Shown one piece after another: positions 1 to 64,000 of a stretch of 64,000 nucleotides of DNA. How positions within the stretch are numbered: position 1 is the first letter of the stretch; each line of letters starts with the position of its first letter. The translations under genes were made by a program, and so were the position numbers. Origin of the DNA: Escherichia phage vB_EcoP_SU10. The DNA is taken from the sequence record NC_027395.1; one strand, written 5' to 3'. The notes beneath the pieces are model-generated. The model worked only from the letters and a program-made list of their open reading frames with translations, made no database searches and was not told the DNA's origin.

Positions 1-1
1 T

Positions 2-1042
2 CCAGTGGGGGCTGGAGGTAAATACATATCCACAAACTTTGACGCATCGCGTTCCAGTCCTATTTATGGTCGCTCCACTGATGAGATTCTGACCCGTAAC
101 TTTGTTGGTGTTTGGACTATCCGTGCTCATGGTGGTTTTGTAGCAGCTAATACTTCTTGGTCTGTTATCAACAGGGACAGCGCAGCTCCGGCTTTAAACA
201 CTTCTGTAGTTGGTGGTAAGGTGGAATCTAAATACACTAACCCAACCTCCTCTCAATATGCTCGTATGTATATTTCCTCTTCTTGGGGGAGTGTTTGTTC
301 TGCCGTGATTGAAGCACAAGGTACAAGTACTCACGCTTATAAGTTTTATGAGGATGGCACTGTTGATTTTAGGCAGTCTGGTAAGACAAACCCATTCCGC
401 ATGTACACACCAACTGGAATTTGGACTGGACTGACGGATGCGGGGCCAAACAATTTAACCACCAATGGAATGGATAGGGTGGCGATTTCTAGTGGCTCTG
501 ACACAGTGGTGCGTGGGTACTCTATTGGAGGATCTAAACCTAATGGTTATCCAACCAAGGTTGGGCATCATATGTATTTGCCGGGAAATGACGCCTTCGG
601 TATCGCCTGTACAACTATTGGAGGAGACAACGGAAGGTTCTGTCGATATTTTTACGACATAGACGGGCAGATGTATGGCTCAACTGATTATGGAAACTTT
701 AGCTATACAAAGAGTGGTGTCTCGGATGAAAACCTGAAACATAACATTGTTGATATTGATGCAGAAAGAGCTATTGAAGTAATAAAAGGACTGAAGTTCA
801 AATCCTTTGTTTACAACGATGATGAGAAGAATCGATCTCGTCGTGGTATCATTGCACAGCAGGCAGAGACGGTAGAACCTCTGTATGTTAAGACTCGCAA
901 ATACCCAGGAATGGAGAAAGGCTCTCCAGAAATTGAGCAGAAAGAGCTAGACACTACTCCAATGCTCCTTGACACTATGCAAGTAGTTCAAGATCTTCTG
1001 AAGCGTATTGAAGTTCTGGAATCGAAGTTAGCAGAGAAGTAA
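2..1042 (+). CDS. tail fibre/tailspike protein, C-terminal part with intramolecular chaperone (peptidase S74-like) domain; gene starts upstream of window
   Basis: Frame open from window edge (track 5..1042); C-terminal SDENLKHNIVDIDAERAIEV...RRGIIAQQAETVEPLYV resembles self-cleaving chaperone domains of endosialidases and phage tail fibres. Confidence 0.6.
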   Translation, partial: PVGAGGKYISTNFDASRSSPIYGRSTDEILTRNFVGVWTIRAHGGFVAANTSWSVINRDSAAPALNTSVVGGKVESKYTNPTSSQYARMYISSSWGSVCSAVIEAQGTSTHAYKFYEDGTVDFRQSGKTNPFRMYTPTGIWTGLTDAGPNNLTTNGMDRVAISSGSDTVVRGYSIGGSKPNGYPTKVGHHMYLPGNDAFGIACTTIGGDNGRFCRYFYDIDGQMYGSTDYGNFSYTKSGVSDENLKHNIVDIDAERAIEVIKGLKFKSFVYNDDEKNRSRRGIIAQQAETVEPLYVKTRKYPGMEKGSPEIEQKELDTTPMLLDTMQVVQDLLKRIEVLESKLAEK

Positions 1043-1045
1043 GAT

Positions 1046-1063
1046 AAGCCCCTTCGGGGGCTT
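1046..1063 (+). terminator. stem-loop after tail fibre gene (possible terminator or RNA-stabilising hairpin)
   Basis: AAGCCCC-TTCG-GGGGCTT perfect 7-bp stem directly after stop codon; weak T tract. Confidence 0.4.
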
Positions 1064-1134
1064 TAGTAGTAAGTACCCTTAGTAAGTAATGAAACTAATA
1101 TATCCCAAGAGGTTAATATATAGGAGACACTCAA

Positions 1135-1353
1135 ATGAAAATGATGAAACAAGCTGCATATGGTTTAATATGTTTAGGCGCAGGTGTTGTGGTATCCACC
1201 GCAGTTCCTGTAGGCGCAGTTCATCCATTAGTAACTGTCCCTGCTCCAGTAGAGAAGCTCAGCTCTCAATGTAAGCAGAGAACAATTCAAAATAACTTAG
1301 TTGTTATTTGCCCTGATGCTGAATCTAACGCTCTGAGAAAGATACTACCTTAA
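1135..1353 (+). CDS. small membrane protein, holin candidate
   Basis: 72 aa, one hydrophobic segment (AAYGLICLGAGVVVSTAVPVGAV), AGGAGA RBS, immediately upstream of endolysin. Confidence 0.4.
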   Translation: MKMMKQAAYGLICLGAGVVVSTAVPVGAVHPLVTVPAPVEKLSSQCKQRTIQNNLVVICPDAESNALRKILP

Positions 1354-1382
1354 TTTAAAGGGACTACAAAAGGAGGTTAGAA

Positions 1383-1874
1383 ATGGATAACGTCGCATTG
1401 CCACCTGTACAACTAAACTTAAGCCCAGCTGGAATGGAATTCATCATGAAGCATGAGGGTATGAGAACAAAGGCTTATAAAGATTCCGCAGGTATCTGGA
1501 CGATATGTGTAGGGGCTACGCGCGATATGAATGGTTATCCGGTTAGACAAGGATTAACGTATTCTATAGAGGATTGTCTAGCTCTGCTAGATAGAGACAC
1601 ACAAGACTCTGTTCGTGCTACTCAGAAGAACATAAAGGTTCCTTTACTAGTTCATGAGTTTGATGCACTCACTTCTTTCAACTTCAATGTTGGCAGTGGG
1701 GCTTTGAGCACATCTAAGTTAAGGAAGGTTATCAATGGAGAAGTGAAAGGGGATGTTTATTCCGAATTTCTTCGTTGGGATAAAATAACGGTCAGGGGAG
1801 AAAAGCAGAGAAGTCAGGGTCTTCATAACAGAAGGGTTGCAGAAGCTGATCTTTACACTGAAGGTAAATATTAA
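1383..1874 (+). CDS. endolysin, GH24-type phage lysozyme
   Basis: HEGMRTKAYKDSAGIWTICVGAT matches the catalytic Glu/beta-hairpin region of T4/P22-type lysozymes; strong RBS AAAGGAGG. Confidence 0.75.
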   Translation: MDNVALPPVQLNLSPAGMEFIMKHEGMRTKAYKDSAGIWTICVGATRDMNGYPVRQGLTYSIEDCLALLDRDTQDSVRATQKNIKVPLLVHEFDALTSFNFNVGSGALSTSKLRKVINGEVKGDVYSEFLRWDKITVRGEKQRSQGLHNRRVAEADLYTEGKY

Positions 1875-1886
1875 TGGAGGTGCCTT

Positions 1887-2690
1887 TTGGCTATCGAAAC
1901 TAATGCGGTAGTTATTACCGACTTAAACCCGCTCTATCCTAGAGACAGGGATTACATCTACGAAGGGGCGGCTCAAATCCGCCTCATTAAGCAAACGTTA
2001 CAGAACACATTCCCCAATGTTACAGAACCGGTTGATATAGATTCTGACACCTTTAAGATTATGTCAGAGAAGCTCAAGTTTACTGGTGATGCAATGGATG
2101 TTGGTGGTCTTATGATCAAGAACGTTACTCCGGGAACTGGTGACAAGGATGTTGTTACTAAAGGCCAGATGGAAGCGTTCATGAAGAACTGGATGGAGAA
2201 TAAGCTCTATCGAATTGGTTCTTACTACATCACTGAAGAAGATATTAACCCCGGTGATTCCATCTCCTTAGGGTTTGGCTCTTGGGCTAAAGTGACTGGT
2301 GTTATCATGGGTACTGGTGTAGTAAACCCTGATGGTTCTGTCCCTAATGCTCAGAGAGTTGAGTTCCAAGCAGGTGGTACTGGTGGTCGTGTCTTCAATA
2401 CTATTCGAACTGAGAACGTACCTTTGATGACAGTTAATGGCTCCAGCTTCTCTCTATCCAGTAATACTCATAGTCACAATATGGTGTTTGGTCGTGGAGA
2501 TGCTAGTGGTCATAACAGCTCACCAAACTGGTATAGTCCGGGTGGTGGTTACAGCCAGAGAACTGATAATGACACACATACTCATACAATCTCTGGTAGT
2601 GTAAGTCTTGGTCGTGATGATATTTCTCGTCAACCTATTAACACTTTGCCACCATTCAGAGCAGCTCACATTTGGAGACGTATTAGCTAA
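1887..2690 (+). CDS. virion structural protein, function unknown
   Basis: 267-aa ORF with TTG start 6 nt after GGAGG, inside the structural gene block. Confidence 0.5.
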   Translation: MAIETNAVVITDLNPLYPRDRDYIYEGAAQIRLIKQTLQNTFPNVTEPVDIDSDTFKIMSEKLKFTGDAMDVGGLMIKNVTPGTGDKDVVTKGQMEAFMKNWMENKLYRIGSYYITEEDINPGDSISLGFGSWAKVTGVIMGTGVVNPDGSVPNAQRVEFQAGGTGGRVFNTIRTENVPLMTVNGSSFSLSSNTHSHNMVFGRGDASGHNSSPNWYSPGGGYSQRTDNDTHTHTISGSVSLGRDDISRQPINTLPPFRAAHIWRRIS

Positions 2691-2699
2691 GGAGGAATT

Positions 2700-5600
2700 A
2701 TGGCGCTGTATCCAATAAAGTCACTAGGTGCTGTAGGCGTTATCGCTGACCAAGCTCCGACAGACTTAGCTCCTAATGCTTTCACTAATGCTATAAATGC
2801 TCGATTTGTTGAGCAGAGAGTATTTAAGACGGGGGGCAATGCCCCTCTTTCTTATGTAGATGAAGATAAGGATTTAACCCCTCTGTCTTTCGTTTCTATG
2901 CCTTTCGATTATTATAGCGCAGGTAATAGCTTTCTTGTTGTAGGTACTAATAAGAAGTTATATAAACTGACAGATGAAAGCTTGACTGATATTAGCCGTA
3001 AGGTTGCTACAGTCACTAAGAAGGCTTCTGCCTCAATTAAGATTTATCCAGTTGTTTCTCAGATCGTTCCTAAAGAATCAACTATCTCAATGAACTTCAA
3101 TCAGACCAAGAATCTAGAGGTTTCTCTTCTCCCTGCTGATGCTAACAATACCAATCTTATTTGGGAGGTTAGTAACTCATCCTATGGAAGTATTACGGTA
3201 GACCCTAGTGACTCTAAACTTGCTACTCTAACATCTTTTGAGAAAGAGGGTAATCTTGTAGTAACTATCTCTACTGCCAATGAATCCGTAGTGGCTCAGA
3301 TTGCTGTTAATATCATCGATGGTGATTCAGGCATCTTCTTGAGTCAAGATACTGTTACAATTCGTAAAGGAGGGACTACTACTCTCACGGCTGTTACTGG
3401 TAAAACTCCTGTAACTTGGTCCAGCAATAATGCTTCTATTGTATCCGTAACCCCTAACGCCAACTCTTTAACTGCTGTCATTACAGCGAACGGAGAAGGT
3501 AATGTAACAATCACTGCTGATAACGGGACTAAGACTGCTTCTTGTGAGATTGTTTCTATCCCTCAGATTGATAGTATCTCTTTAAGCCAGTCAGATGTTA
3601 CTGTGAGTAGAGGTTCTCAGTATATTTTAACTGCCACCCTTTCTCCTGCTAACGCCCCTAATCAAAATATTACTTGGACCTCTTCTAACCCAAATATTGC
3701 AACAGTATCAGGGACTAGCACACAAGGGACGATCAACGCTCTGCTTGCTGGTTTTACTGAGATTACAGCTACCACTGAAGAAGGTAACAGAGTTGCTGTC
3801 TGTACTGTACGTGTGGATTTAGCTGGAAGGACAATGAGAACAAGTGCTATGGCATTTGCCGCTCCTGTGTCAGAGTCAGTAGAAACTCAAGAGGAAGAAG
3901 TAGTAACTCCTCCTGAAAGTGAAGAGACGGTTTATTTTGCTGAGCCTACATCCGGTATTGATACGTCAGGGATGTATGAAGGTAACAACTTCTATGACTA
4001 CTCTAACGTGAATGATATTGAAGGTTTTGCAAGAGCTTCTTTACTGGCAACCCCTTTGTCATCTGTAACCTTAGATATTGTCAGCGCTTCTCTTGATGTT
4101 GGTGAAGAGATTGTCATTACAGCCACAGCTTCTCCAGAAGGTGAGTACTCTTATCAGTGGTCTGTTGATAAAACTGGTTATGTTTCTACAACTTCAGTTA
4201 CTGGTAAATCTATCAAACTGGTTGCTCTTCGTAAAGGAGAGATTAACGTAACATGTACTGTCAGTCAGATGACTCAGAAAGATTACGATGCTTTTGATGA
4301 CTATCCTTGGTATCACGCTGTTATCTCTAACTGTGCAGTTGCTACAACTCACTATGAAACTCCTCAGGTAAAAGAATTCGAATCAGAATACTTTGTAGAC
4401 CTTCCGGGGTGGGGTGAGCAAACAGTTGTTGATAACGATGGAAACCCTTCAGTCAAGAAGTTTAACTGGAAATGTGAAAGAGTAAGATCTTTTAACAACC
4501 GTCTTTTTGCTCTGAATATGAGAGAAGCTAATGCTTCTGGTGTTACCACTAACTATCCGCTTCGTCTTCGTTGGTCTAACTTTGCCAATGAGAACAAGGC
4601 TCCTACACTGTGGGATGACTTTGCCTATGATCGAGTTGTGTCTTCGGACTTAGCTTCTAACATCGTAGGGCAGACTCAGGCTCTAGAGAATGGGTATGCT
4701 GGTTACATTGACTTAGCAGATTCTAATGGTAGCTTGATTGATATCCTACCTCTTAAGGATTACTTGTTCGTTTATACAGAGTTTGAAACGTATATTGGTT
4801 CTCCGACTAATAACACGTACCAACCTCTAATGTTCAAGAAGCTCTTTAACGACTCTGGTATCCTTGCTCCCGAGTGTGTGGTTGAAGTAGAAGGTAGTCA
4901 CTTCGTAGTTACTCAGAACGATGTAATCTTACACAATGGTGCAACCAAGAAATCAATTGCATCTAACCGTGTTAAGAATATGTTGATTAATGAGGTGTGT
5001 CTGGTTAACCCTCTAGCAACTCGAGTACACTTGCATCAGGATAAGAAAGAAGTTTGGGTTCTGTACGTAGGTCCGGGAGAACCAAAAGAAAGCTTCGCTT
5101 GTACTAAAGCTGCTGTATGGAATTATGAGTTTGATACTTGGTCTTTCCGTACTATTCCATATGCTCAGTGTATCGGTCTTGTTGATCCTCCTGTTTTAGA
5201 AAGAGGTCCAATCTGGTCTGACTTCCAAGAAATCACTTGGGATGACCCATCTATTAAAGAACTCGTTTGGAGAAAGGATGCAACAAACTTTAGACAGAGG
5301 GTTACGATAGTAGGTTCATTCTTGAAGGGATTCTATCAAGTGGATGTAGGTGCTCTTGATTATTTCTATGACAGGCTAAACGATGTTGTTATAGAGAAGC
5401 CTCTGGAAATGAGGTTGGAGAGGACTGGTATAGATTTTGATAATGTGACTAATGAGTGGAATCAGAAGCATATTAACAGGTTCCGGCCTCAGACAACCGG
5501 TTCAGGTACTTACATATTTGAAGCTGGTGGTAGTCAATTCTCAAATGAATATGGACACCCACACACATCGAAGACTTATACAATTGGTGTTGACAGGCAT

Positions 5601-5717
5601 GTCTCGGTGAGACTGAACCATCCATACCTTTTCTATAATGTTATAGATAATGATGTTAACAGTAATGCTGCTATCAATGGTTTAACGATAGAGTTTGCTG
5701 TTGGCGGGCGGAGATAA
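2700..5717 (+). CDS. large tail-associated protein with tandem Ig-like (Big_2-type) domains
   Basis: 1005 aa; repeated ~80-aa segments ending ...VTISTANESVVAQIAV / VTITADNGTKTASCEIV / TEITATTEEGNRVAVCTV typical of bacterial Ig-like domains; RBS AAGGAGG. Confidence 0.55.
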   Translation: MALYPIKSLGAVGVIADQAPTDLAPNAFTNAINARFVEQRVFKTGGNAPLSYVDEDKDLTPLSFVSMPFDYYSAGNSFLVVGTNKKLYKLTDESLTDISRKVATVTKKASASIKIYPVVSQIVPKESTISMNFNQTKNLEVSLLPADANNTNLIWEVSNSSYGSITVDPSDSKLATLTSFEKEGNLVVTISTANESVVAQIAVNIIDGDSGIFLSQDTVTIRKGGTTTLTAVTGKTPVTWSSNNASIVSVTPNANSLTAVITANGEGNVTITADNGTKTASCEIVSIPQIDSISLSQSDVTVSRGSQYILTATLSPANAPNQNITWTSSNPNIATVSGTSTQGTINALLAGFTEITATTEEGNRVAVCTVRVDLAGRTMRTSAMAFAAPVSESVETQEEEVVTPPESEETVYFAEPTSGIDTSGMYEGNNFYDYSNVNDIEGFARASLLATPLSSVTLDIVSASLDVGEEIVITATASPEGEYSYQWSVDKTGYVSTTSVTGKSIKLVALRKGEINVTCTVSQMTQKDYDAFDDYPWYHAVISNCAVATTHYETPQVKEFESEYFVDLPGWGEQTVVDNDGNPSVKKFNWKCERVRSFNNRLFALNMREANASGVTTNYPLRLRWSNFANENKAPTLWDDFAYDRVVSSDLASNIVGQTQALENGYAGYIDLADSNGSLIDILPLKDYLFVYTEFETYIGSPTNNTYQPLMFKKLFNDSGILAPECVVEVEGSHFVVTQNDVILHNGATKKSIASNRVKNMLINEVCLVNPLATRVHLHQDKKEVWVLYVGPGEPKESFACTKAAVWNYEFDTWSFRTIPYAQCIGLVDPPVLERGPIWSDFQEITWDDPSIKELVWRKDATNFRQRVTIVGSFLKGFYQVDVGALDYFYDRLNDVVIEKPLEMRLERTGIDFDNVTNEWNQKHINRFRPQTTGSGTYIFEAGGSQFSNEYGHPHTSKTYTIGVDRHVSVRLNHPYLFYNVIDNDVNSNAAINGLTIEFAVGGRR

Positions 5718-5721
5718 CAAC

Positions 5722-5750
5722 AAGGGGCTTCGTGCCCCTTTTATTGTTTT
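5722..5750 (+). terminator. intrinsic terminator
   Basis: AAGGGGC-TTCGT-GCCCCTT hairpin followed by TTATTGTTTT, directly after stop of 2700..5717. Confidence 0.55.
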
Positions 5751-5760
5751 GGAGGAACTT

Positions 5761-6729
5761 ATGGGTGCAGGTGGTTTTCGTAAGAATACTGGTCGCAACA
5801 ACACCACACTCCCGTACAACGTTGGGTTTCTCAATAATGTACAGGACACAGAAACATATAACGTAGCCGTGTATGATGAATTACAAAAAGTTAGCACAGC
5901 TACTAACCAAATGTTCCAAGCTATAGATGAAATTCACGAAGAGATTGATGTTCGTATTAAAGCTCTTAATGCAATGAATCTACAATTTGATGAGCTTGAG
6001 AATAGAATTACTACAGAGATAGAAACAGCTATTGCAGATATCCAAACCCAGATGGGGAACCTGTCCACTGAGGACATTTGGGATAACTCTGTTCAACCTC
6101 CTGTAAAACTAGAAAGCACTGTATCTGGTTTTAAGACTAGCATCGAAGGCAACACAACTAAGATTCAGACAGTAGAAGGTATTGTTAATGATCAAGGTCA
6201 AGAGATTGCTCTTGTTCAGACAGAACTACAAAATATCAACGGAAGCCTCTCTCAGTATATGAAACTCTCTGAGTATGAAGCTACGTGGGGTGTTAACTCT
6301 ACAGTCAACGGAAGGTATGCTGGGGTCAAGTTAACTAACAATGGAACAAACAGTCAATTCCAAGTAACAGCTAACAAGTTTATTGTTGGTGATGGCAGCT
6401 CTGGTAACACACCTTTTGTGTTTGAGGGTGGTAGGGCTAGGATGGAATTCGCTGACATAAAGAACGTCAATATCACAACAGCTCAGATTGCTAACGCTAG
6501 AATCCAATGGGCACAGATCGATAACGTATCCATCTCCAATGCTCAGATTCAGAACTTGTCAGCGGATAAGATTACTGCTGGCTCTATGTGGGGTTCTAAC
6601 TGGAGACTTACTGTTGGTGGGGACTTTGTTATGGGTGGCACAGGTGGGGCACAATTGTGGATGAATGGTAACAGAATAGACTTCTACGATGGAAGCGGTG
6701 CTCTGAGAATCAGGATAGGGAGTTGGTAA
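5761..6729 (+). CDS. tail fibre protein
   Basis: Start at MGAGGFRKN with GGAGGA RBS (track start 5695 overlaps the terminator); coiled-coil N-half and repeats NVNITTAQIANARIQWAQIDNVSISNAQIQNLSADKI. Confidence 0.55.
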   Translation: MGAGGFRKNTGRNNTTLPYNVGFLNNVQDTETYNVAVYDELQKVSTATNQMFQAIDEIHEEIDVRIKALNAMNLQFDELENRITTEIETAIADIQTQMGNLSTEDIWDNSVQPPVKLESTVSGFKTSIEGNTTKIQTVEGIVNDQGQEIALVQTELQNINGSLSQYMKLSEYEATWGVNSTVNGRYAGVKLTNNGTNSQFQVTANKFIVGDGSSGNTPFVFEGGRARMEFADIKNVNITTAQIANARIQWAQIDNVSISNAQIQNLSADKITAGSMWGSNWRLTVGGDFVMGGTGGAQLWMNGNRIDFYDGSGALRIRIGSW

Positions 6730-6730
6730 T

Positions 6731-7762
6731 ATGGCATACGGAATATGGACACAACCAGTAGGGCCGGGGCCAGCAATCCCCGCTCCCTTATTTATTGATA
6801 GCGGAAGCACTTTCCCTCAGTTCAAGAATAGTATAAGAGGGAGTTTTAACTTTAATGGGGCTGGGAGATCTTTCCCTATTAGTGGATGGGATGGCAGTGG
6901 TCAGATAGTTATTGTTCCTACCGGTTCTTTATGCTGGCAATGGGAAGTCCCTCCTAACCTAGTTCCTGATGTTTATTGTGTGAATAATATCTACGTAGAA
7001 AACAGTTCCTCTTTTAGAGTTACTCTGAATCAGAACCCCGGCAGGAACCCCTTATTTGACTGTGGGTTCAACGTATATCAAATATGGCCTAGAGCGGATA
7101 GGAATTACGGAATTACCTTTTCTAATACAGCAGACTACTTCTCGATATCTGATAGTGGGGTCGTCGGTCAATGTATTTGGGCTTGGCAGGGGACCATAAA
7201 CAATGCCCTTCAGATACCAAATATCGGTGGGTTCAATATGACCAATGCTGTTGTGTTTGCTAATTGGTCTGATGGAGGGATAGGACTATCTTATACCTCT
7301 GATGACAGGGTTATTCGTGTTTATCAGAACAGACCTTACATAAACGGCAACACTAACGAGGGTGGTTCTGTGTTTGCTAGAGTTGCAGTATTCTGCAATG
7401 GAGCAGGAGTTCCGGAACATAATGGAGGTTTGAATATTTATTCTCCGGGTACCACGCAATGTGTCTTCTCTACTAACAGAACACCTTTCACTGTGGATAC
7501 TTTTATAGGCTCAGGAGGTGGTAACACTGGAATGACATACCCTATGATACCTCTTACCTCTGGAATAGGTGCGATAAAAGGCCGAGGCAGTGGATGGAGA
7601 TATCAGCAAATGAGATCTCACACCATGAGTGGTTCTACGATAGGAACGGGCTATGGAAGGTATTTATTTCAGTGGAATCAGAATTACGACCTAGGAGCTG
7701 ATACTGTAGTTAATTTATCAGTTCCTGTAATAAATGCAGCTAAGGTTTTTGCTGGACTATAA
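6731..7762 (+). CDS. tail fibre / receptor-binding protein candidate
   Basis: 343-aa Gly/Asn/Ser/Thr-rich ORF directly following tail fibre gene. Confidence 0.4.
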   Translation: MAYGIWTQPVGPGPAIPAPLFIDSGSTFPQFKNSIRGSFNFNGAGRSFPISGWDGSGQIVIVPTGSLCWQWEVPPNLVPDVYCVNNIYVENSSSFRVTLNQNPGRNPLFDCGFNVYQIWPRADRNYGITFSNTADYFSISDSGVVGQCIWAWQGTINNALQIPNIGGFNMTNAVVFANWSDGGIGLSYTSDDRVIRVYQNRPYINGNTNEGGSVFARVAVFCNGAGVPEHNGGLNIYSPGTTQCVFSTNRTPFTVDTFIGSGGGNTGMTYPMIPLTSGIGAIKGRGSGWRYQQMRSHTMSGSTIGTGYGRYLFQWNQNYDLGADTVVNLSVPVINAAKVFAGL

Positions 7763-7774
7763 CAAGGAGATATT

Positions 7775-8557
7775 ATGGCAATTAATATGGGTATTGAAGA
7801 ACTAGACCCAATGGTTCAACAGGCTTCAAAGAAGTATGGGATTCCTGCTGCTTTGATTCATGCTGTAATCCAAAGAGAGTCTAGTGGTCGTCCTACAGTA
7901 GCCTCTGGAACTGGTCCTGTAGGTTTAATGCAGATCAGTAAAGGGTTGGCTAAAGACTACGGTTACAAACTAGAAGACAGACTTGACCCAGCAAAGAATA
8001 TTGATATGGGTGCTCGTTATATTCGAGATAACTTAAAGGCTTTTAATGGTGATGTTAAGAAAGCAATGGTTGGTTATTCAGAAGGTATTGGTGGAGCTAA
8101 GCAAATGTTCGCTGGTAAAAAGGGATTTACACCTCAAGCCCTTGACTCAATGAACAACAAACACTTTCTTCCTTTCTATGGTGATGCAGCTTCTCAGATT
8201 GCTAACCCTGTTGGAGCTTTGCAAGCTGTTCAACCAGTCAACCAGTTTAGTTCTGACTTACTAGACAGAGAGAAAGCCGCACAAGCTCCAACTCAGGCAG
8301 AGATTGCTGCTTCTAAGACAGGTGCTTTAGGCGGAAATCCAGTAGAGTTTTACTCTGATGAAGTGCAGGAAGGCGAAAACCAGAAACCTCAACAGAACTT
8401 TGGTAATGCAGTATTAGGGGTAGCTGCTATGCTTGCTGGTAAACCTCCCACTTCTCAAACAGTTCAGAGGGCAAGTGCACCACATGCAGCAGGTTCTCAG
8501 TACAGTCCACAAACACAAGCAGTGCTCAGACGTTTGGCTAGCATTGGTGTAAAGTAA
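7775..8557 (+). CDS. virion-associated lytic transglycosylase (SLT domain)
   Basis: QRESSGRPTVASGTGPVGLMQIS matches the catalytic E-S ... GLMQ motif of soluble lytic transglycosylases; RBS AAGGAGA. Confidence 0.7.
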   Translation: MAINMGIEELDPMVQQASKKYGIPAALIHAVIQRESSGRPTVASGTGPVGLMQISKGLAKDYGYKLEDRLDPAKNIDMGARYIRDNLKAFNGDVKKAMVGYSEGIGGAKQMFAGKKGFTPQALDSMNNKHFLPFYGDAASQIANPVGALQAVQPVNQFSSDLLDREKAAQAPTQAEIAASKTGALGGNPVEFYSDEVQEGENQKPQQNFGNAVLGVAAMLAGKPPTSQTVQRASAPHAAGSQYSPQTQAVLRRLASIGVK

Positions 8558-8576
8558 TAATCTTTAAGGAGGACTT

Positions 8577-9629
8577 ATGTCTTTATTTGGAAAATCAGCT
8601 TCTAGCAAAACCACAGTGGCCCCTTCCTCTCAGGTTGATGCCCTGCTGAAGCAGATTGTTGCTAATGCTCAGAATATGCAGAACAACGATCCGGGATTCA
8701 TCTCCCAACAGCTGGCTGGGTTTAATGGCAACCAACAAGGTGCTCTGAACAACTTAGCAGCTTCTACTACTCAGAAGAAACTAGATGATATGTATACACC
8801 ACGTACACAGCAAGGGTTGGACCAATTAAACGCTCTTGCCCAGCAGTATCAGAATATTGTTAATGGTGGTGGAGTAACAGCTGAAGGGGTTAATAACTTT
8901 AGTAAAGGTTTGAATAACTCAGCCCTTGCACAAGCTACTATCAAAGCAGCTTCTAACATCTCTCTTGGCAATGGTTCTGACTCTGGCTCTCTCCGTAGGG
9001 CTGCGGCTCAAGGGGCTGCTTTGAATGGCGCTAACACTAACCTGTCTCGTACTATCAGTGGTAAGAATATGGGTGTAAGTGCTCTGCAACAAGATCAGAA
9101 CTTCCAGAGAGGGTTGCTTGGTGCTCAGTCTGGTTTAGCTGGACAGAACCTCAATCTTGGTGCTCAAGGCGTTCAGGCAACTCAACAAGCTATTCAGAAT
9201 CAGCTGATGGCTGGTAATCTGCAACAGCAACAAGCTCAAGCTCAAGCTGATATTAATTGGCAGAACGCTATTGGCTCTCAGCAGTATGGGTGGAATCAGC
9301 TTAACAACCAACTTAATGTATTAAATAGTGTAAGCCCAATGGCTGGGTATACAATTAAGAATGCTGCTCCGGGGGTTAATACTGGACAACAGCTCCTAGG
9401 TGCTGGTATCACTGGTTTAGGTATTGCAGGTCGTATGGGTGCTTTCTCTCCTAACCAACAGACTCAGAATGCTTGGAGTTCCTATAACAACTCAGGTGGG
9501 CAATCTGGAATGGCTGGTCCTATGATTGGAGGTTCTAATCTTTCTCAACAGAGAGGTCAGTCTAACTGGTTATCCACAGCAGGTAGTAATATCTTAGGTG
9601 GTGTCTTAGGGGCATTTGGAGCAAACTAA
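8577..9629 (+). CDS. Gln/Asn/Gly-rich virion protein (paralog A), internal/ejection protein candidate
   Basis: Low-complexity Q/N/G-rich 350 aa; N-terminus MSLFGKSASSKTT and GFNGNQQGALNNLAAS parallel the next gene. Confidence 0.5.
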   Translation: MSLFGKSASSKTTVAPSSQVDALLKQIVANAQNMQNNDPGFISQQLAGFNGNQQGALNNLAASTTQKKLDDMYTPRTQQGLDQLNALAQQYQNIVNGGGVTAEGVNNFSKGLNNSALAQATIKAASNISLGNGSDSGSLRRAAAQGAALNGANTNLSRTISGKNMGVSALQQDQNFQRGLLGAQSGLAGQNLNLGAQGVQATQQAIQNQLMAGNLQQQQAQAQADINWQNAIGSQQYGWNQLNNQLNVLNSVSPMAGYTIKNAAPGVNTGQQLLGAGITGLGIAGRMGAFSPNQQTQNAWSSYNNSGGQSGMAGPMIGGSNLSQQRGQSNWLSTAGSNILGGVLGAFGAN

Positions 9630-9641
9630 AGGAGATTTGAT

Positions 9642-10610
9642 ATGGGACTTTTCGGAGGCGGGGGTAGTAAAACTACTTCCCAAATGATTCGCCCTGAATA
9701 CATTCAACAGTATATTGACCAGCTTAACCAACAGATTGGTAATACTAGTTCAGGAGATTATGTCTATCGTGACAATGTAGGGTTTAATAATAATCAGACA
9801 GAGGCACTTAATAACCTAGCACAATCTGGCGCTTTGGGCACTCTCTCACAGCAATACATGGATGCAGCAGGTCAAGGGTTAGGGTATCTGGATAATGCCT
9901 ATAAAGGCTATCAGAGCCTTTCTGGACAAGGTGGGATTACTGGAGAACAGATTGGTGCTCTCGCTGGTCAACTGTATGATGATGACGCTGTGCAAGCAGC
10001 CATTACAGCTAATAATGAACAGGTTCAACAGAACTTGGCACGTAATGCTCTTCCTCAGTTAGCTCAACAGTTTGCTGGTCAACAAGGTTCAGGTGCTCGT
10101 ATGGCTAAGTCTTTTGCCCAAGGCGATGCTCTGAATCAGATGCAGGGCCAAGCAACAGATATCACCAATAGTGCCTATAACTCGGCTATTAGCCAAGCTG
10201 AAAGCATCCTCTCTGGTAATAGACAGAATCAGGCAGCTGCTCTCTCTGGTCTTTCTAATATTGGTTCTAACCTTTCTAACCTAGGTCAGCAGGGTGCTAA
10301 TTTGTCTCAACAGCAAATAATGAATCAATGGAATGCAGGGTTGCAGCAACAACAGCAACAACAGAATGAATATGATAATGCCTACCAGAATGCTCAGAAC
10401 GCAGCTAATTGGGGATGGCAAGATATCAATAACCAACTCGGTGCAGCAGGTGTACTTAACGGTGCTCTCGGACAAACTACAACTACTAAAACATCTGGTG
10501 GCAAAGGTGGTTTCCTTGGTGGAGCTATGAGTGGTGCAGCAGCTGGCTCTTCCTTTGGACCTTGGGGTGCATTAGCTGGGGGTGTAATCGGTGGGTTGGC
10601 TAGTACTTAA
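9642..10610 (+). CDS. Gln/Asn/Gly-rich virion protein (paralog B)
   Basis: MGLFGGGGSKTTS ... GFNNNQTEALNNLAQS; tandem paralog of 8577..9629. Confidence 0.5.
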   Translation: MGLFGGGGSKTTSQMIRPEYIQQYIDQLNQQIGNTSSGDYVYRDNVGFNNNQTEALNNLAQSGALGTLSQQYMDAAGQGLGYLDNAYKGYQSLSGQGGITGEQIGALAGQLYDDDAVQAAITANNEQVQQNLARNALPQLAQQFAGQQGSGARMAKSFAQGDALNQMQGQATDITNSAYNSAISQAESILSGNRQNQAAALSGLSNIGSNLSNLGQQGANLSQQQIMNQWNAGLQQQQQQQNEYDNAYQNAQNAANWGWQDINNQLGAAGVLNGALGQTTTTKTSGGKGGFLGGAMSGAAAGSSFGPWGALAGGVIGGLAST

Positions 10611-10623
10611 TTAGGAGATAAAT

Positions 10624-12279
10624 ATGCAACAGACAACTTACGCTCAGGTCAGAAGTCGTGACCCGAGAAATACTTTCTATGGTGTTAATCCGGGAGCGGC
10701 TTCGGCCTCTCCTTATATGGCTAGACCAACTCAGACAGCAGATATTTCTATGTATCAACGTCCTGCTGTACCTTCATCTCTTGCGGGTCTTGTCTCTCAG
10801 GCAGAAGAAGATCAGAATGCTATGATTAATCCGGGATTCCAGCAACGTCTTATGGAACAGCAGAATCAAGGAACTCCTACCAGTCTTCAGGGTATTGATA
10901 TTGGAGCACCGGCCCCTGTATCAGCTAATCCTAACCTATCCACTGATCAAGGTTTACAGGATGCTGGGCTTATGCCTAGTGACCCTCTTCCGGTAACACC
11001 TCCTCCTAAACCACTAGAAGCTGGTCCTATGGAGTTTACTCCTTCTCAGGTGGAACAGGCACAAGGTGTGATTAATACTCTTGCTCAAGGACAAGACGCT
11101 GGTGATGGAATGACTGCTGCTACTCGTGCTAAAGATCAGGAACGCGTCAACAACGATATCTTGCAAGTTGCGAAAGCTAAAGACCCTTCGGAAGCTTGGA
11201 ACAAACTACAGAAAGAACCATTCTATCAGAACTCTAGTTTCTACACAGGTTTGATGGGTGTAGGTCTTTCCATTATGTCAGGTAAGTCTCCTATTGAAGC
11301 TTTCCAGATTGGTCAGGGAATGGCTAATCAAGATGAGACTAAGAAGCAACTGGAAGCTAACCGTGATGCTCTGATTGAACAAGGCTTCTCTCAAGACTCG
11401 ATCGCAGCTGCTATTGCTAACGGAGACCCATCTCTTCTGAAGATGAAAGCTGTAGACCCTGCTCAGAAAGAAGCTCTGTATGCTGCTCGTGAAGAACGTC
11501 AGAATGCTGAATGGGATAGACGTCAACAGATTCAAGAGCAGGCTATGCGTGAACGTGCCGAGGAAACTCGTCGTGCTGCTGAAAAAAGAACTGATATGAA
11601 CTTTGAACGTCAGAAAGAGTTGATTGGCTATCGTGATAAAATTAAGGCTGAACGTGCTGAACAAGTTGCTCAAAGTTTCAACTTCCCCACGAAAGAAATT
11701 CGTAACGCTCAGAATACAGCTGAAGGTACTATCGCTAAGCAGTGGGCAGAGAAAGGTGGCCTGTTTAATCAGTCTAATAAAGACTTGGACTTGGCTGATA
11801 AAGCTGTTAAGGACAAAGACTATCAGACGGCCCGTTCTGCTTACATGCAGGCTATCATGAACTCCGCAAGGGCTGAAATTGGTTCTACTCGTTCTCTCAC
11901 TGAAGAAGATTTGGGGCATTTTGCAGAAGACCCATCAATCATTATCCGTGTAGGTAACAAGTTTGCTCTGAAGTCTGGATGGCGTCCTACTGATGCTGCT
12001 CTTGCTTATGCTCGTAAACAGGCTAACGTCGGTCACACCTCTGCTATGAAAGGTGTTGCTGATGCTAAGAGAGATACTATCAACGCTTATATTGGTTCTG
12101 GTATGGATAAGAAGAGAGCTACTGCATTGGTTAACCGTGCAATTCCTTCTGGTGGTTTCTATGACCCTCTTGGTGCTTTCTCTGAAGAAGCAGAGGAGGC
12201 AGTTGGTGGTGCAGCAACTAATCCTAAACTGAACGGTGCTTTATCGGCTGTCGAAGACACTAGCTGGTTCACGCAATAA
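10624..12279 (+). CDS. internal virion protein candidate
   Basis: 551 aa, Pro/Gln-rich N-half and charged helical C-half; RBS TAGGAGA. Confidence 0.45.
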   Translation: MQQTTYAQVRSRDPRNTFYGVNPGAASASPYMARPTQTADISMYQRPAVPSSLAGLVSQAEEDQNAMINPGFQQRLMEQQNQGTPTSLQGIDIGAPAPVSANPNLSTDQGLQDAGLMPSDPLPVTPPPKPLEAGPMEFTPSQVEQAQGVINTLAQGQDAGDGMTAATRAKDQERVNNDILQVAKAKDPSEAWNKLQKEPFYQNSSFYTGLMGVGLSIMSGKSPIEAFQIGQGMANQDETKKQLEANRDALIEQGFSQDSIAAAIANGDPSLLKMKAVDPAQKEALYAAREERQNAEWDRRQQIQEQAMRERAEETRRAAEKRTDMNFERQKELIGYRDKIKAERAEQVAQSFNFPTKEIRNAQNTAEGTIAKQWAEKGGLFNQSNKDLDLADKAVKDKDYQTARSAYMQAIMNSARAEIGSTRSLTEEDLGHFAEDPSIIIRVGNKFALKSGWRPTDAALAYARKQANVGHTSAMKGVADAKRDTINAYIGSGMDKKRATALVNRAIPSGGFYDPLGAFSEEAEEAVGGAATNPKLNGALSAVEDTSWFTQ

Positions 12280-12299
12280 GACCTAAGTCCTGCCTTCTA

Positions 12300-12308
12300 T
12301 AATGTATA
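12300..12308 (+). promoter_or_regulatory. TAATGTATA promoter-like nonamer upstream of the large virion protein gene
   Basis: Exact TAATGTATA 38 nt upstream of ATG 12347; the same nonamer recurs upstream of other genes in this window. Confidence 0.5.
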
Positions 12309-12346
12309 TAGGGGGTAGGACATTTTTATTTATAAAAGGAGACGTT

Positions 12347-15300
12347 ATGGCTAACATTAAACCGTGGGAAGAAGCTTCCAAAGCTCCTGCGTATCTGAAT
12401 GCCTCTCCGGAGCAACAAGCTCAAATGAGAGAACAATATAAGGCAGCAGGTGGCTCTATTCCTGAGGAACAACCAGTAGCACAACCACAACAAGAAGAAC
12501 GTGGTGCTATAGGCGAGTTTGCTCAAGGTGTGTCAAATGCTCTTCAATCTGGTGGTGCAAATATTGCAGCTAGTGCTGCTAAAGGTATTGGTGGTTTAGT
12601 TGAGATTGGTGAGAATCTAGCTGGAGCACAGACTAGTTATGGTAAGCGTATCCAAGAGAACTCTCAGAACCTTCTGAAAGAACGTATGGATAAGATTGAG
12701 GATGGGATTGGCAAAACTGTTGGTCAGTATGCTGGCGTTGCTGGTGATATTGGTATGACTGTTGCTAACCCATTGGCTGCTGCTGCTATCATCGCAGGTC
12801 GTGAGACGGGTCGTGCATATGCAGACCAAACCCCTGAAGAGGGAGAAGATAAGTCTATTCTAGATGCAGCCTTAGTTGGTGGTGCTAACTATGCGGCCCA
12901 GAGAATCCTTCCGGGTGCTGTCGGCACAGCTGAGTCCACACTTGGACGTATTGGTCAGAACGTTGCCAGTAACGCAGTGGCTGGTGCTAAAGGTGGTGCT
13001 CTTGTTGGTGCTGCTGAAGTTCAGAACAAGTATGGGGATGACAATGATCTAGCTAAGACATTGGAAGGTGTTATCGAAGAGGGGGCTATGGGTGCTGCAT
13101 TTGGTGGTGCAGTTGGTGGGGTTCATGGTTTGATTAGCCGTCCGGATTCTGTTGTTTTCAAGAATACTCCAGAGTATGCGAAGACTGATATTGCTGCTGA
13201 TGACGAACTGATTCGTAGTGCTAAGAATGTTGATGAACTGAAAGAGGCTTACTCTAAAGCTGAAACTGCTAACGCTGCTTCTGCTCTGAACCTCCTCGAT
13301 GAGAATGGGTTCCGTATTACAGATGCTGTTGCTGTAGATTCTCCTGCTGCTCAGCGTATTCTTAACACTGACCAAGCTCGTGCTGAGAAAGCTGCTTCTG
13401 TTCAGAAAGAACACTCCAACATTCCGGGCCTTAATCCTTTAGCTTCTCCTGCTAAGACTCGTGGTAAAGCTTTCGCTGATAACGAGCACAACCAGAAACA
13501 GGCTGTTGCTATGAAGGATGCGATGGCTGACTATACCAAGGATAACACTAAAGCTCTTACAGATGTTTTAGATAACCTAGACCGTGAATTAACCTCTCTC
13601 CGAGCTTCTGGTGATTTTACTGGTAGTCCGATTGATATTAAGAATCGCACACAAGCTGACCGTGACTTCATTGATGCTTACAAGACTTTCTACAATGAAG
13701 CAAATCGATTCAAAGCTCGTGAAGGTGAAGACTTCAATAACTTTGTAGAGAAAGCTGCTGAACTACAGAAGATGGCTGATAATGTTTCTCCAGAGATGAA
13801 GAAAGCTATTGGCGGGTTGAAGAAACTGAAGGGTATGCCTGAAGGTTTTAATCCTATCCAAGATGCTTACACTCTGAACAATACAGCTAAATTTATGAGT
13901 AACCAAGATCGCGGTTGGACTTCCCTGACTGATGATGGTTTCCGTGAAGCTTCTTCTCCTAGCCTGGTAATGAACACTCTCGGTGCTGCTAAGTATGCTC
14001 TGAATCGCTTCTCTTCTCAGCGTGCTCGTTCTCAACGTGTTAAGCAACAAGAGTCTAACAGTGAAGCTATCCGCTCTCTGGCTCGTGGTGATTTGGAAGT
14101 TGCTCGTGCTAAATCTACTGCTAATGAAGCTCGTGCTAAGATGGAAGAAGAACCAGCTGTTGATGACATTAAATTTAAGACGCAAAATGATGTAGAAACC
14201 GAACCGGTTCGGGAGCCTTCTTCTAGTACTGTGACGGAAGAAAATCTTCCTTCTTCTGCTCCTCAAGAAACCCCTCTTACAGCTCGTGATTTAGTTGCGC
14301 AAAGACGTGCTATCCGTCAGGCTGAACAGCGTCGCGCTGAAGAAGAGGCAGCTGCTGCTCAAGAAGTTCCGGTTGAACAAGCTCCACAGGCTGAACCTCT
14401 CCCTGCTCGTAATCCTTTAGAGGAACGTCGTGCAATGGAACAGCAACGTGCTCAAGAAGAGGCCTCACAAGCTCCAGAACCAACCGTAGAGGAACCAACG
14501 GTCAAAGCTGAGCCATTACCTGCCCGTGCTCCTAAAGCTCCTAAGGAAGCTGTACAGGACGTTAAACCGGCAAGTGGTGTAGAACGTTTAGCTGCTATGT
14601 CTAGTGCTGCTCGTCAGGCTACTAAAGATCGTGCAGAACGCTTTGCTCGTTCTCTGTATTCTAAGGCTGCTAAGGCTAAAGCTACTGCTGAAAACTTCTT
14701 GGCTTATAAGGGCGATCCTAAGGAATTGATGCGTCGTATTCGTCAGGAAGATAATGCTATCAACACTGAACGTCATGAAGAAATGGCTCGTAACCAGCTG
14801 GCTTCTCAGCAAGGTATTGCTACTGCTAAGAACAACACTGTACGAACTAGTTTTGCTGAATGGGTTAAGGAACGTGGTCTGCCAGAAGACATTGCTACTA
14901 AGGCATTACGTGCTGAAGAGAAAGGTTTAGGTGGGAACGTAACTAACTTGGATAGTCTGAAACGTCGTGCTGAAAGGTTGTATCAGAAGCAGCGTGAGGA
15001 TGAGTTTGATAGATTATATCAACAAGCTCTAGAAGAGAACAAAGCTTTCGATAAGAAGGATGCTCCTAAACTGGTTGACCAGAAGAAAGAGCTTCAGTCT
15101 GAGATTGATGCTTTGATTGATTCAGAACCTTTACGTCCTGCTCAGAAAGATGCTATGCGTAAGCTGATGAATGATTTTGTAGATGGGAAGTTTAAATCTT
15201 CAGAGAAGGCTGGTAGGGAAGAGGCTTTGGAAGTTGGTCAGATGAAGGATATTTGGGATGGGTTTATTAACACCTATAACAGAGAAGTAAATGCCTTCAA

Positions 15301-16768
15301 CAAAGCTAACAAGAACTCTCAGTACGAAGCTGCTGCTAAGCATTTACAGGCTCGTGAAGAACGTCTTGCTACCCTCAGGAAAAAGGCTCAGGCTCGTTCG
15401 GATGCTAAGGCTGCTGTTGAGAATGAACGTAAAACTCTAGAGGCTATTGCAGCTCAGAAGAGTGAGATTGAGAAGATGATGGAAGGTTTACCTAAACCTG
15501 TTCGTGAGGCTCAGGAATCTCGTACTCTGAAACAGTTGGCTGCTCACCACGATAAGAACTCTCCAGTTCCTCCAGAGAAGTTCCGTAGTTATATTGAACG
15601 TATCCACAATGCCGAGTCAGATTACCTTGATCGTCAGCGTCGTTTAACTGATGCAGAGGAAGATGCTCGTCAGGCTAAGTGGAACAAGATGTATGAGCAA
15701 GCGGAAGAGATGAACCGTAAGTTTGATGTGGACAAGAGAGTTAAGCGCAGTGAAGAGCTTAAAGCGGCCCAAGAGCGTGAGAATGATCTTATGGCAGTAC
15801 AACGTCAACGTGATGACATTCATCGCCGCCTGATGCGTACTATGGAAGATAAGGGCATATCTAGAGAGGATGCTGAAGCGTTTGCCGGCTCCTATATGGA
15901 TAACCGTTATGCACTTCTTGAGAAACCTATGACTCCGACTGAACATCAGAATGCTCGTTCTCGTATCGAAGCTGATGTTGAGAAATTCGCTAAGAAGTAT
16001 GAATCAATGACTCCTATTGAGAAAGAGATTGTTAAGGTTACTGGAGATACTGAAGGTAAGCTTGATAACTTGGATGCGGATACTAGGAAGGCTATTGAGG
16101 AGGCTCAGAAGGTTGACTCTGATATTAAGAAACTGCAAGAGGAAGAATTGGAGATGGAGAAGATTCGTTCTGCTCTGCCTGATGATGAAAAATCTCAAGC
16201 AAATTCTGATATCTTGGAAAGCATTAAACAACAGGAAGAGGTCTTTGCTGATAAAGTAGAGAAAGCTTTCTTGAGTGGGAAAAGCTTGGATGAGTTGGCT
16301 AGTGTGGCTGAAGTTTTAGACAGGGTTCATGGTGCAGATAAGGCTGGTAACAACCGTCGCTTTGTACGTGCATTGCAGACTGCTGCTGAAAACAAGAAGA
16401 AGTATGGTGATAATCCAGTAGCTTGGTTTAGTGCTGATGATTACTCTGCCATTGCTAAACTTGGTGCTTCTTCCGCAGGTGGTAACAAATCCAGAGCACT
16501 GGAGAAGATCTTTGGTTCTACAGCTGAACAGGCTAAGAGTAAGTTGCTTGGTAGGGATGATGTAGCGAAGATGAGACGTGTGATTGAAGAGAACCCTGAT
16601 ATTAAGATTCCTTCTTACAAGACAACGAATCGTACTGAGTACTTGCAATTCTTGGAGAAGTTTAATGACGAAGGGAAGCCGAAGATTAAACGTGGCTCAT
16701 TGTCAGAGAAGCTTGAACGAAGTAAGCGTCAATCGAGACTCCGTGTAAGAGTTCGACCTAAGGAGTGA
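12347..16768 (+). CDS. large coiled-coil virion protein (internal core/ejection or tape-measure-like)
   Basis: 1474 aa from MANIKPWEEA with RBS AAAGGAGA; Ala/Glu/Lys/Arg-rich heptad-like sequence throughout; last gene of + module. Confidence 0.5.
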   Translation: MANIKPWEEASKAPAYLNASPEQQAQMREQYKAAGGSIPEEQPVAQPQQEERGAIGEFAQGVSNALQSGGANIAASAAKGIGGLVEIGENLAGAQTSYGKRIQENSQNLLKERMDKIEDGIGKTVGQYAGVAGDIGMTVANPLAAAAIIAGRETGRAYADQTPEEGEDKSILDAALVGGANYAAQRILPGAVGTAESTLGRIGQNVASNAVAGAKGGALVGAAEVQNKYGDDNDLAKTLEGVIEEGAMGAAFGGAVGGVHGLISRPDSVVFKNTPEYAKTDIAADDELIRSAKNVDELKEAYSKAETANAASALNLLDENGFRITDAVAVDSPAAQRILNTDQARAEKAASVQKEHSNIPGLNPLASPAKTRGKAFADNEHNQKQAVAMKDAMADYTKDNTKALTDVLDNLDRELTSLRASGDFTGSPIDIKNRTQADRDFIDAYKTFYNEANRFKAREGEDFNNFVEKAAELQKMADNVSPEMKKAIGGLKKLKGMPEGFNPIQDAYTLNNTAKFMSNQDRGWTSLTDDGFREASSPSLVMNTLGAAKYALNRFSSQRARSQRVKQQESNSEAIRSLARGDLEVARAKSTANEARAKMEEEPAVDDIKFKTQNDVETEPVREPSSSTVTEENLPSSAPQETPLTARDLVAQRRAIRQAEQRRAEEEAAAAQEVPVEQAPQAEPLPARNPLEERRAMEQQRAQEEASQAPEPTVEEPTVKAEPLPARAPKAPKEAVQDVKPASGVERLAAMSSAARQATKDRAERFARSLYSKAAKAKATAENFLAYKGDPKELMRRIRQEDNAINTERHEEMARNQLASQQGIATAKNNTVRTSFAEWVKERGLPEDIATKALRAEEKGLGGNVTNLDSLKRRAERLYQKQREDEFDRLYQQALEENKAFDKKDAPKLVDQKKELQSEIDALIDSEPLRPAQKDAMRKLMNDFVDGKFKSSEKAGREEALEVGQMKDIWDGFINTYNREVNAFNKANKNSQYEAAAKHLQAREERLATLRKKAQARSDAKAAVENERKTLEAIAAQKSEIEKMMEGLPKPVREAQESRTLKQLAAHHDKNSPVPPEKFRSYIERIHNAESDYLDRQRRLTDAEEDARQAKWNKMYEQAEEMNRKFDVDKRVKRSEELKAAQERENDLMAVQRQRDDIHRRLMRTMEDKGISREDAEAFAGSYMDNRYALLEKPMTPTEHQNARSRIEADVEKFAKKYESMTPIEKEIVKVTGDTEGKLDNLDADTRKAIEEAQKVDSDIKKLQEEELEMEKIRSALPDDEKSQANSDILESIKQQEEVFADKVEKAFLSGKSLDELASVAEVLDRVHGADKAGNNRRFVRALQTAAENKKKYGDNPVAWFSADDYSAIAKLGASSAGGNKSRALEKIFGSTAEQAKSKLLGRDDVAKMRRVIEENPDIKIPSYKTTNRTEYLQFLEKFNDEGKPKIKRGSLSEKLERSKRQSRLRVRVRPKE

Positions 16769-16776
16769 TAAAAGAA

Positions 16777-16808
16777 AAGCCCTCGAGGAGAAATCCAAGA
16801 GGGCTTTA
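16777..16808. terminator. bidirectional terminator at the junction of convergent modules
   Basis: AAAGCCCTC ... GAGGGCTTT inverted repeat flanked by A tract on one side and T tract on the other. Confidence 0.5.
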
Positions 16809-17131
16809 TTTGTTTCTAAGTTTTAAAAACCATCAAATTCGTCATACATCCCAATTTTCTTCAGAAGTCTGGATGTTCATCTTCAAAACATCCTGAGATG
16901 CCTCCGTAGAACCAATCTGATTTACTGCCAAGAATAACAACTTCTTCATTCATATAATCTCCTAGATTGTGTTTATAAAATTAATAAGTTTCTCTTCACT
17001 TTCATCAAAAGCTTTTCCAGCTGCTTCCATCTCCCAAGTATTGGCATTGTCAATAAAGCTCTGAGCTTCTAATAGATCGTGGATTAAGTCGAAGAGTTTA
17101 TTTTTATCTGTTTGTGTGATCATATCAGTTC

Positions 17132-17359
17132 CTAGATTAAATCGTAATACTGAATAATGTCAGAGAGTTTGAACTCTCGAATCTCATCTTTCTCTATATC
17201 TATCGCTGTCATAATCCAACAAGGTTTGCCACCGTTATGAAAACGGGAGCTAGCAACGGAGGTTCGGAGTGGAATAACGGACCGGTCAGCAATCTCGCCT
17301 CTCCAATTGCGATAGCGAAAGCGAAGCACTTGTTGCGTAGATTTTTGATCATCACTCAT
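17132..17359 (-). CDS. hypothetical protein
   Basis: C-terminal part of track ORF 17132..17500 not overlapped by the HNH gene; start chosen at internal Met. Confidence 0.3.
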   Translation of the reverse strand: MSDDQKSTQQVLRFRYRNWRGEIADRSVIPLRTSVASSRFHNGGKPCWIMTAIDIEKDEIREFKLSDIIQYYDLI

Positions 17360-17753
17360 TTCCTTTTTTGAATTGTTTTCTTGCATCATTCTCTTCTTTT
17401 GTTTTAATCTTATGACAAGGGTCTTTACACAGAACCTGAAACCCTTCTTTCTCACACAGGGCACGAGAGATGATTTCATCCCAAGTTGCTTCATGGTCAA
17501 GAGGAACTATAGGCTCTATGTGGTCAATAGCCATATCCTTTATAGGGTGGTCAGAACCACACATGGCACACTTAAAGTGCATTGCCAGTCTACCTGTCTT
17601 TGGATTAATCTTCTGCTCTGTCTTGGCGTCTGCTAGTGCATCGAACATGGGCTTCCACTTTCTAGTCAGAGAACGAATCCCTGACTTGATGAAAGAGTTG
17701 TAACGAGCTTCAGTCCACATTCCACTACAGCGAGTCTTCTCAGACTTCGCCAT
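17352..17753 (-). CDS. HNH endonuclease
   Basis: CAMCGSDHPIKDMAIDHIEPI ... LCKDPCH = C-x2-C / DH / C-x2-CH HNH signature. Confidence 0.6.
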   Translation of the reverse strand: MAKSEKTRCSGMWTEARYNSFIKSGIRSLTRKWKPMFDALADAKTEQKINPKTGRLAMHFKCAMCGSDHPIKDMAIDHIEPIVPLDHEATWDEIISRALCEKEGFQVLCKDPCHKIKTKEENDARKQFKKGNE

Positions 17754-17932
17754 AATCAGCTTCTTCCCAAACTCGTTTGTTTACACGATGACTCACTTTA
17801 CCCTCACGAGGAATACGACCAGTTCGCTGATCAAACAGTTGATGTTTAATCTTTTGGTCTTTACGAGATTCACGATTGGAGGAGTTTTCATCATATGAAC
17901 GATAATCAAATTTACCCATTATAATATCCTTA

Positions 17933-18751
17933 TTACCAAGATTTATCTAACCATGTCCAGTCGAACAGGTCTTCCGGAGTCTGACCAACAAAGAGAAGCC
18001 GAGCATTCTCAAGCATCTTCTCTTCATCTTCAGTATCGAACTTCTTATAATATTCCATTCGTACTATATGATACATGGTCCACTTGTCTGTAACACCAGC
18101 CAACAACTTAGCTGCTGCTTTCTTCCCTATTCCTTGACGTCGAAGCTGAAGCTTACCTCCCCACATAACTTCTTTACGTTCTCCACATCCGGGGATATTA
18201 TCTGTACCATCTCCAACCAACATCTGATAGAAGAAGTTTTGCCATGAAACTAAATCAGATACGTAGTGAGGAGGAACCTCTTTTTGTCTTTCTCCACAAG
18301 CCCAACGGTAATGCCATCCGGGAGTTATCAACAAATCCTTGTCTCTCGTACAGATGATAGTGTTCTTATCTCTACGTTGCCTTTCAGCTAATGCATCATC
18401 AGCCTCTCTCCCAAATACATCTATGTATTCATATTTACCTTTAATATAATCACCAACATTTTGCCAGTGAAAAGGTCTTTCTCCGGGAGGTCTATTTGCT
18501 TTGTAGTCTTGCTGTTTAGCAACATCAAAACGGAAGTTACCACCTTCGCTGAAGTAGAACACAACCTTGCTACAACCCGAGCGAGCTATGATTGTATCGA
18601 TCTTGTACTGAAGTCGTTCAATCATGAAATTGTAATCAACTGGAACACGTCCTGTGTCAAGGAAGGGATGCTCCTGAGTAAGAGCACCTACTTCATACCG
18701 AAGAACGTCAGCGTCCACTATAGCAACTTCAGGGAGCTTAACCTCTTCCAT
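17933..18751 (-). CDS. 5'-3' exonuclease / flap endonuclease
   Basis: GREADDALA, TRDKDLL and GDGTDNIPG motifs of the FEN / Pol I 5'-nuclease family. Confidence 0.65.
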   Translation of the reverse strand: MEEVKLPEVAIVDADVLRYEVGALTQEHPFLDTGRVPVDYNFMIERLQYKIDTIIARSGCSKVVFYFSEGGNFRFDVAKQQDYKANRPPGERPFHWQNVGDYIKGKYEYIDVFGREADDALAERQRRDKNTIICTRDKDLLITPGWHYRWACGERQKEVPPHYVSDLVSWQNFFYQMLVGDGTDNIPGCGERKEVMWGGKLQLRRQGIGKKAAAKLLAGVTDKWTMYHIVRMEYYKKFDTEDEEKMLENARLLFVGQTPEDLFDWTWLDKSW

Positions 18752-19627
18752 AAATATCATCCTGAGCTTGAGCAATAATCCAATCTAGATCTGATACTGC
18801 TGATTCAATAGTTGAGTCATTAAATAGTAGATATGTTTTTCTCTGCTCTCCTTCAATATATGAGCGAGAGTCTCCATCAAAAGAGCAACCATCTCTAAGA
18901 ACTTGGACAACTTGGACATGGAAATTCTTTTCTAGTTCTCGTACCTCTGCATCAAAACCTCCGTCAGTAAACATGACAATATCATCCTGACCTAACCCTT
19001 CTTGTTTGATGCTTTTTACAGCAAGATTCCCCATATGGTTGTTGCCAAACATAGGTTTTAAGAAGTCTTCACTTGTAGAAATCATCAAATCTCTTACAGA
19101 CTTCCCTCCCCATTCTGGTCTAGGTTTTTCTTTCCATTCACGGTCTTCATAGCGTGCTAGAAAGTTTTCTAGAGGTATGCCTAGTGCAGCAGCAGCTACC
19201 TTGTACATTGGCTCCTTGAAGGATTTGGTTGAATAATTGTGATGGTATGAATGGGCATTGACCCAAGCATTGGCTATCGTATCTTTACCACAACCCGGAG
19301 GCCCATTAAGAATTACTACTAAAGGCTTATAATGGGAATCTACCACCATGTTGGTCAGTGCTGGATTGCCTTGAGATTCCATTTCTAATTGCTCCGTGTG
19401 GTCATGTGAGTAGTCTACTGGAGAAGTTTTGTTACCAGTAACTTTAGGTAAAATCGCTCTAGTTGTTTCTACGTATTTACCGCCATCAATATTGATTTGA
19501 AACTCTACAAGCTCATTCTGTAACTCATATCCTGATAAGTTGGATAGCTCCTCCAACTCATCTCTGATGAAATTTAAATGTTTGATTTTAATTGCAAGAG
19601 CTTTCTTTAAAGCTTTTACCTCTTCAC

Positions 19628-19637
<10 letters not shown>
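18738..19637 (-). CDS. P-loop nucleotide kinase-like protein with N-terminal coiled coil
   Basis: Walker A VILNGPPGCGKDT similar to phage dNMP kinases; substrate not determinable. Confidence 0.45.
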
Positions 19638-21123
<1,486 letters not shown>

Positions 21124-21124
<1 letters not shown>

Positions 21125-21384
21125 TATTCTATTCCACGTTCTTTCAGAGCTTCTAACAATCCGTTGTGATTGGCAGCACATTCTGTGTACTGGTCCTGAT
21201 ACCACTCCAACGTAGTGGCTAGTGCTTTTCCTTGAGCACTCTCTAAAAGAGGTAGGTCAACCCTACATTCAGCTTTTAGGTTTGTTGGTAAGGGCATTGA
21301 TTGCCTGCTGTTGTCGCTCGTTGAACAAGCTGACATACTCATCACTAGCGCAGACATTATAAAAAACTGGTTTAGTTTTCTCAT
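21124..21384 (-). CDS. o-spanin candidate (outer-membrane lipoprotein)
   Basis: MRKLNQFFIMSALVMSMSAC signal peptide with lipobox-like Cys; overlaps 3' end of the i-spanin gene in another frame. Confidence 0.4.
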
Positions 21385-21619
21385 AATGCATCTCTTTATA
21401 AACGGTTTCCGTGTTCTTCTTCCAGTTAGATAAACCGGTAAGAACTCTCTGAGCAACTTCATCAGCTGCTCTATTTCTTTCAATCTCTAACTCTTGCTGG
21501 TGCTTCTCTTTGTCCAGATTACTGCTGTCTGTTTGATATTCGTTAAACTTCATACCACCAAAGAATACAAGAGCTGAGAAAACGATAAACCCTAAGTTAT
21601 CACTTAACGTGTTTTGCAT
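21269..21619 (-). CDS. i-spanin candidate
   Basis: N-terminal TM LGFIVFSALVFFGG then charged coiled-coil periplasmic domain; RBS GGAGA; classic overlapped Rz/Rz1-like layout. Confidence 0.5.
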   Translation of the reverse strand: MQNTLSDNLGFIVFSALVFFGGMKFNEYQTDSSNLDKEKHQQELEIERNRAADEVAQRVLTGLSNWKKNTETVYKEMHYEKTKPVFYNVCASDEYVSLFNERQQQAINALTNKPKS

Positions 21620-21631
21620 GTTGTCTCCAAC

Positions 21632-21655
21632 GAAAAAAGCCACCCGGAGGTGGCT
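21632..21655 (-). terminator. intrinsic terminator
   Basis: AGCCACC-TCCG-GGTGGCT hairpin followed by TTTTTT on - strand, after HNH gene. Confidence 0.55.
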
Positions 21656-21677
21656 AAGCTATAACAAGGAGAGTTAT

Positions 21678-22091
21678 TTATATGAATTTCTGCATACCTT
21701 TGATACGAGGGTTATCATCACCAACTCTCGATTTACAGTAAGCGATAAAAGATTCAGTATTGAGGTTATCTTTTTGGGAACCCCACTGAAGGTTGTCTGC
21801 TCTATTGTTGCTCGGATTATCATCCAGATGCATAACAACAGCGTTAGGAAAAGGTTTCTCACCGTGAAAAGTCTCACACACTAAGATATGAATCCTTTTC
21901 TTAAACTTTCTTTTCTTGTTTACAAACACCATTCTTCCATCTTTCTCTCTATATCCGCTATATGGTTTTCCTACGAAAAGCCTAACTCCACCATTATTCA
22001 TTATGGCTGTGAAAGGCTTAATCTTAACTCTACCAAAAGATGATACGGAAAGGAAATCATAATAGGGGTGATCTTTCCAGACTTCTTCCAC
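21678..22091 (-). CDS. HNH homing endonuclease
   Basis: HILVCETFHG ... HLDDNPSNNRADNLQWGSQKDN classic HNH_3 motif. Confidence 0.7.
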   Translation of the reverse strand: MEEVWKDHPYYDFLSVSSFGRVKIKPFTAIMNNGGVRLFVGKPYSGYREKDGRMVFVNKKRKFKKRIHILVCETFHGEKPFPNAVVMHLDDNPSNNRADNLQWGSQKDNLNTESFIAYCKSRVGDDNPRIKGMQKFI

Positions 22092-22100
22092 TATTTATCC

Positions 22101-22847
22101 TCAAAATGGGCTATCGTTGTCGTCTTCGTAAGTAGAAGCAGGCTCTTTATCAATCGTAGGGATTGAAGGGGTAGCTTCTTTCTGTTCTGTTTCAGAAGCA
22201 CGAGTAATTTCACGACCAGCCAGAGGCATGTTCTTAGCGTCATTAGCTTGAGTAAGCAGGTTGCGCTGGAACGGGAACATCAGTTGATAGGATGCTACGT
22301 TCTCATCGGTTTCAGCATATGGTTCGAAGAATACCATAGGACTACGAGCTTCACCAACTGCTGCACGATATTTGGTTGGGATTGGAGAAATGGTCTTGAT
22401 GGAGTTTTTAACTTCACCAGCTTTGTTAGTGTAAGAGTTAACCAGAATGTTAACAGGCTGACCTAACAGCACATCCTTGAACCAAGACAGATCACCTTTC
22501 AGTGCTTGAATACTTGGGTCAATCATCTTGCAAAGATCAAGAATACCAGAGTTCTTAGCTCGTGGGTTTACATCATAACTCTTGAACTGGCAAGCCGGAC
22601 GTGGTTCTAATGCCTTACCATCGGAATCTTTACCAGTAGCATCAACACCAATCAGCTCGAAAGCTAAATCCATACGGAAAGTCGGATTCTTAGGAGTTAC
22701 TGCTTTGGTCTTCGGGTCAATCCAAGGGTCACGATTGTGAACACCCAAACCTACTACACGAACGATACGTGCTTCGTACTCACCATCAGGGATTACATCG
22801 TAGTTGGATTTACGGGAAGCAGTTGCGATAGTTGGAATCATAGACAT
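22101..22847 (-). CDS. single-stranded DNA-binding protein candidate (T7 gp2.5-like)
   Basis: 248 aa with acidic C-terminal tail ending ...YEDDNDSPF (acidic tail with terminal Phe as in gp2.5); position beside replication genes. Confidence 0.45.
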   Translation of the reverse strand: MSMIPTIATASRKSNYDVIPDGEYEARIVRVVGLGVHNRDPWIDPKTKAVTPKNPTFRMDLAFELIGVDATGKDSDGKALEPRPACQFKSYDVNPRAKNSGILDLCKMIDPSIQALKGDLSWFKDVLLGQPVNILVNSYTNKAGEVKNSIKTISPIPTKYRAAVGEARSPMVFFEPYAETDENVASYQLMFPFQRNLLTQANDAKNMPLAGREITRASETEQKEATPSIPTIDKEPASTYEDDNDSPF

Positions 22848-22906
22848 ATTTTAATTTCCTTATTTAATTTGAAAGATTGTTGCTCTCTTTGAGCGGTTAT
22901 GTATAG

Positions 22907-22915
22907 TATACATTA
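22907..22915 (-). promoter_or_regulatory. TAATGTATA promoter-like nonamer upstream of SSB gene
   Basis: Exact nonamer on - strand 59 nt upstream of ATG 22847. Confidence 0.45.
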
Positions 22916-22978
22916 CGCTTATACCGATAAGAGTACTATATAATATAAGTATCTTTGGTAGTAGATATAACACACTAG

Positions 22979-22987
22979 TAATGTATA
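22979..22987 (+). promoter_or_regulatory. TAATGTATA nonamer in opposite orientation (divergent, no + gene downstream)
   Basis: Exact nonamer on + strand inside 410-bp AT-rich intergenic region. Confidence 0.3.
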
Positions 22988-23393
22988 TATTGTATAGCTG
23001 ATAAAGTTATTGCAGGCTTGTATATTGGGCAATTCACAGAATCCCTTGCAAGTACCGAAGGGCAGGAGACACCTGCGAGATAAAAATAGAGAATTAAGGA
23101 ATCCTTGATTTAGGTTGTAGGGACTCCTAGGGACTTTGATTCTCTATTTAAAAGAATATTAATTACTTATTACCTAAATAATTAACTAACTTACTTAAAC
23201 CAAATTCAATAAGAATAGATAAAAAGATTATTCCTAAGAAAGCTAAGAAGTAAACAATATAAGTTACCATTCAAGTAAACCTTTAAAGTTAGATTGTTCT
23301 ACTATCCTCTGATAACGAAGATTAGAATCAGCTTGTTTCTTTAACATCTCATTATATTGATCTCTGATAGAGTCTTTATGTACTACAGGTTCT

Positions 23394-23897
23394 TTAAATA
23401 ACGAGATCTTGTTCTTTTCTTCTTTCATCAAAGACCTTCCTAATCTCTTGCAGAGAAACAGCTTTATAGTTAATTTGCTCCATTGATGTACAGAAATATC
23501 TCCAATCATCAATTACATGGTTGTGTGTATGAGCATAAATGTTAAACTTTCCTCTCATCTCATCAGTGTGAATAGGGATATGAGTTACCCAAAACTCTTT
23601 ATATTTATAATCACCAGAGATTCTACGGAAGACTTTCATCATATCAGGGAGAAGTTCTAACCTGTCATGGTTCCCTAAGACTAGATGCTTCTCTCCTTTT
23701 ACTTCAGCGATGATATCAAGGGCATACTTTTCAAACACCCAATCACCGGTAAAGAAGATTTTGTCTCGCTTAGTTACATGATCAAATGCAGCTAGAATTG
23801 CTTTGTCATGTTCTTCGATGGTTTTAAATTGCTTACGAAAACTACAGATGTTGCGATGACCTAAGTGACCATCTCCTGCAAAATAAACTTCAGCCAT
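23394..23897 (-). CDS. metallophosphoesterase (calcineurin-like phosphatase)
   Basis: GDGHLGH, FFTGDWV, LGNHD, HTH metal-binding motifs. Confidence 0.7.
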   Translation of the reverse strand: MAEVYFAGDGHLGHRNICSFRKQFKTIEEHDKAILAAFDHVTKRDKIFFTGDWVFEKYALDIIAEVKGEKHLVLGNHDRLELLPDMMKVFRRISGDYKYKEFWVTHIPIHTDEMRGKFNIYAHTHNHVIDDWRYFCTSMEQINYKAVSLQEIRKVFDERRKEQDLVI

Positions 23898-23906
23898 AAA
23901 GACCTC

Positions 23907-24122
23907 TTAGATAGTACACCCATCACAAGTTAAGTCACCTAGCAGGGACAGGGAAAGTAATCTGGATTGCTCATCGCTGTATAGTTGATCAATCTCTTCT
24001 TTAAGTTTTGCCAACTCCATAAAGTTAATGAGCTGACCATGTTCGAGGCAGTCTGTTTTTAGTACGAACAAAACTTCAGCGTCTGTTGAATCTTCACTTG
24101 AATATTTATCAATGTATTCCAT
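23907..24122 (-). CDS. hypothetical protein
   Basis: 71-aa ORF tightly packed with neighbours. Confidence 0.35.
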   Translation of the reverse strand: MEYIDKYSSEDSTDAEVLFVLKTDCLEHGQLINFMELAKLKEEIDQLYSDEQSRLLSLSLLGDLTCDGCTI

Positions 24123-24614
24123 TTTTACTCCTATTAATTATGACCAAGATTTAACTTTTACTTCGACGTATGTTTTAACTTCACCTTTCAAGACTTCCTG
24201 AGAAGCATTTGCACTTTCCTCAGAGTGGTGTACAACGGTGATCTCTTTCTTTCCAATCTTATAAGTGTGAATCCAAATCATACTTCTTCCTCATATTCCC
24301 AATTTCTTTCATAATATCCAGAGTTATAGTTTAGGGCGCACTTCTCGGCCTCTTCTATGTCGTCAGTGTTTAGGATATTTACCCATCCTCCAACTTCATC
24401 AAAACCTTCTTCTACTTCGTTAAACCATACACTATACTTTTTCATCGAGAGGTTCTTCCCCAATCTTTTACATAGCATCGACCGTTAACCCACTTCGTCT
24501 CTGATTTAAACTCTTGAGACAATCTCATTTCACAGTCTTCTCTACTGGCATCTCCTCCGATATCAATCAGATATAGGAATAGAGCTATACCTAAAGCCCA
24601 AAGAATTATCTTCT

Positions 24615-25025
24615 TCATCGAATCACCAAAGGCTCTTCAGAGTACACAGGAGCGGCTATTTCTACAGGAGGTGCTGCCCTAAGGTCATTAAGTCTTACAC
24701 CCTTCAGCATCCCATCTAGGTGGTCTTTCTTAGGGATTCCAACAGGGAAGTCGTCAATCCAGATATCTACAAAGAAACCTAACTGGCGACATACGTCATC
24801 TTTCTGAACACCATTACAAAAGATGACAGGGATTTGCAGAGTCTCTGCATCATAGAGGATATCCACGTTATCATAACCATTAGGCTCTGAGAAACGGAAA
24901 GTCACGAATCTTACATCATGTCCATACCCTTTCATCAAACCTATCACATCTCTCCACAGTCGTCTGTCTGCTGTGTAAGTGTCATCATAATCTAAACCAA
25001 TATTCATGTCAAATCCTTTAGACAA
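24615..25025 (-). CDS. HAD-like phosphatase candidate
   Basis: N-terminal IGLDYDDT fits the DxDxT motif I of HAD hydrolases. Confidence 0.4.
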   Translation of the reverse strand: MSKGFDMNIGLDYDDTYTADRRLWRDVIGLMKGYGHDVRFVTFRFSEPNGYDNVDILYDAETLQIPVIFCNGVQKDDVCRQLGFFVDIWIDDFPVGIPKKDHLDGMLKGVRLNDLRAAPPVEIAAPVYSEEPLVIR

Positions 25026-25047
25026 GAAAAGCCGCCCGAAGGCAGCT
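25024..25047 (-). terminator. intrinsic terminator (strand-specific, G-U pair)
   Basis: - strand AGCTGCC-TTCG-GGCGGCT then TTTTCTT; C-A mismatch on + strand. Confidence 0.5.
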
Positions 25048-25239
25048 TCTTATTTAACTATTTACTTTAGCTTCAAGTGTTTCGTTTTCAATACTCAAGT
25101 CAATCACTACACCAGTAAGCCCAACGACTGCTTGGCGAAGGGCGTCTTTACCCATAGAGTGTACTTGAGATAAGAAGAAAGCTTTACCTTCTTCAGTGGA
25201 TAGGGTTTCTTTTAATTCAGAAGCAGTCATTGATATTCC

Positions 25240-25434
25240 TTATGTTATGTTATAAATTCGCATGATTGTACCACCATTGGCTTCAATAGCAGCAACCATT
25301 TGGTTTCGTTCTTCATCCGTGTAAACTAACACACTTCTAAACTCGCCTGTTGCATCAGTATAAAGGATGTTATATTTTGGAGGCGGTTTACGGTAAATAC
25401 CTTCCATCACTCTTTCTCCTCTCGTTCTTTCCAC
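25240..25434 (-). CDS. hypothetical protein
   Basis: 64-aa ORF. Confidence 0.35.
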   Translation of the reverse strand: MERTRGERVMEGIYRKPPPKYNILYTDATGEFRSVLVYTDEERNQMVAAIEANGGTIMRIYNIT

Positions 25435-25590
25435 AGTTCGGCTAGCTCTAGATAGAACTCAGCCTCATCAGGACGACCTTGTTCATTACAGATGGCGCTC
25501 TGACGATAACACCAATCCGATGGCATCTCTTCCACTTCAATCTCCTTGTTACGAACCAATCAATAAGAATAGTTCATTCGTCTTATTTAT

Positions 25591-25785
25591 TCACTCTACC
25601 AATGCAGGTACTTCTATCCGTTTAACTGTGAATGTCTTGTTTGGAAACTTTCGAACTAGCTCTGCTGCTTTGGTTATTGCTAAGTTCTCTGTCTCAAAGA
25701 TACACAGTTGACCATTTAATGCTACGAGAGTGGAGCCACCACTGAAGACGGCCCAAGATTCATAATAACCACGAACACTCATCAC
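25591..25785 (-). CDS. hypothetical protein
   Basis: 64-aa ORF. Confidence 0.35.
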   Translation of the reverse strand: MMSVRGYYESWAVFSGGSTLVALNGQLCIFETENLAITKAAELVRKFPNKTFTVKRIEVPALVE

Positions 25786-26150
25786 TCAACCTCAATACTA
25801 TATAGAGTTTTCAGTGTATCTTTAATCCAAGCCCGTCGTTTTGGATTCTTATGATGTGCCCCGTTTTCCCTATCTCTAAAATATTGATCACATCCGAATG
25901 GGTATGTTGGGTCCAAAAACTTTTCTTGATTAAACATATTCTTCATGTCGTCAATATCTAAATGCTTTGTGAAATAGTAATACCTCTTATAACAGCGAAA
26001 GTTGAAGCATAATCCGTGATCTTCACTAAACCATTTTGGATAAATTCCAGTCTTAGTTATTTCATAATATTGGAGGAGGAAATCCTCCATCCCCCTCTCT
26101 TTAGCTAAACATCTCAATGTTCTGTAGATGATATTGGTTTCTTTCATCAC
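25782..26150 (-). CDS. hypothetical protein
   Basis: 122-aa ORF immediately downstream of polymerase gene. Confidence 0.4.
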   Translation of the reverse strand: MMKETNIIYRTLRCLAKERGMEDFLLQYYEITKTGIYPKWFSEDHGLCFNFRCYKRYYYFTKHLDIDDMKNMFNQEKFLDPTYPFGCDQYFRDRENGAHHKNPKRRAWIKDTLKTLYSIEVE

Positions 26151-26155
26151 TCACC

Positions 26156-28000
26156 TTAGTGTGTATGCATCCAGTTAAGTCCAATCTGACAATCAGATGC
26201 CAGAGGACATTCCATGTTCAGATACTCGCCAGCTTTCTTAACACAAAGCTCAGTGTGCTCTTTGAGTTTCTGTACATCATTACGGTTTACTGAGAATTGA
26301 CCTTCATCGTGCATATCAATTACCTTAGCACAACGAACCTTATCTTTCTCAATCCACTTGTTAAGGAACATCATAGCATATTTCATAACAACAGCACCAG
26401 CACATTGCAGGAGTGTGTTAAGGGCTTTATGAACCATAACCTTACCAGTGGCATCCCGTCTCATTGTAATCTTACGACCATCAACTCCAATCAAGTATCC
26501 TTGAGCAGCTTTCTCTGTCATACGATCAATGAGGATTGCAATACATGGGTTCTCTGCTAAGAAACGTGCTCGCATCACTGAACCTTCGTCAGCCCCACCA
26601 CCTACAATTGAACCAAGCTTAGCATCGCCAGCACCGTAGTTGAATGCATAGATAAACGTTTTAGCGTTGTCACGAGTAGGAAGACCAGCAAGTTTCTGGT
26701 TATGGGAGTGGATATCACCTTCAAGGAGAATATCACGATACATAATAGCAGAAGCTAAACCACGTTCTGCCAGAGCTTTCTTAGCTGGGTTGTTCTCTTC
26801 TATTGCCTCAGCAAGCATATCCCTACACTCTTTAATGAGGTAGTGAGCTAGCATACGAAGTTCAAGTCCAGAACCATCATACCCTAAGAACACTTCTTTA
26901 CCAGCGGGTATGTAATATTTGTAAGCACCTATAGGTTTGTCTTTCTTCCCCGGCTTACCTTTCTCGTAAATTACGTTAGTACCTTTTCGTATATAACAAC
27001 CATCAGGAACAACGTTAGTAATAACGAAAGGACGAGAGTGATCACTGTCTGAGTTATAGTCAGACTCAAACAAACTGCGACACTCGTGACCAAACAGACC
27101 ACGGGAGGGAATATTAACCACGATACGATGTTTGAATCGAAAAGTCGGCGTAGCGCAGCTGTTAGCTTCTGCCGAAAGTTTACCATCTTCGCGTTCCTTT
27201 GCTATAAGTCCACTGATAAGACCTAGCCTGTGAGCCGCTACAACGCGTCTCTTAAGCAAACTTCCGACACTCCCTAGCTCACCCCCTAACCCTTCTTCAA
27301 GAGTCTCCTCGAGGTTTGTAGGAGCTGTAGGCCACTTGTTTGATGTGGCTAGTGCTTTCTTAATCTCATCAAACGTTACAGGATTACGGCGATTAGGGTT
27401 CAACCCCAAACCAAATACGTAAGCCTTCATGTAATTCTTAGTCTTAAACCTGAAATGCTTTTCTAAGAACTTCTTAATATCAGCGTCAACCATCTCGGCT
27501 GTCTGCTTCTGCTTAGCATTGCCTCGCATCCAAGCAGTATACCATGCTTGGTATGTTCCATACTTTCTCATATCTTTCTTAATTTCGAAAGTATTCCAAG
27601 GCTTCTTAGACACGTTAAACTCTGGAGGAAGAAAGCCCTCATCCATAAGAGCTTCTTTAACTCGTGCATCTTTCGATGGGTCAAAGTCTACGTATTCAAC
27701 ACAGGTGAAAGCTCCACCAATATCTTCTCTCTTCAGCCCAACCCTATCACAATAGGCTTGAGGCCACTTCTGTAAAGCTCCAGACTTCTTAAACGGCTTC
27801 ATGTAAGTAGAGCCGTCTAATCTCATCTTAGGTAAGAGAGGAATCAACTCTCTGTCAATATTAACAATAATCTCTTTAAGGAGGTGAACATACCACCGAG
27901 CATTTCTTCGGTTGAAACTCACTCCGTGCTTTGCTTGCTTAGAGATTATATCAGCGACAGTCATCTCTGTCAAAAATGGAAGAGCGTCCGGGTTGCTCAC
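26156..28000 (-). CDS. DNA polymerase (family A, T7 gp5-like), polymerase-domain ORF
   Basis: KTFIYAFNYGAGDAKLG matches T7 KTFIYGFLYGAGDEKIG; C-terminal HDEGQF; N-terminus aligns to the region just after the T7 exonuclease domain. Confidence 0.85.
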   Translation of the reverse strand: MSNPDALPFLTEMTVADIISKQAKHGVSFNRRNARWYVHLLKEIIVNIDRELIPLLPKMRLDGSTYMKPFKKSGALQKWPQAYCDRVGLKREDIGGAFTCVEYVDFDPSKDARVKEALMDEGFLPPEFNVSKKPWNTFEIKKDMRKYGTYQAWYTAWMRGNAKQKQTAEMVDADIKKFLEKHFRFKTKNYMKAYVFGLGLNPNRRNPVTFDEIKKALATSNKWPTAPTNLEETLEEGLGGELGSVGSLLKRRVVAAHRLGLISGLIAKEREDGKLSAEANSCATPTFRFKHRIVVNIPSRGLFGHECRSLFESDYNSDSDHSRPFVITNVVPDGCYIRKGTNVIYEKGKPGKKDKPIGAYKYYIPAGKEVFLGYDGSGLELRMLAHYLIKECRDMLAEAIEENNPAKKALAERGLASAIMYRDILLEGDIHSHNQKLAGLPTRDNAKTFIYAFNYGAGDAKLGSIVGGGADEGSVMRARFLAENPCIAILIDRMTEKAAQGYLIGVDGRKITMRRDATGKVMVHKALNTLLQCAGAVVMKYAMMFLNKWIEKDKVRCAKVIDMHDEGQFSVNRNDVQKLKEHTELCVKKAGEYLNMECPLASDCQIGLNWMHTH

Positions 28001-28016
28001 TTTATACTCCTTTAAA

Positions 28017-28430
28017 TTATTGGTAAAGTAAATCTGTAAATGCTTGGTTATCTTCTACTACATCCAATGATGTGGAATCAACAGCATATGACCTCATTGC
28101 TGCATTTGTTTGTGCCCAAGTAGATGGAGAATAAGAAGACCTAATCTCACGAGGCTGCTCTCGTACCAGATGGGCCACAACCCTCTGATTAGCAACTTCT
28201 TCTCTTTCTCTGATAGCTCTCTGAATGTAGGCCAGCTTCATGCCCCAAGCTTCTTCAAACTCTTGAGGGTGTTTATCACTGATAACCACATATTGACGTT
28301 CAGGAATACCAGAGCGAATTTCTGACAATAATTCATGGAACAAATCCAGTTCGTGCTCAGTGAGATTCATTTCGATATCATCCCACTTGAGAACTAAGAA
28401 ACGGTTTTGGTGTCTAGCTGGTAATGGCAT
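28017..28430 (-). CDS. hypothetical protein
   Basis: 137-aa ORF. Confidence 0.4.
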   Translation of the reverse strand: MPLPARHQNRFLVLKWDDIEMNLTEHELDLFHELLSEIRSGIPERQYVVISDKHPQEFEEAWGMKLAYIQRAIREREEVANQRVVAHLVREQPREIRSSYSPSTWAQTNAAMRSYAVDSTSLDVVEDNQAFTDLLYQ

Positions 28431-28433
28431 AAC

Positions 28434-28718
28434 TCAACCTCTTGGGAATGGCATCAAAAATTCCACAGCAGATTTAATTTCATTATTGATTCTTGAATCA
28501 CGATAAGAGATAAACTTACCTTTGCTATCACGTAACATCACATTAGTTCTGGCTGTTTTGTGAGGGAGTAATGTGACACTAGTTGGAATAGCATCAACCC
28601 CTACAGCGTATTTGTCAATAGTCTTACTTTCAGCCAACAGATAAGACCAAGTACGCGGTTTCTGCTCCGGGCGGTTAGGGTATGTGTCCCGAATCTGAAC
28701 CATAGCTAACTTATTCAT
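28434..28718 (-). CDS. hypothetical protein, paralog pair member
   Basis: Shares TARTNVMLRDSKGKFISY ... PFPRG with the next gene. Confidence 0.45.
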   Translation of the reverse strand: MNKLAMVQIRDTYPNRPEQKPRTWSYLLAESKTIDKYAVGVDAIPTSVTLLPHKTARTNVMLRDSKGKFISYRDSRINNEIKSAVEFLMPFPRG

Positions 28719-28719
28719 A

Positions 28720-28974
28720 TTAAACTCCTTTAGGGAATGGGATGAGATTTTCTACTGCAACACGGAAAGATTTTTCTACGTTCTTATTCTTATAAGAGAT
28801 AAATTTTCCATCAGCTCCTCGAAGGAGTACGTTAGTGCGAGCTGTATTTGGGGTTTGTTGAATCATAGAACGAATGATGTTCTCTGAACCTCTATGCTTA
28901 TTGGTGAATTTCCAACTGATAGTTTTACCGGTACGAGATACATCAATAATATTTACAATTTTTACAATAGACAT
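28720..28974 (-). CDS. hypothetical protein, paralog pair member
   Basis: TARTNVLLRGADGKFISY ... PFPKG. Confidence 0.45.
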   Translation of the reverse strand: MSIVKIVNIIDVSRTGKTISWKFTNKHRGSENIIRSMIQQTPNTARTNVLLRGADGKFISYKNKNVEKSFRVAVENLIPFPKGV

Positions 28975-29007
28975 ATTTATTACCTAAGAAATTTAATTTG
29001 GTTTATA

Positions 29008-29040
29008 TAAAAGAAAAGGCCACCTGATTAGGCAGCCTTT
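29008..29040 (-). terminator. intrinsic terminator (strand-specific)
   Basis: - strand AAAGGCTGCC-TAATCA-GGTGGCCTTT with two G-U pairs, then TTTTCTT. Confidence 0.5.
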
Positions 29041-29043
29041 GTT

Positions 29044-29337
29044 CTAGAGACGAAGCCAAGTTTGATAGTCAGCTTCAGTGTAATGGTTGTTTCGAGAGTT
29101 GTTTTTCATTTCCTTGAGAGTAGCTCTCAGGTCAATGTTATGCTCTCTCCTTGTTCTATTCGGGTCTGTATCTTCTAATAGATGTGAGTGATCACTACAA
29201 GAGTAGTGCTTATAGTGGTCCCTGTATCCTCTACTTGGAGAATACTTGGTCATTAAAGTTGCAACTCTTTTTACACCCTCTGCTTTACAGAATTTACAAT
29301 AAGTGTGAATTGTACATCTTTTTGTTTCTGCTGACAC
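29044..29337 (-). CDS. Cys/His-rich protein (zinc-binding candidate)
   Basis: 97 aa with C-x2-C and multiple His/Cys clusters. Confidence 0.4.
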   Translation of the reverse strand: MSAETKRCTIHTYCKFCKAEGVKRVATLMTKYSPSRGYRDHYKHYSCSDHSHLLEDTDPNRTRREHNIDLRATLKEMKNNSRNNHYTEADYQTWLRL

Positions 29338-29347
29338 TATAACCTCT

Positions 29348-29662
29348 TTATGAGCTTAAAGCTCCTTTGCGTGCTCCAGCTGCTTTTCCAGCTCGATCAC
29401 CACTTTTGCCGCCGTTTGAACGGTTTGAGCTGACTGATTCAACACGTAAGTTGCTTGACGCATTAGAGCCTCCAGACTTGACAGCTCGTTTGTGTCCAAC
29501 GTCTTTACCTCTGACAGCAGCTTTTCCATCGCGCTTTTCAACGATGCGACGTGCACGGTGGCGCTGAGCATCTCCGCTCTTGCTCCCAACGCCTGTCTCA
29601 CCACGGGCAATTGCGGTACGTCTTTCTTGTGCATAATCTCTCTTTCCTACATGATCTGCCAT
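29348..29662 (-). CDS. highly basic low-complexity protein
   Basis: Strong RBS AAGGAG 5 nt before ATG; Arg/Lys/Gly/Ser-rich; TAATGTATA nonamer 36 nt upstream. Confidence 0.45.
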   Translation of the reverse strand: MADHVGKRDYAQERRTAIARGETGVGSKSGDAQRHRARRIVEKRDGKAAVRGKDVGHKRAVKSGGSNASSNLRVESVSSNRSNGGKSGDRAGKAAGARKGALSS

Positions 29663-29698
29663 TTAAAACTCCTTAATATATCAGTGTACACTAAGGAG

Positions 29699-29707
29699 TA
29701 TACATTA
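29699..29707 (-). promoter_or_regulatory. TAATGTATA promoter-like nonamer
   Basis: Exact nonamer on - strand upstream of 29348..29662. Confidence 0.45.
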
Positions 29708-29718
29708 TAAGTTACTGT

Positions 29719-30456
29719 TTAAGCTTTCTTTTCCATTGCTTTAACAATCGCCTTACAGAAACCAGAACGAACAATGTCATCCGATTCTCCGTCTACAATC
29801 TCAGCGAACTCATACAGATCATGTTCATCAATAAAGTTAGTAGCCCAAGTAAGACCACTCTCACGACCACGCATATCATGCTGGTTTGTATCACCCATAC
29901 AGAACAATTGAGAGGTTTCTCCCAATCGAGTCATGATGGAGAAGGCTTCATCCTTAGTTGTGTTCTGGAACTCATCTACGATAACAATGGCATCATTGAA
30001 AGAGCGACCACGGAGATATTCCAGAGGTACAAATTCAATGTTACCATTTCCGATTTGGCATTCATAGAATCCCTTACCATATCGCTGAGTAATAACATCA
30101 ATGATAGGCATCAGGTAAGGTTCAAACTTCTCACGCATTCCTCCCGGAAGTAACCCAAGAGAGTTTCCCATGCCAACCGAAGGGCGACTCAGAATGATCT
30201 TCTGAATCTTACCACTTTTCAGTGCATCGATAACCGTGGAAGTGATTACAAAGGTCTTACCACAGCCCGCAGGAGCGTCTGTGAACACAACTTGTTTAGT
30301 CTTAATAGCATTGAGTAGCTCAGACTGAAACTGGTTCTGAGGGACTACAGGCTTTGCTAAAACCACCTCTTCATACTCTCGCTTACCCTTACGAGTAACA
30401 AGTGCTTCCCGACGAAGGTCTTTCCGTGATTCTTTCCGTGATTGACGACGACTCAT
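29719..30456 (-). CDS. phoH: PhoH-like ATPase
   Basis: Walker A DAPAGCGKTF and typical PhoH-like core (ILSRPSV ... IVIVDEFQN). Confidence 0.8.
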   Translation of the reverse strand: MSRRQSRKESRKDLRREALVTRKGKREYEEVVLAKPVVPQNQFQSELLNAIKTKQVVFTDAPAGCGKTFVITSTVIDALKSGKIQKIILSRPSVGMGNSLGLLPGGMREKFEPYLMPIIDVITQRYGKGFYECQIGNGNIEFVPLEYLRGRSFNDAIVIVDEFQNTTKDEAFSIMTRLGETSQLFCMGDTNQHDMRGRESGLTWATNFIDEHDLYEFAEIVDGESDDIVRSGFCKAIVKAMEKKA

Positions 30457-30638
30457 TTACGCTCTCCAATTTCTTCGTAATGACACTCAGTAGTTAAACA
30501 GTCTTTACAGATTGCTGTATAAACCCTGACGTTAGTAAATCGTTTGTTCTTCCCTTTGGTTGGAGAGCCTTTGGCAAGCTCTCTGATAATCTTGTTACTT
30601 AAATGAAGGTTTGTTCCTTCGCATTTAGAGCACTTCAT
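30453..30638 (-). CDS. zinc-ribbon protein
   Basis: 61 aa with CSKCEG ... CKDC. Confidence 0.4.
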   Translation of the reverse strand: MKCSKCEGTNLHLSNKIIRELAKGSPTKGKNKRFTNVRVYTAICKDCLTTECHYEEIGERK

Positions 30639-30954
30639 GGTTCATATCTTTATGAATCCTGTAAACAGCTGTCGCCATACAAGCAACAGCCTCATTGTGT
30701 GGGAGATGCATTCCTGTAGAACCATCCCAATCTTTGAACTCATTGTCAAAGACTCCGGTAGGCTCTGGATACAGAGCTTGCAGCTCCACTAGATCATTAG
30801 CAACTTGTTGCCATTTATCATCAGACCAGATAGGGTCATCCAACCAGTAATACAAATAGGAATGGATGATCAATTGCCTTCTATGCCGATTGATTACTTC
30901 AGCGGGACTTATTTCACTTCCATTTGAAGTCCTAAATGTATTACTGTCAATCAT
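30625..30954 (-). CDS. protein resembling domain Ia of NAD-dependent DNA ligase
   Basis: HSYLYYWLDDPIWSDDKWQQVANDLVELQALYPEP parallels LigA N-terminal [34 protein letters not shown]. Confidence 0.3.
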   Translation of the reverse strand: MIDSNTFRTSNGSEISPAEVINRHRRQLIIHSYLYYWLDDPIWSDDKWQQVANDLVELQALYPEPTGVFDNEFKDWDGSTGMHLPHNEAVACMATAVYRIHKDMNHEVL

Positions 30955-31136
30955 TTCACAACCTTAAATTTGAATGTTGTTGGGTGATAATAATGCAATC
31001 TATTGATAGTGTGTTTTGTTTCAAGATATATCCTGCAAGAGTGGCACATGACATGGGTCAGACCAGTTACAGGATTAGGTTTAAAGTTGGCGACAGTCTT
31101 CTCTTTATTACAGAAGCTACAGACTTTCTTTTCCAT
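30951..31136 (-). CDS. zinc-finger protein
   Basis: Start MEKKVCSFCNKEK with GGAGA RBS; C-x2-C ... C-x-S-C. Confidence 0.35.
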   Translation of the reverse strand: MEKKVCSFCNKEKTVANFKPNPVTGLTHVMCHSCRIYLETKHTINRLHYYHPTTFKFKVVK

Positions 31137-31350
31137 CTTTTCTCCAGTGGTCAACGAATTGCTGAAACACTTTACGATCAAATGTGAAATTACGAGCAAT
31201 TCCGCATTCTCTAAAAGTGGCAGGCATATAATCTACATCACCTTCAGATGTATGACCATAGACTTGAATAAGCTTCTTAATCTTATCTTTCTCTCTTCGA
31301 GGAAGCATTCTAAATGCCTCCTGAATATCTGTAATATGTTTTATCTTCAT
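31117..31350 (-). CDS. hypothetical protein
   Basis: 77-aa ORF. Confidence 0.35.
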   Translation of the reverse strand: MKIKHITDIQEAFRMLPRREKDKIKKLIQVYGHTSEGDVDYMPATFRECGIARNFTFDRKVFQQFVDHWRKDGKESL

Positions 31351-31496
31351 AAGGAATTCCTGCTAATCCTCTGAGTTGTGGGAACAGCAATATTCACATA
31401 CTCCGCAACATGGACAAATTTCTACACTTGGGTCATATGCATCATCAACTGTCATCCCACACTTGGTGCAGAACACATCGTCATCTTCTTCCAACA

Positions 31497-40316: not shown

Positions 40317-41519
40317 TTAGTAGTTTACAACAGTGCCATCATTCAGGGTAAGGCTGTTAATCTGCAACACACGACCAAGCTGGCGATCACTAATCGGTGC
40401 GTTCCACCCAGAGCGGTAGAAGTTACGACCACAGAAGAACAAGATCACATTACTTGCTACAGTTGAACCATTCTCAGGATGCTTGATATTAGCGATATAA
40501 TAACCACGACGTAAAGTACGACGGGTTACCGGGTTGATTTCTAATCCTTGTTCTTCAACCTGCATTGTTTCAGGAACAGGTTCCGATGATTCTTCAACAA
40601 CCGGCTCAGAGCTTTCCGCTGATAGTGCGAAATTCTCATCATCTGCTGATTCAGCAAACTCTTCCACTTCTTCAATAGGCAGTTCGTAAGCAACGCGGTA
40701 GTCAGGATCAACACCAGAGAAACTCTTAACAAACTCAACGATGTTGTGAGTGTAAGTTTCCAGAGTTGTTCCAGTCAGGCCCGGAGCTGTATTAACTTCC
40801 AGAACCCAAGCGTTAGTACCTTTGCTAATCAGGTCAACAGCACCGAAGTTCAAACCCAGAGCAGATACAGCTTTGTGGGCTTGAATCAGAACCTGATCAG
40901 GTGGCGCATCTTGGAAGTTTGAGGAATAAACCCAACCAGTATGATGGTTTCGAACGTCTTCACGATAGGAAGGATCTTCACGATAACCATTACGGCGAAT
41001 CTTTTTCTGAACATAGGTGATAACACCTTCAAACACATGAACACGCCATTCACGACGTGGGCCTAGAATGCCACGGGTATAGAGAGGGGCGGGAGCTACA
41101 CCTTCACCCTGAAGACGAACAGTGATACCTTCTCCAGAATGACCATTCAGAATAGCACGTTCATAAACAACACTATCCAGAGTCCACTCTGAAGCCTGAG
41201 CAGCACTGTCTGTGTATTCTACAGTATGTACCCCAGCAGCTTCCAAAGTTTGAAATGCTGTCATTTTGTTAGCGGCTCGGTTCAAGGCAACCACAGAGTT
41301 CAATACAGTTGCACCGCCAAAGAAAGCATCATTATATCGACGGTTTCCATAGTTGACAACAATATCACCAACTCGAGAACGATAACGAGAGCCTTCTGAT
41401 ACCAGAGACATTACGTTAGCATTTAAGCGAAGTTCCTGAATCTTAGTGTCAATTGCAGAAGTAAGTTCACGAACTGAATCAGAAGGGCCATAAGGAAGAA
41501 CACGGATACGAGTAGTCAT
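40317..41519 (-). CDS. ATP-grasp ligase
   Basis: WVLEVNTAPGLTG matches the E-x-N-x-x-P-G motif of ATP-grasp enzymes (RimK, D-Ala-D-Ala ligase). Confidence 0.65.
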   Translation of the reverse strand: MTTRIRVLPYGPSDSVRELTSAIDTKIQELRLNANVMSLVSEGSRYRSRVGDIVVNYGNRRYNDAFFGGATVLNSVVALNRAANKMTAFQTLEAAGVHTVEYTDSAAQASEWTLDSVVYERAILNGHSGEGITVRLQGEGVAPAPLYTRGILGPRREWRVHVFEGVITYVQKKIRRNGYREDPSYREDVRNHHTGWVYSSNFQDAPPDQVLIQAHKAVSALGLNFGAVDLISKGTNAWVLEVNTAPGLTGTTLETYTHNIVEFVKSFSGVDPDYRVAYELPIEEVEEFAESADDENFALSAESSEPVVEESSEPVPETMQVEEQGLEINPVTRRTLRRGYYIANIKHPENGSTVASNVILFFCGRNFYRSGWNAPISDRQLGRVLQINSLTLNDGTVVNY

Positions 41520-41521
41520 TG

Positions 41522-41746
41522 TTAGATACCTTTAAGTTTAAGAATTTCGTTACGAGTTTTTTGAATCTGAGCTTCAATTTCGAAGTAGTCGTTGAACGCA
41601 TCGTTCTCTACTTCATCGGATGGTGCATCAATCAGACCGAAAGCGAACGGATACAGCTTTCGCTGCTCCGTTACTAGTTCGATATGAACTCCTATGTAAT
41701 ACTGTAGGAGAGTAATCTTCGGTTTCTTAGGAACCAGATTTGACAT
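41522..41746 (-). CDS. small protein between ATP-grasp and amidotransferase genes
   Basis: 74 aa; start 2 nt after upstream stop. Confidence 0.4.
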   Translation of the reverse strand: MSNLVPKKPKITLLQYYIGVHIELVTEQRKLYPFAFGLIDAPSDEVENDAFNDYFEIEAQIQKTRNEILKLKGI

Positions 41747-41960
41747 GAGGTTCTACCTTAATGCCTTTGATTTTTACATAATCAGCAAGCACGTTGTTGA
41801 TCACCGTTGGGAAAGGAACCTCAACCTGTGTTTCAAGTACTTGACCAATACCAGCTTGCATCCACTTTTGGATTGCACGAAGGTTATCACATCCTGTGCT
41901 CGTCATCGGGATACGTCGAGTAGTTACAACGTTATCCAGCATCATCTTACGAATTTCCAT
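41727..41960 (-). CDS. small protein between ATP-grasp and amidotransferase genes
   Basis: 77 aa; start 2 nt after amidotransferase stop (TAA-GT-ATG). Confidence 0.4.
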   Translation of the reverse strand: MEIRKMMLDNVVTTRRIPMTSTGCDNLRAIQKWMQAGIGQVLETQVEVPFPTVINNVLADYVKIKGIKVEPHVKSGS

Positions 41961-41962
41961 AC

Positions 41963-43993
41963 TTAACCTCTATTCAATGAACATTTAGGGGAATTACAAT
42001 AAACTTGATTCATAGAACCAAGCGTACAACTTTCAGCATCGCGCCACGGAATCTGCTTAAAACACTCTGAGCAGTAGCCGAGGGTTGACCACATGGCTTT
42101 GGTGAAGTCAGTGCTTCGGTTTCCGTCGAAGCTGACAACAGTTTTGCGGAGAGTTGTTCGTGATTCAGGAAACACACCTGCTTTCTCAGCAGGTTCCTCC
42201 TTTTTTGGCTTAGTTGAGATTGCAAAAATACTGTTGCTACGTTTCTCAACATAAGCATCAACAACATCCTCCAGAGTGATGCCTGTCTGTTTCGCTGAGG
42301 AAGGTAATACAGTCATACGACCGATCATATCTTCAGTTACACGTAAAGCAAATTCAGGACGACGGGCGTTTGTTGTATCTGTTGCTTTAATCCAGATATA
42401 ACCATCTTTGATCGTAGCATTAGATACTTTCTTCTTTACTTCTACAGCGCAGACTTTACAGATATCTTCACCACGAAGACGACTGAGTTCCTCATCAAAC
42501 TCATTCTCTGTTTTAACTTCACCACAGATTTCACAAACACCAATAGGAGTCTCCTCCTCTTCTTCCTCTTTAGGTTTAGTCAAACCTTCCAGACATTCAG
42601 GATGCCAGTAGCACTGATATGCGAAGACTGCTTTAGGTGCATCCTTCCAATCAATGTGCTTATCACAACCACCACAATCGCCATGAGAGTGTGCTTCCCA
42701 GAATTTACGAGTGATAGTAACACCATTCTTGTTGACGAAACTATCATTCATATCAAAAGGGATATCATCATCAAAGTCAGCAGTAGTAGACTCAGGCTCC
42801 TTTTTCTCCAGAGATGGGTCAACAAAACGACCTGCTGTGATCACTAAGCGAACCATAGCATTAACTTCGGAGATGCAGGATACTGTCCCACGGTAAACAA
42901 TTTTAGGGTCTTTCAGGGCATCCTGATAAGCCTTAATGTCTACGTTATGAACATCACCTTCGATATACTCTTGAGACTTCTCATCGTAGATATAACCAAT
43001 CATCTTACCACGAGAAGGAACAGCACCAGCAGTTGCATAAGGAACAAACTCATGCGGAGTGATTTCCACAGTCATATCTCGGCGAATGTCAATGTTTCGA
43101 TCGCTTGCGATTTTGTTTTGACTTACCACTGCGTTTCTTCGACGAACGTCTGCCGCTGTCACTCCCGGCTTCGTGTCGTAAGGATTGCTTGTATTGCTTT
43201 TTGAGGAACTTTGATAGTTGCTTTGGCTGTAGTTGTTCGAGTAATAACTGCCCCAACGATTGGCTACCGTAAAAACCGGAAGCTCGTGGGCGACCTCTTC
43301 AACCAGAGTCATGCTGTTGTTTGACATATCAAAGATATATTCTGTACCAACTTTACATTCAAAATGCTCATCAATACGGTTCTTGTGAGATCTAGAACGC
43401 TTCAGAATCCACATCAACATGTCTTCTTCAGAAGCACCAAACCAATCTCTGTTACAACGTGCGAGGTGGAATGGACGCTCTTCGTTACGGATGATATGAA
43501 GACGGTTATCAGAAGCATCATGCCAGATTAAGGTGAAAGCACCATCCAGCTTTTGAATAGTCTCTGCTGCACCAATAGTGTTAATAGAGTGGCAGATGTT
43601 CTCACTGTCTACCTCGAAGTTTTTGCTGTCAGGTAACAGATCTTGGTCCATCAAGGTTCCATTATGAACCAGAGTGATGTTACCATGTTGGAAAGGATGG
43701 GCGTTCTTGGCGTTAACTGCACCTTTCGTTGCATGACGACTGTGACCAACAATCCATGAAGGTGCTACAGTGTAAGCTGTTTCACCAGTGGTGTGCTTCT
43801 TGTACTCATCTTGTAGGATGAATGCGAAAGAAGGAAGAGCTTCTTTATAAGTGAAGACTTCCTTAGTACTTTTACGCTGACCAAAGATACCGGAGGAATG
43901 TTGTCCTCGGAATACTCCAGCATAAAAGAGTTGGTTAAATACGTCTAAATCAGTGCTTGACAGATTACCGCCAGCTAATACGATGCCACAAAT
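41963..43993 (-). CDS. class II (Ntn) glutamine amidotransferase fused to a Cys-rich C-terminal domain; apparent non-canonical (ATT) start
   Basis: Hand translation upstream of track start gives (I)CGIVLAGGNL...FRGQHSSGIFG ... HATKGAVNAKNAHPFQHGNITLVHNGTL, like PurF/GlmS N-termini; C-terminus has several CxxC pairs. Confidence 0.7.
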   Translation of the reverse strand: MCGIVLAGGNLSSTDLDVFNQLFYAGVFRGQHSSGIFGQRKSTKEVFTYKEALPSFAFILQDEYKKHTTGETAYTVAPSWIVGHSRHATKGAVNAKNAHPFQHGNITLVHNGTLMDQDLLPDSKNFEVDSENICHSINTIGAAETIQKLDGAFTLIWHDASDNRLHIIRNEERPFHLARCNRDWFGASEEDMLMWILKRSRSHKNRIDEHFECKVGTEYIFDMSNNSMTLVEEVAHELPVFTVANRWGSYYSNNYSQSNYQSSSKSNTSNPYDTKPGVTAADVRRRNAVVSQNKIASDRNIDIRRDMTVEITPHEFVPYATAGAVPSRGKMIGYIYDEKSQEYIEGDVHNVDIKAYQDALKDPKIVYRGTVSCISEVNAMVRLVITAGRFVDPSLEKKEPESTTADFDDDIPFDMNDSFVNKNGVTITRKFWEAHSHGDCGGCDKHIDWKDAPKAVFAYQCYWHPECLEGLTKPKEEEEEETPIGVCEICGEVKTENEFDEELSRLRGEDICKVCAVEVKKKVSNATIKDGYIWIKATDTTNARRPEFALRVTEDMIGRMTVLPSSAKQTGITLEDVVDAYVEKRSNSIFAISTKPKKEEPAEKAGVFPESRTTLRKTVVSFDGNRSTDFTKAMWSTLGYCSECFKQIPWRDAESCTLGSMNQVYCNSPKCSLNRG

Positions 43994-44072
43994 TTTCTAA
44001 TCCACCTGAAGGGTAAACCCTTTCATCTAATTAACCTTTAAATTGTGCCCCTTTGTCAGAGGCACCCATTGA

Positions 44073-45176
44073 TTACAGCGCTTGCTCTAACTGATTTTCC
44101 AGATGGTCTGGAATGTACCCTGTGATATTGCTATCACTGTGACCAGACTCACGTAGTAAGTCAAAAATAGCACGAATACGTTGTTCTGGAGCGTGTCTTA
44201 CTTGAGATAGGTCTGCTGTACGAAGCATAACCAAAATCTCTTGATACAAGTTGTTAGCGTTCCCTCGAACATATCCAAGGAATCCATAGAAGTCTGACAT
44301 AAGACGTAAGTCAACAAGAACCTCTCCGTTGGAGTTGGTTCGACGTAAACGAATACGACCAGACTGTTCTACTTCATGAGAACGGCAATACAAAACATCA
44401 CGGGCCATACAATAACCTGAATGCAAATCAGATTCATCCAGATTGTAATCCAGAGGAAGGTAAGGAAGCATTGGGGCAAATCGTACAGTATTTAAATGCT
44501 CAATAAACTGATCATTGCTCATCTCTGCGTTATCTAAAGCCAGCTTCTTCAACATCAAGAAGCGGTTAACCAGATTGAGAAGTTGACCACGTTTCCACTT
44601 AGGCTCACTGATACGGAACTCAATTGAACCGTATTGGGCAAGTGGCAGAAGGTTCAGAGATGTATATTTATCCCATGAACGAACCAGACGGTTGAAGAAT
44701 TCTTCACCATCGTAGTTAAATGCGTCAGAGGCATTCATTACCTGTGCTTGTACCACTGCAAACGCAGGGCAGAAATTGCTACGGTAACGATGGTAGCCTG
44801 AACACTTGAACAGCATCTTTTCATAGAAGGTCCAAGCAAGGATGGTCTTCTTGAGGATATTACTATCAGCATCCCTCATATCCATATGAACGTGAGTAGA
44901 GCAACGCCAAGTCCCCTCGGCGTGCGATTCAGCTACTGCTTCACTCAGGTTGTTGATAGCGTCTAACAACTCCTGTCCGTTGTAAGGTCGTGAACATACC
45001 ATTTCACAACCATTACGCAGGGAACCATCCTCTGTGCAATCCCACATATCTGCTTCGATATGTTCAGAACCTTCGAGTTCAAGTTCAATACCGACACCGC
45101 ACTGAAGTGCAATTGAACTATGCGCCTCAGTTAAACGACCTTCTCGATATCCAAAAGTTTGCGCTACAGTTGTCAT
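44073..45176 (-). CDS. glutamine-synthetase-like amidoligase (carboxylate-amine ligase)
   Basis: GVGIELELEG near N-terminus and WRCSTHVHMD; resembles GCS2/amidoligase E-x-E and HVH motifs. Confidence 0.55.
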   Translation of the reverse strand: MTTVAQTFGYREGRLTEAHSSIALQCGVGIELELEGSEHIEADMWDCTEDGSLRNGCEMVCSRPYNGQELLDAINNLSEAVAESHAEGTWRCSTHVHMDMRDADSNILKKTILAWTFYEKMLFKCSGYHRYRSNFCPAFAVVQAQVMNASDAFNYDGEEFFNRLVRSWDKYTSLNLLPLAQYGSIEFRISEPKWKRGQLLNLVNRFLMLKKLALDNAEMSNDQFIEHLNTVRFAPMLPYLPLDYNLDESDLHSGYCMARDVLYCRSHEVEQSGRIRLRRTNSNGEVLVDLRLMSDFYGFLGYVRGNANNLYQEILVMLRTADLSQVRHAPEQRIRAIFDLLRESGHSDSNITGYIPDHLENQLEQAL

Positions 45177-45790
45177 AACGAATCCACCAACGTAATATTA
45201 TAATTGCTAAGGTTTTCAGAAATGTGATGAAAGTGTTCCAGAAGTCGCATCGGTTGCTGACCGTAAGAGTCACGAGGTGCTTCCAGATCTACTTGTCCTA
45301 CCAGTGCACCTTTATAATGCACTTTACCATCTGTAGGATTGATGTAAATATAACGAGTAACCAATCCATCAAATTCAGGATTGAACAGACTGTAAACCAT
45401 TTCACCAGAGATCGAACGACCAATCCCCGGAGCGTTTCGAATCTTGTTACCCATCAAACCCTTCGCTCTCTGACGAACAGGATTGATATGAGTCCAGCTT
45501 ACAGTGTTACCGTTATGGAACAGATAACCAACATCAGGCGATTCAAGAATCAAGGTTGGGTCGAACACTGGAATATTCATCGTAGTGTTTCGGAGATTCC
45601 CATGCTCGTTCTTGTACCACTGCTCTACAACAAAATACAGAGCCTGTTCTGCTTCATGCGAGAAGTCATCGCTGCGGAAGTTACCGCTCTGCTCAACACC
45701 AATCACAAAACACGGAAGGTTGATATTGCCTGCTCGTTTAGCAATCCATGTACCATTATAGTAATGAGAAAAATCAGCTACTAAGCTCAC
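45173..45790 (-). CDS. hypothetical protein in amidoligase operon
   Basis: 205 aa, overlaps neighbours by 4 nt. Confidence 0.5.
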   Translation of the reverse strand: MSLVADFSHYYNGTWIAKRAGNINLPCFVIGVEQSGNFRSDDFSHEAEQALYFVVEQWYKNEHGNLRNTTMNIPVFDPTLILESPDVGYLFHNGNTVSWTHINPVRQRAKGLMGNKIRNAPGIGRSISGEMVYSLFNPEFDGLVTRYIYINPTDGKVHYKGALVGQVDLEAPRDSYGQQPMRLLEHFHHISENLSNYNITLVDSL

Positions 45791-45799
45791 GATAACCTC

Positions 45800-46606
45800 T
45801 TATGCTACCTGAAGGAGTTTGATCTGCTGGTCAGCTTCTTTAACGTTGTTCCCGTTAATGATTTCATGAAGCTTCTCAATCGGAAGGCGAGAGTGCAATG
45901 CCATCAGAGTGGACATATCACACTGCTGAACAACCTTGTCAACCTGATCGTAAACAAACTTACGGTTTTCACGATCACTAATCCAGAAGTTAGACAGAGA
46001 ACGGTATTCAATACCATAGTCTTTATAACGGATTGCAGATGCTTTACCGTAGAGTTCTTTACGGCGAGTATCTTTGTCCATAATCACTGCTGGGAGAGAC
46101 AGGAAGTAGTCACACAGCACACCCAGCATCATCTGAGTTTGCAGAGTGATATCCAAAGCACCAACTACGCCAAGATGTACGTGACCACCGGCAGTACGAA
46201 GTCCCTTATTCTGAGAAGTCGGGGATGGGTTTTTCTGACCAGTGAAGGCGTTGAAATCAGGAGTGCACCCGAAGATGAACGCTGATTCATTAAAGGTCTT
46301 CATCTCTTCTTCAGTGAAGATGTGAGAGCTAACACCCGGAGCTGTTTCCATGTCCAGTTTGTTCAGGACATTATTGGTGAGATCGATACCACGTTGCATG
46401 TTATCGTTAAACGCTTCAAAACCGCTCTGTGGGTCAATATCAAACTCAGCCAGTACGTTGTCCTCTTGGAGACGAACATCCTTAGCCAGAGCGATCTTAT
46501 CGTCCTTAGAGCAGCCTAATAAACCGGCTACAGAAGTGATGATACCATTTCTAGTACGAACAAACATTTCAGGGTCAGAGCCGATAAGGAATTTGCGCTT
46601 AGTCAT
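45800..46606 (-). CDS. second amidoligase-like protein
   Basis: KFLIGSDPEMF N-terminal acidic motif and TAGGHVHLGVVG, same motif arrangement as 44073..45176. Confidence 0.45.
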   Translation of the reverse strand: MTKRKFLIGSDPEMFVRTRNGIITSVAGLLGCSKDDKIALAKDVRLQEDNVLAEFDIDPQSGFEAFNDNMQRGIDLTNNVLNKLDMETAPGVSSHIFTEEEMKTFNESAFIFGCTPDFNAFTGQKNPSPTSQNKGLRTAGGHVHLGVVGALDITLQTQMMLGVLCDYFLSLPAVIMDKDTRRKELYGKASAIRYKDYGIEYRSLSNFWISDRENRKFVYDQVDKVVQQCDMSTLMALHSRLPIEKLHEIINGNNVKEADQQIKLLQVA

Positions 46607-47570
46607 TGTAATACTCCACTAGTTCAGAAAAGAGAGATGAGATTGTGTTACCAACTTCTTCAAGAGTAAGACCGGAATCTGCTCCAGTTCTTTGAATCAG
46701 TCGGGCTGTAAAGTTTTGTACTGTAATGTTTCCCAACTTGTCGTCTATTGCTTCACGTTTGTGACCATAACAGTTGGACCAGAGTCTTAACCACTCTGAC
46801 ATTGTTTCATACTCGTCCGGGTCTTGATCTTTAGCACGAGCAAATCTTCGTAAGGCACCTTGGTTATGGTTACGAACATAACCATTCTCGTTGTCGCCAA
46901 CACCGAAGGGGTTTTGAACCCATACTTGCTTCGTGTATTCATCAGAGTCTACAACCAAAGGAAGGAATGCTGCTGCTGACATATTGTTGTTAATAACAAT
47001 AGAGGTGCTCTCACTACTCCCATTGGCTCTTCCTCGTTGAGACCATCCACCGAAGAAGTCACGACCCAACCCAGCTAACACTAGAGCGATTCCGATGCGT
47101 TTACGCTTCAGCCACTCTTCCCTGTCTTCAATTCCTTCTGCTAGGAAATCCATTCCACGATATTGCCCTTCCAGAATACTACGAAAGAGCATAAGTCCTG
47201 TGAAGATCTGATCTGCTGGATGCTCACGAAGGTTGACAGCAACACTATTCGCTGAAGTGATCGTAAATACGTCACGATAGCAAGACATGGAGTTCATAAT
47301 GTCTGCTGTTTCAACCAAGTTCTTTTCAATATCAGATGCAACATGACCATGAAAAGAGTGAGTCCAGTAATTCAACATCTCCAGTTGCAAGTTGATATCA
47401 CGGTTGAAGCGACGATAGCGCCCCTCTTCCGTGATAACTTCACCATTAATGTCATTTACACACTGGCCTTGCATGTAGTTGTGGATACCGAAGCACCCAC
47501 GACCTAAGAACTTCTGTTCCCCTAAATCCTGTTGAAGATTAAGAGGTACGATCGTTGTGGAGATTGACAT
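46599..47570 (-). CDS. hypothetical protein in amidoligase operon
   Basis: 323 aa. Confidence 0.5.
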   Translation of the reverse strand: MSISTTIVPLNLQQDLGEQKFLGRGCFGIHNYMQGQCVNDINGEVITEEGRYRRFNRDINLQLEMLNYWTHSFHGHVASDIEKNLVETADIMNSMSCYRDVFTITSANSVAVNLREHPADQIFTGLMLFRSILEGQYRGMDFLAEGIEDREEWLKRKRIGIALVLAGLGRDFFGGWSQRGRANGSSESTSIVINNNMSAAAFLPLVVDSDEYTKQVWVQNPFGVGDNENGYVRNHNQGALRRFARAKDQDPDEYETMSEWLRLWSNCYGHKREAIDDKLGNITVQNFTARLIQRTGADSGLTLEEVGNTISSLFSELVEYYND

Positions 47571-47580
47571 AACTAACCTT

Positions 47581-48780
47581 TTATTTTCCTAAAAACAATC
47601 CGCTCATAATACCATCCCACTCAGAGGATGGAATCACTGAATACTCCGAACTTTGGTCCAGAGTCCCACTACTGAATCGCTGAACAATATTATAAATATT
47701 GAAAAAATCCTTAGTCTCAGCGCGATAAGCGTAGACTAATTTGTCAGCCGTTCTTTCATCTTTAGAAACTCGACGAGCAAAGGTAACCAGAAGATTGTCA
47801 CCTTTGAGCATTTCTGACCCATCTTTTACTAAATCAGGGTGCATCACTGGCAAGAACATTGAGTTGTTCACTCGTAATTCTGCTGTTTCATCATTCTCAT
47901 AATGAATCCACTTAAAATCTTCATCACGAAAGTGACCGCACCCATCTCTGTATGACTGTTGACGCCAAGGCACTTGAAATGCTTCAGCGTATTTATCAGC
48001 CATGCCGACTGTAAATAGCGACGCTGGAAAGATACAAGCATCCCAATCATTACCAACCAGAGTTGCTTTCGTTTCGCCCAAGAGGTTAGTGTAAGTGCTA
48101 ACCATTCGTGAGTAAACATAAGCCTGAAGGATTGTCCAGCCTTCAACCAACCATTTATGGAGGAAGGTTTCAACTTGACTCTCTTCATCTTCATAATAGA
48201 AGGTTCGGTCTAACATCAAATAGAACAGACAACGATCAGCAGGGATATTCTCAGTTGCTACCCCCATAAAACCTTTATCGTGCCAGCGTAAACAGGAGGG
48301 ACGATCTTTGTCCACAAATGCTTCCATAGCTTCCAGTACAGCACGAGGTGTGGTTCGATGTTCAGGGTTTTTGTCGTTCCAACGTTCGATGTTATTCTTG
48401 GGAGGTGTGTCTTCATCTTCATACGAACACCAACTTAAAGCTTCAGCTACATGCTTTTCATCACGCCAACGTCTAAAACCTAACATCTTCATATGAGTTC
48501 CGGAGTTCCAGATATGCTTGATTTTACACATATCCATCTCTCGGCTTAACAAGAATTCTTCCCCGTCAGCACTACGAACGTTGGCTTCTTCATGCCACAC
48601 TCGAACGTGCATATTCCATCCATGAGTTGCCTCATACATGTTAGGGTCGAAGTAGTCATCATCTTCATCGTCGTTTTCATCAACGCCGCCATTATAGTTG
48701 CGAAGTTGAAGGAACCCATAACAAGGGGGGTTGACCGTTAAAACATTACCTTCAGTATCTTCTAATGTTACTGGAAACAT
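47581..48780 (-). CDS. hypothetical protein in amidoligase operon
   Basis: 399 aa with acidic stretch DENDDEDDDYFD. Confidence 0.5.
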   Translation of the reverse strand: MFPVTLEDTEGNVLTVNPPCYGFLQLRNYNGGVDENDDEDDDYFDPNMYEATHGWNMHVRVWHEEANVRSADGEEFLLSREMDMCKIKHIWNSGTHMKMLGFRRWRDEKHVAEALSWCSYEDEDTPPKNNIERWNDKNPEHRTTPRAVLEAMEAFVDKDRPSCLRWHDKGFMGVATENIPADRCLFYLMLDRTFYYEDEESQVETFLHKWLVEGWTILQAYVYSRMVSTYTNLLGETKATLVGNDWDACIFPASLFTVGMADKYAEAFQVPWRQQSYRDGCGHFRDEDFKWIHYENDETAELRVNNSMFLPVMHPDLVKDGSEMLKGDNLLVTFARRVSKDERTADKLVYAYRAETKDFFNIYNIVQRFSSGTLDQSSEYSVIPSSEWDGIMSGLFLGK

Positions 48781-48791
48781 TATACCAACCT

Positions 48792-49154
48792 CTATTGGTT
48801 TTTAATCAACTCAATCGATTTACGAATATAAAGAATATCTCGGAAGTTTCGATAGTTGTTCATAAATTGATGCTTCTGGAAAGTAGCTTCTTCCAGAGCT
48901 TTCTTTGCGTCTGCGTAGCTTTTACGGGCAAGATGTACAACCCGTTCTGGTAACATGTTTGCATGACGGATGACATACTTGTGAGCTTTCATGTTGCTTT
49001 GCTCACGAGCAATCTTACCTTTAGCAACTTTGATACCATTTGCAATCCAAGCAAGTTCTTGCTCAAGCTCATCGTTGGACATTCCACCGAGGTTTGATGC
49101 AACCTTGTTCAGAGTTTCAATATTAACGTTGCCCTTGATGGGACGTGTATTCAT
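48792..49154 (-). CDS. hypothetical protein, first large ORF of operon
   Basis: 120 aa. Confidence 0.45.
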   Translation of the reverse strand: MNTRPIKGNVNIETLNKVASNLGGMSNDELEQELAWIANGIKVAKGKIAREQSNMKAHKYVIRHANMLPERVVHLARKSYADAKKALEEATFQKHQFMNNYRNFRDILYIRKSIELIKNQ

Positions 49155-49326
49155 ACTTACTCCTGTTGTTTACACTCGTCAATAACCCACTGATAAGTGG
49201 ATTGCCCAGAAAAGAAACACTGAATAAATCCAGATGTTCTCTGCGTTACTAGTGCTAGTGAACAAATCACTACCGCTGCTGCTAGCAGTTTTAAATCTAA
49301 TTTAGACATATTTCCTCTCTTTGAAT

Positions 49327-49353
49327 TTAAAAAAGGACTCTCCGAAAAGAGTC
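49327..49353 (-). terminator. intrinsic terminator or attenuator upstream of the amidoligase operon
   Basis: - strand GACTCTT-TTCG-GAGAGTC then CTTTTTT, ~25 nt before the RBS of a small leader ORF. Confidence 0.5.
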
Positions 49354-49535
49354 AAGCTTTAAATACAAAAAGATATTACCCAATATCTGTGGATAACCTG
49401 CTCTTAAAATATCTATCCGACGGATGTTCGAGGAATATTCCTCTCCCTAGCATCGGCCCCATACGGGAAATATATTAAGATTAGGTTAGTTGAGTCAGAA
49501 TAACTCACATAGCCCTCCGAAGAAGGCTATAGATG

Positions 49536-50003
49536 TTACTCTATCTTAACTGAAGGACAATACTTCTCTTTCTTGCTGCGATACATAACAACAATCCAGT
49601 TTGAATCACGACGCTCTTTCTTACGTCGTTTCTTTTCAGCACGAGTTTCATATGTGCTAGTTCGGTGGTCACGATATATTCCACGAAGTTCATAAAATGC
49701 CCAACCACCACCAAACACTACACCAGCCAAAGCAGCCAAAGATGAGGCACCAAGAGCAGGGGCAGCGAACCATGTCCACCAGTAAAAGGTTGACACGTCG
49801 TTGTGCCCGAGAAGTGTCCCACCTACTCCAGTAAGTGCCGCACATATAACAGATAAGAATCCAGACAGTATAACAAAACGCAAAACTGTTCGCCAGAAGT
49901 ATTCACAAAAGTTAGTCATGTTGTCCCAATAGGAATCAGAGAGACTTGACGTAGCTTTGTTGAATCTGTGCAACCATCCGTTCTTATTAACCTTAATCAT
50001 CAT
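49536..50003 (-). CDS. membrane protein
   Basis: Several hydrophobic helices and basic C-terminal tail. Confidence 0.45.
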   Translation of the reverse strand: MMIKVNKNGWLHRFNKATSSLSDSYWDNMTNFCEYFWRTVLRFVILSGFLSVICAALTGVGGTLLGHNDVSTFYWWTWFAAPALGASSLAALAGVVFGGGWAFYELRGIYRDHRTSTYETRAEKKRRKKERRDSNWIVVMYRSKKEKYCPSVKIE

Positions 50004-50233
50004 TCGCCTTTCTTAGCACGATCTTTGGCAGTTTTACCGGTGCGAATGCGATGGGAAACGTTAACCAGAGTGCCACCATCAACTACGGTAACGCTCTTGT
50101 TTTTAGCCAGATCGAACACAGTTTTCTCCGTGCCACCCAAGCGAATTTGCTTAGGCTCACTGAAGGTTTGGGTTGATTTGGATTGGAACTGGAACGGTTG
50201 ACGGATTGCATCAATTGCACTTACTTTAGACAT
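50000..50233 (-). CDS. hypothetical protein
   Basis: 77-aa ORF. Confidence 0.35.
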   Translation of the reverse strand: MSKVSAIDAIRQPFQFQSKSTQTFSEPKQIRLGGTEKTVFDLAKNKSVTVVDGGTLVNVSHRIRTGKTAKDRAKKGE

Positions 50234-50452
50234 AGGGGAAATTCCTTAAAAAGTCATGGCTGCGTAGAGGGAATTCCCTACGCAAATTGGGCCGCCCACA
50301 GAGAGGCGTCATAGTACTAAAAGGAGGAGAGAAGAGGGCTTATTTAGCTACCTTTTTCTGTCCGTTTACGAACCAGATAATTGAACCGTCAGGCTGTCGT
50401 TGACCGAAGCCTTTCTGGTTAATCATATCGTCATAAGAATATGCTTTACGTC

Positions 50453-50713
50453 TCATTTGTTTTCCTGTGGAGTTAAGATAATTTCAGCTTTACTAAACTT
50501 CTCACCAACAACCATATCACCAGAGATGACACGCAGTTCTCCAGTGCCTAAGTTAACAGCTCCAGCAGGTTGACAGCCCCTGCTCTTAGCTGTAAGCATA
50601 TAAATCTTTTGATCCTTACATTCTTGGAGTGTGAATACGTCAGCCATGCTTAGGTCTTTAACATGGAGGATTATTTCCTCCTTGCTTTTAACTTTAATGT
50701 GAATAGTGCTCAT
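50453..50713 (-). CDS. small early protein, GDVF-motif paralog family
   Basis: LHVKDLSMADVFTL ... AVNLGTGEL. Confidence 0.45.
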   Translation of the reverse strand: MSTIHIKVKSKEEIILHVKDLSMADVFTLQECKDQKIYMLTAKSRGCQPAGAVNLGTGELRVISGDMVVGEKFSKAEIILTPQENK

Positions 50714-50715
50714 GA

Positions 50716-50961
50716 TTACTCCTGAACCACTGACATACGAATCACTTCAACTGGGGCATCACTTTTCATAACACCTAATACACCAGTAAGAAGATTAACT
50801 GTCGTAATCCAACCATCTTCTACAGAGATTTTGTTGGACACATTATTGACACGGATGTAATACTGAGGGGATGCCGTTCCTCTCTGAATTACGAAAGGGT
50901 TTCCGGGAATAATTGTAGCCAGTGAAACCGTGTTATCTTTAATCTTTGGGATGATCTTCAT
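50716..50961 (-). CDS. small early protein, GDVF-motif paralog family
   Basis: IIPGNPFVIQ ... TVNLLTG. Confidence 0.4.
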   Translation of the reverse strand: MKIIPKIKDNTVSLATIIPGNPFVIQRGTASPQYYIRVNNVSNKISVEDGWITTVNLLTGVLGVMKSDAPVEVIRMSVVQE

Positions 50962-51212
50962 TTAGAGTCCTTAATAACGTTAGCTTCAACCTTAACAGGA
51001 ATAACAGAGATACCCTCAACAGGACCACTCAAACTTCCATCTTCCAGCCTGACACACACGACTCGATCTCGTGCAACTTCCACCCAATTAGTAGATGCCG
51101 CAGTACAAACCATGTGGATTGGACCATTCTCTTCCAGTCGGAAGGTATCACCCTTCTTCAGAGTGTGGAGCTTTGCTGTCTTGATTGTTTTGTTCAACTC
51201 ATTGACTTTCAT
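50958..51212 (-). CDS. small early protein, GDVF-motif paralog family
   Basis: LHTLKKGDTFRLEENGPIHMVC. Confidence 0.45.
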   Translation of the reverse strand: MKVNELNKTIKTAKLHTLKKGDTFRLEENGPIHMVCTAASTNWVEVARDRVVCVRLEDGSLSGPVEGISVIPVKVEANVIKDSK

Positions 51213-51220
51213 ATTGATTC

Positions 51221-51532
51221 CTATTTAAGTTTGAGGCTAATATTAAGGTGCATACATGCCCTGTTCTGTACAGCAGCATAACTTCTACCAAGCATGTCAG
51301 CCATTCTCTGAATAGACATGAACCCAGCATTACGGATAAGGAACTGGTCTTCTTCTTTAGACCACTTAACTCGGATTGAAGCTCTTGATATTCCGAATTT
51401 AGTGCAAGCTGTGTTAACTGCATTCTCCGTTACATTCATAATCTGAGCAACTTCTTGAACCGAGTACTCTTTGATTAGTCTCCGAAGATTTTCAATCTGT
51501 ATAGGAGTCCATATAGTTCTTCGTGCTTTCAT
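51221..51532 (-). CDS. DNA-binding regulator with duplicated helix-turn-helix
   Basis: Internal repeat SVQEVAQIMNVTENAVNTA / SIQRMADMLGRSYAAVQNRA. Confidence 0.5.
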   Translation of the reverse strand: MKARRTIWTPIQIENLRRLIKEYSVQEVAQIMNVTENAVNTACTKFGISRASIRVKWSKEEDQFLIRNAGFMSIQRMADMLGRSYAAVQNRACMHLNISLKLK

Positions 51533-52027
51533 ACATCCTCCAGTTAATTGTTAAAATTATCAGGGGAGTACACTAGCTCTGGGCCACGCTGTAGATATCG
51601 GCCTACCTTCCACAGCTAATCAGCTAATGTACTCTCCTAATAGTTTATGAATAGGGGGAGGGGACGAATCCTCCCTTATCCTATTAATTAATATTGCATG
51701 TAAGATCTAACAATCGGTTGCCTTTGTAGGAATAGGTGTAAAGCCAATCCAGCACTAAACTCCCGCCCCCTTAGTGGGCTGGGTTATTAAAGGGTAACGC
51801 CCTTATGGGCTAGTTACATGAATGTTAGTTTGATAGGAGATCTGAAGTCCTATCTCAAAGGACTCTCGTAAGAATCCTTCACGATATTACTTATTCATTT
51901 TTCGTCGGCTATCTCTCCAAGCCAACCAAGTGTAGGTTTTCAACTCTTCTAAACTTTCTGGAGTGAATAGGTATTCTTTGAAGGTGTCACTAAACCACTC
52001 TAAAAATTCTTCAGTCATAATAACATC

Positions 52028-52273
52028 TCATTTCTTAGGTAGAATAATATCCCACAGCCATGCCCACAAAATAAGTGATATAAAAATCACAGCAATGATG
52101 GGCCATAGAAAAACTATAATTGCTATCTTTGATAAGTTTGGTTCGTTATCCCACCCTCTGAACTCGATACTGCCCTTTACATCAAGATATCTTACCAGAG
52201 CTGAAACTATCACAATACCTATCAGGTAAACAATCAAGACACTAACAGGACTGATCACAAGGTTGATCTCCAC
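52028..52273 (-). CDS. small membrane protein
   Basis: 81 aa, two long hydrophobic helices. Confidence 0.4.
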   Translation of the reverse strand: MEINLVISPVSVLIVYLIGIVIVSALVRYLDVKGSIEFRGWDNEPNLSKIAIIVFLWPIIAVIFISLILWAWLWDIILPKK

Positions 52274-52427
52274 ATGTTTTACAAATCACTGGTGAATAAC
52301 TACAGGCAGGATATACTGACACACCATCAAACGTTTCACACCCACAATCAGGGCACTCACCATTGGATTCCATGTCATCATCATCATCATACACTTCTCC
52401 ACCACCATAACAGCTCATATGAACTCC

Positions 52428-52649
52428 TTAGTAAACTAAACCTATAGCCTTTGCATCAGGCTGAGGGACTACTTTTGCACTAGGGCGATAGCCATCCACT
52501 GAGCCATTCCAAAGATTGACACAGGTGATATACCCATCGTTCAAGTAGTCTGTTTTAATCCAGAAGTGTTTATCATGACCAAAAATACTTCCGTTTGGCA
52601 GAGTGGACAGCTCAACGGTTTTAAGCGACTGCTTAGAGTCTAGTTTCAT
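52428..52649 (-). CDS. small early protein, GDVF-motif paralog family
   Basis: LSTLPNGSIFGHDKHFWIKTDYLNDGYITCVNLWNG. Confidence 0.45.
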   Translation of the reverse strand: MKLDSKQSLKTVELSTLPNGSIFGHDKHFWIKTDYLNDGYITCVNLWNGSVDGYRPSAKVVPQPDAKAIGLVY

Positions 52650-52656
52650 AATAACC

Positions 52657-52905
52657 TCAATTATCGTAGCATGTATTCCAATACATGTAGTTAACGTACG
52701 TTCTCGGTTTGATTCCGTACATGATGAAGTGAGTCTTCTTAATCCTTTCCTTCAGCGTGTAATAAAGGCCATCACTGAAGTTACCAATCTTTACTTGGAA
52801 GCGTAAGGAGCGAGCATCCATTCGAAGCATAGAGATTAGCTGTACCCTACTACCTCCAGCCATCTCTTCAAGAAGCTTCTTTGTATTCCAATAATGAGCT
52901 GTCAT
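52657..52905 (-). CDS. hypothetical protein
   Basis: 82-aa ORF. Confidence 0.3.
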   Translation of the reverse strand: MTAHYWNTKKLLEEMAGGSRVQLISMLRMDARSLRFQVKIGNFSDGLYYTLKERIKKTHFIMYGIKPRTYVNYMYWNTCYDN

Positions 52906-52906
52906 A

Positions 52907-53188
52907 TTACCACTCCTTACCGGTTGTTGTTACAGAACCACCACACCACTGCGCATCGGATAAGGTTTTAGTCTTCTCATCTACTGCTGCACCATTCAGG
53001 CATGAGATACCACTGTAACGCATATCAATTTCACCAGAAGGAACCTTCTCGCCCTTATGCCAGCGAGAAACACAAACACCTTCCACTGCTACTGCACACC
53101 ATCCATCAGGACGGCTCTGTACGCAGCCTGTAAGGGCCACACAGACAAGGAAGATACAGATTAAGGATATTACACCACCCCAACTCAT
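52907..53188 (-). CDS. Cys-rich lipoprotein candidate
   Basis: Hydrophobic leader ending in lipobox LTGC; n-region lacks basic residues. Confidence 0.4.
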   Translation of the reverse strand: MSWGGVISLICIFLVCVALTGCVQSRPDGWCAVAVEGVCVSRWHKGEKVPSGEIDMRYSGISCLNGAAVDEKTKTLSDAQWCGGSVTTTGKEW

Positions 53189-53328
53189 AACTACCTCCTA
53201 TTTGATTTGGTGGACTATCTGGAATCGAACCAGAAGCTCACTAAGAAAGTAATTCCCACTGTTATAAAAGCACTTGCCTCAACAGGGATACACTAACTCT
53301 GGTGCCGCACCCATACTAGCCCTAAATG

Positions 53329-53404
53329 TGGTGCGCCCTACAGGACTCGAACCTGTAACCAATAGCTTAGAAGGCTACTGCTCTATCCATTGAGCTAAGA
53401 GCGC
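53329..53404 (-). tRNA. tRNA-Arg (anticodon UCU)
   Basis: Hand-folded cloverleaf: acceptor GCGCTCT/AGGGCGC, D-arm GCTC-AATGGATA-GAGC, anticodon loop CTTCTAA, T-arm ACAGG-TTCGAGT-CCTGT, encoded CCA. Confidence 0.8.
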
Positions 53405-53411
53405 AGAAGAT

Positions 53412-53636
53412 TTAGATCATATCTCGTTTGGTGATATGACCACATGCTTTACATCGAAGTATATAACGAGTCCCTGTATCTTCTAGTTTACCGAACTCAT
53501 CATACACATTTAAACGAATCTCTTTTACAGTTTCCCATTCATGGAGATGGAAGAGATATTTAAACCACTTGAACATAATAACCTCAAGCACAAGCAGGGA
53601 GTGTGATGATTTTATACTGACCTTCAAACTCTCCAA
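53412..53636 (-). CDS. hypothetical protein
   Basis: 74-aa ORF; possible C-x2-C near C-terminus. Confidence 0.3.
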   Translation of the reverse strand: MESLKVSIKSSHSLLVLEVIMFKWFKYLFHLHEWETVKEIRLNVYDEFGKLEDTGTRYILRCKACGHITKRDMI

Positions 53637-53835
53637 ATAAACCTAAGAATGTAGGACTGTACGTACCAGTACAAACAAACTCATCAAACAATGCGTTATA
53701 GCTAGGCTTAATCTTCCAAGCCCATACATAACCCATCTTGTCAATTGCAATGTAACGAGTGTTCAGAGGAACAGTCATCATCACATCATCAACTTCAATC
53801 ACTTTAGTTATTGGTGCAGCTTGAAAGTTTTTCAT
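53584..53835 (-). CDS. hypothetical protein
   Basis: Start at MKNFQAAP. Confidence 0.3.
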   Translation of the reverse strand: MKNFQAAPITKVIEVDDVMMTVPLNTRYIAIDKMGYVWAWKIKPSYNALFDEFVCTGTYSPTFLGLFGEFEGQYKIITLPACA

Positions 53836-54056
53836 CCTACTCTCCTGACGTTTAGGGTAGCTTGATAAAATTTGACAGGACAACTTCTGTCAAACGTAAA
53901 TCTTGTTTCAGGGTTATTTATACAGATAGCATGTCTGTGCATAACCTTCATATATAAAGGAGGTTTTGTATCCCCATCTATCTCTAGAGAGAACACATCA
54001 CCATTACGGAGGCTGCCAAAAGTGTTATCTTTAGGCTCAGAGCGAACGATAATCAT
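53832..54056 (-). CDS. small early protein, GDVF-motif paralog family
   Basis: FGSLRNGDVFSLEIDG ... YMKV ... ICINN. Confidence 0.45.
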   Translation of the reverse strand: MIIVRSEPKDNTFGSLRNGDVFSLEIDGDTKPPLYMKVMHRHAICINNPETRFTFDRSCPVKFYQATLNVRRVG

Positions 54057-54273
54057 ACTTTACCTTTGATAAAAATATCATTACCACAGACACAGCATGA
54101 ACGAACAACAGTAGCGCCACGCTGAACGATACGAACCTCTTCTTTAACCAGATTGACACGAGCACCACAACAAGGAGAGTTAACATAAGAGTAACCAGCT
54201 TGTGTATTCTTGATTGTTTGCTTAGACATTTGAGCTTCCTCTTGTTAGTTTAAGTAAGAGCTGACCCTTAATT

Positions 54274-54302
54274 AAAACAACAAAGGCCGCCCGAAGGCAG
54301 CC
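54274..54302 (-). terminator. intrinsic terminator (strand-specific, UUCG loop)
   Basis: - strand GGCTGCC-TTCG-GGCGGCC then TTTGTTGTTTT. Confidence 0.55.
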
Positions 54303-54307
54303 TCTCT

Positions 54308-54559
54308 TTATTGACTAACACCACGAATCAGATGATTCTGTAGCATTTCATCTTCTGCATTATACAGGAATGCAAACATCAACTCCTTAGCCACATCTCT
54401 TGAGCAATTAAGACACTTAGAGATTTGCGTTAGTTGCATGTTGCGTTCTGTGTGTTCCATCAAGGCAATGCGAATGATCTCTCGCATACCTATCACATGG
54501 GTTGTCTTAACCGGCATAGGTCCAATTGCCTTGTTTGTTACGGATGGCTGACATTGCAT
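54308..54559 (-). CDS. hypothetical protein
   Basis: 83-aa ORF. Confidence 0.35.
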   Translation of the reverse strand: MQCQPSVTNKAIGPMPVKTTHVIGMREIIRIALMEHTERNMQLTQISKCLNCSRDVAKELMFAFLYNAEDEMLQNHLIRGVSQ

Positions 54560-55005
54560 GAATCCAGAAGCCTTCCAGTTTCAGAGCACCATTAGCTACT
54601 GCATCCATACGTTCAGGGCGGTTCATACGTTTGGTTGATACTTTCATACCTATCTCTCTTTGTTAGTGGAGGCATTATTGCCAGTTGATATAAGGGATAG
54701 CCCTAGTCAGTAGGCTAATCCTGACCGCGTACTCATTGCCGACCTTCTCTGCCTAAGAGTTCAGGTTCTAGAGCTATCTCTTATTCCAACTGGTGAAGAC
54801 TCCCTACCCCTAGGAAGTCTCCTGAATCCCAAACCAATATGTACCCCTACATATTAGAAAGTCTTTCGAAAATTAACAGGTTTTAGTCTAGCACCGGATG
54901 TTCGAGCAAGCTCTCCCTAGCGGTGTGGCATATGCCTGAATTAATAAGTTAATGAGGAACACCCTCACATAGCCCTCTGATAAACACAAGGGCTATAAGT
55001 CGGTG

Positions 55006-55224
55006 TTACTTTTGGGATAAACACAGATCAGGACGTGGCATAACAGTGGTTGATAAACCGAAGACTTCAACAGAACCACTGTTCAGATCGGCGGCCTTAC
55101 ACAAACCGTCAGGAGTTTTATCTTCTAACATCAGCCAGAAACGTCTATCGTAAGAGAAAACATCACCACTTTTAACATCTTCTGCATTTGCATATTTAGG
55201 ATAATCAACTACTTTAATTTCCAT
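55006..55224 (-). CDS. small early protein, GDVF-motif paralog family
   Basis: VKSGDVFSYDRRFWLMLEDKTPDGLCKAADLNSG. Confidence 0.45.
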   Translation of the reverse strand: MEIKVVDYPKYANAEDVKSGDVFSYDRRFWLMLEDKTPDGLCKAADLNSGSVEVFGLSTTVMPRPDLCLSQK

Positions 55225-55482
55225 TCACTTACCCTTGTTGGTAATAACAACATCGTGAAGAAGAACAACCTTGCTTTTCGAGCTAAGCTTAAGGACTTGC
55301 TTATTTGTTAGACTAAGGACGACACAACCACCATCGGAAGGCTTGGTCTCTTCAATCTGTGGGGTAAATAGCTGAACAACCATGTAGAAATCTGCTCGTG
55401 TTTCCCTGATTTGGAATACATCTCCAAGTTTGAGATCACCAACACACAAAGACGGTTCATTTACTTCAAGATTAATCTTCAT
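55225..55482 (-). CDS. small early protein, GDVF-motif paralog family
   Basis: LKLGDVFQIRETRADFYMVV. Confidence 0.45.
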   Translation of the reverse strand: MKINLEVNEPSLCVGDLKLGDVFQIRETRADFYMVVQLFTPQIEETKPSDGGCVVLSLTNKQVLKLSSKSKVVLLHDVVITNKGK

Positions 55483-55708
55483 CTTTAGCCTCTATATTGG
55501 TTATGTGGAGATCACTGCGTACTTGGCAGACTTCATCCCGTTTAAAAGGCATGAGCTTTCCAGTTACCACATCAACACAGTTGACATAATTGTCTGCGTA
55601 CAATGTGTCGGTTCTAATGTAAAGAGAATCTTTACGCTCAAATAGAATCCCCGGCTTCATGTTATTCAAGCGGAGCATCGTACGATCGGATTTAATATTA
55701 ACTTTCAC
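55472..55708 (-). CDS. small early protein, GDVF-motif paralog family
   Basis: MKPGILFERKDSLYIRTD ... CVDVVTG. Confidence 0.45.
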   Translation of the reverse strand: MKVNIKSDRTMLRLNNMKPGILFERKDSLYIRTDTLYADNYVNCVDVVTGKLMPFKRDEVCQVRSDLHITNIEAKDED

Positions 55709-55710
55709 TG

Positions 55711-55935
55711 TTAATCCACCTTATTAGTAAGTCGGGCATTGCTGATCTTCTTGATGACCGTATTACTCTCATCCGTTGCTATAACGCCACAGGAAAGGTT
55801 GATATAGCTCCTCTTGTCTGTTGTCCCAAACTTCTGACTGGATAACATATAATAATTCTCTCCATCTAGAGGGAACTGGAACACATCACCTGATTCTAAA
55901 TCCCCAAGAGTTAAAACCTTTGGGGAGTTGTTCAT
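55711..55935 (-). CDS. small early protein, GDVF-motif paralog family
   Basis: Start at MNNSPKV; LESGDVFQFPLDGENYYML. Confidence 0.45.
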   Translation of the reverse strand: MNNSPKVLTLGDLESGDVFQFPLDGENYYMLSSQKFGTTDKRSYINLSCGVIATDESNTVIKKISNARLTNKVD

Positions 55936-55936
55936 A

Positions 55937-56233
55937 TCAATTATCACTGTTAATCTCCTGCTGCTTAGCAATAGCCACTCGCAAGTCTTCATTAGCACGA
56001 GCAAGGCGCAACACTTCATGATTGAGGTTCTGAAGACGTTTGTTTCTGTCTTCAACTTGCATAATAAGATCGTTGAGTGTTACTTTAACTTTCTCATTAT
56101 ACATCTCATCCACTCGGACTAGAGATTTATACATTCTTTCCCAGCTTGCTGCTTTGTTTCTTAGGACAATAAATCCTAGAACGCTGATAGTTAAACAGCT
56201 TACAAAAAGGAATTTATATATTTCTAAAGTCAT
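55937..56233 (-). CDS. membrane-anchored coiled-coil protein
   Basis: N-terminal TM FLFVSCLTISVLGFIVL then heptad-like helix. Confidence 0.4.
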   Translation of the reverse strand: MTLEIYKFLFVSCLTISVLGFIVLRNKAASWERMYKSLVRVDEMYNEKVKVTLNDLIMQVEDRNKRLQNLNHEVLRLARANEDLRVAIAKQQEINSDN

Positions 56234-56432
56234 ATTATTTACCCTTTATCAGAGATTAAAAGTAATATTATTTAAGTAAGTTATGTTTAGTAAACTTATT
56301 TTCTAAGAAATTTTCAAAGGGTCTATATACAGAGCATTACCCATAGTTCCAGAATACTACCATCTTTTTCAATAAATTTACTAAGTGATTGGTTTATAAA
56401 GGAATTTAGTTTGTCAAATCTGGCACTAGTGA

Positions 56433-56822
56433 TTATTCCCTAGAGCTATTATCGAACACTAAATCACCACAATACATAGGATTGGCATACCATTTTGGCA
56501 CCCCTTCGCTCTTACTCTGAAAGTAAGTCCCACTGTACAGCGGAACATAATTCTTCTTAAGGGCACGTTTAGCCAGCCGCTCGCTTTCTCCAATAGCTTG
56601 CTTAGTCATCGGATTTTTATCACGAATCAGCTTTACATAACGTTTATAAGGTTTCTCCTGTTTTAATAGTACCGGAATCCACTCAAACTGGTTCTTTTGT
56701 CTTATCACCTGTTCAGCGGTCAGTTTTCGTTGGGCCATTCTATTTATCACGGTATCCGCAACTAAAGCCTTACATGCGGTTGGCTGATTCCCTGCCTCAT
56801 AATAAATAGTCAATGTCAACAT
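56433..56822 (-). CDS. cell-wall hydrolase-like protein (SleB-type domain)
   Basis: IYYEAGNQPTACKALVADTVINRMA resembles the YAEARGE ... VA-VV-NR motif of SleB-type hydrolases. Confidence 0.45.
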   Translation of the reverse strand: MLTLTIYYEAGNQPTACKALVADTVINRMAQRKLTAEQVIRQKNQFEWIPVLLKQEKPYKRYVKLIRDKNPMTKQAIGESERLAKRALKKNYVPLYSGTYFQSKSEGVPKWYANPMYCGDLVFDNSSRE

Positions 56823-56871
56823 TAGCTGGGCCGTTGTTATCAGAACTTGCTACCTCCTGTTTTACGGGCAT

Positions 56872-56897
56872 AAAAAAGCCCCAGCCGTAGCCGGGGC
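56872..56897 (-). terminator. intrinsic terminator
   Basis: GCCCC ... GGGGC hairpin then TTTTTT on - strand. Confidence 0.45.
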
Positions 56898-56958
56898 AAA
56901 CCTGAAAGCAACACATGACCGTTGCTATAAATACACTCGCAAATGCACTTATAGCAAC

Positions 56959-56981
56959 GCAAAAAGCCGCTCAAAGGCGGC
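56959..56981 (-). terminator. intrinsic terminator
   Basis: AGCCGC-CTTTGA-GCGGCT then TTTTG on - strand. Confidence 0.45.
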
Positions 56982-57063
56982 TATGCGGAAGCTTCAAATG
57001 GGGAGAGGGCACGACGCTACAGAAAGAGCGTCATAGTACTAAAAGAGGGGGGCTATATTCCTA

Positions 57064-57507
57064 CTACTTAACCCTTGCCTCTTTGATGGGGTCAATGTAT
57101 TTTTCAACGCCCCACTTGTGTTTACTATCTGCGTAGAAAACATCAGGTGCACACTGGCTTGTCTTAGGGAAAGCCTGCGGGTCTTTCGTGCTACCCTTAA
57201 ACTTCTGTTTACCACGGGTGCGACCATTACAGAAGATTTCTAACTTCTTCTCTTCTTCTGTTTTAGCGCCCCCGCTCTGTAACAAAGAACGTTTATGATC
57301 AGCTAACAACAACGCATCAGCACGATGGACACGATGACCTACACGTTTTGCCACACTGGAAGGGACATGGGATTCAGCCTCAGCTTTTGCAGCACGACGT
57401 TTTAAACTACGCTTACTGACGTGATTAGTTGCCTTCGGCTTCTCTTTCTCCAGTTCAGAGATAGAAAAACAACGCCCGCCCTTCATGCTGATTTTAGATT
57501 TAGCCAC
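57064..57507 (-). CDS. basic early protein
   Basis: 147 aa, Lys/Arg-rich. Confidence 0.45.
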   Translation of the reverse strand: MAKSKISMKGGRCFSISELEKEKPKATNHVSKRSLKRRAAKAEAESHVPSSVAKRVGHRVHRADALLLADHKRSLLQSGGAKTEEEKKLEIFCNGRTRGKQKFKGSTKDPQAFPKTSQCAPDVFYADSKHKWGVEKYIDPIKEARVK

Positions 57508-57576
57508 AATCTTATTCCTTTTAGTGATAAGTTATATCGGGCAAGCCCATCAAGGTGATAGGCTTGAACAAACAAC

Positions 57577-57786
57577 TTAATCAAGTAAACCGAATGACTT
57601 CCAACTGCGTAGCAGGGTTGTACCATCATCCATAGTTACACATAATTTTAGTAGTTTCTTATTGGCACTACTCACCGTTGTAATTCGTCCGGTTGTACAT
57701 TTACCTTTATTGCTATAAAGATACACTACACGACGACCTAACAAACGAGAGGGAGCTTTCTTAAACTCTGAAATATTAGTGATCAT
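57577..57786 (-). CDS. hypothetical protein
   Basis: 69-aa ORF. Confidence 0.35.
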   Translation of the reverse strand: MITNISEFKKAPSRLLGRRVVYLYSNKGKCTTGRITTVSSANKKLLKLCVTMDDGTTLLRSWKSFGLLD

Positions 57787-58007
57787 AATGCTTGATACCT
57801 TTGAATATGTTCAATACGGGTGGATTGAGCAAATGACGCTTTAACAGCCATTTTCCTAACTTCTTCTTTACGTTGGTTAGTGTGTACAGTATCCCAATGA
57901 CTGTTATCACGTTGGCGCTGTAATATCTTACTACATTTGCGATGGTTTCCCGTGCTGCGATGTTTCTCACAAATAGGACATTTGCCAAAATTATTACTGA
58001 ATATCAT
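57783..58007 (-). CDS. zinc-finger-like small protein
   Basis: GKCPICEKH ... H ... C. Confidence 0.35.
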   Translation of the reverse strand: MIFSNNFGKCPICEKHRSTGNHRKCSKILQRQRDNSHWDTVHTNQRKEEVRKMAVKASFAQSTRIEHIQRYQAL

Positions 58008-58231
58008 TTTCTCAATCCCAACTTTCTTAAGATACGGCCTAACGTTGTTTCTTGCGTGATAATATAGCTGATCGCTTCACGTTCCGATGTTTCAATCTTC
58101 ATTGGTGACGGATACCATTCACCGGTAATAACACATTTACATTCAACGCCATACTTTTTAGATAGGCGGTAATGTTGACCGTTGACAAGATTCCTATAAA
58201 TCGTGGTATGCGTAATTAACATGATCATCAC
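58004..58231 (-). CDS. hypothetical protein
   Basis: 75-aa ORF. Confidence 0.35.
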   Translation of the reverse strand: MMIMLITHTTIYRNLVNGQHYRLSKKYGVECKCVITGEWYPSPMKIETSEREAISYIITQETTLGRILRKLGLRK

Positions 58232-58333
58232 CTTTGATTAAATTCTTTGATTAATGCACTGAATCAATGCACTGATAAAAGAAAAGGCGCTACCCATTAA
58301 GATAGCGCCTTATGTTTATTCAAATTGTCTTAC

Positions 58334-59242
58334 TTATGCTGCCTGACGTGCTGCCATAATCTCAGCCGCTTTACGCAATACTTCTTCTTCTTCTGCTTTC
58401 GCCGCTTGTTCGGTACGGGTAGCAACCGTTGAAGAGATACGACCGCGCAGACTTTCTAACTTCTCCTGCATAGCTGCAACAGTCTTTTCCATTTCATCAG
58501 CGTATGAATCGAGTGATTCTAATTCCTTGCTTGATGCGTTCATCAGGTAGTTATCAGAGATCGCTACCGTTGAGGCCGTGACTTTCTTGATGAGTGAATC
58601 AAAGGACTTTTTAACCTTGCCTACTTCTTCACTTAAGGCAATGGTGTTATCACTAGTTGCGCCGTTGCGCTCATCAGCCAGTAATTTGGCTTCAATACGG
58701 ATTGCATTCAAGCGTTCAACCAAAGCGTAAATATCTTGGTTAAAATCTTCCTTGTTTTTCGCCGGAATTTGCAGGTGTGCCGCCACGTTGTCATTACAAC
58801 CCTTGTAAAAGTTAGGATTATCGACTTCAATTTCACGGCCTAAAGCAAAGTTTTCGAAAGCGTTTGACCAGCGAGCGCGGTTTTGTTCCATTTTGGTTTT
58901 AATTTGCGCTTCTTTCGCGTCTTCTTTAGCTTTCGCCTCACCTTCCAGATTAATCCACTTTTTACGACCATTTGCCGCATCGGTGTTAAACTTGATAGGA
59001 GTTAAGAAAGTGATCGAGGTAGCAATAACATCCATATCACGGAAACGTTCGGTTAACAGGAAGTCAACCGCCGCCTGCAATACATCTAACTTCTTACCAT
59101 TACTGCGGAAGTGCTGTAAGTGCCCTAACAGGAAATTAGAAACATCTTGTTTGATCGCCGCGTTATTGCTACGAATGTTGTTAGCCAGTGCATTAAAACC
59201 AGATTCGTTAACCAGAGTAAAAACTTTAGCCATGATATTCAC
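58334..59242 (-). CDS. early protein, unknown function
   Basis: 302 aa, first gene downstream of three sigma70-like promoters; RBS AAGGTGA. Confidence 0.5.
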   Translation of the reverse strand: MNIMAKVFTLVNESGFNALANNIRSNNAAIKQDVSNFLLGHLQHFRSNGKKLDVLQAAVDFLLTERFRDMDVIATSITFLTPIKFNTDAANGRKKWINLEGEAKAKEDAKEAQIKTKMEQNRARWSNAFENFALGREIEVDNPNFYKGCNDNVAAHLQIPAKNKEDFNQDIYALVERLNAIRIEAKLLADERNGATSDNTIALSEEVGKVKKSFDSLIKKVTASTVAISDNYLMNASSKELESLDSYADEMEKTVAAMQEKLESLRGRISSTVATRTEQAAKAEEEEVLRKAAEIMAARQAA

Positions 59243-60155
59243 CTTTCAATTGTAAGGGCGCTATTGCCCCGCTCTCTATGAGCTTGTTTAAGTCACTATT
59301 AACTTATCTCTAACCACTCACTTTTTAAGTAGTTACAGGTAAGCGAGGCGGTCTTATCAGGAGTTAACCTTGCCGCCTCCTTATCCGTGATGTTTCATCT
59401 GGTATCTTTAATTAGTCGCTATAAACGAAGCCGACCTGATAGCGATGATCAATCATCACAATAAGGCAGTGCGTCCGACTCTAATTAGTTACGTTTATTG
59501 TAACCGTCGGCAATATCGTCTACTTTGCTTTCGCTCTCGCCTATCCTTTTGTATCAACTCTCAATCACTAGCCATCGCCCACAACGGGATGCTATTGTGA
59601 AAGAGTCATTGACCGTCTAATGTTCTGACGTTTTATATCTTTCGGCAAGTTTACTACATAAACCGACTATGTACTTTCATCTTGTGATGAATCTCAAGCC
59701 GTTCACATCGTAAACGTTCACACTAAACCTTATTGTTAAATAGCAATTTGCCACTTTTTAACCACTCCCCGCCGCTCTCAATTGAGCGTTAATTCTTCGG
59801 GCTTGCCTACCCTGATTAACTTCTTTCACTGTAGCGCCTTGTTAGCGATGACCGCCGCTACCCTTAACCGTGGGCGATTAGCTTAAGTCTTTGCGTACAC
59901 TCAATGAATCCGTTTATCAGTGGTGACGTTTCCAGCAAGGGATTGTAAGATTGTTTTCTCTGATAGTTTAGAGAATCTTACACCGTTTTATCTGGTATGT
60001 TATCTGATGGTTATTATCATCTAACATATTCAACCGATATAGGAGAATGTTTAAATTATTAAAGAGCGGTAAATCTGTCAGTGTGCTTTCTCACACTACG
60101 CAACTGTTAGCCGTTGTTACGCTTTCCTTAAGCGGTGATTTGCTTAAGTGTGCTC

Positions 60156-60184
60156 ATTATGAATCATGTTGTTTTCGCTGTCAA
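60156..60184 (-). promoter_or_regulatory. sigma70-type early promoter
   Basis: - strand TTGACA, 17-nt spacer, CATAAT, with upstream A tract. Confidence 0.55.
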
Positions 60185-60313
60185 CCACTTTTTAATCTTT
60201 TTTCGTCGTTCCCGCTATTGGGAGGATATATCAATCAGCTTTATTTGATTGAAGACTAAGCGGTGATGCTTATCTTATGATTCATATTGTTAAAGAGCGG
60301 TTACTACATTTAC

Positions 60314-60341
60314 AGCTTAACACATCGTGTTAGCTTGTCAA
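60314..60341 (-). promoter_or_regulatory. sigma70-type promoter candidate (weak -10)
   Basis: - strand TTGACA, 16 nt, TAAGCT. Confidence 0.3.
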
Positions 60342-60639
60342 CTCTTTTTATCATCTTCTTTTAATTCCTTTCCCTTATCTCGCGTGAATCTATGCGAAAG
60401 GGCAAGATGATAAGTCTGATTTGTCTTTTAGGAATCTAGTGCGCTTTCAAGCATTGACCATTTGAAAGTATCGAACAAATGAGGCTTATTTTGTTGCTCA
60501 TCGTCCGCCTGTTCACGTATGAATCAGGAATCAATTCTAGTGGTCAACTAAGCGCCTTATAGTAATGACGTTCCCGCCACCTGTAAGACAAATCATATTT
60601 TTAAAGAGCTGGATGTTTCACGTCATCGCTGACTATGCT

Positions 60640-60668
60640 CACTATATATCAGGCTGTTTTCGGTGTCA
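60640..60668 (-). promoter_or_regulatory. sigma70-type early promoter
   Basis: - strand TTGACA, 17-nt spacer, TATAGT, upstream AAAAAGAG. Confidence 0.6.
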
Positions 60669-61074
60669 ATACTCTTTTTAAGAATATTTTCACTTTCTAG
60701 CCTGATTTTTAAAGAGCGTAGCACTTTCATTGTGCGTCTTACCGTCGGTATTCCTACCGCTCCCCGTTGAAGCCTTTTACCGTGATGCTAATCACCTATC
60801 GAGGAGTTTTTACTACTTGTTGTTACTTACTGCTTACTACGGGATTCATATTACTATACAGGAAAACCCTGTCAATACCCTTTTTTCAAATTATTTTATA
60901 TCTCACTGTTTTATAAAGGAATTTATTTTAGAGATGACAGGAACTACAAAGAAATCAGAAGAGAGAGGAACGGGAGCGCGTGATACATCATAGGAAACAG
61001 CCTGTAAAGCAATAATAAGCGGCCTATAACGCATCACAACGAGCTAAAAGGGAGTAAGGTATACAATCACCTTA

Positions 61075-61102
61075 GAAAAGAAAAAAGCCTCATAGTGAGG
61101 CT
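61075..61102 (-). terminator. intrinsic terminator
   Basis: AGCCTCA-CTA-TGAGGCT then TTTTTTCTTTT on - strand. Confidence 0.55.
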
Positions 61103-61179
61103 TATAGGAAGGATTTAAAGCATTAGATACATTATGACCATAGGCATGACTACGGCACAATACAGGAGAAAGATTAAGC

Positions 61180-61545
61180 CTATGGATTTACACATTGCCC
61201 TAAACCGGATGCTATTTCGTTCATAGATTCATCAAAGAGTGTTAACGATGAGCGCATCAAGTGATCGATCGTGATTTGTTTACCAGTGGTTTCATTCACC
61301 AACAGAATAGTTTTATCATATGATTGTACATGATCGAAATCGTTTACATGTAAAATAATAACTTTAGGTGACTTTTTACCAGTTTCATAGTCTTCTATAA
61401 GATAGGTACACTGTAAGCCGTCAATCGTAGCAGGGGAAAACGTTGCAGCCTTTACGCTACCCATAGATGACAACAGGACACCTAACAGAAGAACGACCAG
61501 AAAGAAGCCTACGAACACTTTTACCACAAATTTGATAATACCCAT
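61180..61545 (-). CDS. secreted/membrane protein
   Basis: N-terminal hydrophobic leader FVGFFLVVLLLGVLL. Confidence 0.4.
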   Translation of the reverse strand: MGIIKFVVKVFVGFFLVVLLLGVLLSSMGSVKAATFSPATIDGLQCTYLIEDYETGKKSPKVIILHVNDFDHVQSYDKTILLVNETTGKQITIDHLMRSSLTLFDESMNEIASGLGQCVNP

Positions 61546-61641
61546 GAAAATAACACCTATAGTCAGAGAATGTAAGAATAAAGCATATCAGCGACGAATA
61601 ACGCCACTGTAACAACGAACAAGCAACGCCAGAAATAATCA

Positions 61642-61920
61642 TTAATCATCATTGCTATCCTCGCCAAAGAATGCTACGCTAATTTGTTCCACTTCTTCCA
61701 GTGACAGAAGAATCCCACGCTGGGCTAAATACTTCCCAACAGTTAGATAATCTTGCACTAAGCAGACAATAGGAAAGCGTATATTTTGTATCTCACCTTT
61801 GGAAAGAAAAGACAAATAGCCAACGTCGATTGATTCATCAAAGGATAGTGTAACGCCACCGTAATTATGCGTATCAATTAACGCAATAGTTTCATTTCCC
61901 ATAACGTTTCCAATCCTCAT
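61642..61920 (-). CDS. hypothetical early protein
   Basis: 92-aa ORF. Confidence 0.35.
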   Translation of the reverse strand: MRIGNVMGNETIALIDTHNYGGVTLSFDESIDVGYLSFLSKGEIQNIRFPIVCLVQDYLTVGKYLAQRGILLSLEEVEQISVAFFGEDSNDD

Positions 61921-62122
61921 AATGATTAACTAGTGCCTGATAATCGTCAGATGATAACTCACCGCCTAAATAGGCAACGGTTATGCGTGCTTTGTATTCT
62001 GACAAACTGCATAGCGCGGAAGCGGATAACCTGCTTTCGCCATAACATCCTAGCACTTCAACGATACAACCGTTTAAAGATACTGATTTATTAATCACGA
62101 TATGGTTAGCCATTAATATCAT
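61892..62122 (-). CDS. hypothetical early protein
   Basis: 76-aa ORF. Confidence 0.3.
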   Translation of the reverse strand: MILMANHIVINKSVSLNGCIVEVLGCYGESRLSASALCSLSEYKARITVAYLGGELSSDDYQALVNHYEDWKRYGK

Positions 62123-62369
62123 CCTTAATTAGCCCATGATTGAGCAGGTTAGCCAGTGATAAGCCACCGTCAAAATAAACAGAACGAAAATCAGCGCGGG
62201 TAATTTCAAGGCCAGCAAACTTCAACCAGTTTTTGGCTGATTGAAAATCCATTTTGCAAAAAGTAATGATAGGAACAGTAAGCTGACCATCGAGCGTATT
62301 AAACATGATAGCGGTATCGCCAATAAAACAAGAAAAGCCACTAGATAATCTAATTTCTTTAATAGCCAT
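62106..62369 (-). CDS. hypothetical early protein
   Basis: 87-aa ORF. Confidence 0.35.
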   Translation of the reverse strand: MAIKEIRLSSGFSCFIGDTAIMFNTLDGQLTVPIITFCKMDFQSAKNWLKFAGLEITRADFRSVYFDGGLSLANLLNHGLIKDDING

Positions 62370-62405
62370 TATTTATACTCCCAAAAGATTGGCAAATTAA
62401 TTTAT

Positions 62406-63278
62406 TCACTTACTAGCCTTAATACAGTTGGCTAAATTAACGTGAACGGTATAAACAGCATTATCCGCGTTATTGTAAACAGTCGTGGCGATCATCGACT
62501 CATTGATCGGGCCATAGCTAACAAGGTTAGTAACGGCTTTAACGTCTTCATAACGTTGTACAGTGCCGAAAGTCACCATATCCGCATCGTTATCAGTACG
62601 CTTAAGCACTAAATCACTGTTAGGCTGATTATCTAACGTTTTAGATTGAAAGAGAACGCCATCATTAGTAACGTTGCTAAATTTCATCTTTAGCACGATA
62701 TTATTGCCGTCACTATCCGCACCGTTGCAAATCATCCAACCCTTATTGATGGAACTAGCGAAAACATCAGCGGCATCAGTTGCAGGAGTAGGACTAGCGA
62801 TAGCCTTATCAGAAAGAGATGTGACCAGTGCACTAACACCAATAGCTGCAACCAGTGCATAACTTGCCAGATTAACAGACTTCATAATCTTACTTGCAAC
62901 AGTAGGCTTGATTGGCTGTTTCTTGTTTTTCTTATTCCATGCTTCAACCATGACAGACAAGCGGGATAATTCAGCTTTCACATCGCGGCATGACTCAGGC
63001 CAATCCTTCTGATTCCAGCTATCTAAATTTGCTTGAATGTAGCAATTAATAGCGTCCTGCATATCGGTAAAACCGTTCTCTTTGAACGTGCTTTCATCTT
63101 CACACTGTAAAGCGTTCGCAGTAGAGTTAATGATCAAGCAAGCCAGCATTACAGAGTTTTTGAATCCTTTACGTGCACTTTCGTTTTCCATCCACGCATC
63201 AGGACTACCAACGGTTAAGCCTAAAGAGGAAAGGCTTTCGTTTGCTTTGTTCAAGTGGTTAATTGCTACTTTAGACAT
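62406..63278 (-). CDS. early membrane protein
   Basis: 290 aa, central TM helix; sigma70-like promoter ~50 nt upstream. Confidence 0.45.
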   Translation of the reverse strand: MSKVAINHLNKANESLSSLGLTVGSPDAWMENESARKGFKNSVMLACLIINSTANALQCEDESTFKENGFTDMQDAINCYIQANLDSWNQKDWPESCRDVKAELSRLSVMVEAWNKKNKKQPIKPTVASKIMKSVNLASYALVAAIGVSALVTSLSDKAIASPTPATDAADVFASSINKGWMICNGADSDGNNIVLKMKFSNVTNDGVLFQSKTLDNQPNSDLVLKRTDNDADMVTFGTVQRYEDVKAVTNLVSYGPINESMIATTVYNNADNAVYTVHVNLANCIKASK

Positions 63279-63322
63279 TTGATATTCCTTCTGGTTGATG
63301 AAAACTACAAACTACACTCGCA

Positions 63323-63350
63323 ACTATATATTAAAGGAAAAGGCTGTCAA
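63323..63350 (-). promoter_or_regulatory. sigma70-type early promoter
   Basis: - strand TTGACA, 16 nt, TATAGT. Confidence 0.5.
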
Positions 63351-64000
63351 CCATTTATTTTCTAACTTTCTTGCATCCTACTGAAAACTAAAGGAATTTA
63401 ATTTACTAAACTTTCTATACTCAGGGTATCAGCTTACTAGCTATTGTTACTTTATAACACCAATTCTACGGGCAGCAGACCAACAGACCAGGACACGGGG
63501 AGCATACAACCGCAGGACAGACCACGGGGAAATATAGCAAGATAGTGCGGTAATAATATACCACTTAAATAATTGTATAACTCAAACATCAAAGACGTTC
63601 GTACTTCGTACTCACAAAGGCACGCTGAAAAAGAAAGTAATAAAAGAAACAATTAAAAGAAATACAATCATCCACTTAATTAATACATATATCATTATTG
63701 CACTCATAATCATTACTATTGAAACTATTATCAACGTAACTATGGAGAGCTGAACGGTAACAATACGGTATTATTAGACCTGTTATTATCACGCCTTAAC
63801 AGAGTATAGCCTTTCTCTCACTCTTTAAAGGGGTACTAAATAAACGGGTAGTTAATGAATAGGATGGTATACACGGGGAAATAACTACGGGGAGTAGGCA
63901 CGGGGAAAGGTGGAACGTTGAAAGGGAAGGTAAAGGCATTGCCAATAACCCTTTTTTAAATGAGGACTCCCCTTTTTTAGGAAACACGCGGGAAGCGGCT

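What the first reader, a model, noticed from the sequence alone, without database searches (positions are those of the whole stretch)
50453..56055. Nine-member family of small paralogous early proteins
Nine ORFs of 70-86 aa share a hydrophobic-Gly-Asp-Val-Phe core about 20 residues in, followed by Tyr/Trp and a C-x-[VI]-[ND]-L-x-x-G segment (for example GDVFSYDRRFWL...CKAADLNSG). Sequences are otherwise divergent, suggesting repeated duplication and diversification. That pattern is typical of host-takeover or anti-defence inhibitor arrays.
Basis: seen in the sequence. Interest (0 to 1): 0.55.

Follow-up and report, generated by a model that had tools for sequence, protein, structure and literature searches.

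The report
Nine related small early phage proteins
A phiEco32-like E. coli phage carries nine diverged copies of one small, uncharacterised barrel-shaped protein in its early region; the family is real and occurs in many other phages, but what the proteins bind is still unknown.

Summary
The window is a Kuravirus (phiEco32/SU10-like) genome. Nine minus-strand genes of 72-86 aa between 50453 and 55947 form one protein family. Each is found by a profile of the other eight (E 3e-3 to 3e-9), always ahead of all other ORFs in the window, and no tenth copy exists in the 64 kb. AlphaFold models of two members give a five-stranded SH3-like/Tudor/KOW-type barrel.

The family has no Pfam, NCBIfam or PDB relative and is split over eight "unknown function" PHROGs. 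It is not confined to Kuravirus. A profile search found 809 clusters, and N4 gp21, LUZ24 gp7 and PaP3 ORF65 are single-copy members. Kuraviruses carry 7-11 copies, with 21 types across nine sampled genomes. Orthologues are under purifying selection (dN/dS 0.03-0.34).

The genes lie in the early region, downstream of sigma-70-like promoters. Function is inferred only. Most likely they are non-enzymatic binding modules aimed at different host or defence proteins. LUZ24 gp7 was not toxic to its host, which argues against a host-killing role. This is a new member of a known kind, of moderate interest.

The parts
50453..50713 (-). m1, 86 aa family member (phi32_95 orthologue; PHROG 12612)
   Evidence: Leave-one-out E 3.9e-5. 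AGGAG lies 10 nt upstream of the ATG. Present in 7/7 Kuravirus genomes sampled. dN/dS about 0.2.
50716..50961 (-). m2, 81 aa family member (phi32_96 orthologue; PHROG 7431)
   Evidence: Leave-one-out E 1.3e-6. Present in 7/7 Kuravirus genomes. Two allelic forms, 67-69% versus 86-100% identity.
50958..51212 (-). m3, 84 aa family member (PHROG 7832); overlaps the start of m2 by 4 nt
   Evidence: Leave-one-out E 1.8e-5. This type is in 4 of 7 Kuravirus genomes; phiEco32 holds a 28%-identical variant at the same slot.
52428..52649 (-). m4, 73 aa family member (phi32_104 orthologue; PHROG 6570)
   Evidence: Leave-one-out E 2.8e-9. Pairwise E 7e-8 with m6. Present in 7/7 Kuravirus genomes.
53832..54056 (-). 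m5, 74 aa, the most divergent member (phi32_109 orthologue; PHROG 10911)
   Evidence: Leave-one-out E 3.3e-3, still ahead of the best decoy at 0.12. Broad profile E 1.1e-11. AlphaFold pLDDT 77.9 with the same strand order as m6. Its BFVD structural hits overlap those of m6.
55225..55482 (-). m7, 85 aa family member (phi32_114 orthologue; PHROG 9955)
   Evidence: Leave-one-out E 3.9e-8. GAGG lies 10 nt upstream of the start. Two allelic forms, 57-59% versus 92-94% identity.
55472..55708 (-). m8, 78 aa family member, GTG start (phi32_115 orthologue; PHROG 16423); overlaps the start of m7 by 11 nt
   Evidence: Leave-one-out E 2.7e-7. Shares a 25-nt start-region repeat with m9.
55711..55947 (-). 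m9, 78 aa family member; probable GTG start at 55947 (alternative ATG at 55935). The 114-aa TTG ORF reaching 56055 is not the likely gene.
   Evidence: Leave-one-out E 2.9e-7. GGAG 7 nt upstream of the GTG. Identical to the 78-aa SU10_0114 protein, P0267. This type is found in only 2 of 7 Kuravirus genomes.
56267..56294 (-). Weak sigma-70-like promoter match upstream of the 55937-56233 gene and the m9-m6 block
   Evidence: TTTACT-16-AATAAT, 9 of 12 matches. Consensus match only, not evidence of function.
60156..63350 (-). Cluster of near-consensus sigma-70-like promoters that most likely drive leftward early transcription through the array
   Evidence: Sites starting at 63350, 60669 and 60184 match 11 of 12; sites at 62395 and 60875 match 10 of 12. 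On the minus strand, exact gp36-type TAATGTATA boxes occur only at 22907 and 29699. The literature places Kuravirus early genes at the far right of the genome (PMC9965538; PMC8948821).

Best explanation
The nine genes encode independently translated, soluble, single-domain proteins of about 8-10 kDa with an SH3-like five-stranded beta-barrel fold. They belong to an unnamed phage superfamily that also includes N4 gp21, LUZ24 gp7 and PaP3 ORF65. This superfamily has expanded in Gordonclarkvirinae to 7-11 copies per Kuravirus genome. The conserved residues (N-terminal M-K-I, L..L..G-D-V-F, Y/W-M-K, C/A-V-N-L-x-T-G, F, V, A-x-L) build the barrel core and two tight turns. The N-terminal arm and the loops are hypervariable. 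The proteins have no catalytic or metal-binding signature. Shown: family membership, predicted fold, purifying selection and early-region location. Inferred: they are made from host-RNA-polymerase early promoters in the first minutes of infection and act stoichiometrically as binding modules. On this reading each paralogue type uses its own variable surface to bind a different host or host-defence protein (or possibly a phage partner), modulating it rather than killing the cell.
Confidence: 0.5

Rival explanations
1. The proteins are small nucleic-acid-binding barrels (KOW, Tudor, Sso7d or L2-like). On this reading they act on phage or host RNA or DNA, for example as transcription or translation modulators or RNA chaperones.
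For: The best structural neighbours are ribosomal protein L2 C-terminal domain, EF-P/eIF5A domain I and Spt5/NusG KOW domains. A probably homologous repeat (hhalign probability 91.8%, E 7e-7) occurs five times in a chromosomal Bacteroidota SprT-like metalloprotease, with strongly basic loops. From general knowledge, that enzyme family includes DNA-dependent proteases.
Against: The phage members are neutral to acidic: pI 4.7-9.2, net charge at most +2.7, and a median of -2.9 in 130 relatives. There is no conserved basic patch, and the loop that is basic in the SprT repeats is variable and often acidic here. The KOW sequence motif is absent.
Confidence: 0.15
2. The proteins serve the phage itself. 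They would be small adaptors or cofactors of phage replication, transcription (gp36/gp79/RNA polymerase) or the amidoligase modification cluster, rather than acting against the host.
For: Types m1, m2, m4 and m6 are in all seven sampled Kuraviruses, and m5, m6 and m8 orthologues have dN/dS as low as 0.03-0.08. LUZ24 gp7 is non-toxic. LUZ24/PaP3 and Kuravirus share both this family and the amidoligase / COOH-NH2 ligase cluster.
Against: Copy number and type composition vary freely between close relatives: m9 is in 2 of 7 genomes, m3 in 4 of 7, and extra types occur elsewhere. N4 carries a member in the 22 kb scanned, and no amidoligase-cluster gene is annotated there. The known small transcription factor gp79 is unrelated.
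Confidence: 0.2
3. The resemblance is chance or compositional, or the ORFs are not real genes.
For: Pairwise identities are only 15-30% and many pairs are individually non-significant. Exact GDVF is present in only four of nine.
Against: Leave-one-out profiles separate all nine from 394 decoy ORFs. A profile of relatives under 50% identical to the sampled copies also finds exactly these nine. Two models share a fold and share structural neighbours. Orthologues evolve under purifying selection, and all nine have ribosome-binding sites.
Confidence: 0.02

Closest known systems
PHROG families 6570, 7832, 8365, 9955, 16423, 7431, 10911 and 12612 (all 'unknown function')
   Same: Each of the nine proteins is a full-length member of one of these families (E 1e-26 to 1e-49), and weaker cross-hits link several of the families to each other.
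   Different: PHROGs keeps them as separate unannotated families. The common origin, the fold and the expansion in Kuravirus are not recorded there.
N4 gp21, LUZ24 gp7 and PaP3 ORF65 (uncharacterised small proteins of Schitoviridae and Bruynoghevirus phages)
   Same: All are hit by the family profile (E 3.9e-17, 3.6e-11 and 1.1e-8). They have the same length and motifs and sit among small non-structural genes. N4 gp21 and PaP3 ORF65 are also structural hits of the m6 model.
   Different: They are single copy in the regions scanned, versus 7-11 copies in Kuravirus. Only LUZ24 gp7 has any experimental data, and it showed no growth inhibition (PMC4635203).
SH3-like small beta-barrels: Tudor, KOW, EF-P/eIF5A domain I, ribosomal L2 C-terminal domain, CarD/UvrD RNA-polymerase-interacting domains, FeoA/DtxR C-terminal domain
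phiEco32 gp79, the known small RNA-polymerase-binding regulator of this phage group
   Same: Small protein of the same phage group that reprogrammes the host; its homologue lies in the window at 40062-40310.
   Different: It is unrelated in sequence. Family profiles do not hit the gp79 chains in the PDB. gp79 is single copy.
Multi-copy or clustered small early 'ORFan' genes of virulent phages, such as the LUZ24 early proteins including Mip (gp4), which binds MvaT
   Same: Short early genes downstream of sigma-70 promoters, dense packing and translational coupling. Where studied, such proteins act as stoichiometric binders of host proteins (PMC4635203).
   Different: Those examples are mostly unrelated singletons. 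Here a single fold family supplies nine of the early genes. No target is known.

Membership tests
Kuravirus/N4/LUZ24 small SH3-like early-protein superfamily (unnamed; spans eight PHROGs) | Significant match to a family profile built without the sequence itself | tested here: met
   Leave-one-out E 3e-3 to 3e-9 for all nine. A profile of 124 relatives under 50% identical to the sampled Kuravirus copies gives E 1e-17 to 2.3e-8.
Kuravirus/N4/LUZ24 small SH3-like early-protein superfamily (unnamed; spans eight PHROGs) | Single domain of about 66-97 aa with the G-[DE]-[VTI]-F turn near residue 20, a Y/W-[MIL] strand, and a [CAV]-[VI]-[ND]-L-x-x-G hairpin | tested here: met
   Alignments. F is invariant, the first G is in 8 of 9 and the second G in 7 of 9; m5 and m7 lack the second glycine.
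Kuravirus/N4/LUZ24 small SH3-like early-protein superfamily (unnamed; spans eight PHROGs) | Common predicted fold | tested here: met
   Two members were modelled (m6 pLDDT 87.7, m5 77.9) with the same strand order and overlapping BFVD neighbours. The other seven were not modelled.
SH3-like barrel fold class (Tudor/KOW/EF-P domain I/L2 C-terminal) | Five-stranded, strongly bent antiparallel barrel | tested here: met
KOW domain family | KOW sequence motif and a Pfam KOW match | tested here: not met
   No Pfam hit for any of the nine or for 139 relatives.
Tudor domain family | Aromatic cage that binds methylated Lys/Arg | not tested
   No Pfam Tudor hit. The conserved aromatics (F23, Y/W30, F55) alternate with hydrophobic residues as core positions would.
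phiEco32 gp79-type RNA-polymerase regulators | Sequence similarity to gp79 (PDB 9m7y chain G) | tested here: not met
   Family profiles do not retrieve gp79 at E up to 10. The true gp79 homologue is at 40062-40310 (E 1e-51).
Characterised anti-defence or host-shutoff inhibitors | Homology to a protein with a demonstrated target | tested here: not met
   All PHROG hits are 'unknown function'. All BFVD hits are uncharacterised. No clear member in the 149 kb of T4 scanned (best is Ndd.1, E 0.022). LUZ24 Mip (gp4) and the other toxic LUZ24 ORFans are not members. No dedicated anti-defence library was available.
Characterised anti-defence or host-shutoff inhibitors | Physical binding to and inhibition of a host or defence protein | not testable with these tools
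   Needs pull-downs, complex prediction or genetics.
SprT-associated repeat domain (Bacteroidota SprT-like proteins) | Profile-profile similarity between the phage family and the five repeats of P0128 | tested here: met
   hhalign probability 91.8%, E 7.3e-7 over 51 columns. Individual repeats reach only E 2e-4 to 0.1 against the profile, so homology is probable, not certain.

The most novel reading that the evidence does not exclude
The SH3-like family is a modular inhibitor scaffold. Each paralogue type would neutralise a different E. coli immunity or host factor. The 21 or more interchangeable types in Gordonclarkvirinae would then form the hidden anti-defence repertoire behind the reported near-complete resistance of these phages to restriction and other tested defence systems. 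The single copies in N4-like and LUZ24-like phages would be the ancestral state.
Probability: 0.2. Interest if true: 0.75.

Novelty: new member of a known kind. Interest (0 to 1): 0.42.

Why it matters
Roughly one in five genes of the Kuravirus early region, by a rough count of ORFs, belongs to one uncharacterised fold family. That family is also present in model phages such as N4 and LUZ24, and it has no Pfam entry, no solved structure and no known function. Recognising eight separate 'unknown' PHROGs as one SH3-like superfamily with a lineage-specific expansion gives a compact, testable set of candidates. There are nine genes here and about 21 types in the subfamily. They can be screened for host or defence targets in therapeutically used E. 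coli phages that are unusually resistant to bacterial immunity. If targets are found, the family would be a new small inhibitor scaffold. If not, it remains an example of paralogue expansion in phage early regions.

Tried and rejected
1. Pfam, NCBIfam and PDB sequence searches gave nothing meaningful, whether run with single proteins, the nine-member profile or a 139-member profile.
2. The idea that the family is related to gp79 was rejected; gp79 is at 40062-40310 and is unrelated.
3. A tenth copy in the window was sought. The best candidate, 39880-40065, reaches only E 0.03-0.3 and was not accepted.
4. Three T4 chunks covering 149 kb were scanned for a characterised member, skipping the late genes at 99-119 kb. 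There was no clear hit; Ndd.1 scored E 0.022.
5. PaP3 gp70.1 and the toxic LUZ24 proteins gp4, gp6, gp9 and gp11 were checked as possible members. None is; only ORF65 and gp7 are.
6. The CRISPRi-ART fitness data for PTXU04 do not apply, because PTXU04 does not appear to be a Kuravirus: the paper never uses the term and describes 92 CDS including a 2,198-aa polyvalent protein.
7. The search for related loci with the broad alignment failed because no stretch was conserved enough. tblastn with the family consensus was too insensitive and returned 15 records. A second word-indexed search added only Kuravirus proteins. The AFDB Foldseek library was unavailable.
8. My first split into 'Kuravirus' and 'non-Kuravirus' relatives by 50% identity was flawed. 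Two of the nearest 'outside' relatives (P0199, P0123) sit on 71-77 kb Gordonclarkvirinae-like contigs. I therefore claim only that paralogues have closer relatives in other genomes than in their own.
9. Savalia 2008 and Pavlova 2012, the original phiEco32 genome and transcription papers, are not held. I could not check whether they had already noted the paralogy.
Full report
**Identity of the window.**
The 5.7-kb region matches 143 phage records. The best are Escherichia phage CHD5UKE1 (95.6% identity) and Bas91 (97.0% identity). phiEco32 matches at 90.5%. The window is therefore a Kuravirus (Gordonclarkvirinae) genome. By offset to CHD5UKE1 it lacks only about 13 kb of late genes and the last few hundred bases, so the whole early region is present.

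**The observation.**
The minus strand carries nine small ORFs:
- m1: 50453-50713
- m2: 50716-50961
- m3: 50958-51212
- m4: 52428-52649
- m5: 53832-54056
- m6: 55006-55224
- m7: 55225-55482
- m8: 55472-55708
- m9: 55711 onward

Their alignment shows one invariant Phe and the pattern L..L..G-D-V-F ... Y-M ... V-N-L-x-x-G ... V. Pairwise, only some pairs are significant: m4-m6 at 7e-8, m4-m8 at 1e-4, and m5-m9 and m7-m9 at 7e-4.

Profile tests are decisive:
- A profile of any eight finds the ninth at E 3.3e-3 (m5) to 2.8e-9 (m4). The ninth always ranks ahead of every one of the other 385 ORFs of 40 aa or more, whose best scores are E 0.015-1.
- A profile built from 124 database relatives under 50% identical to the sampled Kuravirus copies finds exactly these nine (E 1e-17 to 2.3e-8), with the next ORF at 0.2. 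These relatives were originally collected with the nine-member profile, so this test is not fully independent.
- No tenth member exists in the 64 kb.

**Gene models.**
All nine have a Shine-Dalgarno-like motif 9-14 nt upstream of the start. m9 should start at GTG 55947:
- GGAG lies 7 nt upstream.
- The resulting N-terminus, M-I-I-D, fits the family consensus.
- The 78-aa product is identical to SU10_0114.

The genes are tightly packed. m2/m3 overlap by 4 nt and m7/m8 by 11 nt; m6/m7 abut; m1/m2 and m8/m9 are 2 nt apart. This suggests translational coupling within two tandem blocks, m1-m3 and m6-m9.

**Evidence that these are real, maintained genes.**
Orthologues in phiEco32, CHD5UKE1, MN03, SR02 and O18-011 give dN/dS of 0.03-0.34 wherever dS is not saturated. 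This indicates purifying selection. Several slots hold two deeply diverged alleles:

| Slot | Divergent allele | Close allele |
|---|---|---|
| m2 | 67-69% identity | 86-100% |
| m7 | 57-59% | 92-94% |
| m8 | 64-65% | 94-97% |
| m3 | 28% | 93-100% |

**Fold.**
AlphaFold2 with a 45-sequence alignment gives m6 a confident model: pLDDT 87.7, pTM 0.74, and five strands at residues 22-25, 28-34, 41-46, 52-56 and 60-63. The weakest member, m5, gives pLDDT 77.9 with the same strand order.

Foldseek against viral models returns only uncharacterised phage proteins. Among them are other Kuravirus paralogues, N4 gp21 and PaP3 ORF65, and the hit lists of m6 and m5 overlap.

Across 139 family members the informative columns are:
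- M1, K2, I3
- L/F14, L17
- G20, D21, V22, F23
- Y/W30, M/I31, K32
- C/A44, V45, N46, L47, T/N49, G50
- F55, V61, A67, L69

This is a core-and-turn pattern. Residues 4-13, 24-28, 34-43 and 51-60 are nearly random. The same segments vary inside orthologue groups.

**No known family.**
- Pfam: no hit for the nine, for ten relatives or for all 139.
- NCBIfam: none.
- PDB by sequence: none.
- PHROGs: the nine fall into families 12612, 7431, 7832, 6570 (twice), 10911, 9955 (twice) and 16423, all labelled 'unknown function'. Weaker cross-hits, including to PHROG 8365, already hint at the relationship.

The known small regulator gp79 of this phage group (PMC12276001) lies at 40062-40310 (E 1e-51 to PDB 9m7y chain G) and is unrelated.

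**Distribution and copy number.**
The nine-member profile hits 809 clusters at 50% identity (E up to 1e-3) in a 1.84-billion-protein library. Most of the best 150 are 66-97 aa single-domain proteins. Thirteen are two-domain tandem fusions, and two are obvious repeat-protein false positives.

One hit is a chromosomal Bacteroidota SprT-like metalloprotease with five basic repeats. Its repeat profile matches the family at hhalign probability 91.8%.

Scans with the family profile gave these counts:

| Genome | Members found |
|---|---|
| This window | 9 |
| phiEco32 | 9 |
| CHD5UKE1 | 9 |
| MN03 | 11 |
| SR02 | 8 |
| O18-011 | 7 |
| 71-kb Kuravirus-like contig | 9 |
| SU7 (Suseptimavirus) | 4 |
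| SU7-like contig | 5 |
| N4, first 22 kb | 1 (gp21, E 3.9e-17) |
| PaP3, whole genome | 1 (ORF65, E 1.1e-8) |
| LUZ24, first 9 kb | 1 clear (gp7, E 3.6e-11) plus a weak unannotated ORF |
| Vibrio phage 1.101.O, 23.7 kb | 2 |
| T4, 149 kb | none clear |

The 71 Gordonclarkvirinae copies fall into 21 types at 45% identity or more:
- m1, m2, m4 and m6 are in all seven Kuravirus-type genomes.
- m5, m7 and m8 are in six.
- m3 is in four.
- m9 is in two.

Paralogues share no DNA similarity except 25 nt at the starts of m8 and m9. The closest relatives of individual paralogues lie in other genomes. The array is thus an old, lineage-specific expansion with ongoing gain, loss and allele replacement. 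It is not a recent duplication burst.

**Expression class.**
Near-consensus sigma-70-like promoters lie on the minus strand at 63350, 60669, 60184, 62395 and 60875. Terminator-like hairpins lie at 58311, 56897 and 54305. On the minus strand, exact matches to the gp36 middle/late promoter box TAATGTATA occur only at 22907 and 29699.

Published work on phiEco32 places the early class at the far right of the genome. It describes those genes as hypothetical and probably involved in host takeover (PMC8948821; PMC9965538). Early expression of these particular nine genes is therefore inferred from position, not measured here.

**Function.**
Nothing here shows function directly, and the neighbouring early genes give no clue. 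They are PHROG 'unknown' except a D5-like helix-turn-helix regulator and a phage lipoprotein.

The proteins are small, lack conserved polar clusters or Cys/His patterns, and are neutral to acidic. They combine a rigid conserved core with variable loops. This is the anatomy of a binding module, and the charge argues for protein rather than nucleic-acid partners.

The only experimental datum is for LUZ24 gp7. It was one of 13 early ORFans expressed in P. aeruginosa PAO1, and it was not among the four that impaired growth. None of the 13 affected E. coli (PMC4635203). That argues against a host-killing shut-off role. It is compatible with anti-defence, a subtle host modulation, or a phage-directed role.

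The BASEL study reports that Gordonclarkvirinae resist restriction-modification and all other tested defences except Fun/Z, without known inhibitors. This is compatible with the anti-defence idea but is not evidence for it.

My estimates are:

| Reading | Probability |
|---|---|
| Paralogue-specific binders of host or defence proteins | about 0.5 |
| Phage-internal adaptors | about 0.2 |
| Nucleic-acid binders | about 0.15 |
| Artefact | about 0.02 |

**Verdict.**
This is a new member of a known kind, namely an uncharacterised, widespread SH3-like phage protein superfamily with a marked expansion in Kuravirus. I found no paper in the searchable library that describes the paralogy. The original phiEco32 genome paper could not be read.

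Noticed in passing
window 40062-40310 (-): 82-aa homologue of phiEco32 gp79, the RNA-polymerase-binding factor that displaces sigma-70 and stabilises the phage sigma factor gp36. E 1e-51 to PDB 9m7y chain G. It also gives weak hits to TAL-effector repeats.
   Followed up: partly
window 53329-53404 (-): tRNA-Arg (anticodon TCT) embedded in the early region between family members m4 and m5. It is conserved in related phages and accounts for most of the distant blastn hits of this region to unrelated phages.
   Followed up: partly
window about 39196-47000 (-); L017 (PaP3) 31903-38613; L018 (LUZ24) 7377-9000: A cluster of ATP-grasp-like, GGCT/AIG2-like, glutamine amidotransferase, amidoligase and COOH-NH2 ligase genes lies just downstream of the early region. 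The same kind of cluster lies next to the early genes of the Pseudomonas phages PaP3 and LUZ24, which also carry a member of the SH3-like family.
   Followed up: no
window 55692-55716 and 55931-55955: A 25-nt direct repeat (84% identity) covers the ribosome-binding site, GTG start and first codons of m8 and m9. It is the only DNA-level similarity between any two paralogues and may be a recombination junction for swapping cassettes. In O18-011 the m9 type sits directly next to m6, and m7 and m8 are missing.
   Followed up: partly
window 52242-52418, 53412-53636, 54053-54229 (all -): Three small Cys-rich early proteins with paired CxxC-like motifs, which look like zinc ribbons. They are interspersed with the family members, and all fall in 'unknown function' PHROGs.
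   Followed up: no
window 51221-51532 (-): 103-aa 'D5-like' regulator with two helix-turn-helix units (Pfam Sigma70_r4_2 E 1.6e-7; PHROG 323). It sits immediately upstream of the m3-m1 block.
   Followed up: no
window 12300 (+), 22907 (-), 22979 (+), 29699 (-): Exact matches to the published gp36 middle/late promoter box TAATGTATA. They include a divergent pair 72 nt apart at 22907/22979, which probably marks the switch between leftward middle and rightward late transcription.
   Followed up: no
L010 3583-5019 / L011 6001-7437 (protein P0128): A chromosomal Bacteroidota SprT-like metalloprotease carries five tandem, strongly basic repeats that are probably homologous to the phage family (hhalign probability 91.8%). 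It is the only fusion to an enzymatic domain seen among the best 150 hits.
   Followed up: partly
L018 (LUZ24) 5100-5330 (+) and gp8 3058-3333: An unannotated ORF between LUZ24 gp13 and gp14 scores E 5e-4 against the family profile, and gp8 scores 0.07. LUZ24 may therefore have two or three members rather than one. gp8 was reported to increase biofilm formation.
   Followed up: no
T4 NC_000866 166101-166316 (ndd.1): T4 Ndd.1 is the best T4 match to the family profile (E 0.022 among 1589 ORFs) and has a G-E-I-F motif. This is borderline and was not accepted as a member.
   Followed up: no

Follow-up and report, generated by a model that had tools for sequence, protein, structure and literature searches.

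Results

A long inverted repeat in the early region of a Kuravirus

The sequence analyzed here is a 64-kb stretch (64,000 nucleotides) of Escherichia phage vB_EcoP_SU10 (NC_027395.1), referred to below as the window. The region around the palindrome described here is 97% identical to Escherichia phages ES17, myPSH2311 and their relatives, which are Kuraviruses (phiEco32-like podoviruses of the Gordonclarkvirinae). According to the list of open reading frames and the annotation of ES17, the local genes all lie on the minus strand and are part of the Kuravirus early gene cluster, the layout of which has been described (PMC8948821). The palindrome is located within a 354-nt non-coding gap (51533-51886) between two minus-strand reading frames (Table 1). 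The 103-aa product of the downstream frame matches the Pfam model Sigma70_r4_2 at 1.6e-7 together with weaker helix-turn-helix (HTH) models, and the protein is annotated as "transcriptional regulator, D5-like" in ES17 and phiEco32.

The first-pass annotation of this DNA had placed the palindrome at 51563-51636, with two 15-nt arms separated by a 44-bp spacer. The left arm, GGGGAGTACACTAGC, is found at 51563-51577 as described, but the right arm, GCTAATGTACTCTCC, occupies 51623-51637 and not 51622-51636, and the spacer is accordingly 45 nt long. The sequence confirmed both the 13/15 complementarity of the arms and the presence of an inner inverted repeat, GCTGTAG (51588-51594) and CCACAGC (51610-51616), of which six of the seven positions pair, or all seven if G-U is allowed on the minus strand. 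Pairing of the arms is also wider than first noted, and extends over 24-nt arms (51555-51578 and 51622-51645) that are complementary at no fewer than 20 of 24 positions.

An inverted repeat of the 13/15 class with a spacer of at most 60 nt is not rare by itself: the window holds 10 clusters of such repeats, compared to 2.8 +/- 1.7 in dinucleotide shuffles. The 24-nt repeat with at least 20/24 complementarity occurs once in the 64-kb window and in none of 30 shuffles. Folding of 51555-51645 in the minus-strand sense yields -39.1 kcal/mol (z = -5.3), a value equalled by 0 of 200 shuffles, while the plus strand yields -31.6 kcal/mol (z = -4.0). Two other inverted repeats in the window, 16767-16816 and 58273-58322, both start with GATAAAAGAAAAG and continue into a hairpin rich in GC; in the minus-strand sense both resemble intrinsic terminators (a hairpin plus CUUUUCUUUUAUC).

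The remainder of the non-coding gap has a minimum free energy z-score of -3.0 on the minus strand and is approximately 97% conserved across all Kuraviruses. The hairpin GAUAGGA..UCCUAUC (51832-51854) within it reads GAUAAGG..CCUUAUC in UE-S5b, a compensatory change. A second hairpin, GGGAGG-N8-CCUCCC (51654-51675), is positioned directly upstream of the palindromic element in the RNA sense and is common to all Kuraviruses and Gamaleyaviruses. The annotation of phage 4E8 marks this hairpin as a terminator and also as a promoter. In the minus-strand sense it lacks a U tract. This part of the gap may contain further structured RNA modules.

Table 1. Features of the non-coding gap and its borders, with the parts of the element listed in the 5' to 3' direction of the minus-strand RNA
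Feature	Position	Strand	Description or basis
43-aa ORF	51887-52018	minus	other border of the 354-nt gap
Remaining non-coding gap (context)	51646-51886	minus	hairpin-rich; kept in all Kuraviruses and partly in Gamaleyavirus tRNA regions
Whole element	51555-51645	minus	long hairpin RNA module: helix P1, asymmetric internal loop, helix P2, 13-nt loop
P1, 5' strand, AACUAUUAGGAGAGUACAUUAGCU	51622-51645	minus	includes the right arm as first annotated; sequence, covariation
5' junction strand, GAUUA	51617-51621	minus	near-invariant; invariant in the 19-sequence seed
P2, 5' strand, GCU (P2a) then GUGGA (P2b)	51609-51616	minus	covariation
Loop L2, AGGUAGGCCGAUA	51596-51608	minus	13 nt, consensus RGGNNGGYCGAUR; seed alignment
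P2, 3' strand, UCUAC then AGC	51588-51595	minus	alignments
3' junction strand, GUGGCCCAG	51579-51587	minus	near-invariant; invariant in the seed
P1, 3' strand, AGCUAGUGUACUCCCCUGAUAAUU	51555-51578	minus	includes the left arm as first annotated (51563-51577); sequence, alignment
Shine-Dalgarno GGAGG of the regulator gene	51537-51541	minus	
103-aa HTH regulator gene (context)	51221-51532	minus	downstream of the element; ORF list, Pfam

Covariation supports a conserved RNA fold

Alignment of the window sequence with related copies from other phages revealed the common layout 5'-P1 - GAUUA - GCU - [5 bp] - RGGNNGGCCGAUR - [5 bp'] - (0-4 nt) - AGC - GUGGCCCAG - P1'-3'. A covariance model built from the 19-sequence seed (R1) matches the window end to end at 51555-51645 on the minus strand with a score of 89.6 bits and an E value of 6e-19. 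The model detects one copy per locus searched, no extra copies in the window, and none in phiEco32. P1 is generally at least 14 bp long and reaches 24 bp, with mismatches, in the window copy. Its 14 innermost pairs covary in all lineages, and the outer extension is confined to the copies of Kuravirus and Gamaleyavirus. P2 is an 8-bp inner helix. Its 3' strand is free of bulges in the window copy, while other copies carry 1-4 extra nucleotides.

The arms of P1 are unrelated in sequence between lineages yet are still complementary. Examples are GGAGAGUACAUUAGCU in the window, UCUGCCGCUGCGUG or UCUGGAACCCGGUU in Ackermannviridae, UUUGCUGUUUGAUU in Efbeekayvirus, and UUUAGAAAGCACAUUGUGU in an uncultured lineage. 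The MAFFT alignment of the 19 seed sequences has 86% of its cells paired, a share that falls to 32-42% once the 3' partners are shifted by 1-3 columns. Both sides have changed in 23 of the 34 pairs, and the observed covariation score was reached by 0 of 500 shuffles. RNAalifold, applied to an independent MAFFT alignment of 27 distinct sequences, recovered the same P1 and P2, with compensatory changes at 19 of 24 pairs. In P2b, where every cell is paired (100%), four of the five pairs show double changes; versions of this 5-bp inner stem include GUGGA/UCCAC, GAGGA/UCCUC, AGGGG/CCCCU, GUGAG/CUCAC, and GCAGG/CCUGC. In P2a, GCU/AGC is replaced by GUU/AAC in two groups of copies whose P1 arms are unrelated.

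In contrast to the stems, the 43-nt core has approximately 30 positions that are the same in all seed sequences. Within L2 the GG..GGCCGAU positions do not vary in the seed, and the sole variant observed is GGUCGAU. The variants seen for the 5' junction strand are AAUUA (phage NC-B) and GAUUG (a Dickeya phage), with no others, and that of the 3' junction strand is GUGACCCAG, a single case in Dickeya phage RC-2014. The retention of invariant loops while the stems drift suggests sequence-specific recognition by a factor common to the hosts of these phages.

In the RC-2014 copy (L148, 1496-1587), GAUUA has become GAUUG and GUGGCCCAG has become GUGACCCAG, two core changes that are coupled. In this single lineage the coupling could reflect a tertiary contact between the two junction strands. 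Pairing of the loop GGCCG with the junction UGGCC, which would form an H-type pseudoknot, was also considered. All five pairs are invariant in the seed and thus provide no covariation; the GGUC variant is compatible with it through a wobble pair, and the Dickeya G-to-A change breaks one pair. We do not propose an intramolecular GGCC:GGCC pseudoknot, as it shows no covariation and is sterically doubtful beside the covarying P2a. With a linker of only 1 nt after P2a, simultaneous formation of both would be unlikely on geometric grounds, especially in the bulge-less window copy.

Distribution among phages

A BLAST search with the intergenic region matched its first ~117 nt, which include the palindrome, in only a subset of Kuraviruses. 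It also returned N4-like phages, which belong to an unrelated family. phiEco32 and most other Kuraviruses align only from window position ~51647 onward. A 111-nt query centered on the palindrome returned 48 GenBank phage records, belonging to Kuravirus, to Suseptimavirus IME267, and to the Schitoviridae genera Gamaleyavirus, Kaypoctavirus, and Efbeekayvirus. Searching IMG/VR with the exact pattern of the palindrome's spacer, CTGGGCCACGCT..ATCGGCC, located 20 loci with the full element, most of them in genomes of ~157 kb that BLAST assigned to the Ackermannviridae. Carriers in this family include Det7, Vi01, CBA120, Ag3, Limestonevirus, and Taipeivirus. A 161-nt Ackermannviridae query containing the element matched 312 records, and in 110 of these the match covered at least 80% of the query. 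The Ackermannviridae copies are unannotated and lie beside tRNA-Tyr. A degenerate core pattern added 13 further metagenome contigs. The lineage comprising L013, L154, L157, and L160 has no cultured relative, which was demonstrated directly for L013. Judging by these alignments, the element is one copy of a strongly covarying RNA family that spans at least three phage families as well as one uncultured lineage.

The core pattern had no match in 185,579 bacterial and archaeal species genomes, and BLAST of the element against 5,426 complete E. coli genomes likewise returned none. A host origin or carriage by prophages was rejected on these grounds, and the absence of the core from both sets argues for a phage-borne effector and not a host gene or prophage element. 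The looser pattern ATCGGCC..AGCTAATC returned, beyond the known loci, random GC-rich matches only.

The element occupies a tRNA-type slot

Across 46 loci, all 129 tRNAs called by ARAGORN are on the strand of the element and none is on the opposite strand, a result that is partly trivial because the neighboring genes run the same way. In UE-S5b and KP8 the element is found inside a tRNA gene cluster. Efbeekayvirus-type loci have the order tRNA-Asp, 2 nt, element, 8 nt, tRNA-Pro; in many Ackermannviridae the element ends 6 nt before tRNA-Tyr; and on one metagenomic contig it starts 8 nt after tRNA-Ser. The only canonical tRNA that ARAGORN identifies in the 64-kb window, tRNA-Arg(TCT) at 53329-53404, lies 1.7 kb upstream of the element and, like it, on the minus strand.

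The element is tRNA-sized and sits in a tRNA-type slot, but is not a tRNA. A tRNA or pseudo-tRNA was rejected, as ARAGORN makes no call at the element and cmscan gives no tRNA match at 51555-51645 at E values up to 10. At the same limit no family of Rfam 15 overlaps this interval. A scan for sigma-70 promoters and terminators detected nothing resembling either at the element in the minus-strand sense. An intrinsic terminator was also rejected: beyond the negative scan, the 3' flank on the minus strand is UUUUAACAAUUAAC, and a 43-nt structured interior takes the place of a short loop. The copies of L011, L012, and other Ackermannviridae consist of a 14-bp stem followed by ...AGA-CCA-AAU and preceded by CAAAU. 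These ends recall an acceptor end that carries an NCCA tail and has U at position -1, as in minihelix substrates of RNase P. The Kuravirus and Gamaleyavirus copies have no CCA-like tail.

The polarity of the fold was assessed from G-U pairs. The well-paired helices contain 41 cells that are G-U in the minus sense and eight A-C cells, which would be G-U on the other strand, although these counts are not phylogenetically independent. Single-sided substitutions in the close relatives 1-6af and ES17 preserve pairing only in the minus-strand sense; 1-6af, for example, has a U-G pair in P2a and an A-U pair where the window has G-U. The Ackermannviridae copies L005 and L009 contain transitions that favor the opposite strand. 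Because of these transitions and the non-independence of the counts, we regard the minus strand as well supported, but not proven, as the folded strand. The distribution and sequence of the copies suggest that the element is probably a module passed horizontally between virulent phages of enterobacteria, in which it usually resides in tRNA gene arrays.

A mosaic locus in Kuraviruses

Comparison of Kuravirus genomes revealed four configurations of the locus, with the regulator gene present in all of them. In 4E8 the regulator gene is followed by a 35-nt spacer. phiEco32 carries an extra 73-aa ORF, phi32_100 (no Pfam match), at the position of the element (L004, 1230-1451). The window, ES17, and related phages carry the element of ~92 nt, and 1-6af and some others carry the element plus ~300 nt that include a tRNA-like sequence. 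Relative to 4E8 and phiEco32, the element is thus a ~92-nt insertion between the small ORF and the regulator gene. The flanking non-coding spacer is homologous to the tRNA region of Gamaleyavirus. By these comparisons the Kuravirus locus is a mosaic hot spot.

The ~300 nt of 1-6af, between the regulator gene and the element (L151, 2181-2496), also share homology with the tRNA region of Gamaleyavirus. Within them is a T-arm and acceptor end resembling those of a tRNA (GGTTCGAATCC...ACCA, minus strand), which ARAGORN does not call. From its sequence this may be a decayed or non-canonical tRNA.

Discussion

A covarying fold, a bias towards one strand, a setting in tRNA arrays, confinement to phages, and occurrence independent of the regulator gene together indicate that the palindrome is probably the DNA image of a structured small RNA module that is processed from a precursor and acts in trans through its invariant loops. 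We infer transcription, excision, stability, and action in trans from genomic context and conservation. Some Kuraviruses would have acquired the module in their early region by horizontal transfer that also brought in flanking non-coding sequence. There it would be transcribed within a polycistronic minus-strand early transcript, and elsewhere within a tRNA precursor, and the nucleases that process its neighbors would cut it out as a stable RNA of about 80-90 nt. In tRNA arrays, RNase P acting at the 5' end of the next tRNA and 3'-end trimming of the previous tRNA would free the element; for the window copy, RNase III or RNase E could act on the 24-bp stem. The released RNA would then bind, through the invariant loops, a protein or RNA factor common to Enterobacterales hosts. 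As a side effect, the regulator message of the window phage could acquire a defined 5' end, capped by the hairpin, 22 nt before the start codon of the gene.

The core could instead be conserved for a role in cis. The element would then be purely an RNA processing or stability hairpin, an entry site for RNase III or RNase E or a protective stem-loop, that has no function in trans but punctuates early or tRNA precursors and determines where the downstream message (the regulator mRNA in the window) begins and how stable it is. T7 early mRNA is an established case of long RNase III hairpins between cistrons. Like these, the element is a long imperfect hairpin with an internal loop; in the window it lies between early cistrons with a 24-bp stem that contains internal mismatches and ends 22 nt before the regulator ATG, and at every locus it lies between cistrons or tRNAs. 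In the phiEco32 relative 7-11, a hairpin before the sigma-factor gene has been proposed as the cause of either transcript processing or stalling of reverse transcriptase (PMC8948821). Despite these points we consider a purely cis-acting hairpin unlikely. Such a hairpin has no need for ~30 invariant unpaired nucleotides across families with fully diverged arms, and the element differs from the T7-like hairpins in having loops that are sequence-invariant across families, a stem of 14 bp in many members, and tRNA arrays as its usual context. At least 20 bp of mostly paired dsRNA, or about two turns, is present in the window and Gamaleyavirus copies (24 bp, 20-22 paired), but not in the Ackermannviridae and Efbeekayvirus copies, where P1 is only 14 bp. 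This length is short for RNase III. In tRNA arrays, moreover, RNase P and 3' trimming already separate neighbors that are 2-8 nt away.

A function at the level of DNA, as a hairpin or cruciform site for a mobile-element enzyme, the target of a homing endonuclease, or a replication or recombination signal, could explain the patchy, horizontally transferred distribution. The mosaic Kuravirus locus with its four configurations and the movement of the element between unrelated phage families together with flanking DNA fit such a site, and the T4 tRNA region contains the homing endonuclease gene segB (T4 annotation; PMC2330249). Sites read by proteins keep the sequence of their arms, however, and here only complementarity is kept. 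The tolerance of G-U pairs is strand-biased, the element fits precisely into tRNA-sized slots with the polarity of the tRNAs, and no endonuclease or transposase gene is consistently adjacent at the annotated loci inspected. A DNA-level element is in our view very improbable.

The first-pass annotation had proposed a candidate autoregulatory operator. On this reading the regulator, as a dimeric tandem-HTH protein, would bind both arms and control its own transcription. An HTH gene is directly downstream and the element has the dyad symmetry expected of HTH repressor operators, but its arms are unconserved and its spacer is conserved, the opposite of a protein-binding palindrome, and the operator is therefore not supported. 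Even ES17, 97% identical overall, has three changes in the arms, and in other families the arms are wholly different around the invariant spacer. Nor is the element tied to the gene: phiEco32 and 4E8 keep the regulator without the element, and in the Ackermannviridae and N4-like Schitoviridae the element is in tRNA arrays with no regulator annotated beside it at the loci inspected, which further argues against an operator. On the minus strand the sigma-70 scan detected nothing promoter-like near the element, and HTH dimers do not typically bind 15-bp half-sites that lie 45 bp apart. Little credence remains for autoregulation through this site. The accompanying suggestion of a structured leader was partly borne out, as there is a conserved RNA-type fold on the strand of the gene, but this fold belongs to an autonomous module and not to a leader specific to the regulator.

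Least credible is a pair of divergent promoters for the phage sigma factor gp36, read from TAATGTA in the right arm and an imperfect mirror of it in the left: the candidate TAATGTAct (51625-51633, plus strand) matches seven of nine positions of the phiEco32 middle/late consensus tAATGTAtA (PMC4331800), given elsewhere as AATGTA centered at -11.5 (PMC12276001), but is not among the one-mismatch matches in the window, which are themselves at chance level (20 found, 20.2 expected), lies on the strand antisense to the early genes, reads TAATATA in ES17 and TAATGCA in UE-S5b, is absent from the Ackermannviridae copies, and is not at any of the mapped gp36 promoters, which are upstream of genes 6, 13, 26, 40, 58, and 68 (PMC4331800).

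If the element is a processed RNA module, its kind is already known: it is a non-tRNA passenger of a phage tRNA operon. The T4 genes rnaC and rnaD (species 1 and 2 RNAs) are co-transcribed with tRNAs and trimmed by the tRNA-processing machinery, and we know of no function for them. Both they and the element are small non-tRNA RNAs arranged head-to-tail with tRNA genes, on the same strand and a few nucleotides apart; the element is embedded in tRNA arrays with spacings of 2-8 nt, and the window itself keeps only one tRNA. The T4 RNAs are 119-139 nt long and rnaC has a tRNA-like T-arm, whereas the element, at ~80-90 nt, forms a hairpin interrupted by an internal loop. With filters off, the best match of R1 in the T4 tRNA region scored 12.9 bits (E 0.1) and was outside rnaC and rnaD, indicating no homology. 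By analogy, then, rnaC and rnaD are the closest functional counterpart, through shared genomic logic.

A second resemblance is to bacterial Y-RNA-like or tRNA-like small RNAs (YrlA) and to further hairpins cleaved by RNase P, among them the 4.5S RNA precursor, which likewise have an end-to-end stem closing a conserved internal loop and an association with tRNA-type processing. The Ackermannviridae copies terminate in an acceptor-end-like ...GGCAGA-CCA. With these molecules, as with the T7-type hairpins, the element has only single features in common. Unlike YrlA-type RNAs, the element has no T-arm-like module and no Rfam match. Resemblances to 5S rRNA loop E, SRP RNA, class-II tRNA D-loops, rrn boxA (in the 3' flank), K-turns, and CsrA GGA sites were rejected, as these motifs span at most ~8 nt and are not conserved across the family.

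Our literature searches (core strings; Ackermannviridae, Kuravirus, and tRNA-cluster RNAs) found no description of the element. A paper on svsR in Kuravirus infection proved unrelated to it. A catalogue derived from IMG/VR lists 10,006 anonymous candidate structured RNAs identified by covariation, including tRNA-like candidates (Fremin et al. 2023, PMC10690425). The element may be among these 10,006, which carry neither a name nor a function. It appears that no description exists of this family, its breadth, or its invariant core.

For the window, these results remove a tempting but wrong annotation, the operator of an HTH gene. With the covariance model and the core pattern, the element can be annotated in hundreds of genomes, and it provides a concrete target for functional work. 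Its DNA appears to have moved between three unrelated families that include therapeutic-candidate coliphages and phages of Salmonella and Klebsiella. Phage tRNA arrays are now being reinterpreted as devices for counter-defence and translation takeover, and a non-tRNA RNA with ~30 invariant nucleotides is an obvious unannotated candidate effector among them. We tentatively raise the possibility that the element represents a new and widespread class of phage ncRNA, a tRNA-array passenger whose invariant loops form a binding or catalytic core. It might act as a decoy or inhibitor of a conserved enterobacterial RNA-handling factor or of a tRNA-targeting defence nuclease, or constitute a new small aptamer or ribozyme fold. 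If this is true, Ackermannviridae, N4-like, and phiEco32-like phages would be exchanging the module for an advantage at the level of the host.

Follow-up and report, generated by a model that had tools for sequence, protein, structure and literature searches.

The window, i.e., the whole 64,000-nucleotide stretch of DNA analyzed here, represents a phiEco32-like podophage (Gordonclarkvirinae) whose top match is Escherichia phage PGN6866. Read along the minus strand, the locus runs from the end of a 54-aa ORF through a tRNA-Arg(UCU) gene, the spacer CAUUUA, a unit of 115 nt, the A/U-rich trailer AAUCAAAU and the sequence AGGAGG-N5-AUG into a 93-aa lipoprotein-like ORF (Table 1), with 8-9 nt between the 115-nt unit and the Shine-Dalgarno sequence of that next gene. 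A preliminary description of this DNA had taken the tRNA gene for a reader of the AGA codon, and this assignment holds: ARAGORN calls a tRNA-Arg(tct), RF00005 matches the same segment, and the anticodon is UCU. All of the neighboring proteins fall into PHROG families without known function. The region is prone to recombination, some relatives having HNH endonuclease genes close by, and a search at the unit for promoters (including sigma-70 promoters) and terminators found none nearby.

Table 1. Features of the tRNA-Arg locus, in the order of the minus strand; positions in brackets are counted from G1 of the 115-nt unit.
Feature	Position in window	Strand	Basis
tRNA-Arg(UCU), CCA encoded	53329-53404	-	ARAGORN; Rfam RF00005, 72.4 bits
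6-nt spacer CAUUUA, from tRNA CCA to G1 of the 115-nt unit	53323-53328	-	sequence
Whole 115-nt tRNA-like unit, G1 to A115 of ACCA	53208-53322	-	conserved block, bounded at both ends
5' acceptor strand GGGCUA (positions 1-6)	53317-53322	-	pairs with 53212-53217
D-arm-like segment (positions 10-23)	53300-53313	-	UGG/CCA 3-bp stem, 8-nt loop; read from sequence
Long irregular arm (positions 24-80), 57 nt, replacing the anticodon arm	53243-53299	-	constrained and unconstrained folds
Apical hairpin of the long arm (positions 35-68), its most stable part	53255-53288	-	pair probability 0.9-0.99
Alternative anticodon-arm-like hairpin (positions 71-85)	53238-53252	-	ARAGORN, 70% threshold
Canonical T-arm UCUGG-UUCGAUU-CCAGA	53218-53234	-	sequence; invariant
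3' acceptor strand UAGUCC, discriminator A and CCA	53208-53217	-	sequence; invariant
A/U-rich trailer AAUCAAAU, Shine-Dalgarno sequence and ATG of the 93-aa gene	53186-53207	-	sequence; ORF list
Shine-Dalgarno sequence AGGAGG, then N5 and AUG	53194-53199; ATG 53186-53188	-	sequence

The 27 nt at the 3' end of the unit (53234 to 53208) read UCUGG-UUCGAUU-CCAGA-UAGUCC-A-CCA, which bears out the T-arm and CCA that had been proposed here, in a segment starting at 53240 and so taking in 6 nt on the 5' side of the T-stem. The T-arm has the 5-bp stem, the G53-C61 pair and the 7-nt loop fitting UUCRANN that mark the T-arm of a tRNA. Its loop core, GGTTCGANTCC, is present at two sites in the 64-kb window, one in the tRNA and one in the unit, relative to 0.06 expected from shuffles, so that the motif in the unit is not a matter of chance. 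The 5' strand GGGCUA pairs with UAGUCC and closes the 115-nt unit through the pairs G1-C111, G2-C110, G3.U109, C4-G108, U5-A107 and A6-U106; this helix has a pair probability of 0.999 in the unconstrained ensemble, and six of six pairs are kept across the sequences. The GGGCUA/UAGUCC pairing had been overlooked in the preliminary description.

In the register set by the encoded CCA, the acceptor-like helix carries G3.U70 (pair 3-109), A73 (A112) and CCA, i.e., it is of the tRNA-Ala/tmRNA type, and the 3' end of the unit resembles tRNA-Ala 3' ends (ACAGUCCACCA). The helix has 6 bp, not 7, with the G at position 7 left partnerless, and because the stack of acceptor and T-arm comprises 11 bp instead of the canonical 12, the register of RNase P cleavage is ambiguous. 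In the other register, by analogy with the tRNA-Gln of Klebsiella phage Mineola, an A(-1).A112 mismatch would stand at 1-72, C113 would be the discriminator, the G.U pair would move to 4-69, and the CCA would be lost. The encoded ACCA and G(+1) favor the first register, with G.U at 3-70, a preference based on the established rules for RNase P substrates.

Between the T-arm and the 5' acceptor strand lie a small 5' hairpin and a long arm. The hairpin is preferably, on weak support, read as a D-like UGG/CCA arm, in which positions 10-12 would pair with 21-23 around a loop that includes GG and, as a polymorphic position, R15; the G/A change at position 15 would break an alternative GGUG/CACC mini-hairpin and is neutral for the D-like model. 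Folding under the constraint of the acceptor and the T-arm gives a cloverleaf-like best structure, made up of the acceptor, the 5' hairpin, the 57-nt arm, 8 unpaired nt and the T-arm. The unconstrained MFE fold breaks the T-arm, and its MFE z-score of -1.96 is modest, so that thermodynamics alone does not prove the fold.

The unit was compared with the known classes of RNA to which such termini might belong. RF00005 gave no match to 53208-53322 at E ≤ 10, in searches with 401 nt and with 129 nt, no Rfam family spans the unit either at the gathering threshold or at E ≤ 10, and ARAGORN leaves it uncalled in the default, intron and tmRNA modes, the default mode yielding the tRNA-Arg only. Under relaxed thresholds, ARAGORN returned mutually inconsistent calls that overlap the real tRNA-Arg. 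Whereas the stem of an anticodon arm has 5 bp and its 7-nt loop carries U33 and, at 37, a purine, the sole candidate here has a 4-bp stem and U37. A canonical tRNA is rejected on these grounds, and the covariance-model and ARAGORN results agree with the earlier failure to fold a complete cloverleaf from the bases preceding the T-arm.

An intron-containing tRNA, one of the possibilities raised in the preliminary description, is not supported either. In addition to the missing RF00005 match and the empty result of the ARAGORN intron mode at default thresholds, we ran a single-excision scan in which every 15-59-nt segment was deleted in turn: of the resulting 2025 variants, one was called, with the nonsense anticodon AUA, and relaxed thresholds gave many contradictory calls, so that a cloverleaf is not convincingly regained by removing any one segment. 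An insert of ~40 nt is also far below the size of a group I intron.

The resemblance to tmRNA is closer. The tRNA-like domain of tmRNA, in common with tRNA-Ala minihelices, has G3.U70, A73 and a CCA helix stacked on a canonical T-arm; as in tmRNA, a long helix stands in place of the anticodon arm and the D region is reduced in the unit; and the sole weak Rfam matches, i.e., beta_tmRNA (8.2 bits, gathering 84) and permuted tmRNA (7.7 bits, gathering 47), are tmRNA models matching the 3' end only. However, tmRNA measures at least ~230 nt, compared to 115 nt here, and has a 7-bp acceptor where the unit has 6 bp; the unit has neither pseudoknots nor a tag frame, manual reading having found no tag ORF that ends ahead of the T-arm in the GCA frame. 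ARAGORN -m found no gene, standard or permuted, even at the 70% threshold, and a tmRNA is thus rejected. An attP site or a host tRNA 3' fragment was likewise rejected: blastn at E ≤ 1 against 5,426 complete E. coli genomes and the PLSDB plasmids left the unit unmatched, and no integrase is annotated around the locus in the related records examined. An antisense RNA was discarded with targets inside the 64-kb window at chance level. The repeat TTAGTG (positions 27-32 and 79-84) was dismissed as a target-site duplication, about 1.5 repeated 6-mers being expected by chance on our estimate.

Among phages, the unit is found in 28 records at 97.6-100% identity (PGN6866, CHD5UKE1, SkaterBoy_Bas90 and YF01 among the carriers), i.e., in ~30% of the ~95 related records that carry the neighboring gene. 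No feature covers it in any of the 28 records, where the few tRNA-Arg rows stem from the neighboring tRNA, which the query just touches at its edge, and papers on this phage group, which used tRNAscan-SE and ARAGORN, report one tRNA only (PMC9965538, PMC4281155). In phiEco32, the 115 nt and the spacer are missing and the CCA of tRNA-Arg is joined straight to AAUCAAAUAGGAGG; SU7, EcoN5, E20-1, pEC-N1203-2Af.1 and StefiGeyer also lack the unit. Since ~70% of the related phages do without it, the unit is dispensable. In an alignment of seven element-bearing phages with phiEco32, conservation starts at (A)GGGCUAG and ends at CCACCA, and divergence sets in directly outside these limits, as in EP335. 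The unit is preceded by two unrelated tRNA-Arg(UCU) alleles, with differing spacers (CAUUUA versus AUUUUUAAACAA or AUUUUAAACAA), and followed by three different genes, the trailer AAUCAAAUAGGAGG being kept even ahead of these different genes. Searches further afield found neither the exact 3' 24-mer nor an interior 20-mer of the unit in IMG/VR, all IMG/VR relatives of the downstream protein lack the unit, and blastn with the interior of the unit, run up to E ≤ 10, finds no relative outside these 28 records.

The conservation of the unit is far above that of its flanks. When the window was compared with six relatives, identity was 97.4-99.1% in the unit, 81-99% in the downstream ORF and 67-87% in the upstream ORF, most of the flanking-ORF comparisons lying at 67-88%, whereas the tRNA-Arg was 85.5-100% identical or non-homologous. 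Across 13 genomes of three genera (Kuravirus, Suseptimavirus and Nieuwekanaalvirus), 111 of the 115 positions are invariant. The variable sites, 15, 24, 48 and 73, all show purine transitions, two of them in loops and two opposite U, so that every pair is kept (G24.U80 becomes A-U, and U31-A73 becomes U.G). No pair varies on both sides in the 13 genomes, i.e., there is no compensatory covariation, a test that has no power with four variable sites. The alleles at sites 15 and 73 occur in each of the four possible combinations, which points to recombination or recurrent mutation and not to one very recent copy; the high identity could nevertheless stem in part from recent horizontal spread by recombination. 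As judged from these alignments, the constraint on the unit is far above that on its surroundings and shows the long arm, beyond the minihelix, to be under selection.

Of the readings entertained in the preliminary description, that of a tRNA-like RNA is the one in keeping with these observations: the termini are paired, the T-arm is canonical, ACCA is encoded, the conserved block has exact boundaries, and its conservation is much higher than that of the flanks. We consider 53208-53322 on the minus strand to be a putative gene for a stable tRNA-like small RNA, accessory in phiEco32-like coliphages, with a probability of about 0.55.

A different view is that the sequence works in cis as a processing or 'punctuation' element, the fold of which would recruit RNase P and RNase E while the excised RNA itself would have no role; cleavage would separate the tRNA from the mRNA that follows it and determine the 5' end or the stability of the message for the next gene. 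We regard this as unlikely. Its position inside an operon with neither promoter nor terminator close by, 8-9 nt ahead of the next Shine-Dalgarno sequence, would suit such an element, as would the conservation of the trailer AAUCAAAUAGGAGG before differing downstream genes. Conversely, in relatives without the element, the CCA of tRNA-Arg holds the same place before the same trailer and ribosome-binding site, so that the tRNA already supplies the processing site; moreover, a minihelix of acceptor and T-arm would suffice for processing, which leaves the invariance of the 57-nt arm unexplained.

Slightly more doubtful still is a second tRNA in decay (Gln-, Ala- or Arg-like), altered by an insertion and by the loss of 1 nt from the acceptor; it would be without function and would survive only owing to a recent spread by recombination. 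The 6-bp acceptor, the lack of a usable anticodon arm and of a covariance-model match, the absence from ~70% of relatives, and the recombinogenic region with HNH endonuclease genes near in some of them are consistent with such a relic. So is the 3' end, which matches the tRNA-Gln of Jiaodavirus (e.g., Klebsiella phage Mineola) at 31 of 34 nt (91%), 6 nt of the trailer included, with E = 9e-3: the T-stem UCUGG/CCAGA is identical, UAGUCCA is nearly so, and GGGCUA-(G)-UA at the 5' end of the unit is similar to GGACUA-UA in the tRNA-Gln. The latter is a normal 75-nt cloverleaf with G as its discriminator; relative to it, the unit has lost the discriminator position (equivalently, one acceptor pair), has ~40 extra nt and has no anticodon arm, and with E only 9e-3 common descent is not established. 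The pattern of change speaks against decay. The unit shows 2-3 differences per 115 nt, compared to 12-33% of sites in the ORFs beside it, and in the IME267/MLP3 lineage it differs at 2 of 115 positions, compared to 11 of 76 for the functional tRNA. Variation is confined to the same four sites, in several combinations, the other 111 never having changed, and the boundaries of the unit are exact in independent contexts, behind two tRNA-Arg alleles. With 111 of 115 positions invariant across three genera, next to ORFs mostly 67-88% identical, the tRNA pseudogene suggested in the preliminary description is disfavored.

A working but aberrant decoder tRNA, with a D-like arm, a 45-nt arm inserted at position 26 and the anticodon UCU, which would read AGA/AGG and possibly be charged with alanine, is very improbable. 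It would use the alternative hairpin at 71-85, which ARAGORN finds at the 70% threshold and which has a UUAC/GUGA stem and the 7-nt loop UUUCUUA, with U33 and with UCU at 34-36; the A73G polymorphism retains its 73-83 pair, and its ensemble probability is ~0.35 in unconstrained folds. However, U37 is not a purine, the stem has 4 bp, and the variable region would be 2-3 nt. The hairpin is in competition with the basal part of the long arm; compared to the long-arm fold, the decoder model is 4.5 kcal/mol worse in stability, and the probability of the hairpin is 0.04 with the T-arm enforced. An arm at tRNA position 26 would, to our knowledge, be without parallel, and covariance models give the decoder no support. 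Alanine at AGA codons would also harm the phage, which is a heavy user of AGA (PMC9965538).

A feature of the DNA itself or a coding one is hardly credible: for a gp36 sigma-factor promoter, TAGTGTATC (positions 28-36) matches 7/9 of the consensus tAATGTAtA (PMC8948821), but both mismatches fall at conserved positions and sites with ≤1 mismatch are at chance in the window (20 found, 20.2 expected); an att-like tRNA fragment has, as above, neither a copy in the E. coli genomes or plasmids nor an integrase context; and a micro-ORF of 11 codons (MGAAPELVYPC, AUG at positions 9-11) has no Shine-Dalgarno sequence, and both of its polymorphisms are non-synonymous changes at first codon positions.

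A stable tRNA-like RNA, the reading we prefer, has counterparts in phage T4, whose rnaC and rnaD genes give rise to expressed RNAs without an assigned role (PMC3014915, PMC9697503). There, tRNA-Arg(UCU) is followed after 1 nt by rnaD (RNAD, species 2, 119 nt) and then by rnaC (RNAC, species 1, 139 nt), non-decoding RNAs in a tRNA transcription unit. Like these, the 115-nt unit stands directly 3' of tRNA-Arg(UCU) on the same strand, is of similar size and has tRNA-like termini. T4 rnaC further resembles the unit in that its ends pair, a canonical T-arm (CCGGG-UUCGAAU-CCCGG) lies close to the 3' one, and it has a long irregular arm; rnaD terminates in CACCA. In contrast to the unit, rnaC has no encoded CCA and no G3.U70; T4 has two such RNAs, compared to one in an element-bearing phage; and T4 is a myovirus of the Straboviridae, the present phage a podovirus of the Gordonclarkvirinae, families that are unrelated. 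Expression of the T4 RNAs has been demonstrated, whereas that of the unit is predicted; our searches for transcriptomes of element-bearing Kuravirus-like phages found none. Local alignment of the unit with rnaC and rnaD revealed no significant homology (four shuffle tests, p = 0.08-0.5), and for want of sequence homology we do not file the unit in the T4 RNAC/RNAD family. RNAC and RNAD are, as analogues, the closest to the unit by position and architecture, not by sequence, and the unit is a new family within a kind of phage RNA already known from T4.

Other RNAs of similar build were sought in IMG/VR and metagenomes with a gapped pattern in which GGGCTA(G), GGTTCGA and AGTCCACCA were fixed at unusual spacing. 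This yielded nine further tRNA-like RNAs of 97-119 nt (L015, L016, L019, L020, L025, L026, L027, L029 and L030), located mostly within phage-type tRNA arrays and built with a GGGCUAN/NUAGUCC-A-CCA acceptor and a canonical T-arm. Their T-stems and the seventh acceptor pair are present although the search pattern did not contain them; with this pair they have a full 7-bp acceptor, compared to 6 bp in the unit of the window. ARAGORN calls none of the nine, and among the eight scanned with Rfam (L016 was left out) L015 alone was called, marginally, at 29.4 bits. L016 directly follows a tRNA-Arg(UCU)-like gene and L030 follows a tRNA-Arg(CCU), and five of the nine (L016, L019, L026, L029 and L030) have a second, internal T-arm and a permuted acceptor stem, i.e., an interlocked 'double minihelix'. 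The same pattern also returned false positives that were ordinary tRNAs. The acceptor sequence was imposed by the pattern and is therefore not independent evidence of relatedness, and the interiors are similar to that of the unit at chance level (nine comparisons, smallest p = 0.042, for L016). These results show that long tRNA-like RNAs recur; homology to the unit in the window is not thereby shown.

With neither promoter nor terminator nearby, we infer that the unit is co-transcribed with tRNA-Arg in a leftward operon of small ORFs. RNase P would cut 5' of G1 and by the same cut free the trailer of tRNA-Arg, CAUUUA serving as trailer and leader at once, and the A/U-rich trailer downstream of the unit would be trimmed by RNase E and 3' exonucleases back to the encoded CCA. 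The 115-nt product would then accumulate as a stable RNA in the fashion of T4 RNAC and RNAD, its 6-bp acceptor-like helix stacked on the T-arm and ending in A-CCA.

The sequence of this helix raises the question of aminoacylation with alanine. AlaRS reads the acceptor helix only. The principal alanine identity elements in bacteria are G3.U70, G2-C71 and A73, with G4-C69 and G20 as minor ones (PMC9976931). In the unit, subject to the choice of register, the three principal elements are present, while 4-69 is C-G and G20 cannot be assigned. Since G3.U70, G2-C71 and A73 are there and the enzyme reads the acceptor helix only, alanylation of the RNA is plausible, at somewhat under even odds; C4-G69 in place of G4-C69 and the 6-bp helix are caveats. 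Decoding is unlikely because the unit has no usable anticodon arm. It is more likely that the RNA would act as a mimic of the top half of a tRNA and engage tRNA-handling proteins, possible targets being host or defense enzymes that act on acceptor/CCA ends or on the elbow, and the invariant long arm would supply specificity.

Taken further, the unit might imitate the top half of a tRNA and accept alanine, with a tmRNA-like acceptor, T-arm and elbow but without a decoding arm; phiEco32-like phages would direct it against a host function at tRNA acceptor/CCA ends or at the elbow, and it would at the same time be a member of a wider class of RNAs. This is a tentative proposal, which we put forward as a minority possibility. 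If it is true, the RNA might act as a decoy or sponge that takes up a defense toxin aimed at tRNAs, or it might hijack AlaRS, EF-Tu or RNase P. The class, hitherto undescribed, would comprise long tRNA-like RNAs of the Ala type that are encoded in the tRNA clusters of phages in linkage with tRNA-Arg genes reading AGR; L016, L019, L026, L029 and L030 would belong to it, as perhaps would, in a functional sense, T4 RNAC and RNAD.

The locus also marks a gap in annotation, in that at least 28 deposited genomes, together with the comparative papers, count 'one tRNA' and skip 115 highly conserved bases. The tRNA genes of phages are now being reinterpreted as counter-measures against tRNA-targeting defenses, and for some fifty years no function has been assigned to the pair of stable tRNA-like RNAs behind tRNA-Arg in T4. 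The locus described here would be an independent example, in an unrelated and genetically simple podophage. It offers practical gains in a small, sharply delimited unit, in the alanine identity pair, and in natural plus/minus pairs among near-isogenic relatives, e.g., CHD5UKE1 and phiEco32, ~30% of the relatives carrying the unit. Given the delimited unit, these pairs and the alanine pair, the function of a phage tRNA-like RNA would be directly testable in this system.

Two T-arms were found in five of the RNAs retrieved with a gapped acceptor/T-loop pattern from IMG/VR and metagenomes (comparison loci L016, L029, L019, L026 and L030). Their outer portion is made up of a 7-bp Ala-type acceptor, the shared sequence of which was imposed by the search, a T-arm and ACCA. 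Their interiors resemble one another: a second T-arm is followed by a 3' acceptor strand and ACCA, and after a further 3-5 nt comes the 5' strand that pairs with the 3' one. Because ACCA and these 3-5 nt separate the 3' acceptor strand from the 5' strand that matches it, the inner stem, as read from the sequence, is circularly permuted. The inner acceptor is ACAUUCC-ACCA-UUAC-GGGAUGU in L016 and ACGUUCC-ACCA-UUUAC-GGGACGU in L029, i.e., the two stems differ by a compensatory change, and the alanine identity elements G3.U70 and A73 are present in the permuted stem too. Were RNase P to cut at the inner site, the two resulting RNAs would make up a heterodimer in which both acceptor ends are of the alanine type. 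The RNAs are 97-117 nt long and sited in phage-type tRNA arrays. ARAGORN called none of the five, and Rfam none of the four that were scanned (L029, L019, L026 and L030).

Further tRNA-like RNAs (99-119 nt; L015, L020, L027, L025 and L022) have a single T-arm, and combine the acceptor GGGCUAN/NUAGUCC-ACCA with two or three additional hairpins. The L027 RNA has a compensatory A7-U66 pair. The L015 RNA is solitary on a tRNA-free phage contig, where it is preceded by a promoter-like TTGACT...GATAAT; with large insertions, it barely met the Rfam tRNA threshold (29.4 bits).

Coordinates of the RNAs, genes and promoter matches, by locus
Feature	Locus	Position	Strand
tRNA-Arg(UCU), upstream of unit	window	53329-53404	-
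tRNA-Arg(UCU), then rnaD and rnaC	L002 (T4)	1674-1748	
tRNA-Arg(UCU)-like gene, upstream of long RNA	L016	about 7640-7800	-
tRNA-Arg(CCU), upstream of long RNA	L030	4537-4608	-
tRNA-Arg(UCU)	L001 (phiEco32)	2012-2085	-
Two-T-arm RNA	L016	7523-7637	-
Two-T-arm RNA	L029	221-337	+
Two-T-arm RNA	L019	7109-7224	-
Two-T-arm RNA	L026	1515-1627	-
Two-T-arm RNA	L030	4434-4530	-
Single-T-arm RNA	L015	7233-7337	+
Single-T-arm RNA	L020	2050-2148	+
Single-T-arm RNA	L027	2111-2212	-
Single-T-arm RNA	L025	7750-7868	-
Single-T-arm RNA	L022	2141-2259	+
Insert after tRNA-Arg	L013 (Escherichia phage ECBP2)	1749-1842	
Region upstream of unit	L008 (Escherichia virus TH42)	560-692	
HNH or homing endonuclease gene	L004 (YF01)	174-623	
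Exact TAATGTATA match	window	12300-12308	+
Exact TAATGTATA match	window	22907-22915	-
Exact TAATGTATA match	window	22979-22987	+
Exact TAATGTATA match	window	29699-29707	-

In four unrelated phages or contigs, a tRNA-Arg gene reading AGA/AGG codons lies directly upstream of long tRNA-like RNAs, an adjacency that could be due to chance in large arrays. The tRNA-Arg(UCU)-like gene of L016 has a large insertion inside it and was not called by ARAGORN.

ECBP2 lacks the unit, and the same slot after tRNA-Arg is occupied by a different insert of ~90 nt, predicted to fold into a single long hairpin (z = -5), with no second carrier in the phage collection. The hairpin's terminal stem of 13 positions, followed by ACCA, resembles an RNase P model substrate. 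Upstream of the unit in TH42 (an UNVERIFIED record), ARAGORN found no tRNA; the sequence there includes a tRNA-like stretch without a D-arm, with CUUCUAA as its loop (UCU) and with both a long variable region and a T-arm. After it comes a degraded copy of the second tRNA-Arg allele. In YF01 and several relatives, a gene for an HNH or homing endonuclease has been inserted directly upstream of tRNA-Arg and overlaps its annotation, a placement that recalls T4, where segB adjoins tRNA-Arg. Such insertions may drive mosaicism around the tRNA-Arg/unit locus.

The middle/late promoter consensus of the phiEco32 sigma factor gp36 is TAATGTATA (PMC8948821). Its four exact matches in the window are presumably the real phage-sigma promoters of this genome.

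The tRNA-Arg(UCU) of phiEco32 (GCGCCCU.../AGGGUGC) has a G3.U70 pair with G73, and pair 3-70 is G3-C70 in the window and A3-U70 in IME267. The G3.U70 pair is probably an intermediate of compensatory change, by which the alanine identity pair arises within an arginine tRNA.

Follow-up and report, generated by a model that had tools for sequence, protein, structure and literature searches.

The window analysed here is the whole stretch of 64,000 nucleotides from Escherichia phage vB_EcoP_SU10 (NC_027395.1). Between 47 and 58 kb of it every gene lies on the minus strand, and we therefore read the element described below on that strand. The 1.2 kb around the element is 88-98% identical to phiEco32-like coliphages of the genus Kuravirus, subfamily Gordonclarkvirinae (97.9% in EK5, 88.3% in phiEco32). 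In phiEco32 gene numbering, one copy of the element (copy 2) lies between genes 113 and 112 and the other (copy 1) between genes 91 and 90. The region belongs to the early class, which is transcribed leftwards by host sigma70 RNA polymerase from promoters at the right end (PMC4281155, PMC8948821), and strong sigma70-like promoters are found on the minus strand of the window at 60184-60875 and 63350.

The first gene past copy 2 is a homolog of gene 112 (Table 1), the product of which is 47% identical over 32 aa to gp135 of Salmonella phage 7-11. A conserved motif, KRMNRPxxMxxxxNGALK, is shared by gp112 of Kuravirus and its 7-11 homolog, while searches of gp112 for an N-type arginine-rich motif or a family annotation found neither. 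Because this short ORF is a conserved gene, the non-coding gap that holds copy 2, given as 445 bp in the first-pass annotation, is actually 358 nt long (54648-55005). On its other side the neighbouring gene varies between phages, being a homolog of gene 113, a homolog of the 'helicase'-like gene 116 or an unrelated ORF, and all of these upstream genes end at the TAA within AGTAAC (window 55006-55010; Bas92 8001-8005; record L002 7707-7716).

A two-copy module

The element is a module of about 125 nt that is present twice in the window, at 55010-54888 and 49540-49414, both on the minus strand, with no further copies. Three exact blocks, GAGGGCTATGTGAG (14 nt), GCTAGGGAGAG (11 nt) and CTCGAACATCCG (12 nt), are restricted to the two copies, where their order and strand are identical. 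With R1, a covariance model made from the relatives' sequences, copy 2 (54888-55010(-)) reached 135.4 bits and copy 1 (49414-49540(-)) 111.5 bits; the best of the other genuine candidates in the 64-kb window had 10 bits. The exact blocks and the R1 scores at both sites bear out the earlier proposal of a true second copy of a conserved non-coding element. The extent given for it at the time, 54895-54996, covers most of the module and misses about 14 nt of the H1 5' strand and about 7 nt at the 3' end.

Table 1 Features of the two copies and their surroundings (window coordinates).
Feature	Position	Strand	Basis or remark
H1, long hairpin of copy 2	54956..55010	-	Single-sequence fold and covariation
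H1 outer stem	55007-55002 with 54963-54958	-	
H1 inner stem, 10 bp	54997-54988 with 54977-54968	-	
A/U-rich spacer, about 20 nt	54937..54955	-	Alignments; most variable part of copy 2
Hmid, 3-bp hairpin with conserved RUAU loop (here GGC-AUAU-GCC)	54927..54936	-	
H2, conserved core	54891..54926	-	
H2 stem P1	54925-54921 with 54896-54892	-	
H2 invariant 7x7 internal loop, CUAGGGA opposite GAACAUC	54920-54914 and 54903-54897	-	
H2 stem P2, GAG/CUC, with CUUG loop	54913-54911 with 54906-54904	-	
H3, 10-bp hairpin, GGGG tetraloop, apex GTAGGGGTAC	54834..54857	-	RNAalifold
H4, 12-bp hairpin, GGGG tetraloop; CTAGGGGTAGGGAG forms apex and 3' arm	54795..54822	-	RNAalifold
Remaining leader: long-range stem H5, hairpin H6 (GGCAAUAAUGCC), gene 112 RBS	54648..54794	-	RNAalifold
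Gene 112 homolog, 46 aa, first gene past copy 2	54507..54647	-	phrog_13305, E 7e-37
Intrinsic terminator closing element, leader and gene 112 (plus gene 111)	54282..54305	-	Terminator scan
tRNA	53332-53404		Sole Rfam 15 family detected
Copy 1 (H1, Hmid, H2)	49414..49540	-	R1 111.5 bits and alignment
P0 3' strand, copy 1	49390..49413	-	MFE fold, z = -5.2; RNAalifold including 7-11-type sequences
Strong intrinsic terminator	49336..49353	-	About 60 nt past copy 1, about 15 nt before gene 90 RBS

Anatomy of the module

On the gene-sense strand the module has three parts, with H1 followed by the A/U-rich spacer, then Hmid and then H2. In H1, a small internal loop or bulges separate the outer stem of 6-9 bp from the 10-bp inner stem, which carries a variable apical loop, and the hairpin pairs over 21-23 bp in copy 1 and over 10 + 1 + 6-8 bp, with an internal loop, in copy 2. 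In both copies the TAA stop codon of the upstream gene (55008-55006 in copy 2) falls within the conserved 5' edge of H1, AGUAAC. The outer stem alternates between C-G, U.G and U-A pairs and the inner stem between C-G and U.G. The length of H1 as a whole is that of the duplexes at T7-type RNase III sites (about two helical turns, at least 20 bp, intergenic in a polycistronic mRNA). As an intrinsic terminator H1 was rejected: the sequence past it, GUGAGGGUGUUCC or GUGAGUUAUUCU, contains no U run, and the terminator scan left the hairpin unflagged.

The stem of Hmid alternates between GGC/GCC, GCC/GGC and CCC/GGG around a constant loop, and directly adjoins H2. In H2, the internal loop (consensus CUAGGGM / RAACAUC) lies between two variable stems, P1, of 5-7 bp across sequences, and P2, which is GAG/CUC plus 0-2 extra pairs and carries a free, hypervariable loop (AUAU, ACAC, ACAA, ACAG, GUAA, GUGU). 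Known loop motifs were compared by eye, and none of the K-turn, sarcin-ricin and loop-E motifs fits the internal loop. A pairing of GGAUGUUC in the H1 3' strand with the loop strand GAACAUCC in copy 2 was also discarded, as it is missing in copy 1, in phage 7-11 and in the divergent homolog L171 described below.

Copy 1 has a further helix, P0, in which UUAAGA and AGGUUA pair with UCUUAA (49488-49483) and UAACCU (49480-49475). This helix takes its 5' strand from what appears as the spacer in copy 1 and the 7-11-type homologs, and it closes a three-way junction with Hmid and H2 in both the MFE fold and the RNAalifold prediction for copy 1. Changes from A-U to U-A in P0 separate the two phage families. 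A P0-type closing helix was sought in copy 2 and was unsupported there; copy 2 lacks P0 and is always followed by the leader, gene 112 (sometimes gene 111) and a terminator. The same terminator comes directly after gene 112 in Bas92 and 4E8, and is present as an annotation in WFI101126 and 4E8.

The intrinsic terminator after copy 1 lies about 30-50 nt from P0, with an extra hairpin in between in Kuravirus, and is kept and covaries across families (UUCG versus GAAA loop). The next gene starts about 15-40 nt past its U tract, so that there is no room for a promoter. A sigma70-like match is present in the spacer of copy 1, with its -10 inside the P0 5' strand; since this is the only sigma70-like -10 match of copy 1, the copy-1 transcript must originate further upstream. 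The string TTATCCACA, a perfect DnaA box, was observed at 49388-49396 (-), just 3' of copy 1, and is also kept in phage 7-11 (about 30730-30740 of its record). Its overlap with the 3' strand of P0 (AGGUUA) may account for this conservation, and DnaA boxes are not enriched in the window.

The TAGGG motifs and the gene 112 leader

Three TAGGG strings had been pointed out in the gap, and all were located on the minus strand as claimed: CTAGGGAGAG at 54920-54911, GTAGGGGTAC at 54850-54841 and CTAGGGGTAGGGAG at 54813-54800. Across the window TAGGGR is not enriched (40 found, 45 expected), and four copies fall within 119 nt on one strand, where about 0.04 would be expected (Poisson, P ~1e-7 per 119-nt stretch). 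A TAGGGA/TAGGGG pair at 27271-27288 lies within a 614-aa ORF and was attributed to chance.

RNAalifold, applied to the whole 358-nt gap in 12 phages, predicted 82 pairs, 15 of them with compensatory changes. In this fold CTAGGGAGAG supplies the 5' side of the internal loop in H2, and an invariant UAGGGGUA with a GGGG tetraloop forms the apex of both H3 and H4, the stems of which covary (alignment pairs 160-183 of H3 as AU/GC/GU and CG/UG/UA; several of the alignment pairs 195-222 of H4 with double changes). H5 carries a lineage-specific insert of about 52 nt. As the TAGGG motifs sit in the loops of H2, H3 and H4, they are loop elements of one structured leader (55010-54648) that ends at the gene 112 RBS, and the suggestion that they belong to the functional unit of the element holds, through the H2 loop and the apical loops of H3 and H4. 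Their proposed role as binding sites on DNA, for instance for the HTH protein encoded at 51221-51532 or another phage protein, is not supported: the stems are compensatory, the G.U pairs exist on the sense strand only, the motifs occupy loops, and they are not enriched.

A folded RNA

We collected both copies from 16 further phage records and from IMG/VR contigs. When 31 distinct sequences were aligned with MAFFT alone, 99.9% of the cells of a 23-pair structure could pair, compared with 34-47% when the 3' partners were slid by 1-3 columns, and six pairs showed double-sided changes. With the distant relatives included (40 distinct sequences, in an alignment that was fitted to the model and so leans toward the structure), pairing was 99.2% compared with 32-47% in the slid controls, and 11 of the 21 pairs had compensatory changes. 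Four of the six P1 pairs did, one of them occurring as C-G, U-A, A-U and G.U. Many of the intermediates are G.U, as in the series C-G, U.G, U-A in H1 and P1; as these would be A.C mismatches on the plus strand, the folded strand is the gene-sense transcript. The element is a folded RNA within the early mRNA and not a DNA site for protein binding.

Nor is the element coding, since the frames of the two copies differ and the P2 loop is hypervariable. ORFs do cross it (54888-54989 and 49413-49508), with the shared blocks in different frames, and in a micro-ORF the changes in the P2 loop would be non-synonymous. 'Hypothetical proteins' are annotated across the element in several GenBank records; the small ones of the BASEL phages Bas88 (8024-8191), Bas89 (8022-8123) and Bas92 (8022-8123) are probably spurious, because the frames are not kept between copies. 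A sigma70 or gp36 promoter within the element was likewise rejected. The alignments contain no -35/-10 hexamers in the spacer that are conserved between phages, in copy 2 or in 7-11, P0 requires the candidate -10 region to be transcribed, and the gp36 promoter motif TAATGTATA (tAATGTAtA) is absent at the element, its exact occurrences being at 12300, 22907, 22979 and 29699.

Distribution

Every Gordonclarkvirinae locus that was examined has two copies, except EcoN5, which has three. Copy 2 is 85-100% identical in 97 phage records and is better kept than its flanks; in EP335 the identity is 95.5% for the element, compared with 83.1% for the 1.2-kb region. In a phage of another family, Salmonella phage 7-11 of the Grimontviridae, R1 detected one clear homolog (71.9 bits, E 1e-16), and it detected more in contigs and records of 7-11-like phages. 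The position of the homolog in 7-11 itself, downstream of a phi32_92-like membrane protein, is syntenic with that of copy 1, and homologs of this type are always followed by the conserved intrinsic terminator. Over the copy-1 module, 7-11 and Kuravirus share about 70% nucleotide identity, compared with 30-36% for the flanking proteins. Both gp112 and the HTH protein, which has a double HTH, are co-conserved with the RNA in 7-11. In the 7-11 record (42846-43227) the gene for gp135 overlaps the 3' end of a gene for a small zinc-ribbon protein, which matches 'anti-termination protein Q-like' (phrog_6060, E 3e-16).

A far more divergent homolog (L171) was found in contig JBOFGJ010000684.1, binned as a Flavobacterium sp. 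MAG. It keeps CUAGGGC, AAACAUC, GAG/CUC and the RUAU loop exactly, while its H1 and P1 have wholly different sequences with complementarity retained. The strands of the H2 loop are unchanged, within the consensus, from Kuravirus to 7-11 and L171. The L171 contig also encodes an Srd-like 'decoy of host sigma70', along with numerous small ORFs ending in ...EENE, and it looks like a phage early region that was probably mis-binned; a contig binned as Peptococcaceae (L174) is likewise Kuravirus-like.

Rfam 15, searched with gathering and permissive (E<=10) thresholds, gave no match over either copy or the leader, and BLAST against 5,426 E. coli genomes gave no match and no sign of mimicry of a host RNA. 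A loose pattern, CTAGGGAN{7,30}GAACATC, retrieved 120 chance loci from IMG/VR, and 100 of these (878 kb of unrelated viral contigs containing both loop strings) were reused as a negative control, in which the best R1 score was 18 bits (E 0.09). Stricter pattern scans of viral, metagenome and genome collections returned, beyond the known relatives, only 7-11-type contigs and L171 as genuine homologs. Pattern-only matches in high-GC soil contigs lacked P1 and were rejected. In the 7-11 gap, tRNA-like strings were checked with ARAGORN, which did not confirm them.

Possible function

The module is a previously undescribed structured RNA family, strongly covarying and absent from Rfam. Neither the 14 internal-loop nucleotides of H2 nor its closing pairs vary across two phage families, the core amounting to about 20 invariant nucleotides in all. 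A multi-helix RNA with invariant loops, kept better than its flanks, placed in an early transcript and accompanied by terminators, points to a specific macromolecular partner and to a role in transcription or in the fate of the RNA. Among the roles considered, the most likely, to which we give a probability of roughly 30%, is that of an RNA recognised by a protein or by RNA polymerase and governing read-through of terminators.

Modelled on the systems compared below, such a mechanism would run as follows. The two paralogous modules of about 125 nt are transcribed within the leftward, sigma70-driven early polycistronic mRNA, and H2 together with Hmid would form the recognition surface. Two kinds of partner are proposed: host RNA polymerase during elongation, by analogy with HK022 put RNA, or a small phage protein that is co-conserved with the RNA and acts on the polymerase, by analogy with lambda N and nut. 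Recognition would enable the polymerase to pass the intrinsic terminator after each copy. The roughly 20-bp duplex of H1 at the upstream stop codon would most likely serve as a processing hairpin or one protecting a 3' end, of the T7 RNase III-site type, and the copy 2 module is joined to a further leader of 250 nt, with its GGGG-loop hairpins before gene 112. Recognition of the loops by a protein partner on the RNA is possible. We tentatively suggest that the module represents a class of RNA for processive antitermination that is new and has no relation to put or nut. Its H2 helix may dock on E. coli/Salmonella RNA polymerase, alone or with gp112, and so carry the early transcription of phiEco32-like and 7-11-like phages past their intrinsic terminators.

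Evidence bearing on read-through is found on both sides. In its favour, copy 1 and the 7-11-type homologs are each followed by the same covarying terminator, gp112 and the HTH protein are kept along with the RNA in 7-11, and in that phage only two early promoters, at the far right end, were validated, an undefined antitermination strategy being judged 'highly likely' (PMC8948821). Against it, three strong terminators (58311-58284, 56982-56965 and 56897-56878, all on the minus strand, with two arranged in tandem) separate copy 2 from the three consensus-like early sigma70 promoters (60156-60875, (-)), with no element before them, and therefore either read-through or internal promoters must exist without this RNA. 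The weak match at 56294-56267 (-) would be an example of such an internal promoter. L171 also speaks against read-through, having no terminator within about 1.3 kb downstream, as does the difference in architecture from put described below.

Both phiEco32 and 7-11 are models for the control of host RNA polymerase by a phage (gp36 sigma factor, gp79), and the passage of their early transcripts through several terminators is unexplained in the literature searched. For this missing mechanism the RNA is a concrete, mutable candidate; at the least, it would be a new RNA that acts in processing or regulation. If the read-through interpretation is true, it would supply the 'undefined antitermination strategy' postulated for 7-11 (PMC8948821).

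Two antitermination systems and the RNase III sites of T7 and T3 offer the closest comparisons. HK022 put RNA suppresses termination in cis without protein factors, acting through the zinc-binding domain of the RNA polymerase beta' subunit. As here, HK022 has two paralogous copies per genome, formed of irregular stem-loops with non-canonical pairs whose stems differ between copies by compensatory changes (PMC9378689), and they are carried by an early transcript of the host polymerase, with the promoter upstream and terminators downstream (here 54305-54282 and 49353-49336). Nevertheless, we found no homology of sequence or structure: with filters off, the best R1 score in the whole HK022 genome was 7.5 bits (E 2). 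In addition, put is about 70 nt long and made of two abutting stems (PMC9378689), whereas the module is about 125 nt long, with three hairpins and a variable spacer, and both of its copies lie in one transcription direction.

The likeness to lambda nutL and the N leader lies in a conserved RNA site that occurs twice per genome, once in a long leader before a tiny early gene, with a terminator after the small gene and an adjacent long duplex suited to RNase III. However, the alignments contain no boxA- or boxB-like consensus within the module. The boxA consensus of lambda (CGCUCUUUA) is absent; its closest approximation, CCUCAUUAAC, is without the conserved G and varies within copy 2, and in copy 1 the corresponding nucleotides are paired in P0. 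A boxB-type stem of 5 bp with a pentaloop is missing as well. Like H1, the RNase III sites of T7 and T3 are hairpins between genes, about 20 bp long, interrupted by small bulges or internal loops and placed right after stop codons, and they share with the module a sigma70-driven polycistronic early transcript and similarity in sequence among the sites. In T7 and T3, however, there is one site per gene and here only two or three, and the most conserved part of the module is the separate helix with the invariant loop rather than the long duplex.

The comparison with T7 leads to the main rival of read-through, which we consider possible though somewhat doubtful, namely that the module serves RNA processing and stability. 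RNase III would cut H1, or RNase E the A/U-rich spacer, leaving the upstream mRNA with a protective 3' hairpin and the downstream mRNA starting with a protective Hmid and H2. This analogy is consistent with the near-continuous duplex of 20-23 bp in H1, which has small bulges and begins at the stop codon, with the A/U-rich and least conserved spacer of copy 2, and with the T7-like setting of an early polycistronic transcript from tandem strong sigma70 promoters (PMC4281155). A terminator hairpin ends each module, so that a processed gene 112 mRNA would be capped by structure at both ends. However, generic protection of ends fails to explain why 14 loop nucleotides stay invariant across families while the stems change, the 'spacer' of copy 1 is not single-stranded, being the 5' strand of P0, and the element is present at only two or three of more than 40 intergenic junctions.

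It appears unlikely that the module is a translational operator, bound through H2 and the GGGG hairpins by a protein such as gp112 in an autoregulatory loop, or a decoy that titrates a host RNA-binding protein. Such a model would account for the display of several G-rich motifs in loops, for the position of copy 2 as the 5' leader of gene 112, to which it is always linked at the Gordonclarkvirinae loci, and for the co-conservation of gp112 in 7-11. It would also fit the RNAalifold pairing of UCCUC, after H1, with GAGAGA of the gene 112 RBS, although these pairs never vary. In 7-11, however, the gp112 homolog lies about 12 kb away from the lone element, which precedes an endolysin gene, and copy 1 precedes an unrelated gene. 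Binding of CsrA needs GGA, which is absent from two of the four G-rich motifs, and the element has no similarity to any E. coli sequence.

A riboswitch-like attenuator, in which the P0-Hmid-H2 junction would be an aptamer and the expression platform the terminator in copy 1 or the RBS pairing in copy 2, seems to us quite improbable. The pattern of invariant loop nucleotides, covarying stems and free apical loops is aptamer-like, and the three-way junction and the intrinsic terminator are conserved as a unit across families, with downstream platforms that differ between the copies. Nevertheless, P0 and the terminator do not overlap, and no convincing alternative pairing was seen: a search for a conserved, mutually exclusive pairing between them yielded only AAGAGC of the P0 3' strand against the terminator arm GCUCUU, a match of 4-6 bp that is not kept in 7-11. 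Moreover, no Rfam riboswitch matched, and the genes that would be regulated encode tiny proteins of unassigned function.

Least probable, and very unlikely in our view, is a role at the DNA level, as operators of the HTH protein, an origin of replication, or a cassette for promoters or PeSL-like recombination: the change of upstream gene right up to the 5' edge, the copy-1 duplication in EcoN5, the exchange of H1 loop types, the DnaA-box string by copy 1 that 7-11 keeps and the sigma70-like match in the copy-1 spacer could be taken to suggest it, but the compensatory changes pass through G.U pairs that are mismatched on the other strand and so reflect selection on RNA, the candidate -10 of copy 1 is in the P0 5' strand that must be transcribed, the spacer hexamers are not kept in copy 2 or 7-11, TAGGGR and DnaA boxes are unenriched, and any use in recombination may follow from the conservation as a side effect, without being the selected function.

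Recombination and a diverged relative

PeSL cassettes of T4-type phages, attributed to work by Arbiol and colleagues in 2010, are said to be repeated, conserved intergenic cassettes among small variable early genes, reportedly defined by a strong sigma70 promoter and a terminator stem-loop, and breakpoints in gene content reportedly coincide with the cassette edge. The element is like them in being repeated and intergenic, with a break in gene content at its edge, and unlike them in having no conserved promoter and in the selection on a multi-helix RNA fold. In Suseptimavirus the two copies have exchanged H1 loop types, and in EcoN5 a tandem duplication of about 1.5 kb comprises copy 1 and neighbouring genes (copies at 13103-13229 and 14621-14747 of its record). 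From the break in gene content at the 5' edge, the swapped H1 loops and the EcoN5 duplication, recombination probably occurs at the element; in our view it would be a consequence of the conservation and not its cause.

A diverged relative of the module occupies another long non-coding gap, the third, at 51533-51886 (-), which precedes the HTH gene. This relative scores only 10.2 bits with R1 and lacks the H2 core. It has an AGTAAT stop-codon edge with an 8-bp hairpin, an ACTAAC spacer and a GCCC-AUAA-GGGC mini-hairpin, and two further hairpins, one long and G-rich in its loop (UAAGGGGGCGGGAG), the other a UUCG hairpin.

Follow-up and report, generated by a model that had tools for sequence, protein, structure and literature searches.

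What does a SleB-type cell wall hydrolase do in the early region of a virulent coliphage that already carries a complete pair of holin and endolysin genes? This question is raised by a gene at positions 56433..56822 (minus strand) of the window, i.e. the whole 64,000-nt stretch of DNA that was analyzed, which represents a phiEco32-like podophage (Kuravirus). The gene consists of an ATG start, 129 codons including this start, and a stop codon and is the homologue of phiEco32 gp117 (phi32_117). About 55 kb away and on the opposite strand, a holin gene (1135..1353, plus strand; phrog_11161, one hydrophobic segment) lies just upstream of the late GH24 (T4-type) lysozyme gene (1383..1874, plus strand; PF00959, E=5.8e-32), the canonical endolysin. 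An SLT-domain lytic transglycosylase (7775..8557, plus strand; PF01464, E=1.1e-23) is encoded among the DNA-ejection genes as an internal virion protein, and its SU10 homologue CDS20 was found in virions by mass spectrometry (PMC4281155). The initial annotation had counted three distinct peptidoglycan-active enzymes in this phage, and at the domain level this count stands, as GH24 (PF00959), SLT (PF01464) and SleB-type (PF07486) domains are encoded in one genome. Its practical weight is small, since three such domains in phiEco32-like phages are already implied by databases. The holin/GH24 pair (1135-1874) is itself flanked by a tail-fibre gene (5-1042) on one side and by a gene for a tail protein (1887-2690) on the other, and the SU10 authors noted that holin and lysozyme are absent from phages 7-11 and GAP52 (PMC4281155). 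This placement and absence suggest that the cassette was acquired within the late structural block.

Family assignment and distribution

A Pfam search with the 129-aa product yields a match to PF07486 (Hydrolase_2/SleB) of 32.2 bits (E=1.7e-7), above the curated gathering cut-off of 27 bits, and PHROG 12974 spans the protein end to end; an NCBIfam search returned nothing relevant. An exhaustive profile search among 1.84 billion representatives retrieved 76 relatives at E<=1e-3, mostly 110-200 aa in length, and 30 of these were aligned with the query. All 31 aligned sequences match PF07486 (best E=3.4e-24), and the profile of this alignment finds the SleB structures 4F55 (E=2.9e-19) and 4FET (E=1e-18), the only two solved SleB catalytic domains. 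The family profile is needed here, as a phmmer search of PDB sequences with the single protein produced only noise. The SleB-type hydrolase motif proposed by the initial annotation is therefore upheld, and the SleB/CwlJ-type assignment is established at the level of sequence and fold. In the 129-aa form, the catalytic glutamate is residue 9, the NR motif occupies residues 27-28 and the QF motif residues 45-46. Glu9 and Arg28 are invariant in the 31-sequence alignment, with Val21, Gln45 and Ala84 nearly so. The profile segment 'YhEArnqp' aligns onto 'YGESRGEP' of SleB with coinciding catalytic glutamates, in SleB the glutamate of the motif GE(S/A)RGE, and this residue, number 16 in the 136-aa form described below, is invariant across sets of 31 and 35 distant relatives, as is the arginine, with the glutamine nearly so. 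[quoted passage not shown] By homology, the phage product most likely acts as a lytic transglycosylase, with the conserved glutamate of helix alpha-1 as its catalytic residue. The essential SleB residue is numbered E157 in Bacillus cereus and E151 in Bacillus anthracis.

The 3.5 kb around the gene match 98 phage records at 80-99% identity, all of them Escherichia or Shigella phages of Gordonclarkvirinae/Kuravirus. A tblastn search detects an encoded relative of the protein in 126 phage records, with at least 99% identity in 61 and at least 80% in about 97, placing the gene in essentially every relative (about 97 Gordonclarkvirinae records). Pairwise Nei-Gojobori comparisons with 15 relatives give dN/dS values of 0.07-0.2, at dS values that reach about 0.9 among E. 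coli phages and are saturated against metagenomic sister phages. Near-universal presence and these low ratios together rule out a decaying ORF: the ORF is a genuine gene rather than a product of chance, and its product is almost certainly an intact Hydrolase_2 family protein under selection. Most records name the protein hypothetical; ShigP1 and Paul, whose proteins are identical, are labelled 'cell wall hydrolase' in GenBank, and the 100% identical SU10 protein carries the UniProt name 'Cell wall hydrolase SleB domain-containing protein'. Public records already contain the family assignment, and additional SleB-type genes outside the lysis cassette are a recognized phenomenon, common among virulent enterobacterial phages; what the present analysis adds is a probable CTG start, which implies that many records truncate the catalytic N-terminus, and a setting shielded by terminators.

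The nearest named relatives are proteins of 140-141 aa from the C3-morphotype Grimontviridae (7-11, GAP52, Privateer and CsaP_009), with about 30-36% identity. These homologues are annotated as 'endolysin', 'hydrolase' or 'lytic transglycosylase' and are encoded in the leftward early/middle arm. In Salmonella phage 7-11, two proteins bear the label 'putative endolysin': one, a Peptidase_M15_4 protein, is encoded in the middle region, and the other, the SleB-type Hydrolase_2 protein, in the early arm; the coordinates given for the two are 39019-39411 (minus strand) and 5974-6399 (plus strand). In GAP52, a lipoprotein gene with the lipobox LLGC is located two genes downstream of the SleB-type gene. 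Additionally, the window encodes a protein of 155 aa in which two or three segments are hydrophobic (49536-50003, minus strand; phi32_92 homologue, PHROG 944 'membrane protein'), and the 7-11 homologue of this protein lies two genes upstream of the 7-11 SleB-type gene. Membrane proteins of this type could be holin-like partners in those phages.

Start codon, predicted fold and localization

The annotated ATG is not preceded by a Shine-Dalgarno sequence. A Shine-Dalgarno-like AGGAGG (56853..56858, minus strand) is located 30 nt upstream of it and 9 nt upstream of a CTG that opens a probable N-terminal extension of seven in-frame codons (CTG ATA ACA ACG GCC CAG CTA; 56823..56843, minus strand). 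The site is retained, either as AGGAGG or in the form of a G-run (GGGGG), in 16/16 sequences, i.e. the window and 15 relatives. Four metagenomic sister phages share the gene order, and the 136-aa protein called in them starts at a TTG that aligns with the CTG (56843-56841) and is preceded by AGGAGGT. In Suseptimavirus and Nieuwekanaalvirus relatives, CTT stands at the position of the window's ATG, and no ATG precedes the catalytic glutamate. The records of EP335, ECBP2, KBNP1711, MLP3, SU7 and EK010 annotate a protein of 101 aa from the internal Met29, a form that omits helix alpha-1 together with the catalytic glutamate, and the coding sequence upstream of this methionine is intact in all of them. 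The only variable sites in codons 2-7 of the extension among 12 E. coli phage sequences are three synonymous third-position changes (ACA/ACG, ACG/ACA and GCC/GCA). By the codon table, 54 single changes are possible, of which 16 are synonymous, so that three out of three would arise with a chance of about 0.03.

Structure prediction points in the same direction. AlphaFold2 models reached pLDDT values of 95.5 (129 aa) and 92.5 (136 aa), and in the longer model the extension completes helix alpha-1 (residues 4-17, pLDDT 94), as in all other family members. Foldseek comparison of the 136-aa model with the PDB places SleB catalytic domains (4FET/4F55) at the top three positions with a probability of 1.00 and TM scores of 0.58-0.65 over 135 aligned columns, i.e. 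the full length. The 129-aa model yielded no meaningful PDB match and did not retrieve SleB, so that only the 136-aa form recovers these structures; the failure of the shorter form may be an effect of the prefilter or else of the incomplete first helix. In BFVD, dozens of phage SleB-type hydrolases match the model at TM scores of 0.6-0.76. The true start is therefore probably the CTG seven codons upstream of the ATG, giving a product of 136 aa. CTG is an inefficient initiator in E. coli, and initiation at the ATG or at a TTG a few codons downstream of the CTG is conceivable. The choice between the favored 136-aa form and records that begin at the internal methionine, the ATG or a TTG matters for cloning of the protein as an enzybiotic.

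The protein should be cytoplasmic, as neither the 129-aa nor the 136-aa form contains a 19-residue window that reaches a Kyte-Doolittle value of 1.6, the N-terminal region is not basic (no basic residue within the first 20 positions) and, in the AlphaFold models, the N-terminus is the helix alpha-1 of the catalytic domain that carries the catalytic glutamate. Hydropathy, N-terminal composition and models thus reveal neither the signal peptide nor the signal-anchor-release (SAR) segment of a secreted or SAR endolysin.

Transcriptional setting and neighboring genes

Three strong sigma-70-type promoters (60156..60875, minus strand), matching 10-11 of 12 consensus positions, head the leftward early unit that includes the SleB-like gene, which lies about 3.4 kb downstream on the same strand. 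For SU10, three early promoters have been listed as being 'like phage phiEco32', and those of the window correspond to them; the authors of that study class CDS69-125 as early, including CDS116, which is identical to the gene discussed here (PMC4281155). The two remaining statements of the initial annotation, location in the early region and absence of an evident signal peptide, accordingly agree with these findings, 'early' resting on position within the leftward block. Proceeding leftward from the promoters, a 302-aa gene comes first, then a hairpin resembling a terminator (58311-58284); several small genes lead on to a 147-aa gene (57064-57507). After the latter, an intrinsic-terminator-like hairpin termed T1 (56965..56982, minus strand; 6 bp and then T5), an 18-bp hairpin (56920-56959) and a second intrinsic-terminator-like hairpin termed T2 (56878..56897, minus strand; an 8-bp stem with 7 G-C pairs and then T6) succeed each other, the last one immediately upstream of the SleB-like gene. 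The 240-nt spacer with these three stable hairpins has a fold z-score of -4.3. In the interval from T1 to the gene, neither a sigma-70-like promoter nor one of the gp36-type (phage sigma, tAATGTAtA) was found, and expression therefore appears to depend on terminator read-through. As the gene follows two tandem terminators, its expression is probably low, judging from this sequence context. Mass spectrometry of a PEG-precipitated SU10 lysate identified 34 proteins, and CDS116 was not one of them (PMC4281155).

The slot between the 147-aa and SleB-like genes (56823-57063) varies among relatives: phiEco32 carries gp118 and gp119 ('tail protein', 798 bp), 172-1 an HTH gene and ShigP1 a 378-bp ORF, while the window, like SU10, contains only the hairpin spacer. 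A phi32_118-type ORF of 39 aa (56797-56916, minus strand) runs across T2 into the start of the SleB-like gene; it is not conserved, its ATG being lost in EP335, and it is probably not a gene. Conservation of the 21 nt upstream of the ATG for RNA pairing with T2 (inverted repeat I2) was also considered and rejected, as the ECBP2-type substitutions are not compensatory (13/16 pairs are reduced to 11/16) and phiEco32, 172-1 and ShigP1 keep the 21 nt without T2 upstream.

The immediate neighbors of the SleB-like gene show no match to holin or spanin families. Next downstream (55937-56233, minus strand) is a gene whose 98-aa product combines an N-terminal transmembrane helix with a long coiled coil. 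The name 'DNA helicase' that this product bears in public records and in PHROG 12154 looks like a propagated error; the protein has no Pfam or NCBIfam match. Its architecture resembles that of an i-spanin, but neither family support nor a lipobox-bearing partner lipoprotein was found.

Role of the protein and comparison with known systems

The reading favored here, at close to an even chance, is that the protein serves as an accessory, holin-released endolysin. Its gene would be read as part of the leftward early unit, past two terminator hairpins, and translation would probably begin at the weak CTG, 9 nt after the conserved Shine-Dalgarno site, so that only small amounts would be made. Having no export signal, the protein would stay in the cytoplasm until the late holin permeabilizes the inner membrane; only then would it gain access to the murein and cleave the glycan strands, as a second endolysin beside the GH24 lysozyme. 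The low dose is in line with hairpins T1 and T2, the lack of an intervening promoter in the interval downstream of T1, a start that is either CTG or an ATG without Shine-Dalgarno sequence, and non-detection by mass spectrometry. A role in lysis is suggested by analogy, as the homologues of 7-11, GAP52, Privateer and CsaP_009 are annotated as endolysins and, for a Vequintavirinae homologue, both an implication in lysis and toxicity upon expression have been reported (PMC7344957). Several observations speak against it. By position, and by the SU10 authors' classification of the identical gene, expression would be early and not late, and the gene lies in the early block 55 kb from holin and endolysin, on the other strand and without holin or spanin linkage; the complete holin/GH24 pair makes a second lysin look redundant; and the toxic Vequintavirinae homologues carry a signal peptide, unlike the protein of the window. 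Moreover, SleB depends on muramic delta-lactam, which is absent from E. coli murein. The strong purifying selection alongside different main endolysins, GH24 in Kuravirus and an M15 peptidase in 7-11, could indicate a distinct role.

Such a role might lie outside lysis altogether. A cytoplasmic SleB-fold protein could bind or cleave a soluble wall intermediate, such as recycling muropeptides or precursors, or, in a variant of this idea, interfere with host wall synthesis or division during host takeover. The neighboring small early genes are thought to act in host takeover (PMC8948821), and the missing export signal, the strong purifying selection and the retention of SleB-type genes beside GH24 (here), an M15 peptidase (7-11) and the 'lysozyme' ORF41 of the T5-like phage AKFV33 (PMC3326045) would all fit. 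The active site, however, appears unchanged, with the Glu, NR and QF motifs all kept. We know of no SleB-family member that acts on soluble intermediates, and the bond cut by lytic transglycosylases, MurNAc-beta-1,4-GlcNAc, does not occur in Lipid II or the nucleotide precursors. This explanation seems unlikely, if worth keeping in mind. Somewhat less probable still is a broader proposal, in which the SleB-type protein provides a conserved early function common to unrelated virulent enterobacterial phages (phiEco32-, 7-11-, T5- and rV5-like) irrespective of their main endolysin, is held at a very low dose by the tandem terminators and the CTG start, and acts intracellularly or on the wall before lysis. 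If true, interference with murein synthesis or recycling, or priming of the sacculus, would be examples of such pre-lysis action.

The remaining explanations are improbable to differing degrees. Export or release by an unrecognized route, with remodeling of the murein during infection (e.g. for a superinfection block or an envelope-spanning phage structure), draws on the signal peptides of some Vequintavirinae SleB-type homologues (PMC7344957) and on the membrane-anchored coiled-coil protein encoded next downstream. It is rendered improbable by the absence of a signal, SAR or transmembrane segment from a protein whose N-terminus forms a helix that belongs to the structure of the catalytic domain, and the downstream gene is 200 bp away, with a separate promoter annotated in the gap in the SU7 record. 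An equally small chance is given to a redundant relic, i.e. an older endolysin superseded by the holin/GH24 cassette among the tail genes, barely expressed and drifting to loss. Loss of the canonical start codon (TTG to CTG), the tandem terminators upstream, the missing mass spectrometry signal of the identical SU10 protein and the reported absence of holin and lysozyme from 7-11 and GAP52 (PMC4281155) would be explained. Against this stand a coding sequence kept intact over long divergence (dN/dS 0.07-0.2 with dS up to about 0.9), a presence in essentially every relative and invariant catalytic residues. The M15 peptidase endolysin of 7-11 further indicates that the SleB type was not the sole ancestral lysin, and a scenario in which it represents the ancestral sole endolysin of C3-morphotype podophages was dismissed for the same reason. 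Finally, a virion-associated enzyme that digests murein during DNA ejection is very improbable: the muralytic domain is all that recommends it, the gene is located in the early and not in a structural block, the identical SU10 protein is not among the virion/lysate proteins identified by mass spectrometry, although the SLT internal virion protein was detected there, and the latter (7775-8557) already fills the entry role.

Compared with known systems, the copies in other Gordonclarkvirinae, including phiEco32 gp117 and SU10 CDS116, are identical or near-identical proteins at the same genomic position, without substantive difference. Bacillus SleB and CwlJ share the catalytic domain, the fold (4F55 and 4FET, TM 0.58-0.65) and the position of the glutamate, and, like CwlJ, the phage protein is a bare catalytic domain. 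It differs from SleB in lacking a signal peptide and an N-terminal peptidoglycan-binding domain, in an identity of only 16-17% and in being encoded by a virulent coliphage whose host murein is devoid of the muramic delta-lactam that SleB needs. A main endolysin together with a SleB-type gene far from the holin has been described for T5-like phages (PMC3326045; PMC11180984), and which of the enzymes these phages use was stated as still to be determined (PMC11180984). PVP-SE1/BME3 likewise combine a main endolysin with a distant SleB-type gene (PMC12210895), and Certrevirus follows the same pattern with a homologue that carries a signal peptide and is toxic on expression, the CR3 homologue being said to be implicated in lysis (PMC7344957). 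An extra SleB-type gene away from the lysis cassette thus recurs in several families of therapeutic coliphages. With the second endolysins of 7-11/GAP52, T5-like and rV5/PVP-SE1-like phages, the protein of the window shares its small Hydrolase_2 domain, an early or regulatory module as its location, the distance from the holin and the coexistence with a main endolysin of another type. Unlike the window protein, the Vequintavirinae versions have a reported signal peptide, and they are also longer; the T5-like versions were not retrieved by tblastn at E<=1e-3. With the lambda R lytic transglycosylase and T4 E, the accessory endolysin proposed here would share its mode of action as a cytoplasmic muralytic enzyme that reaches the wall only via holin lesions; these two belong to a different fold family and are encoded by late genes adjacent to the holin, whereas the SleB-like gene is early, distant and apparently weakly expressed.
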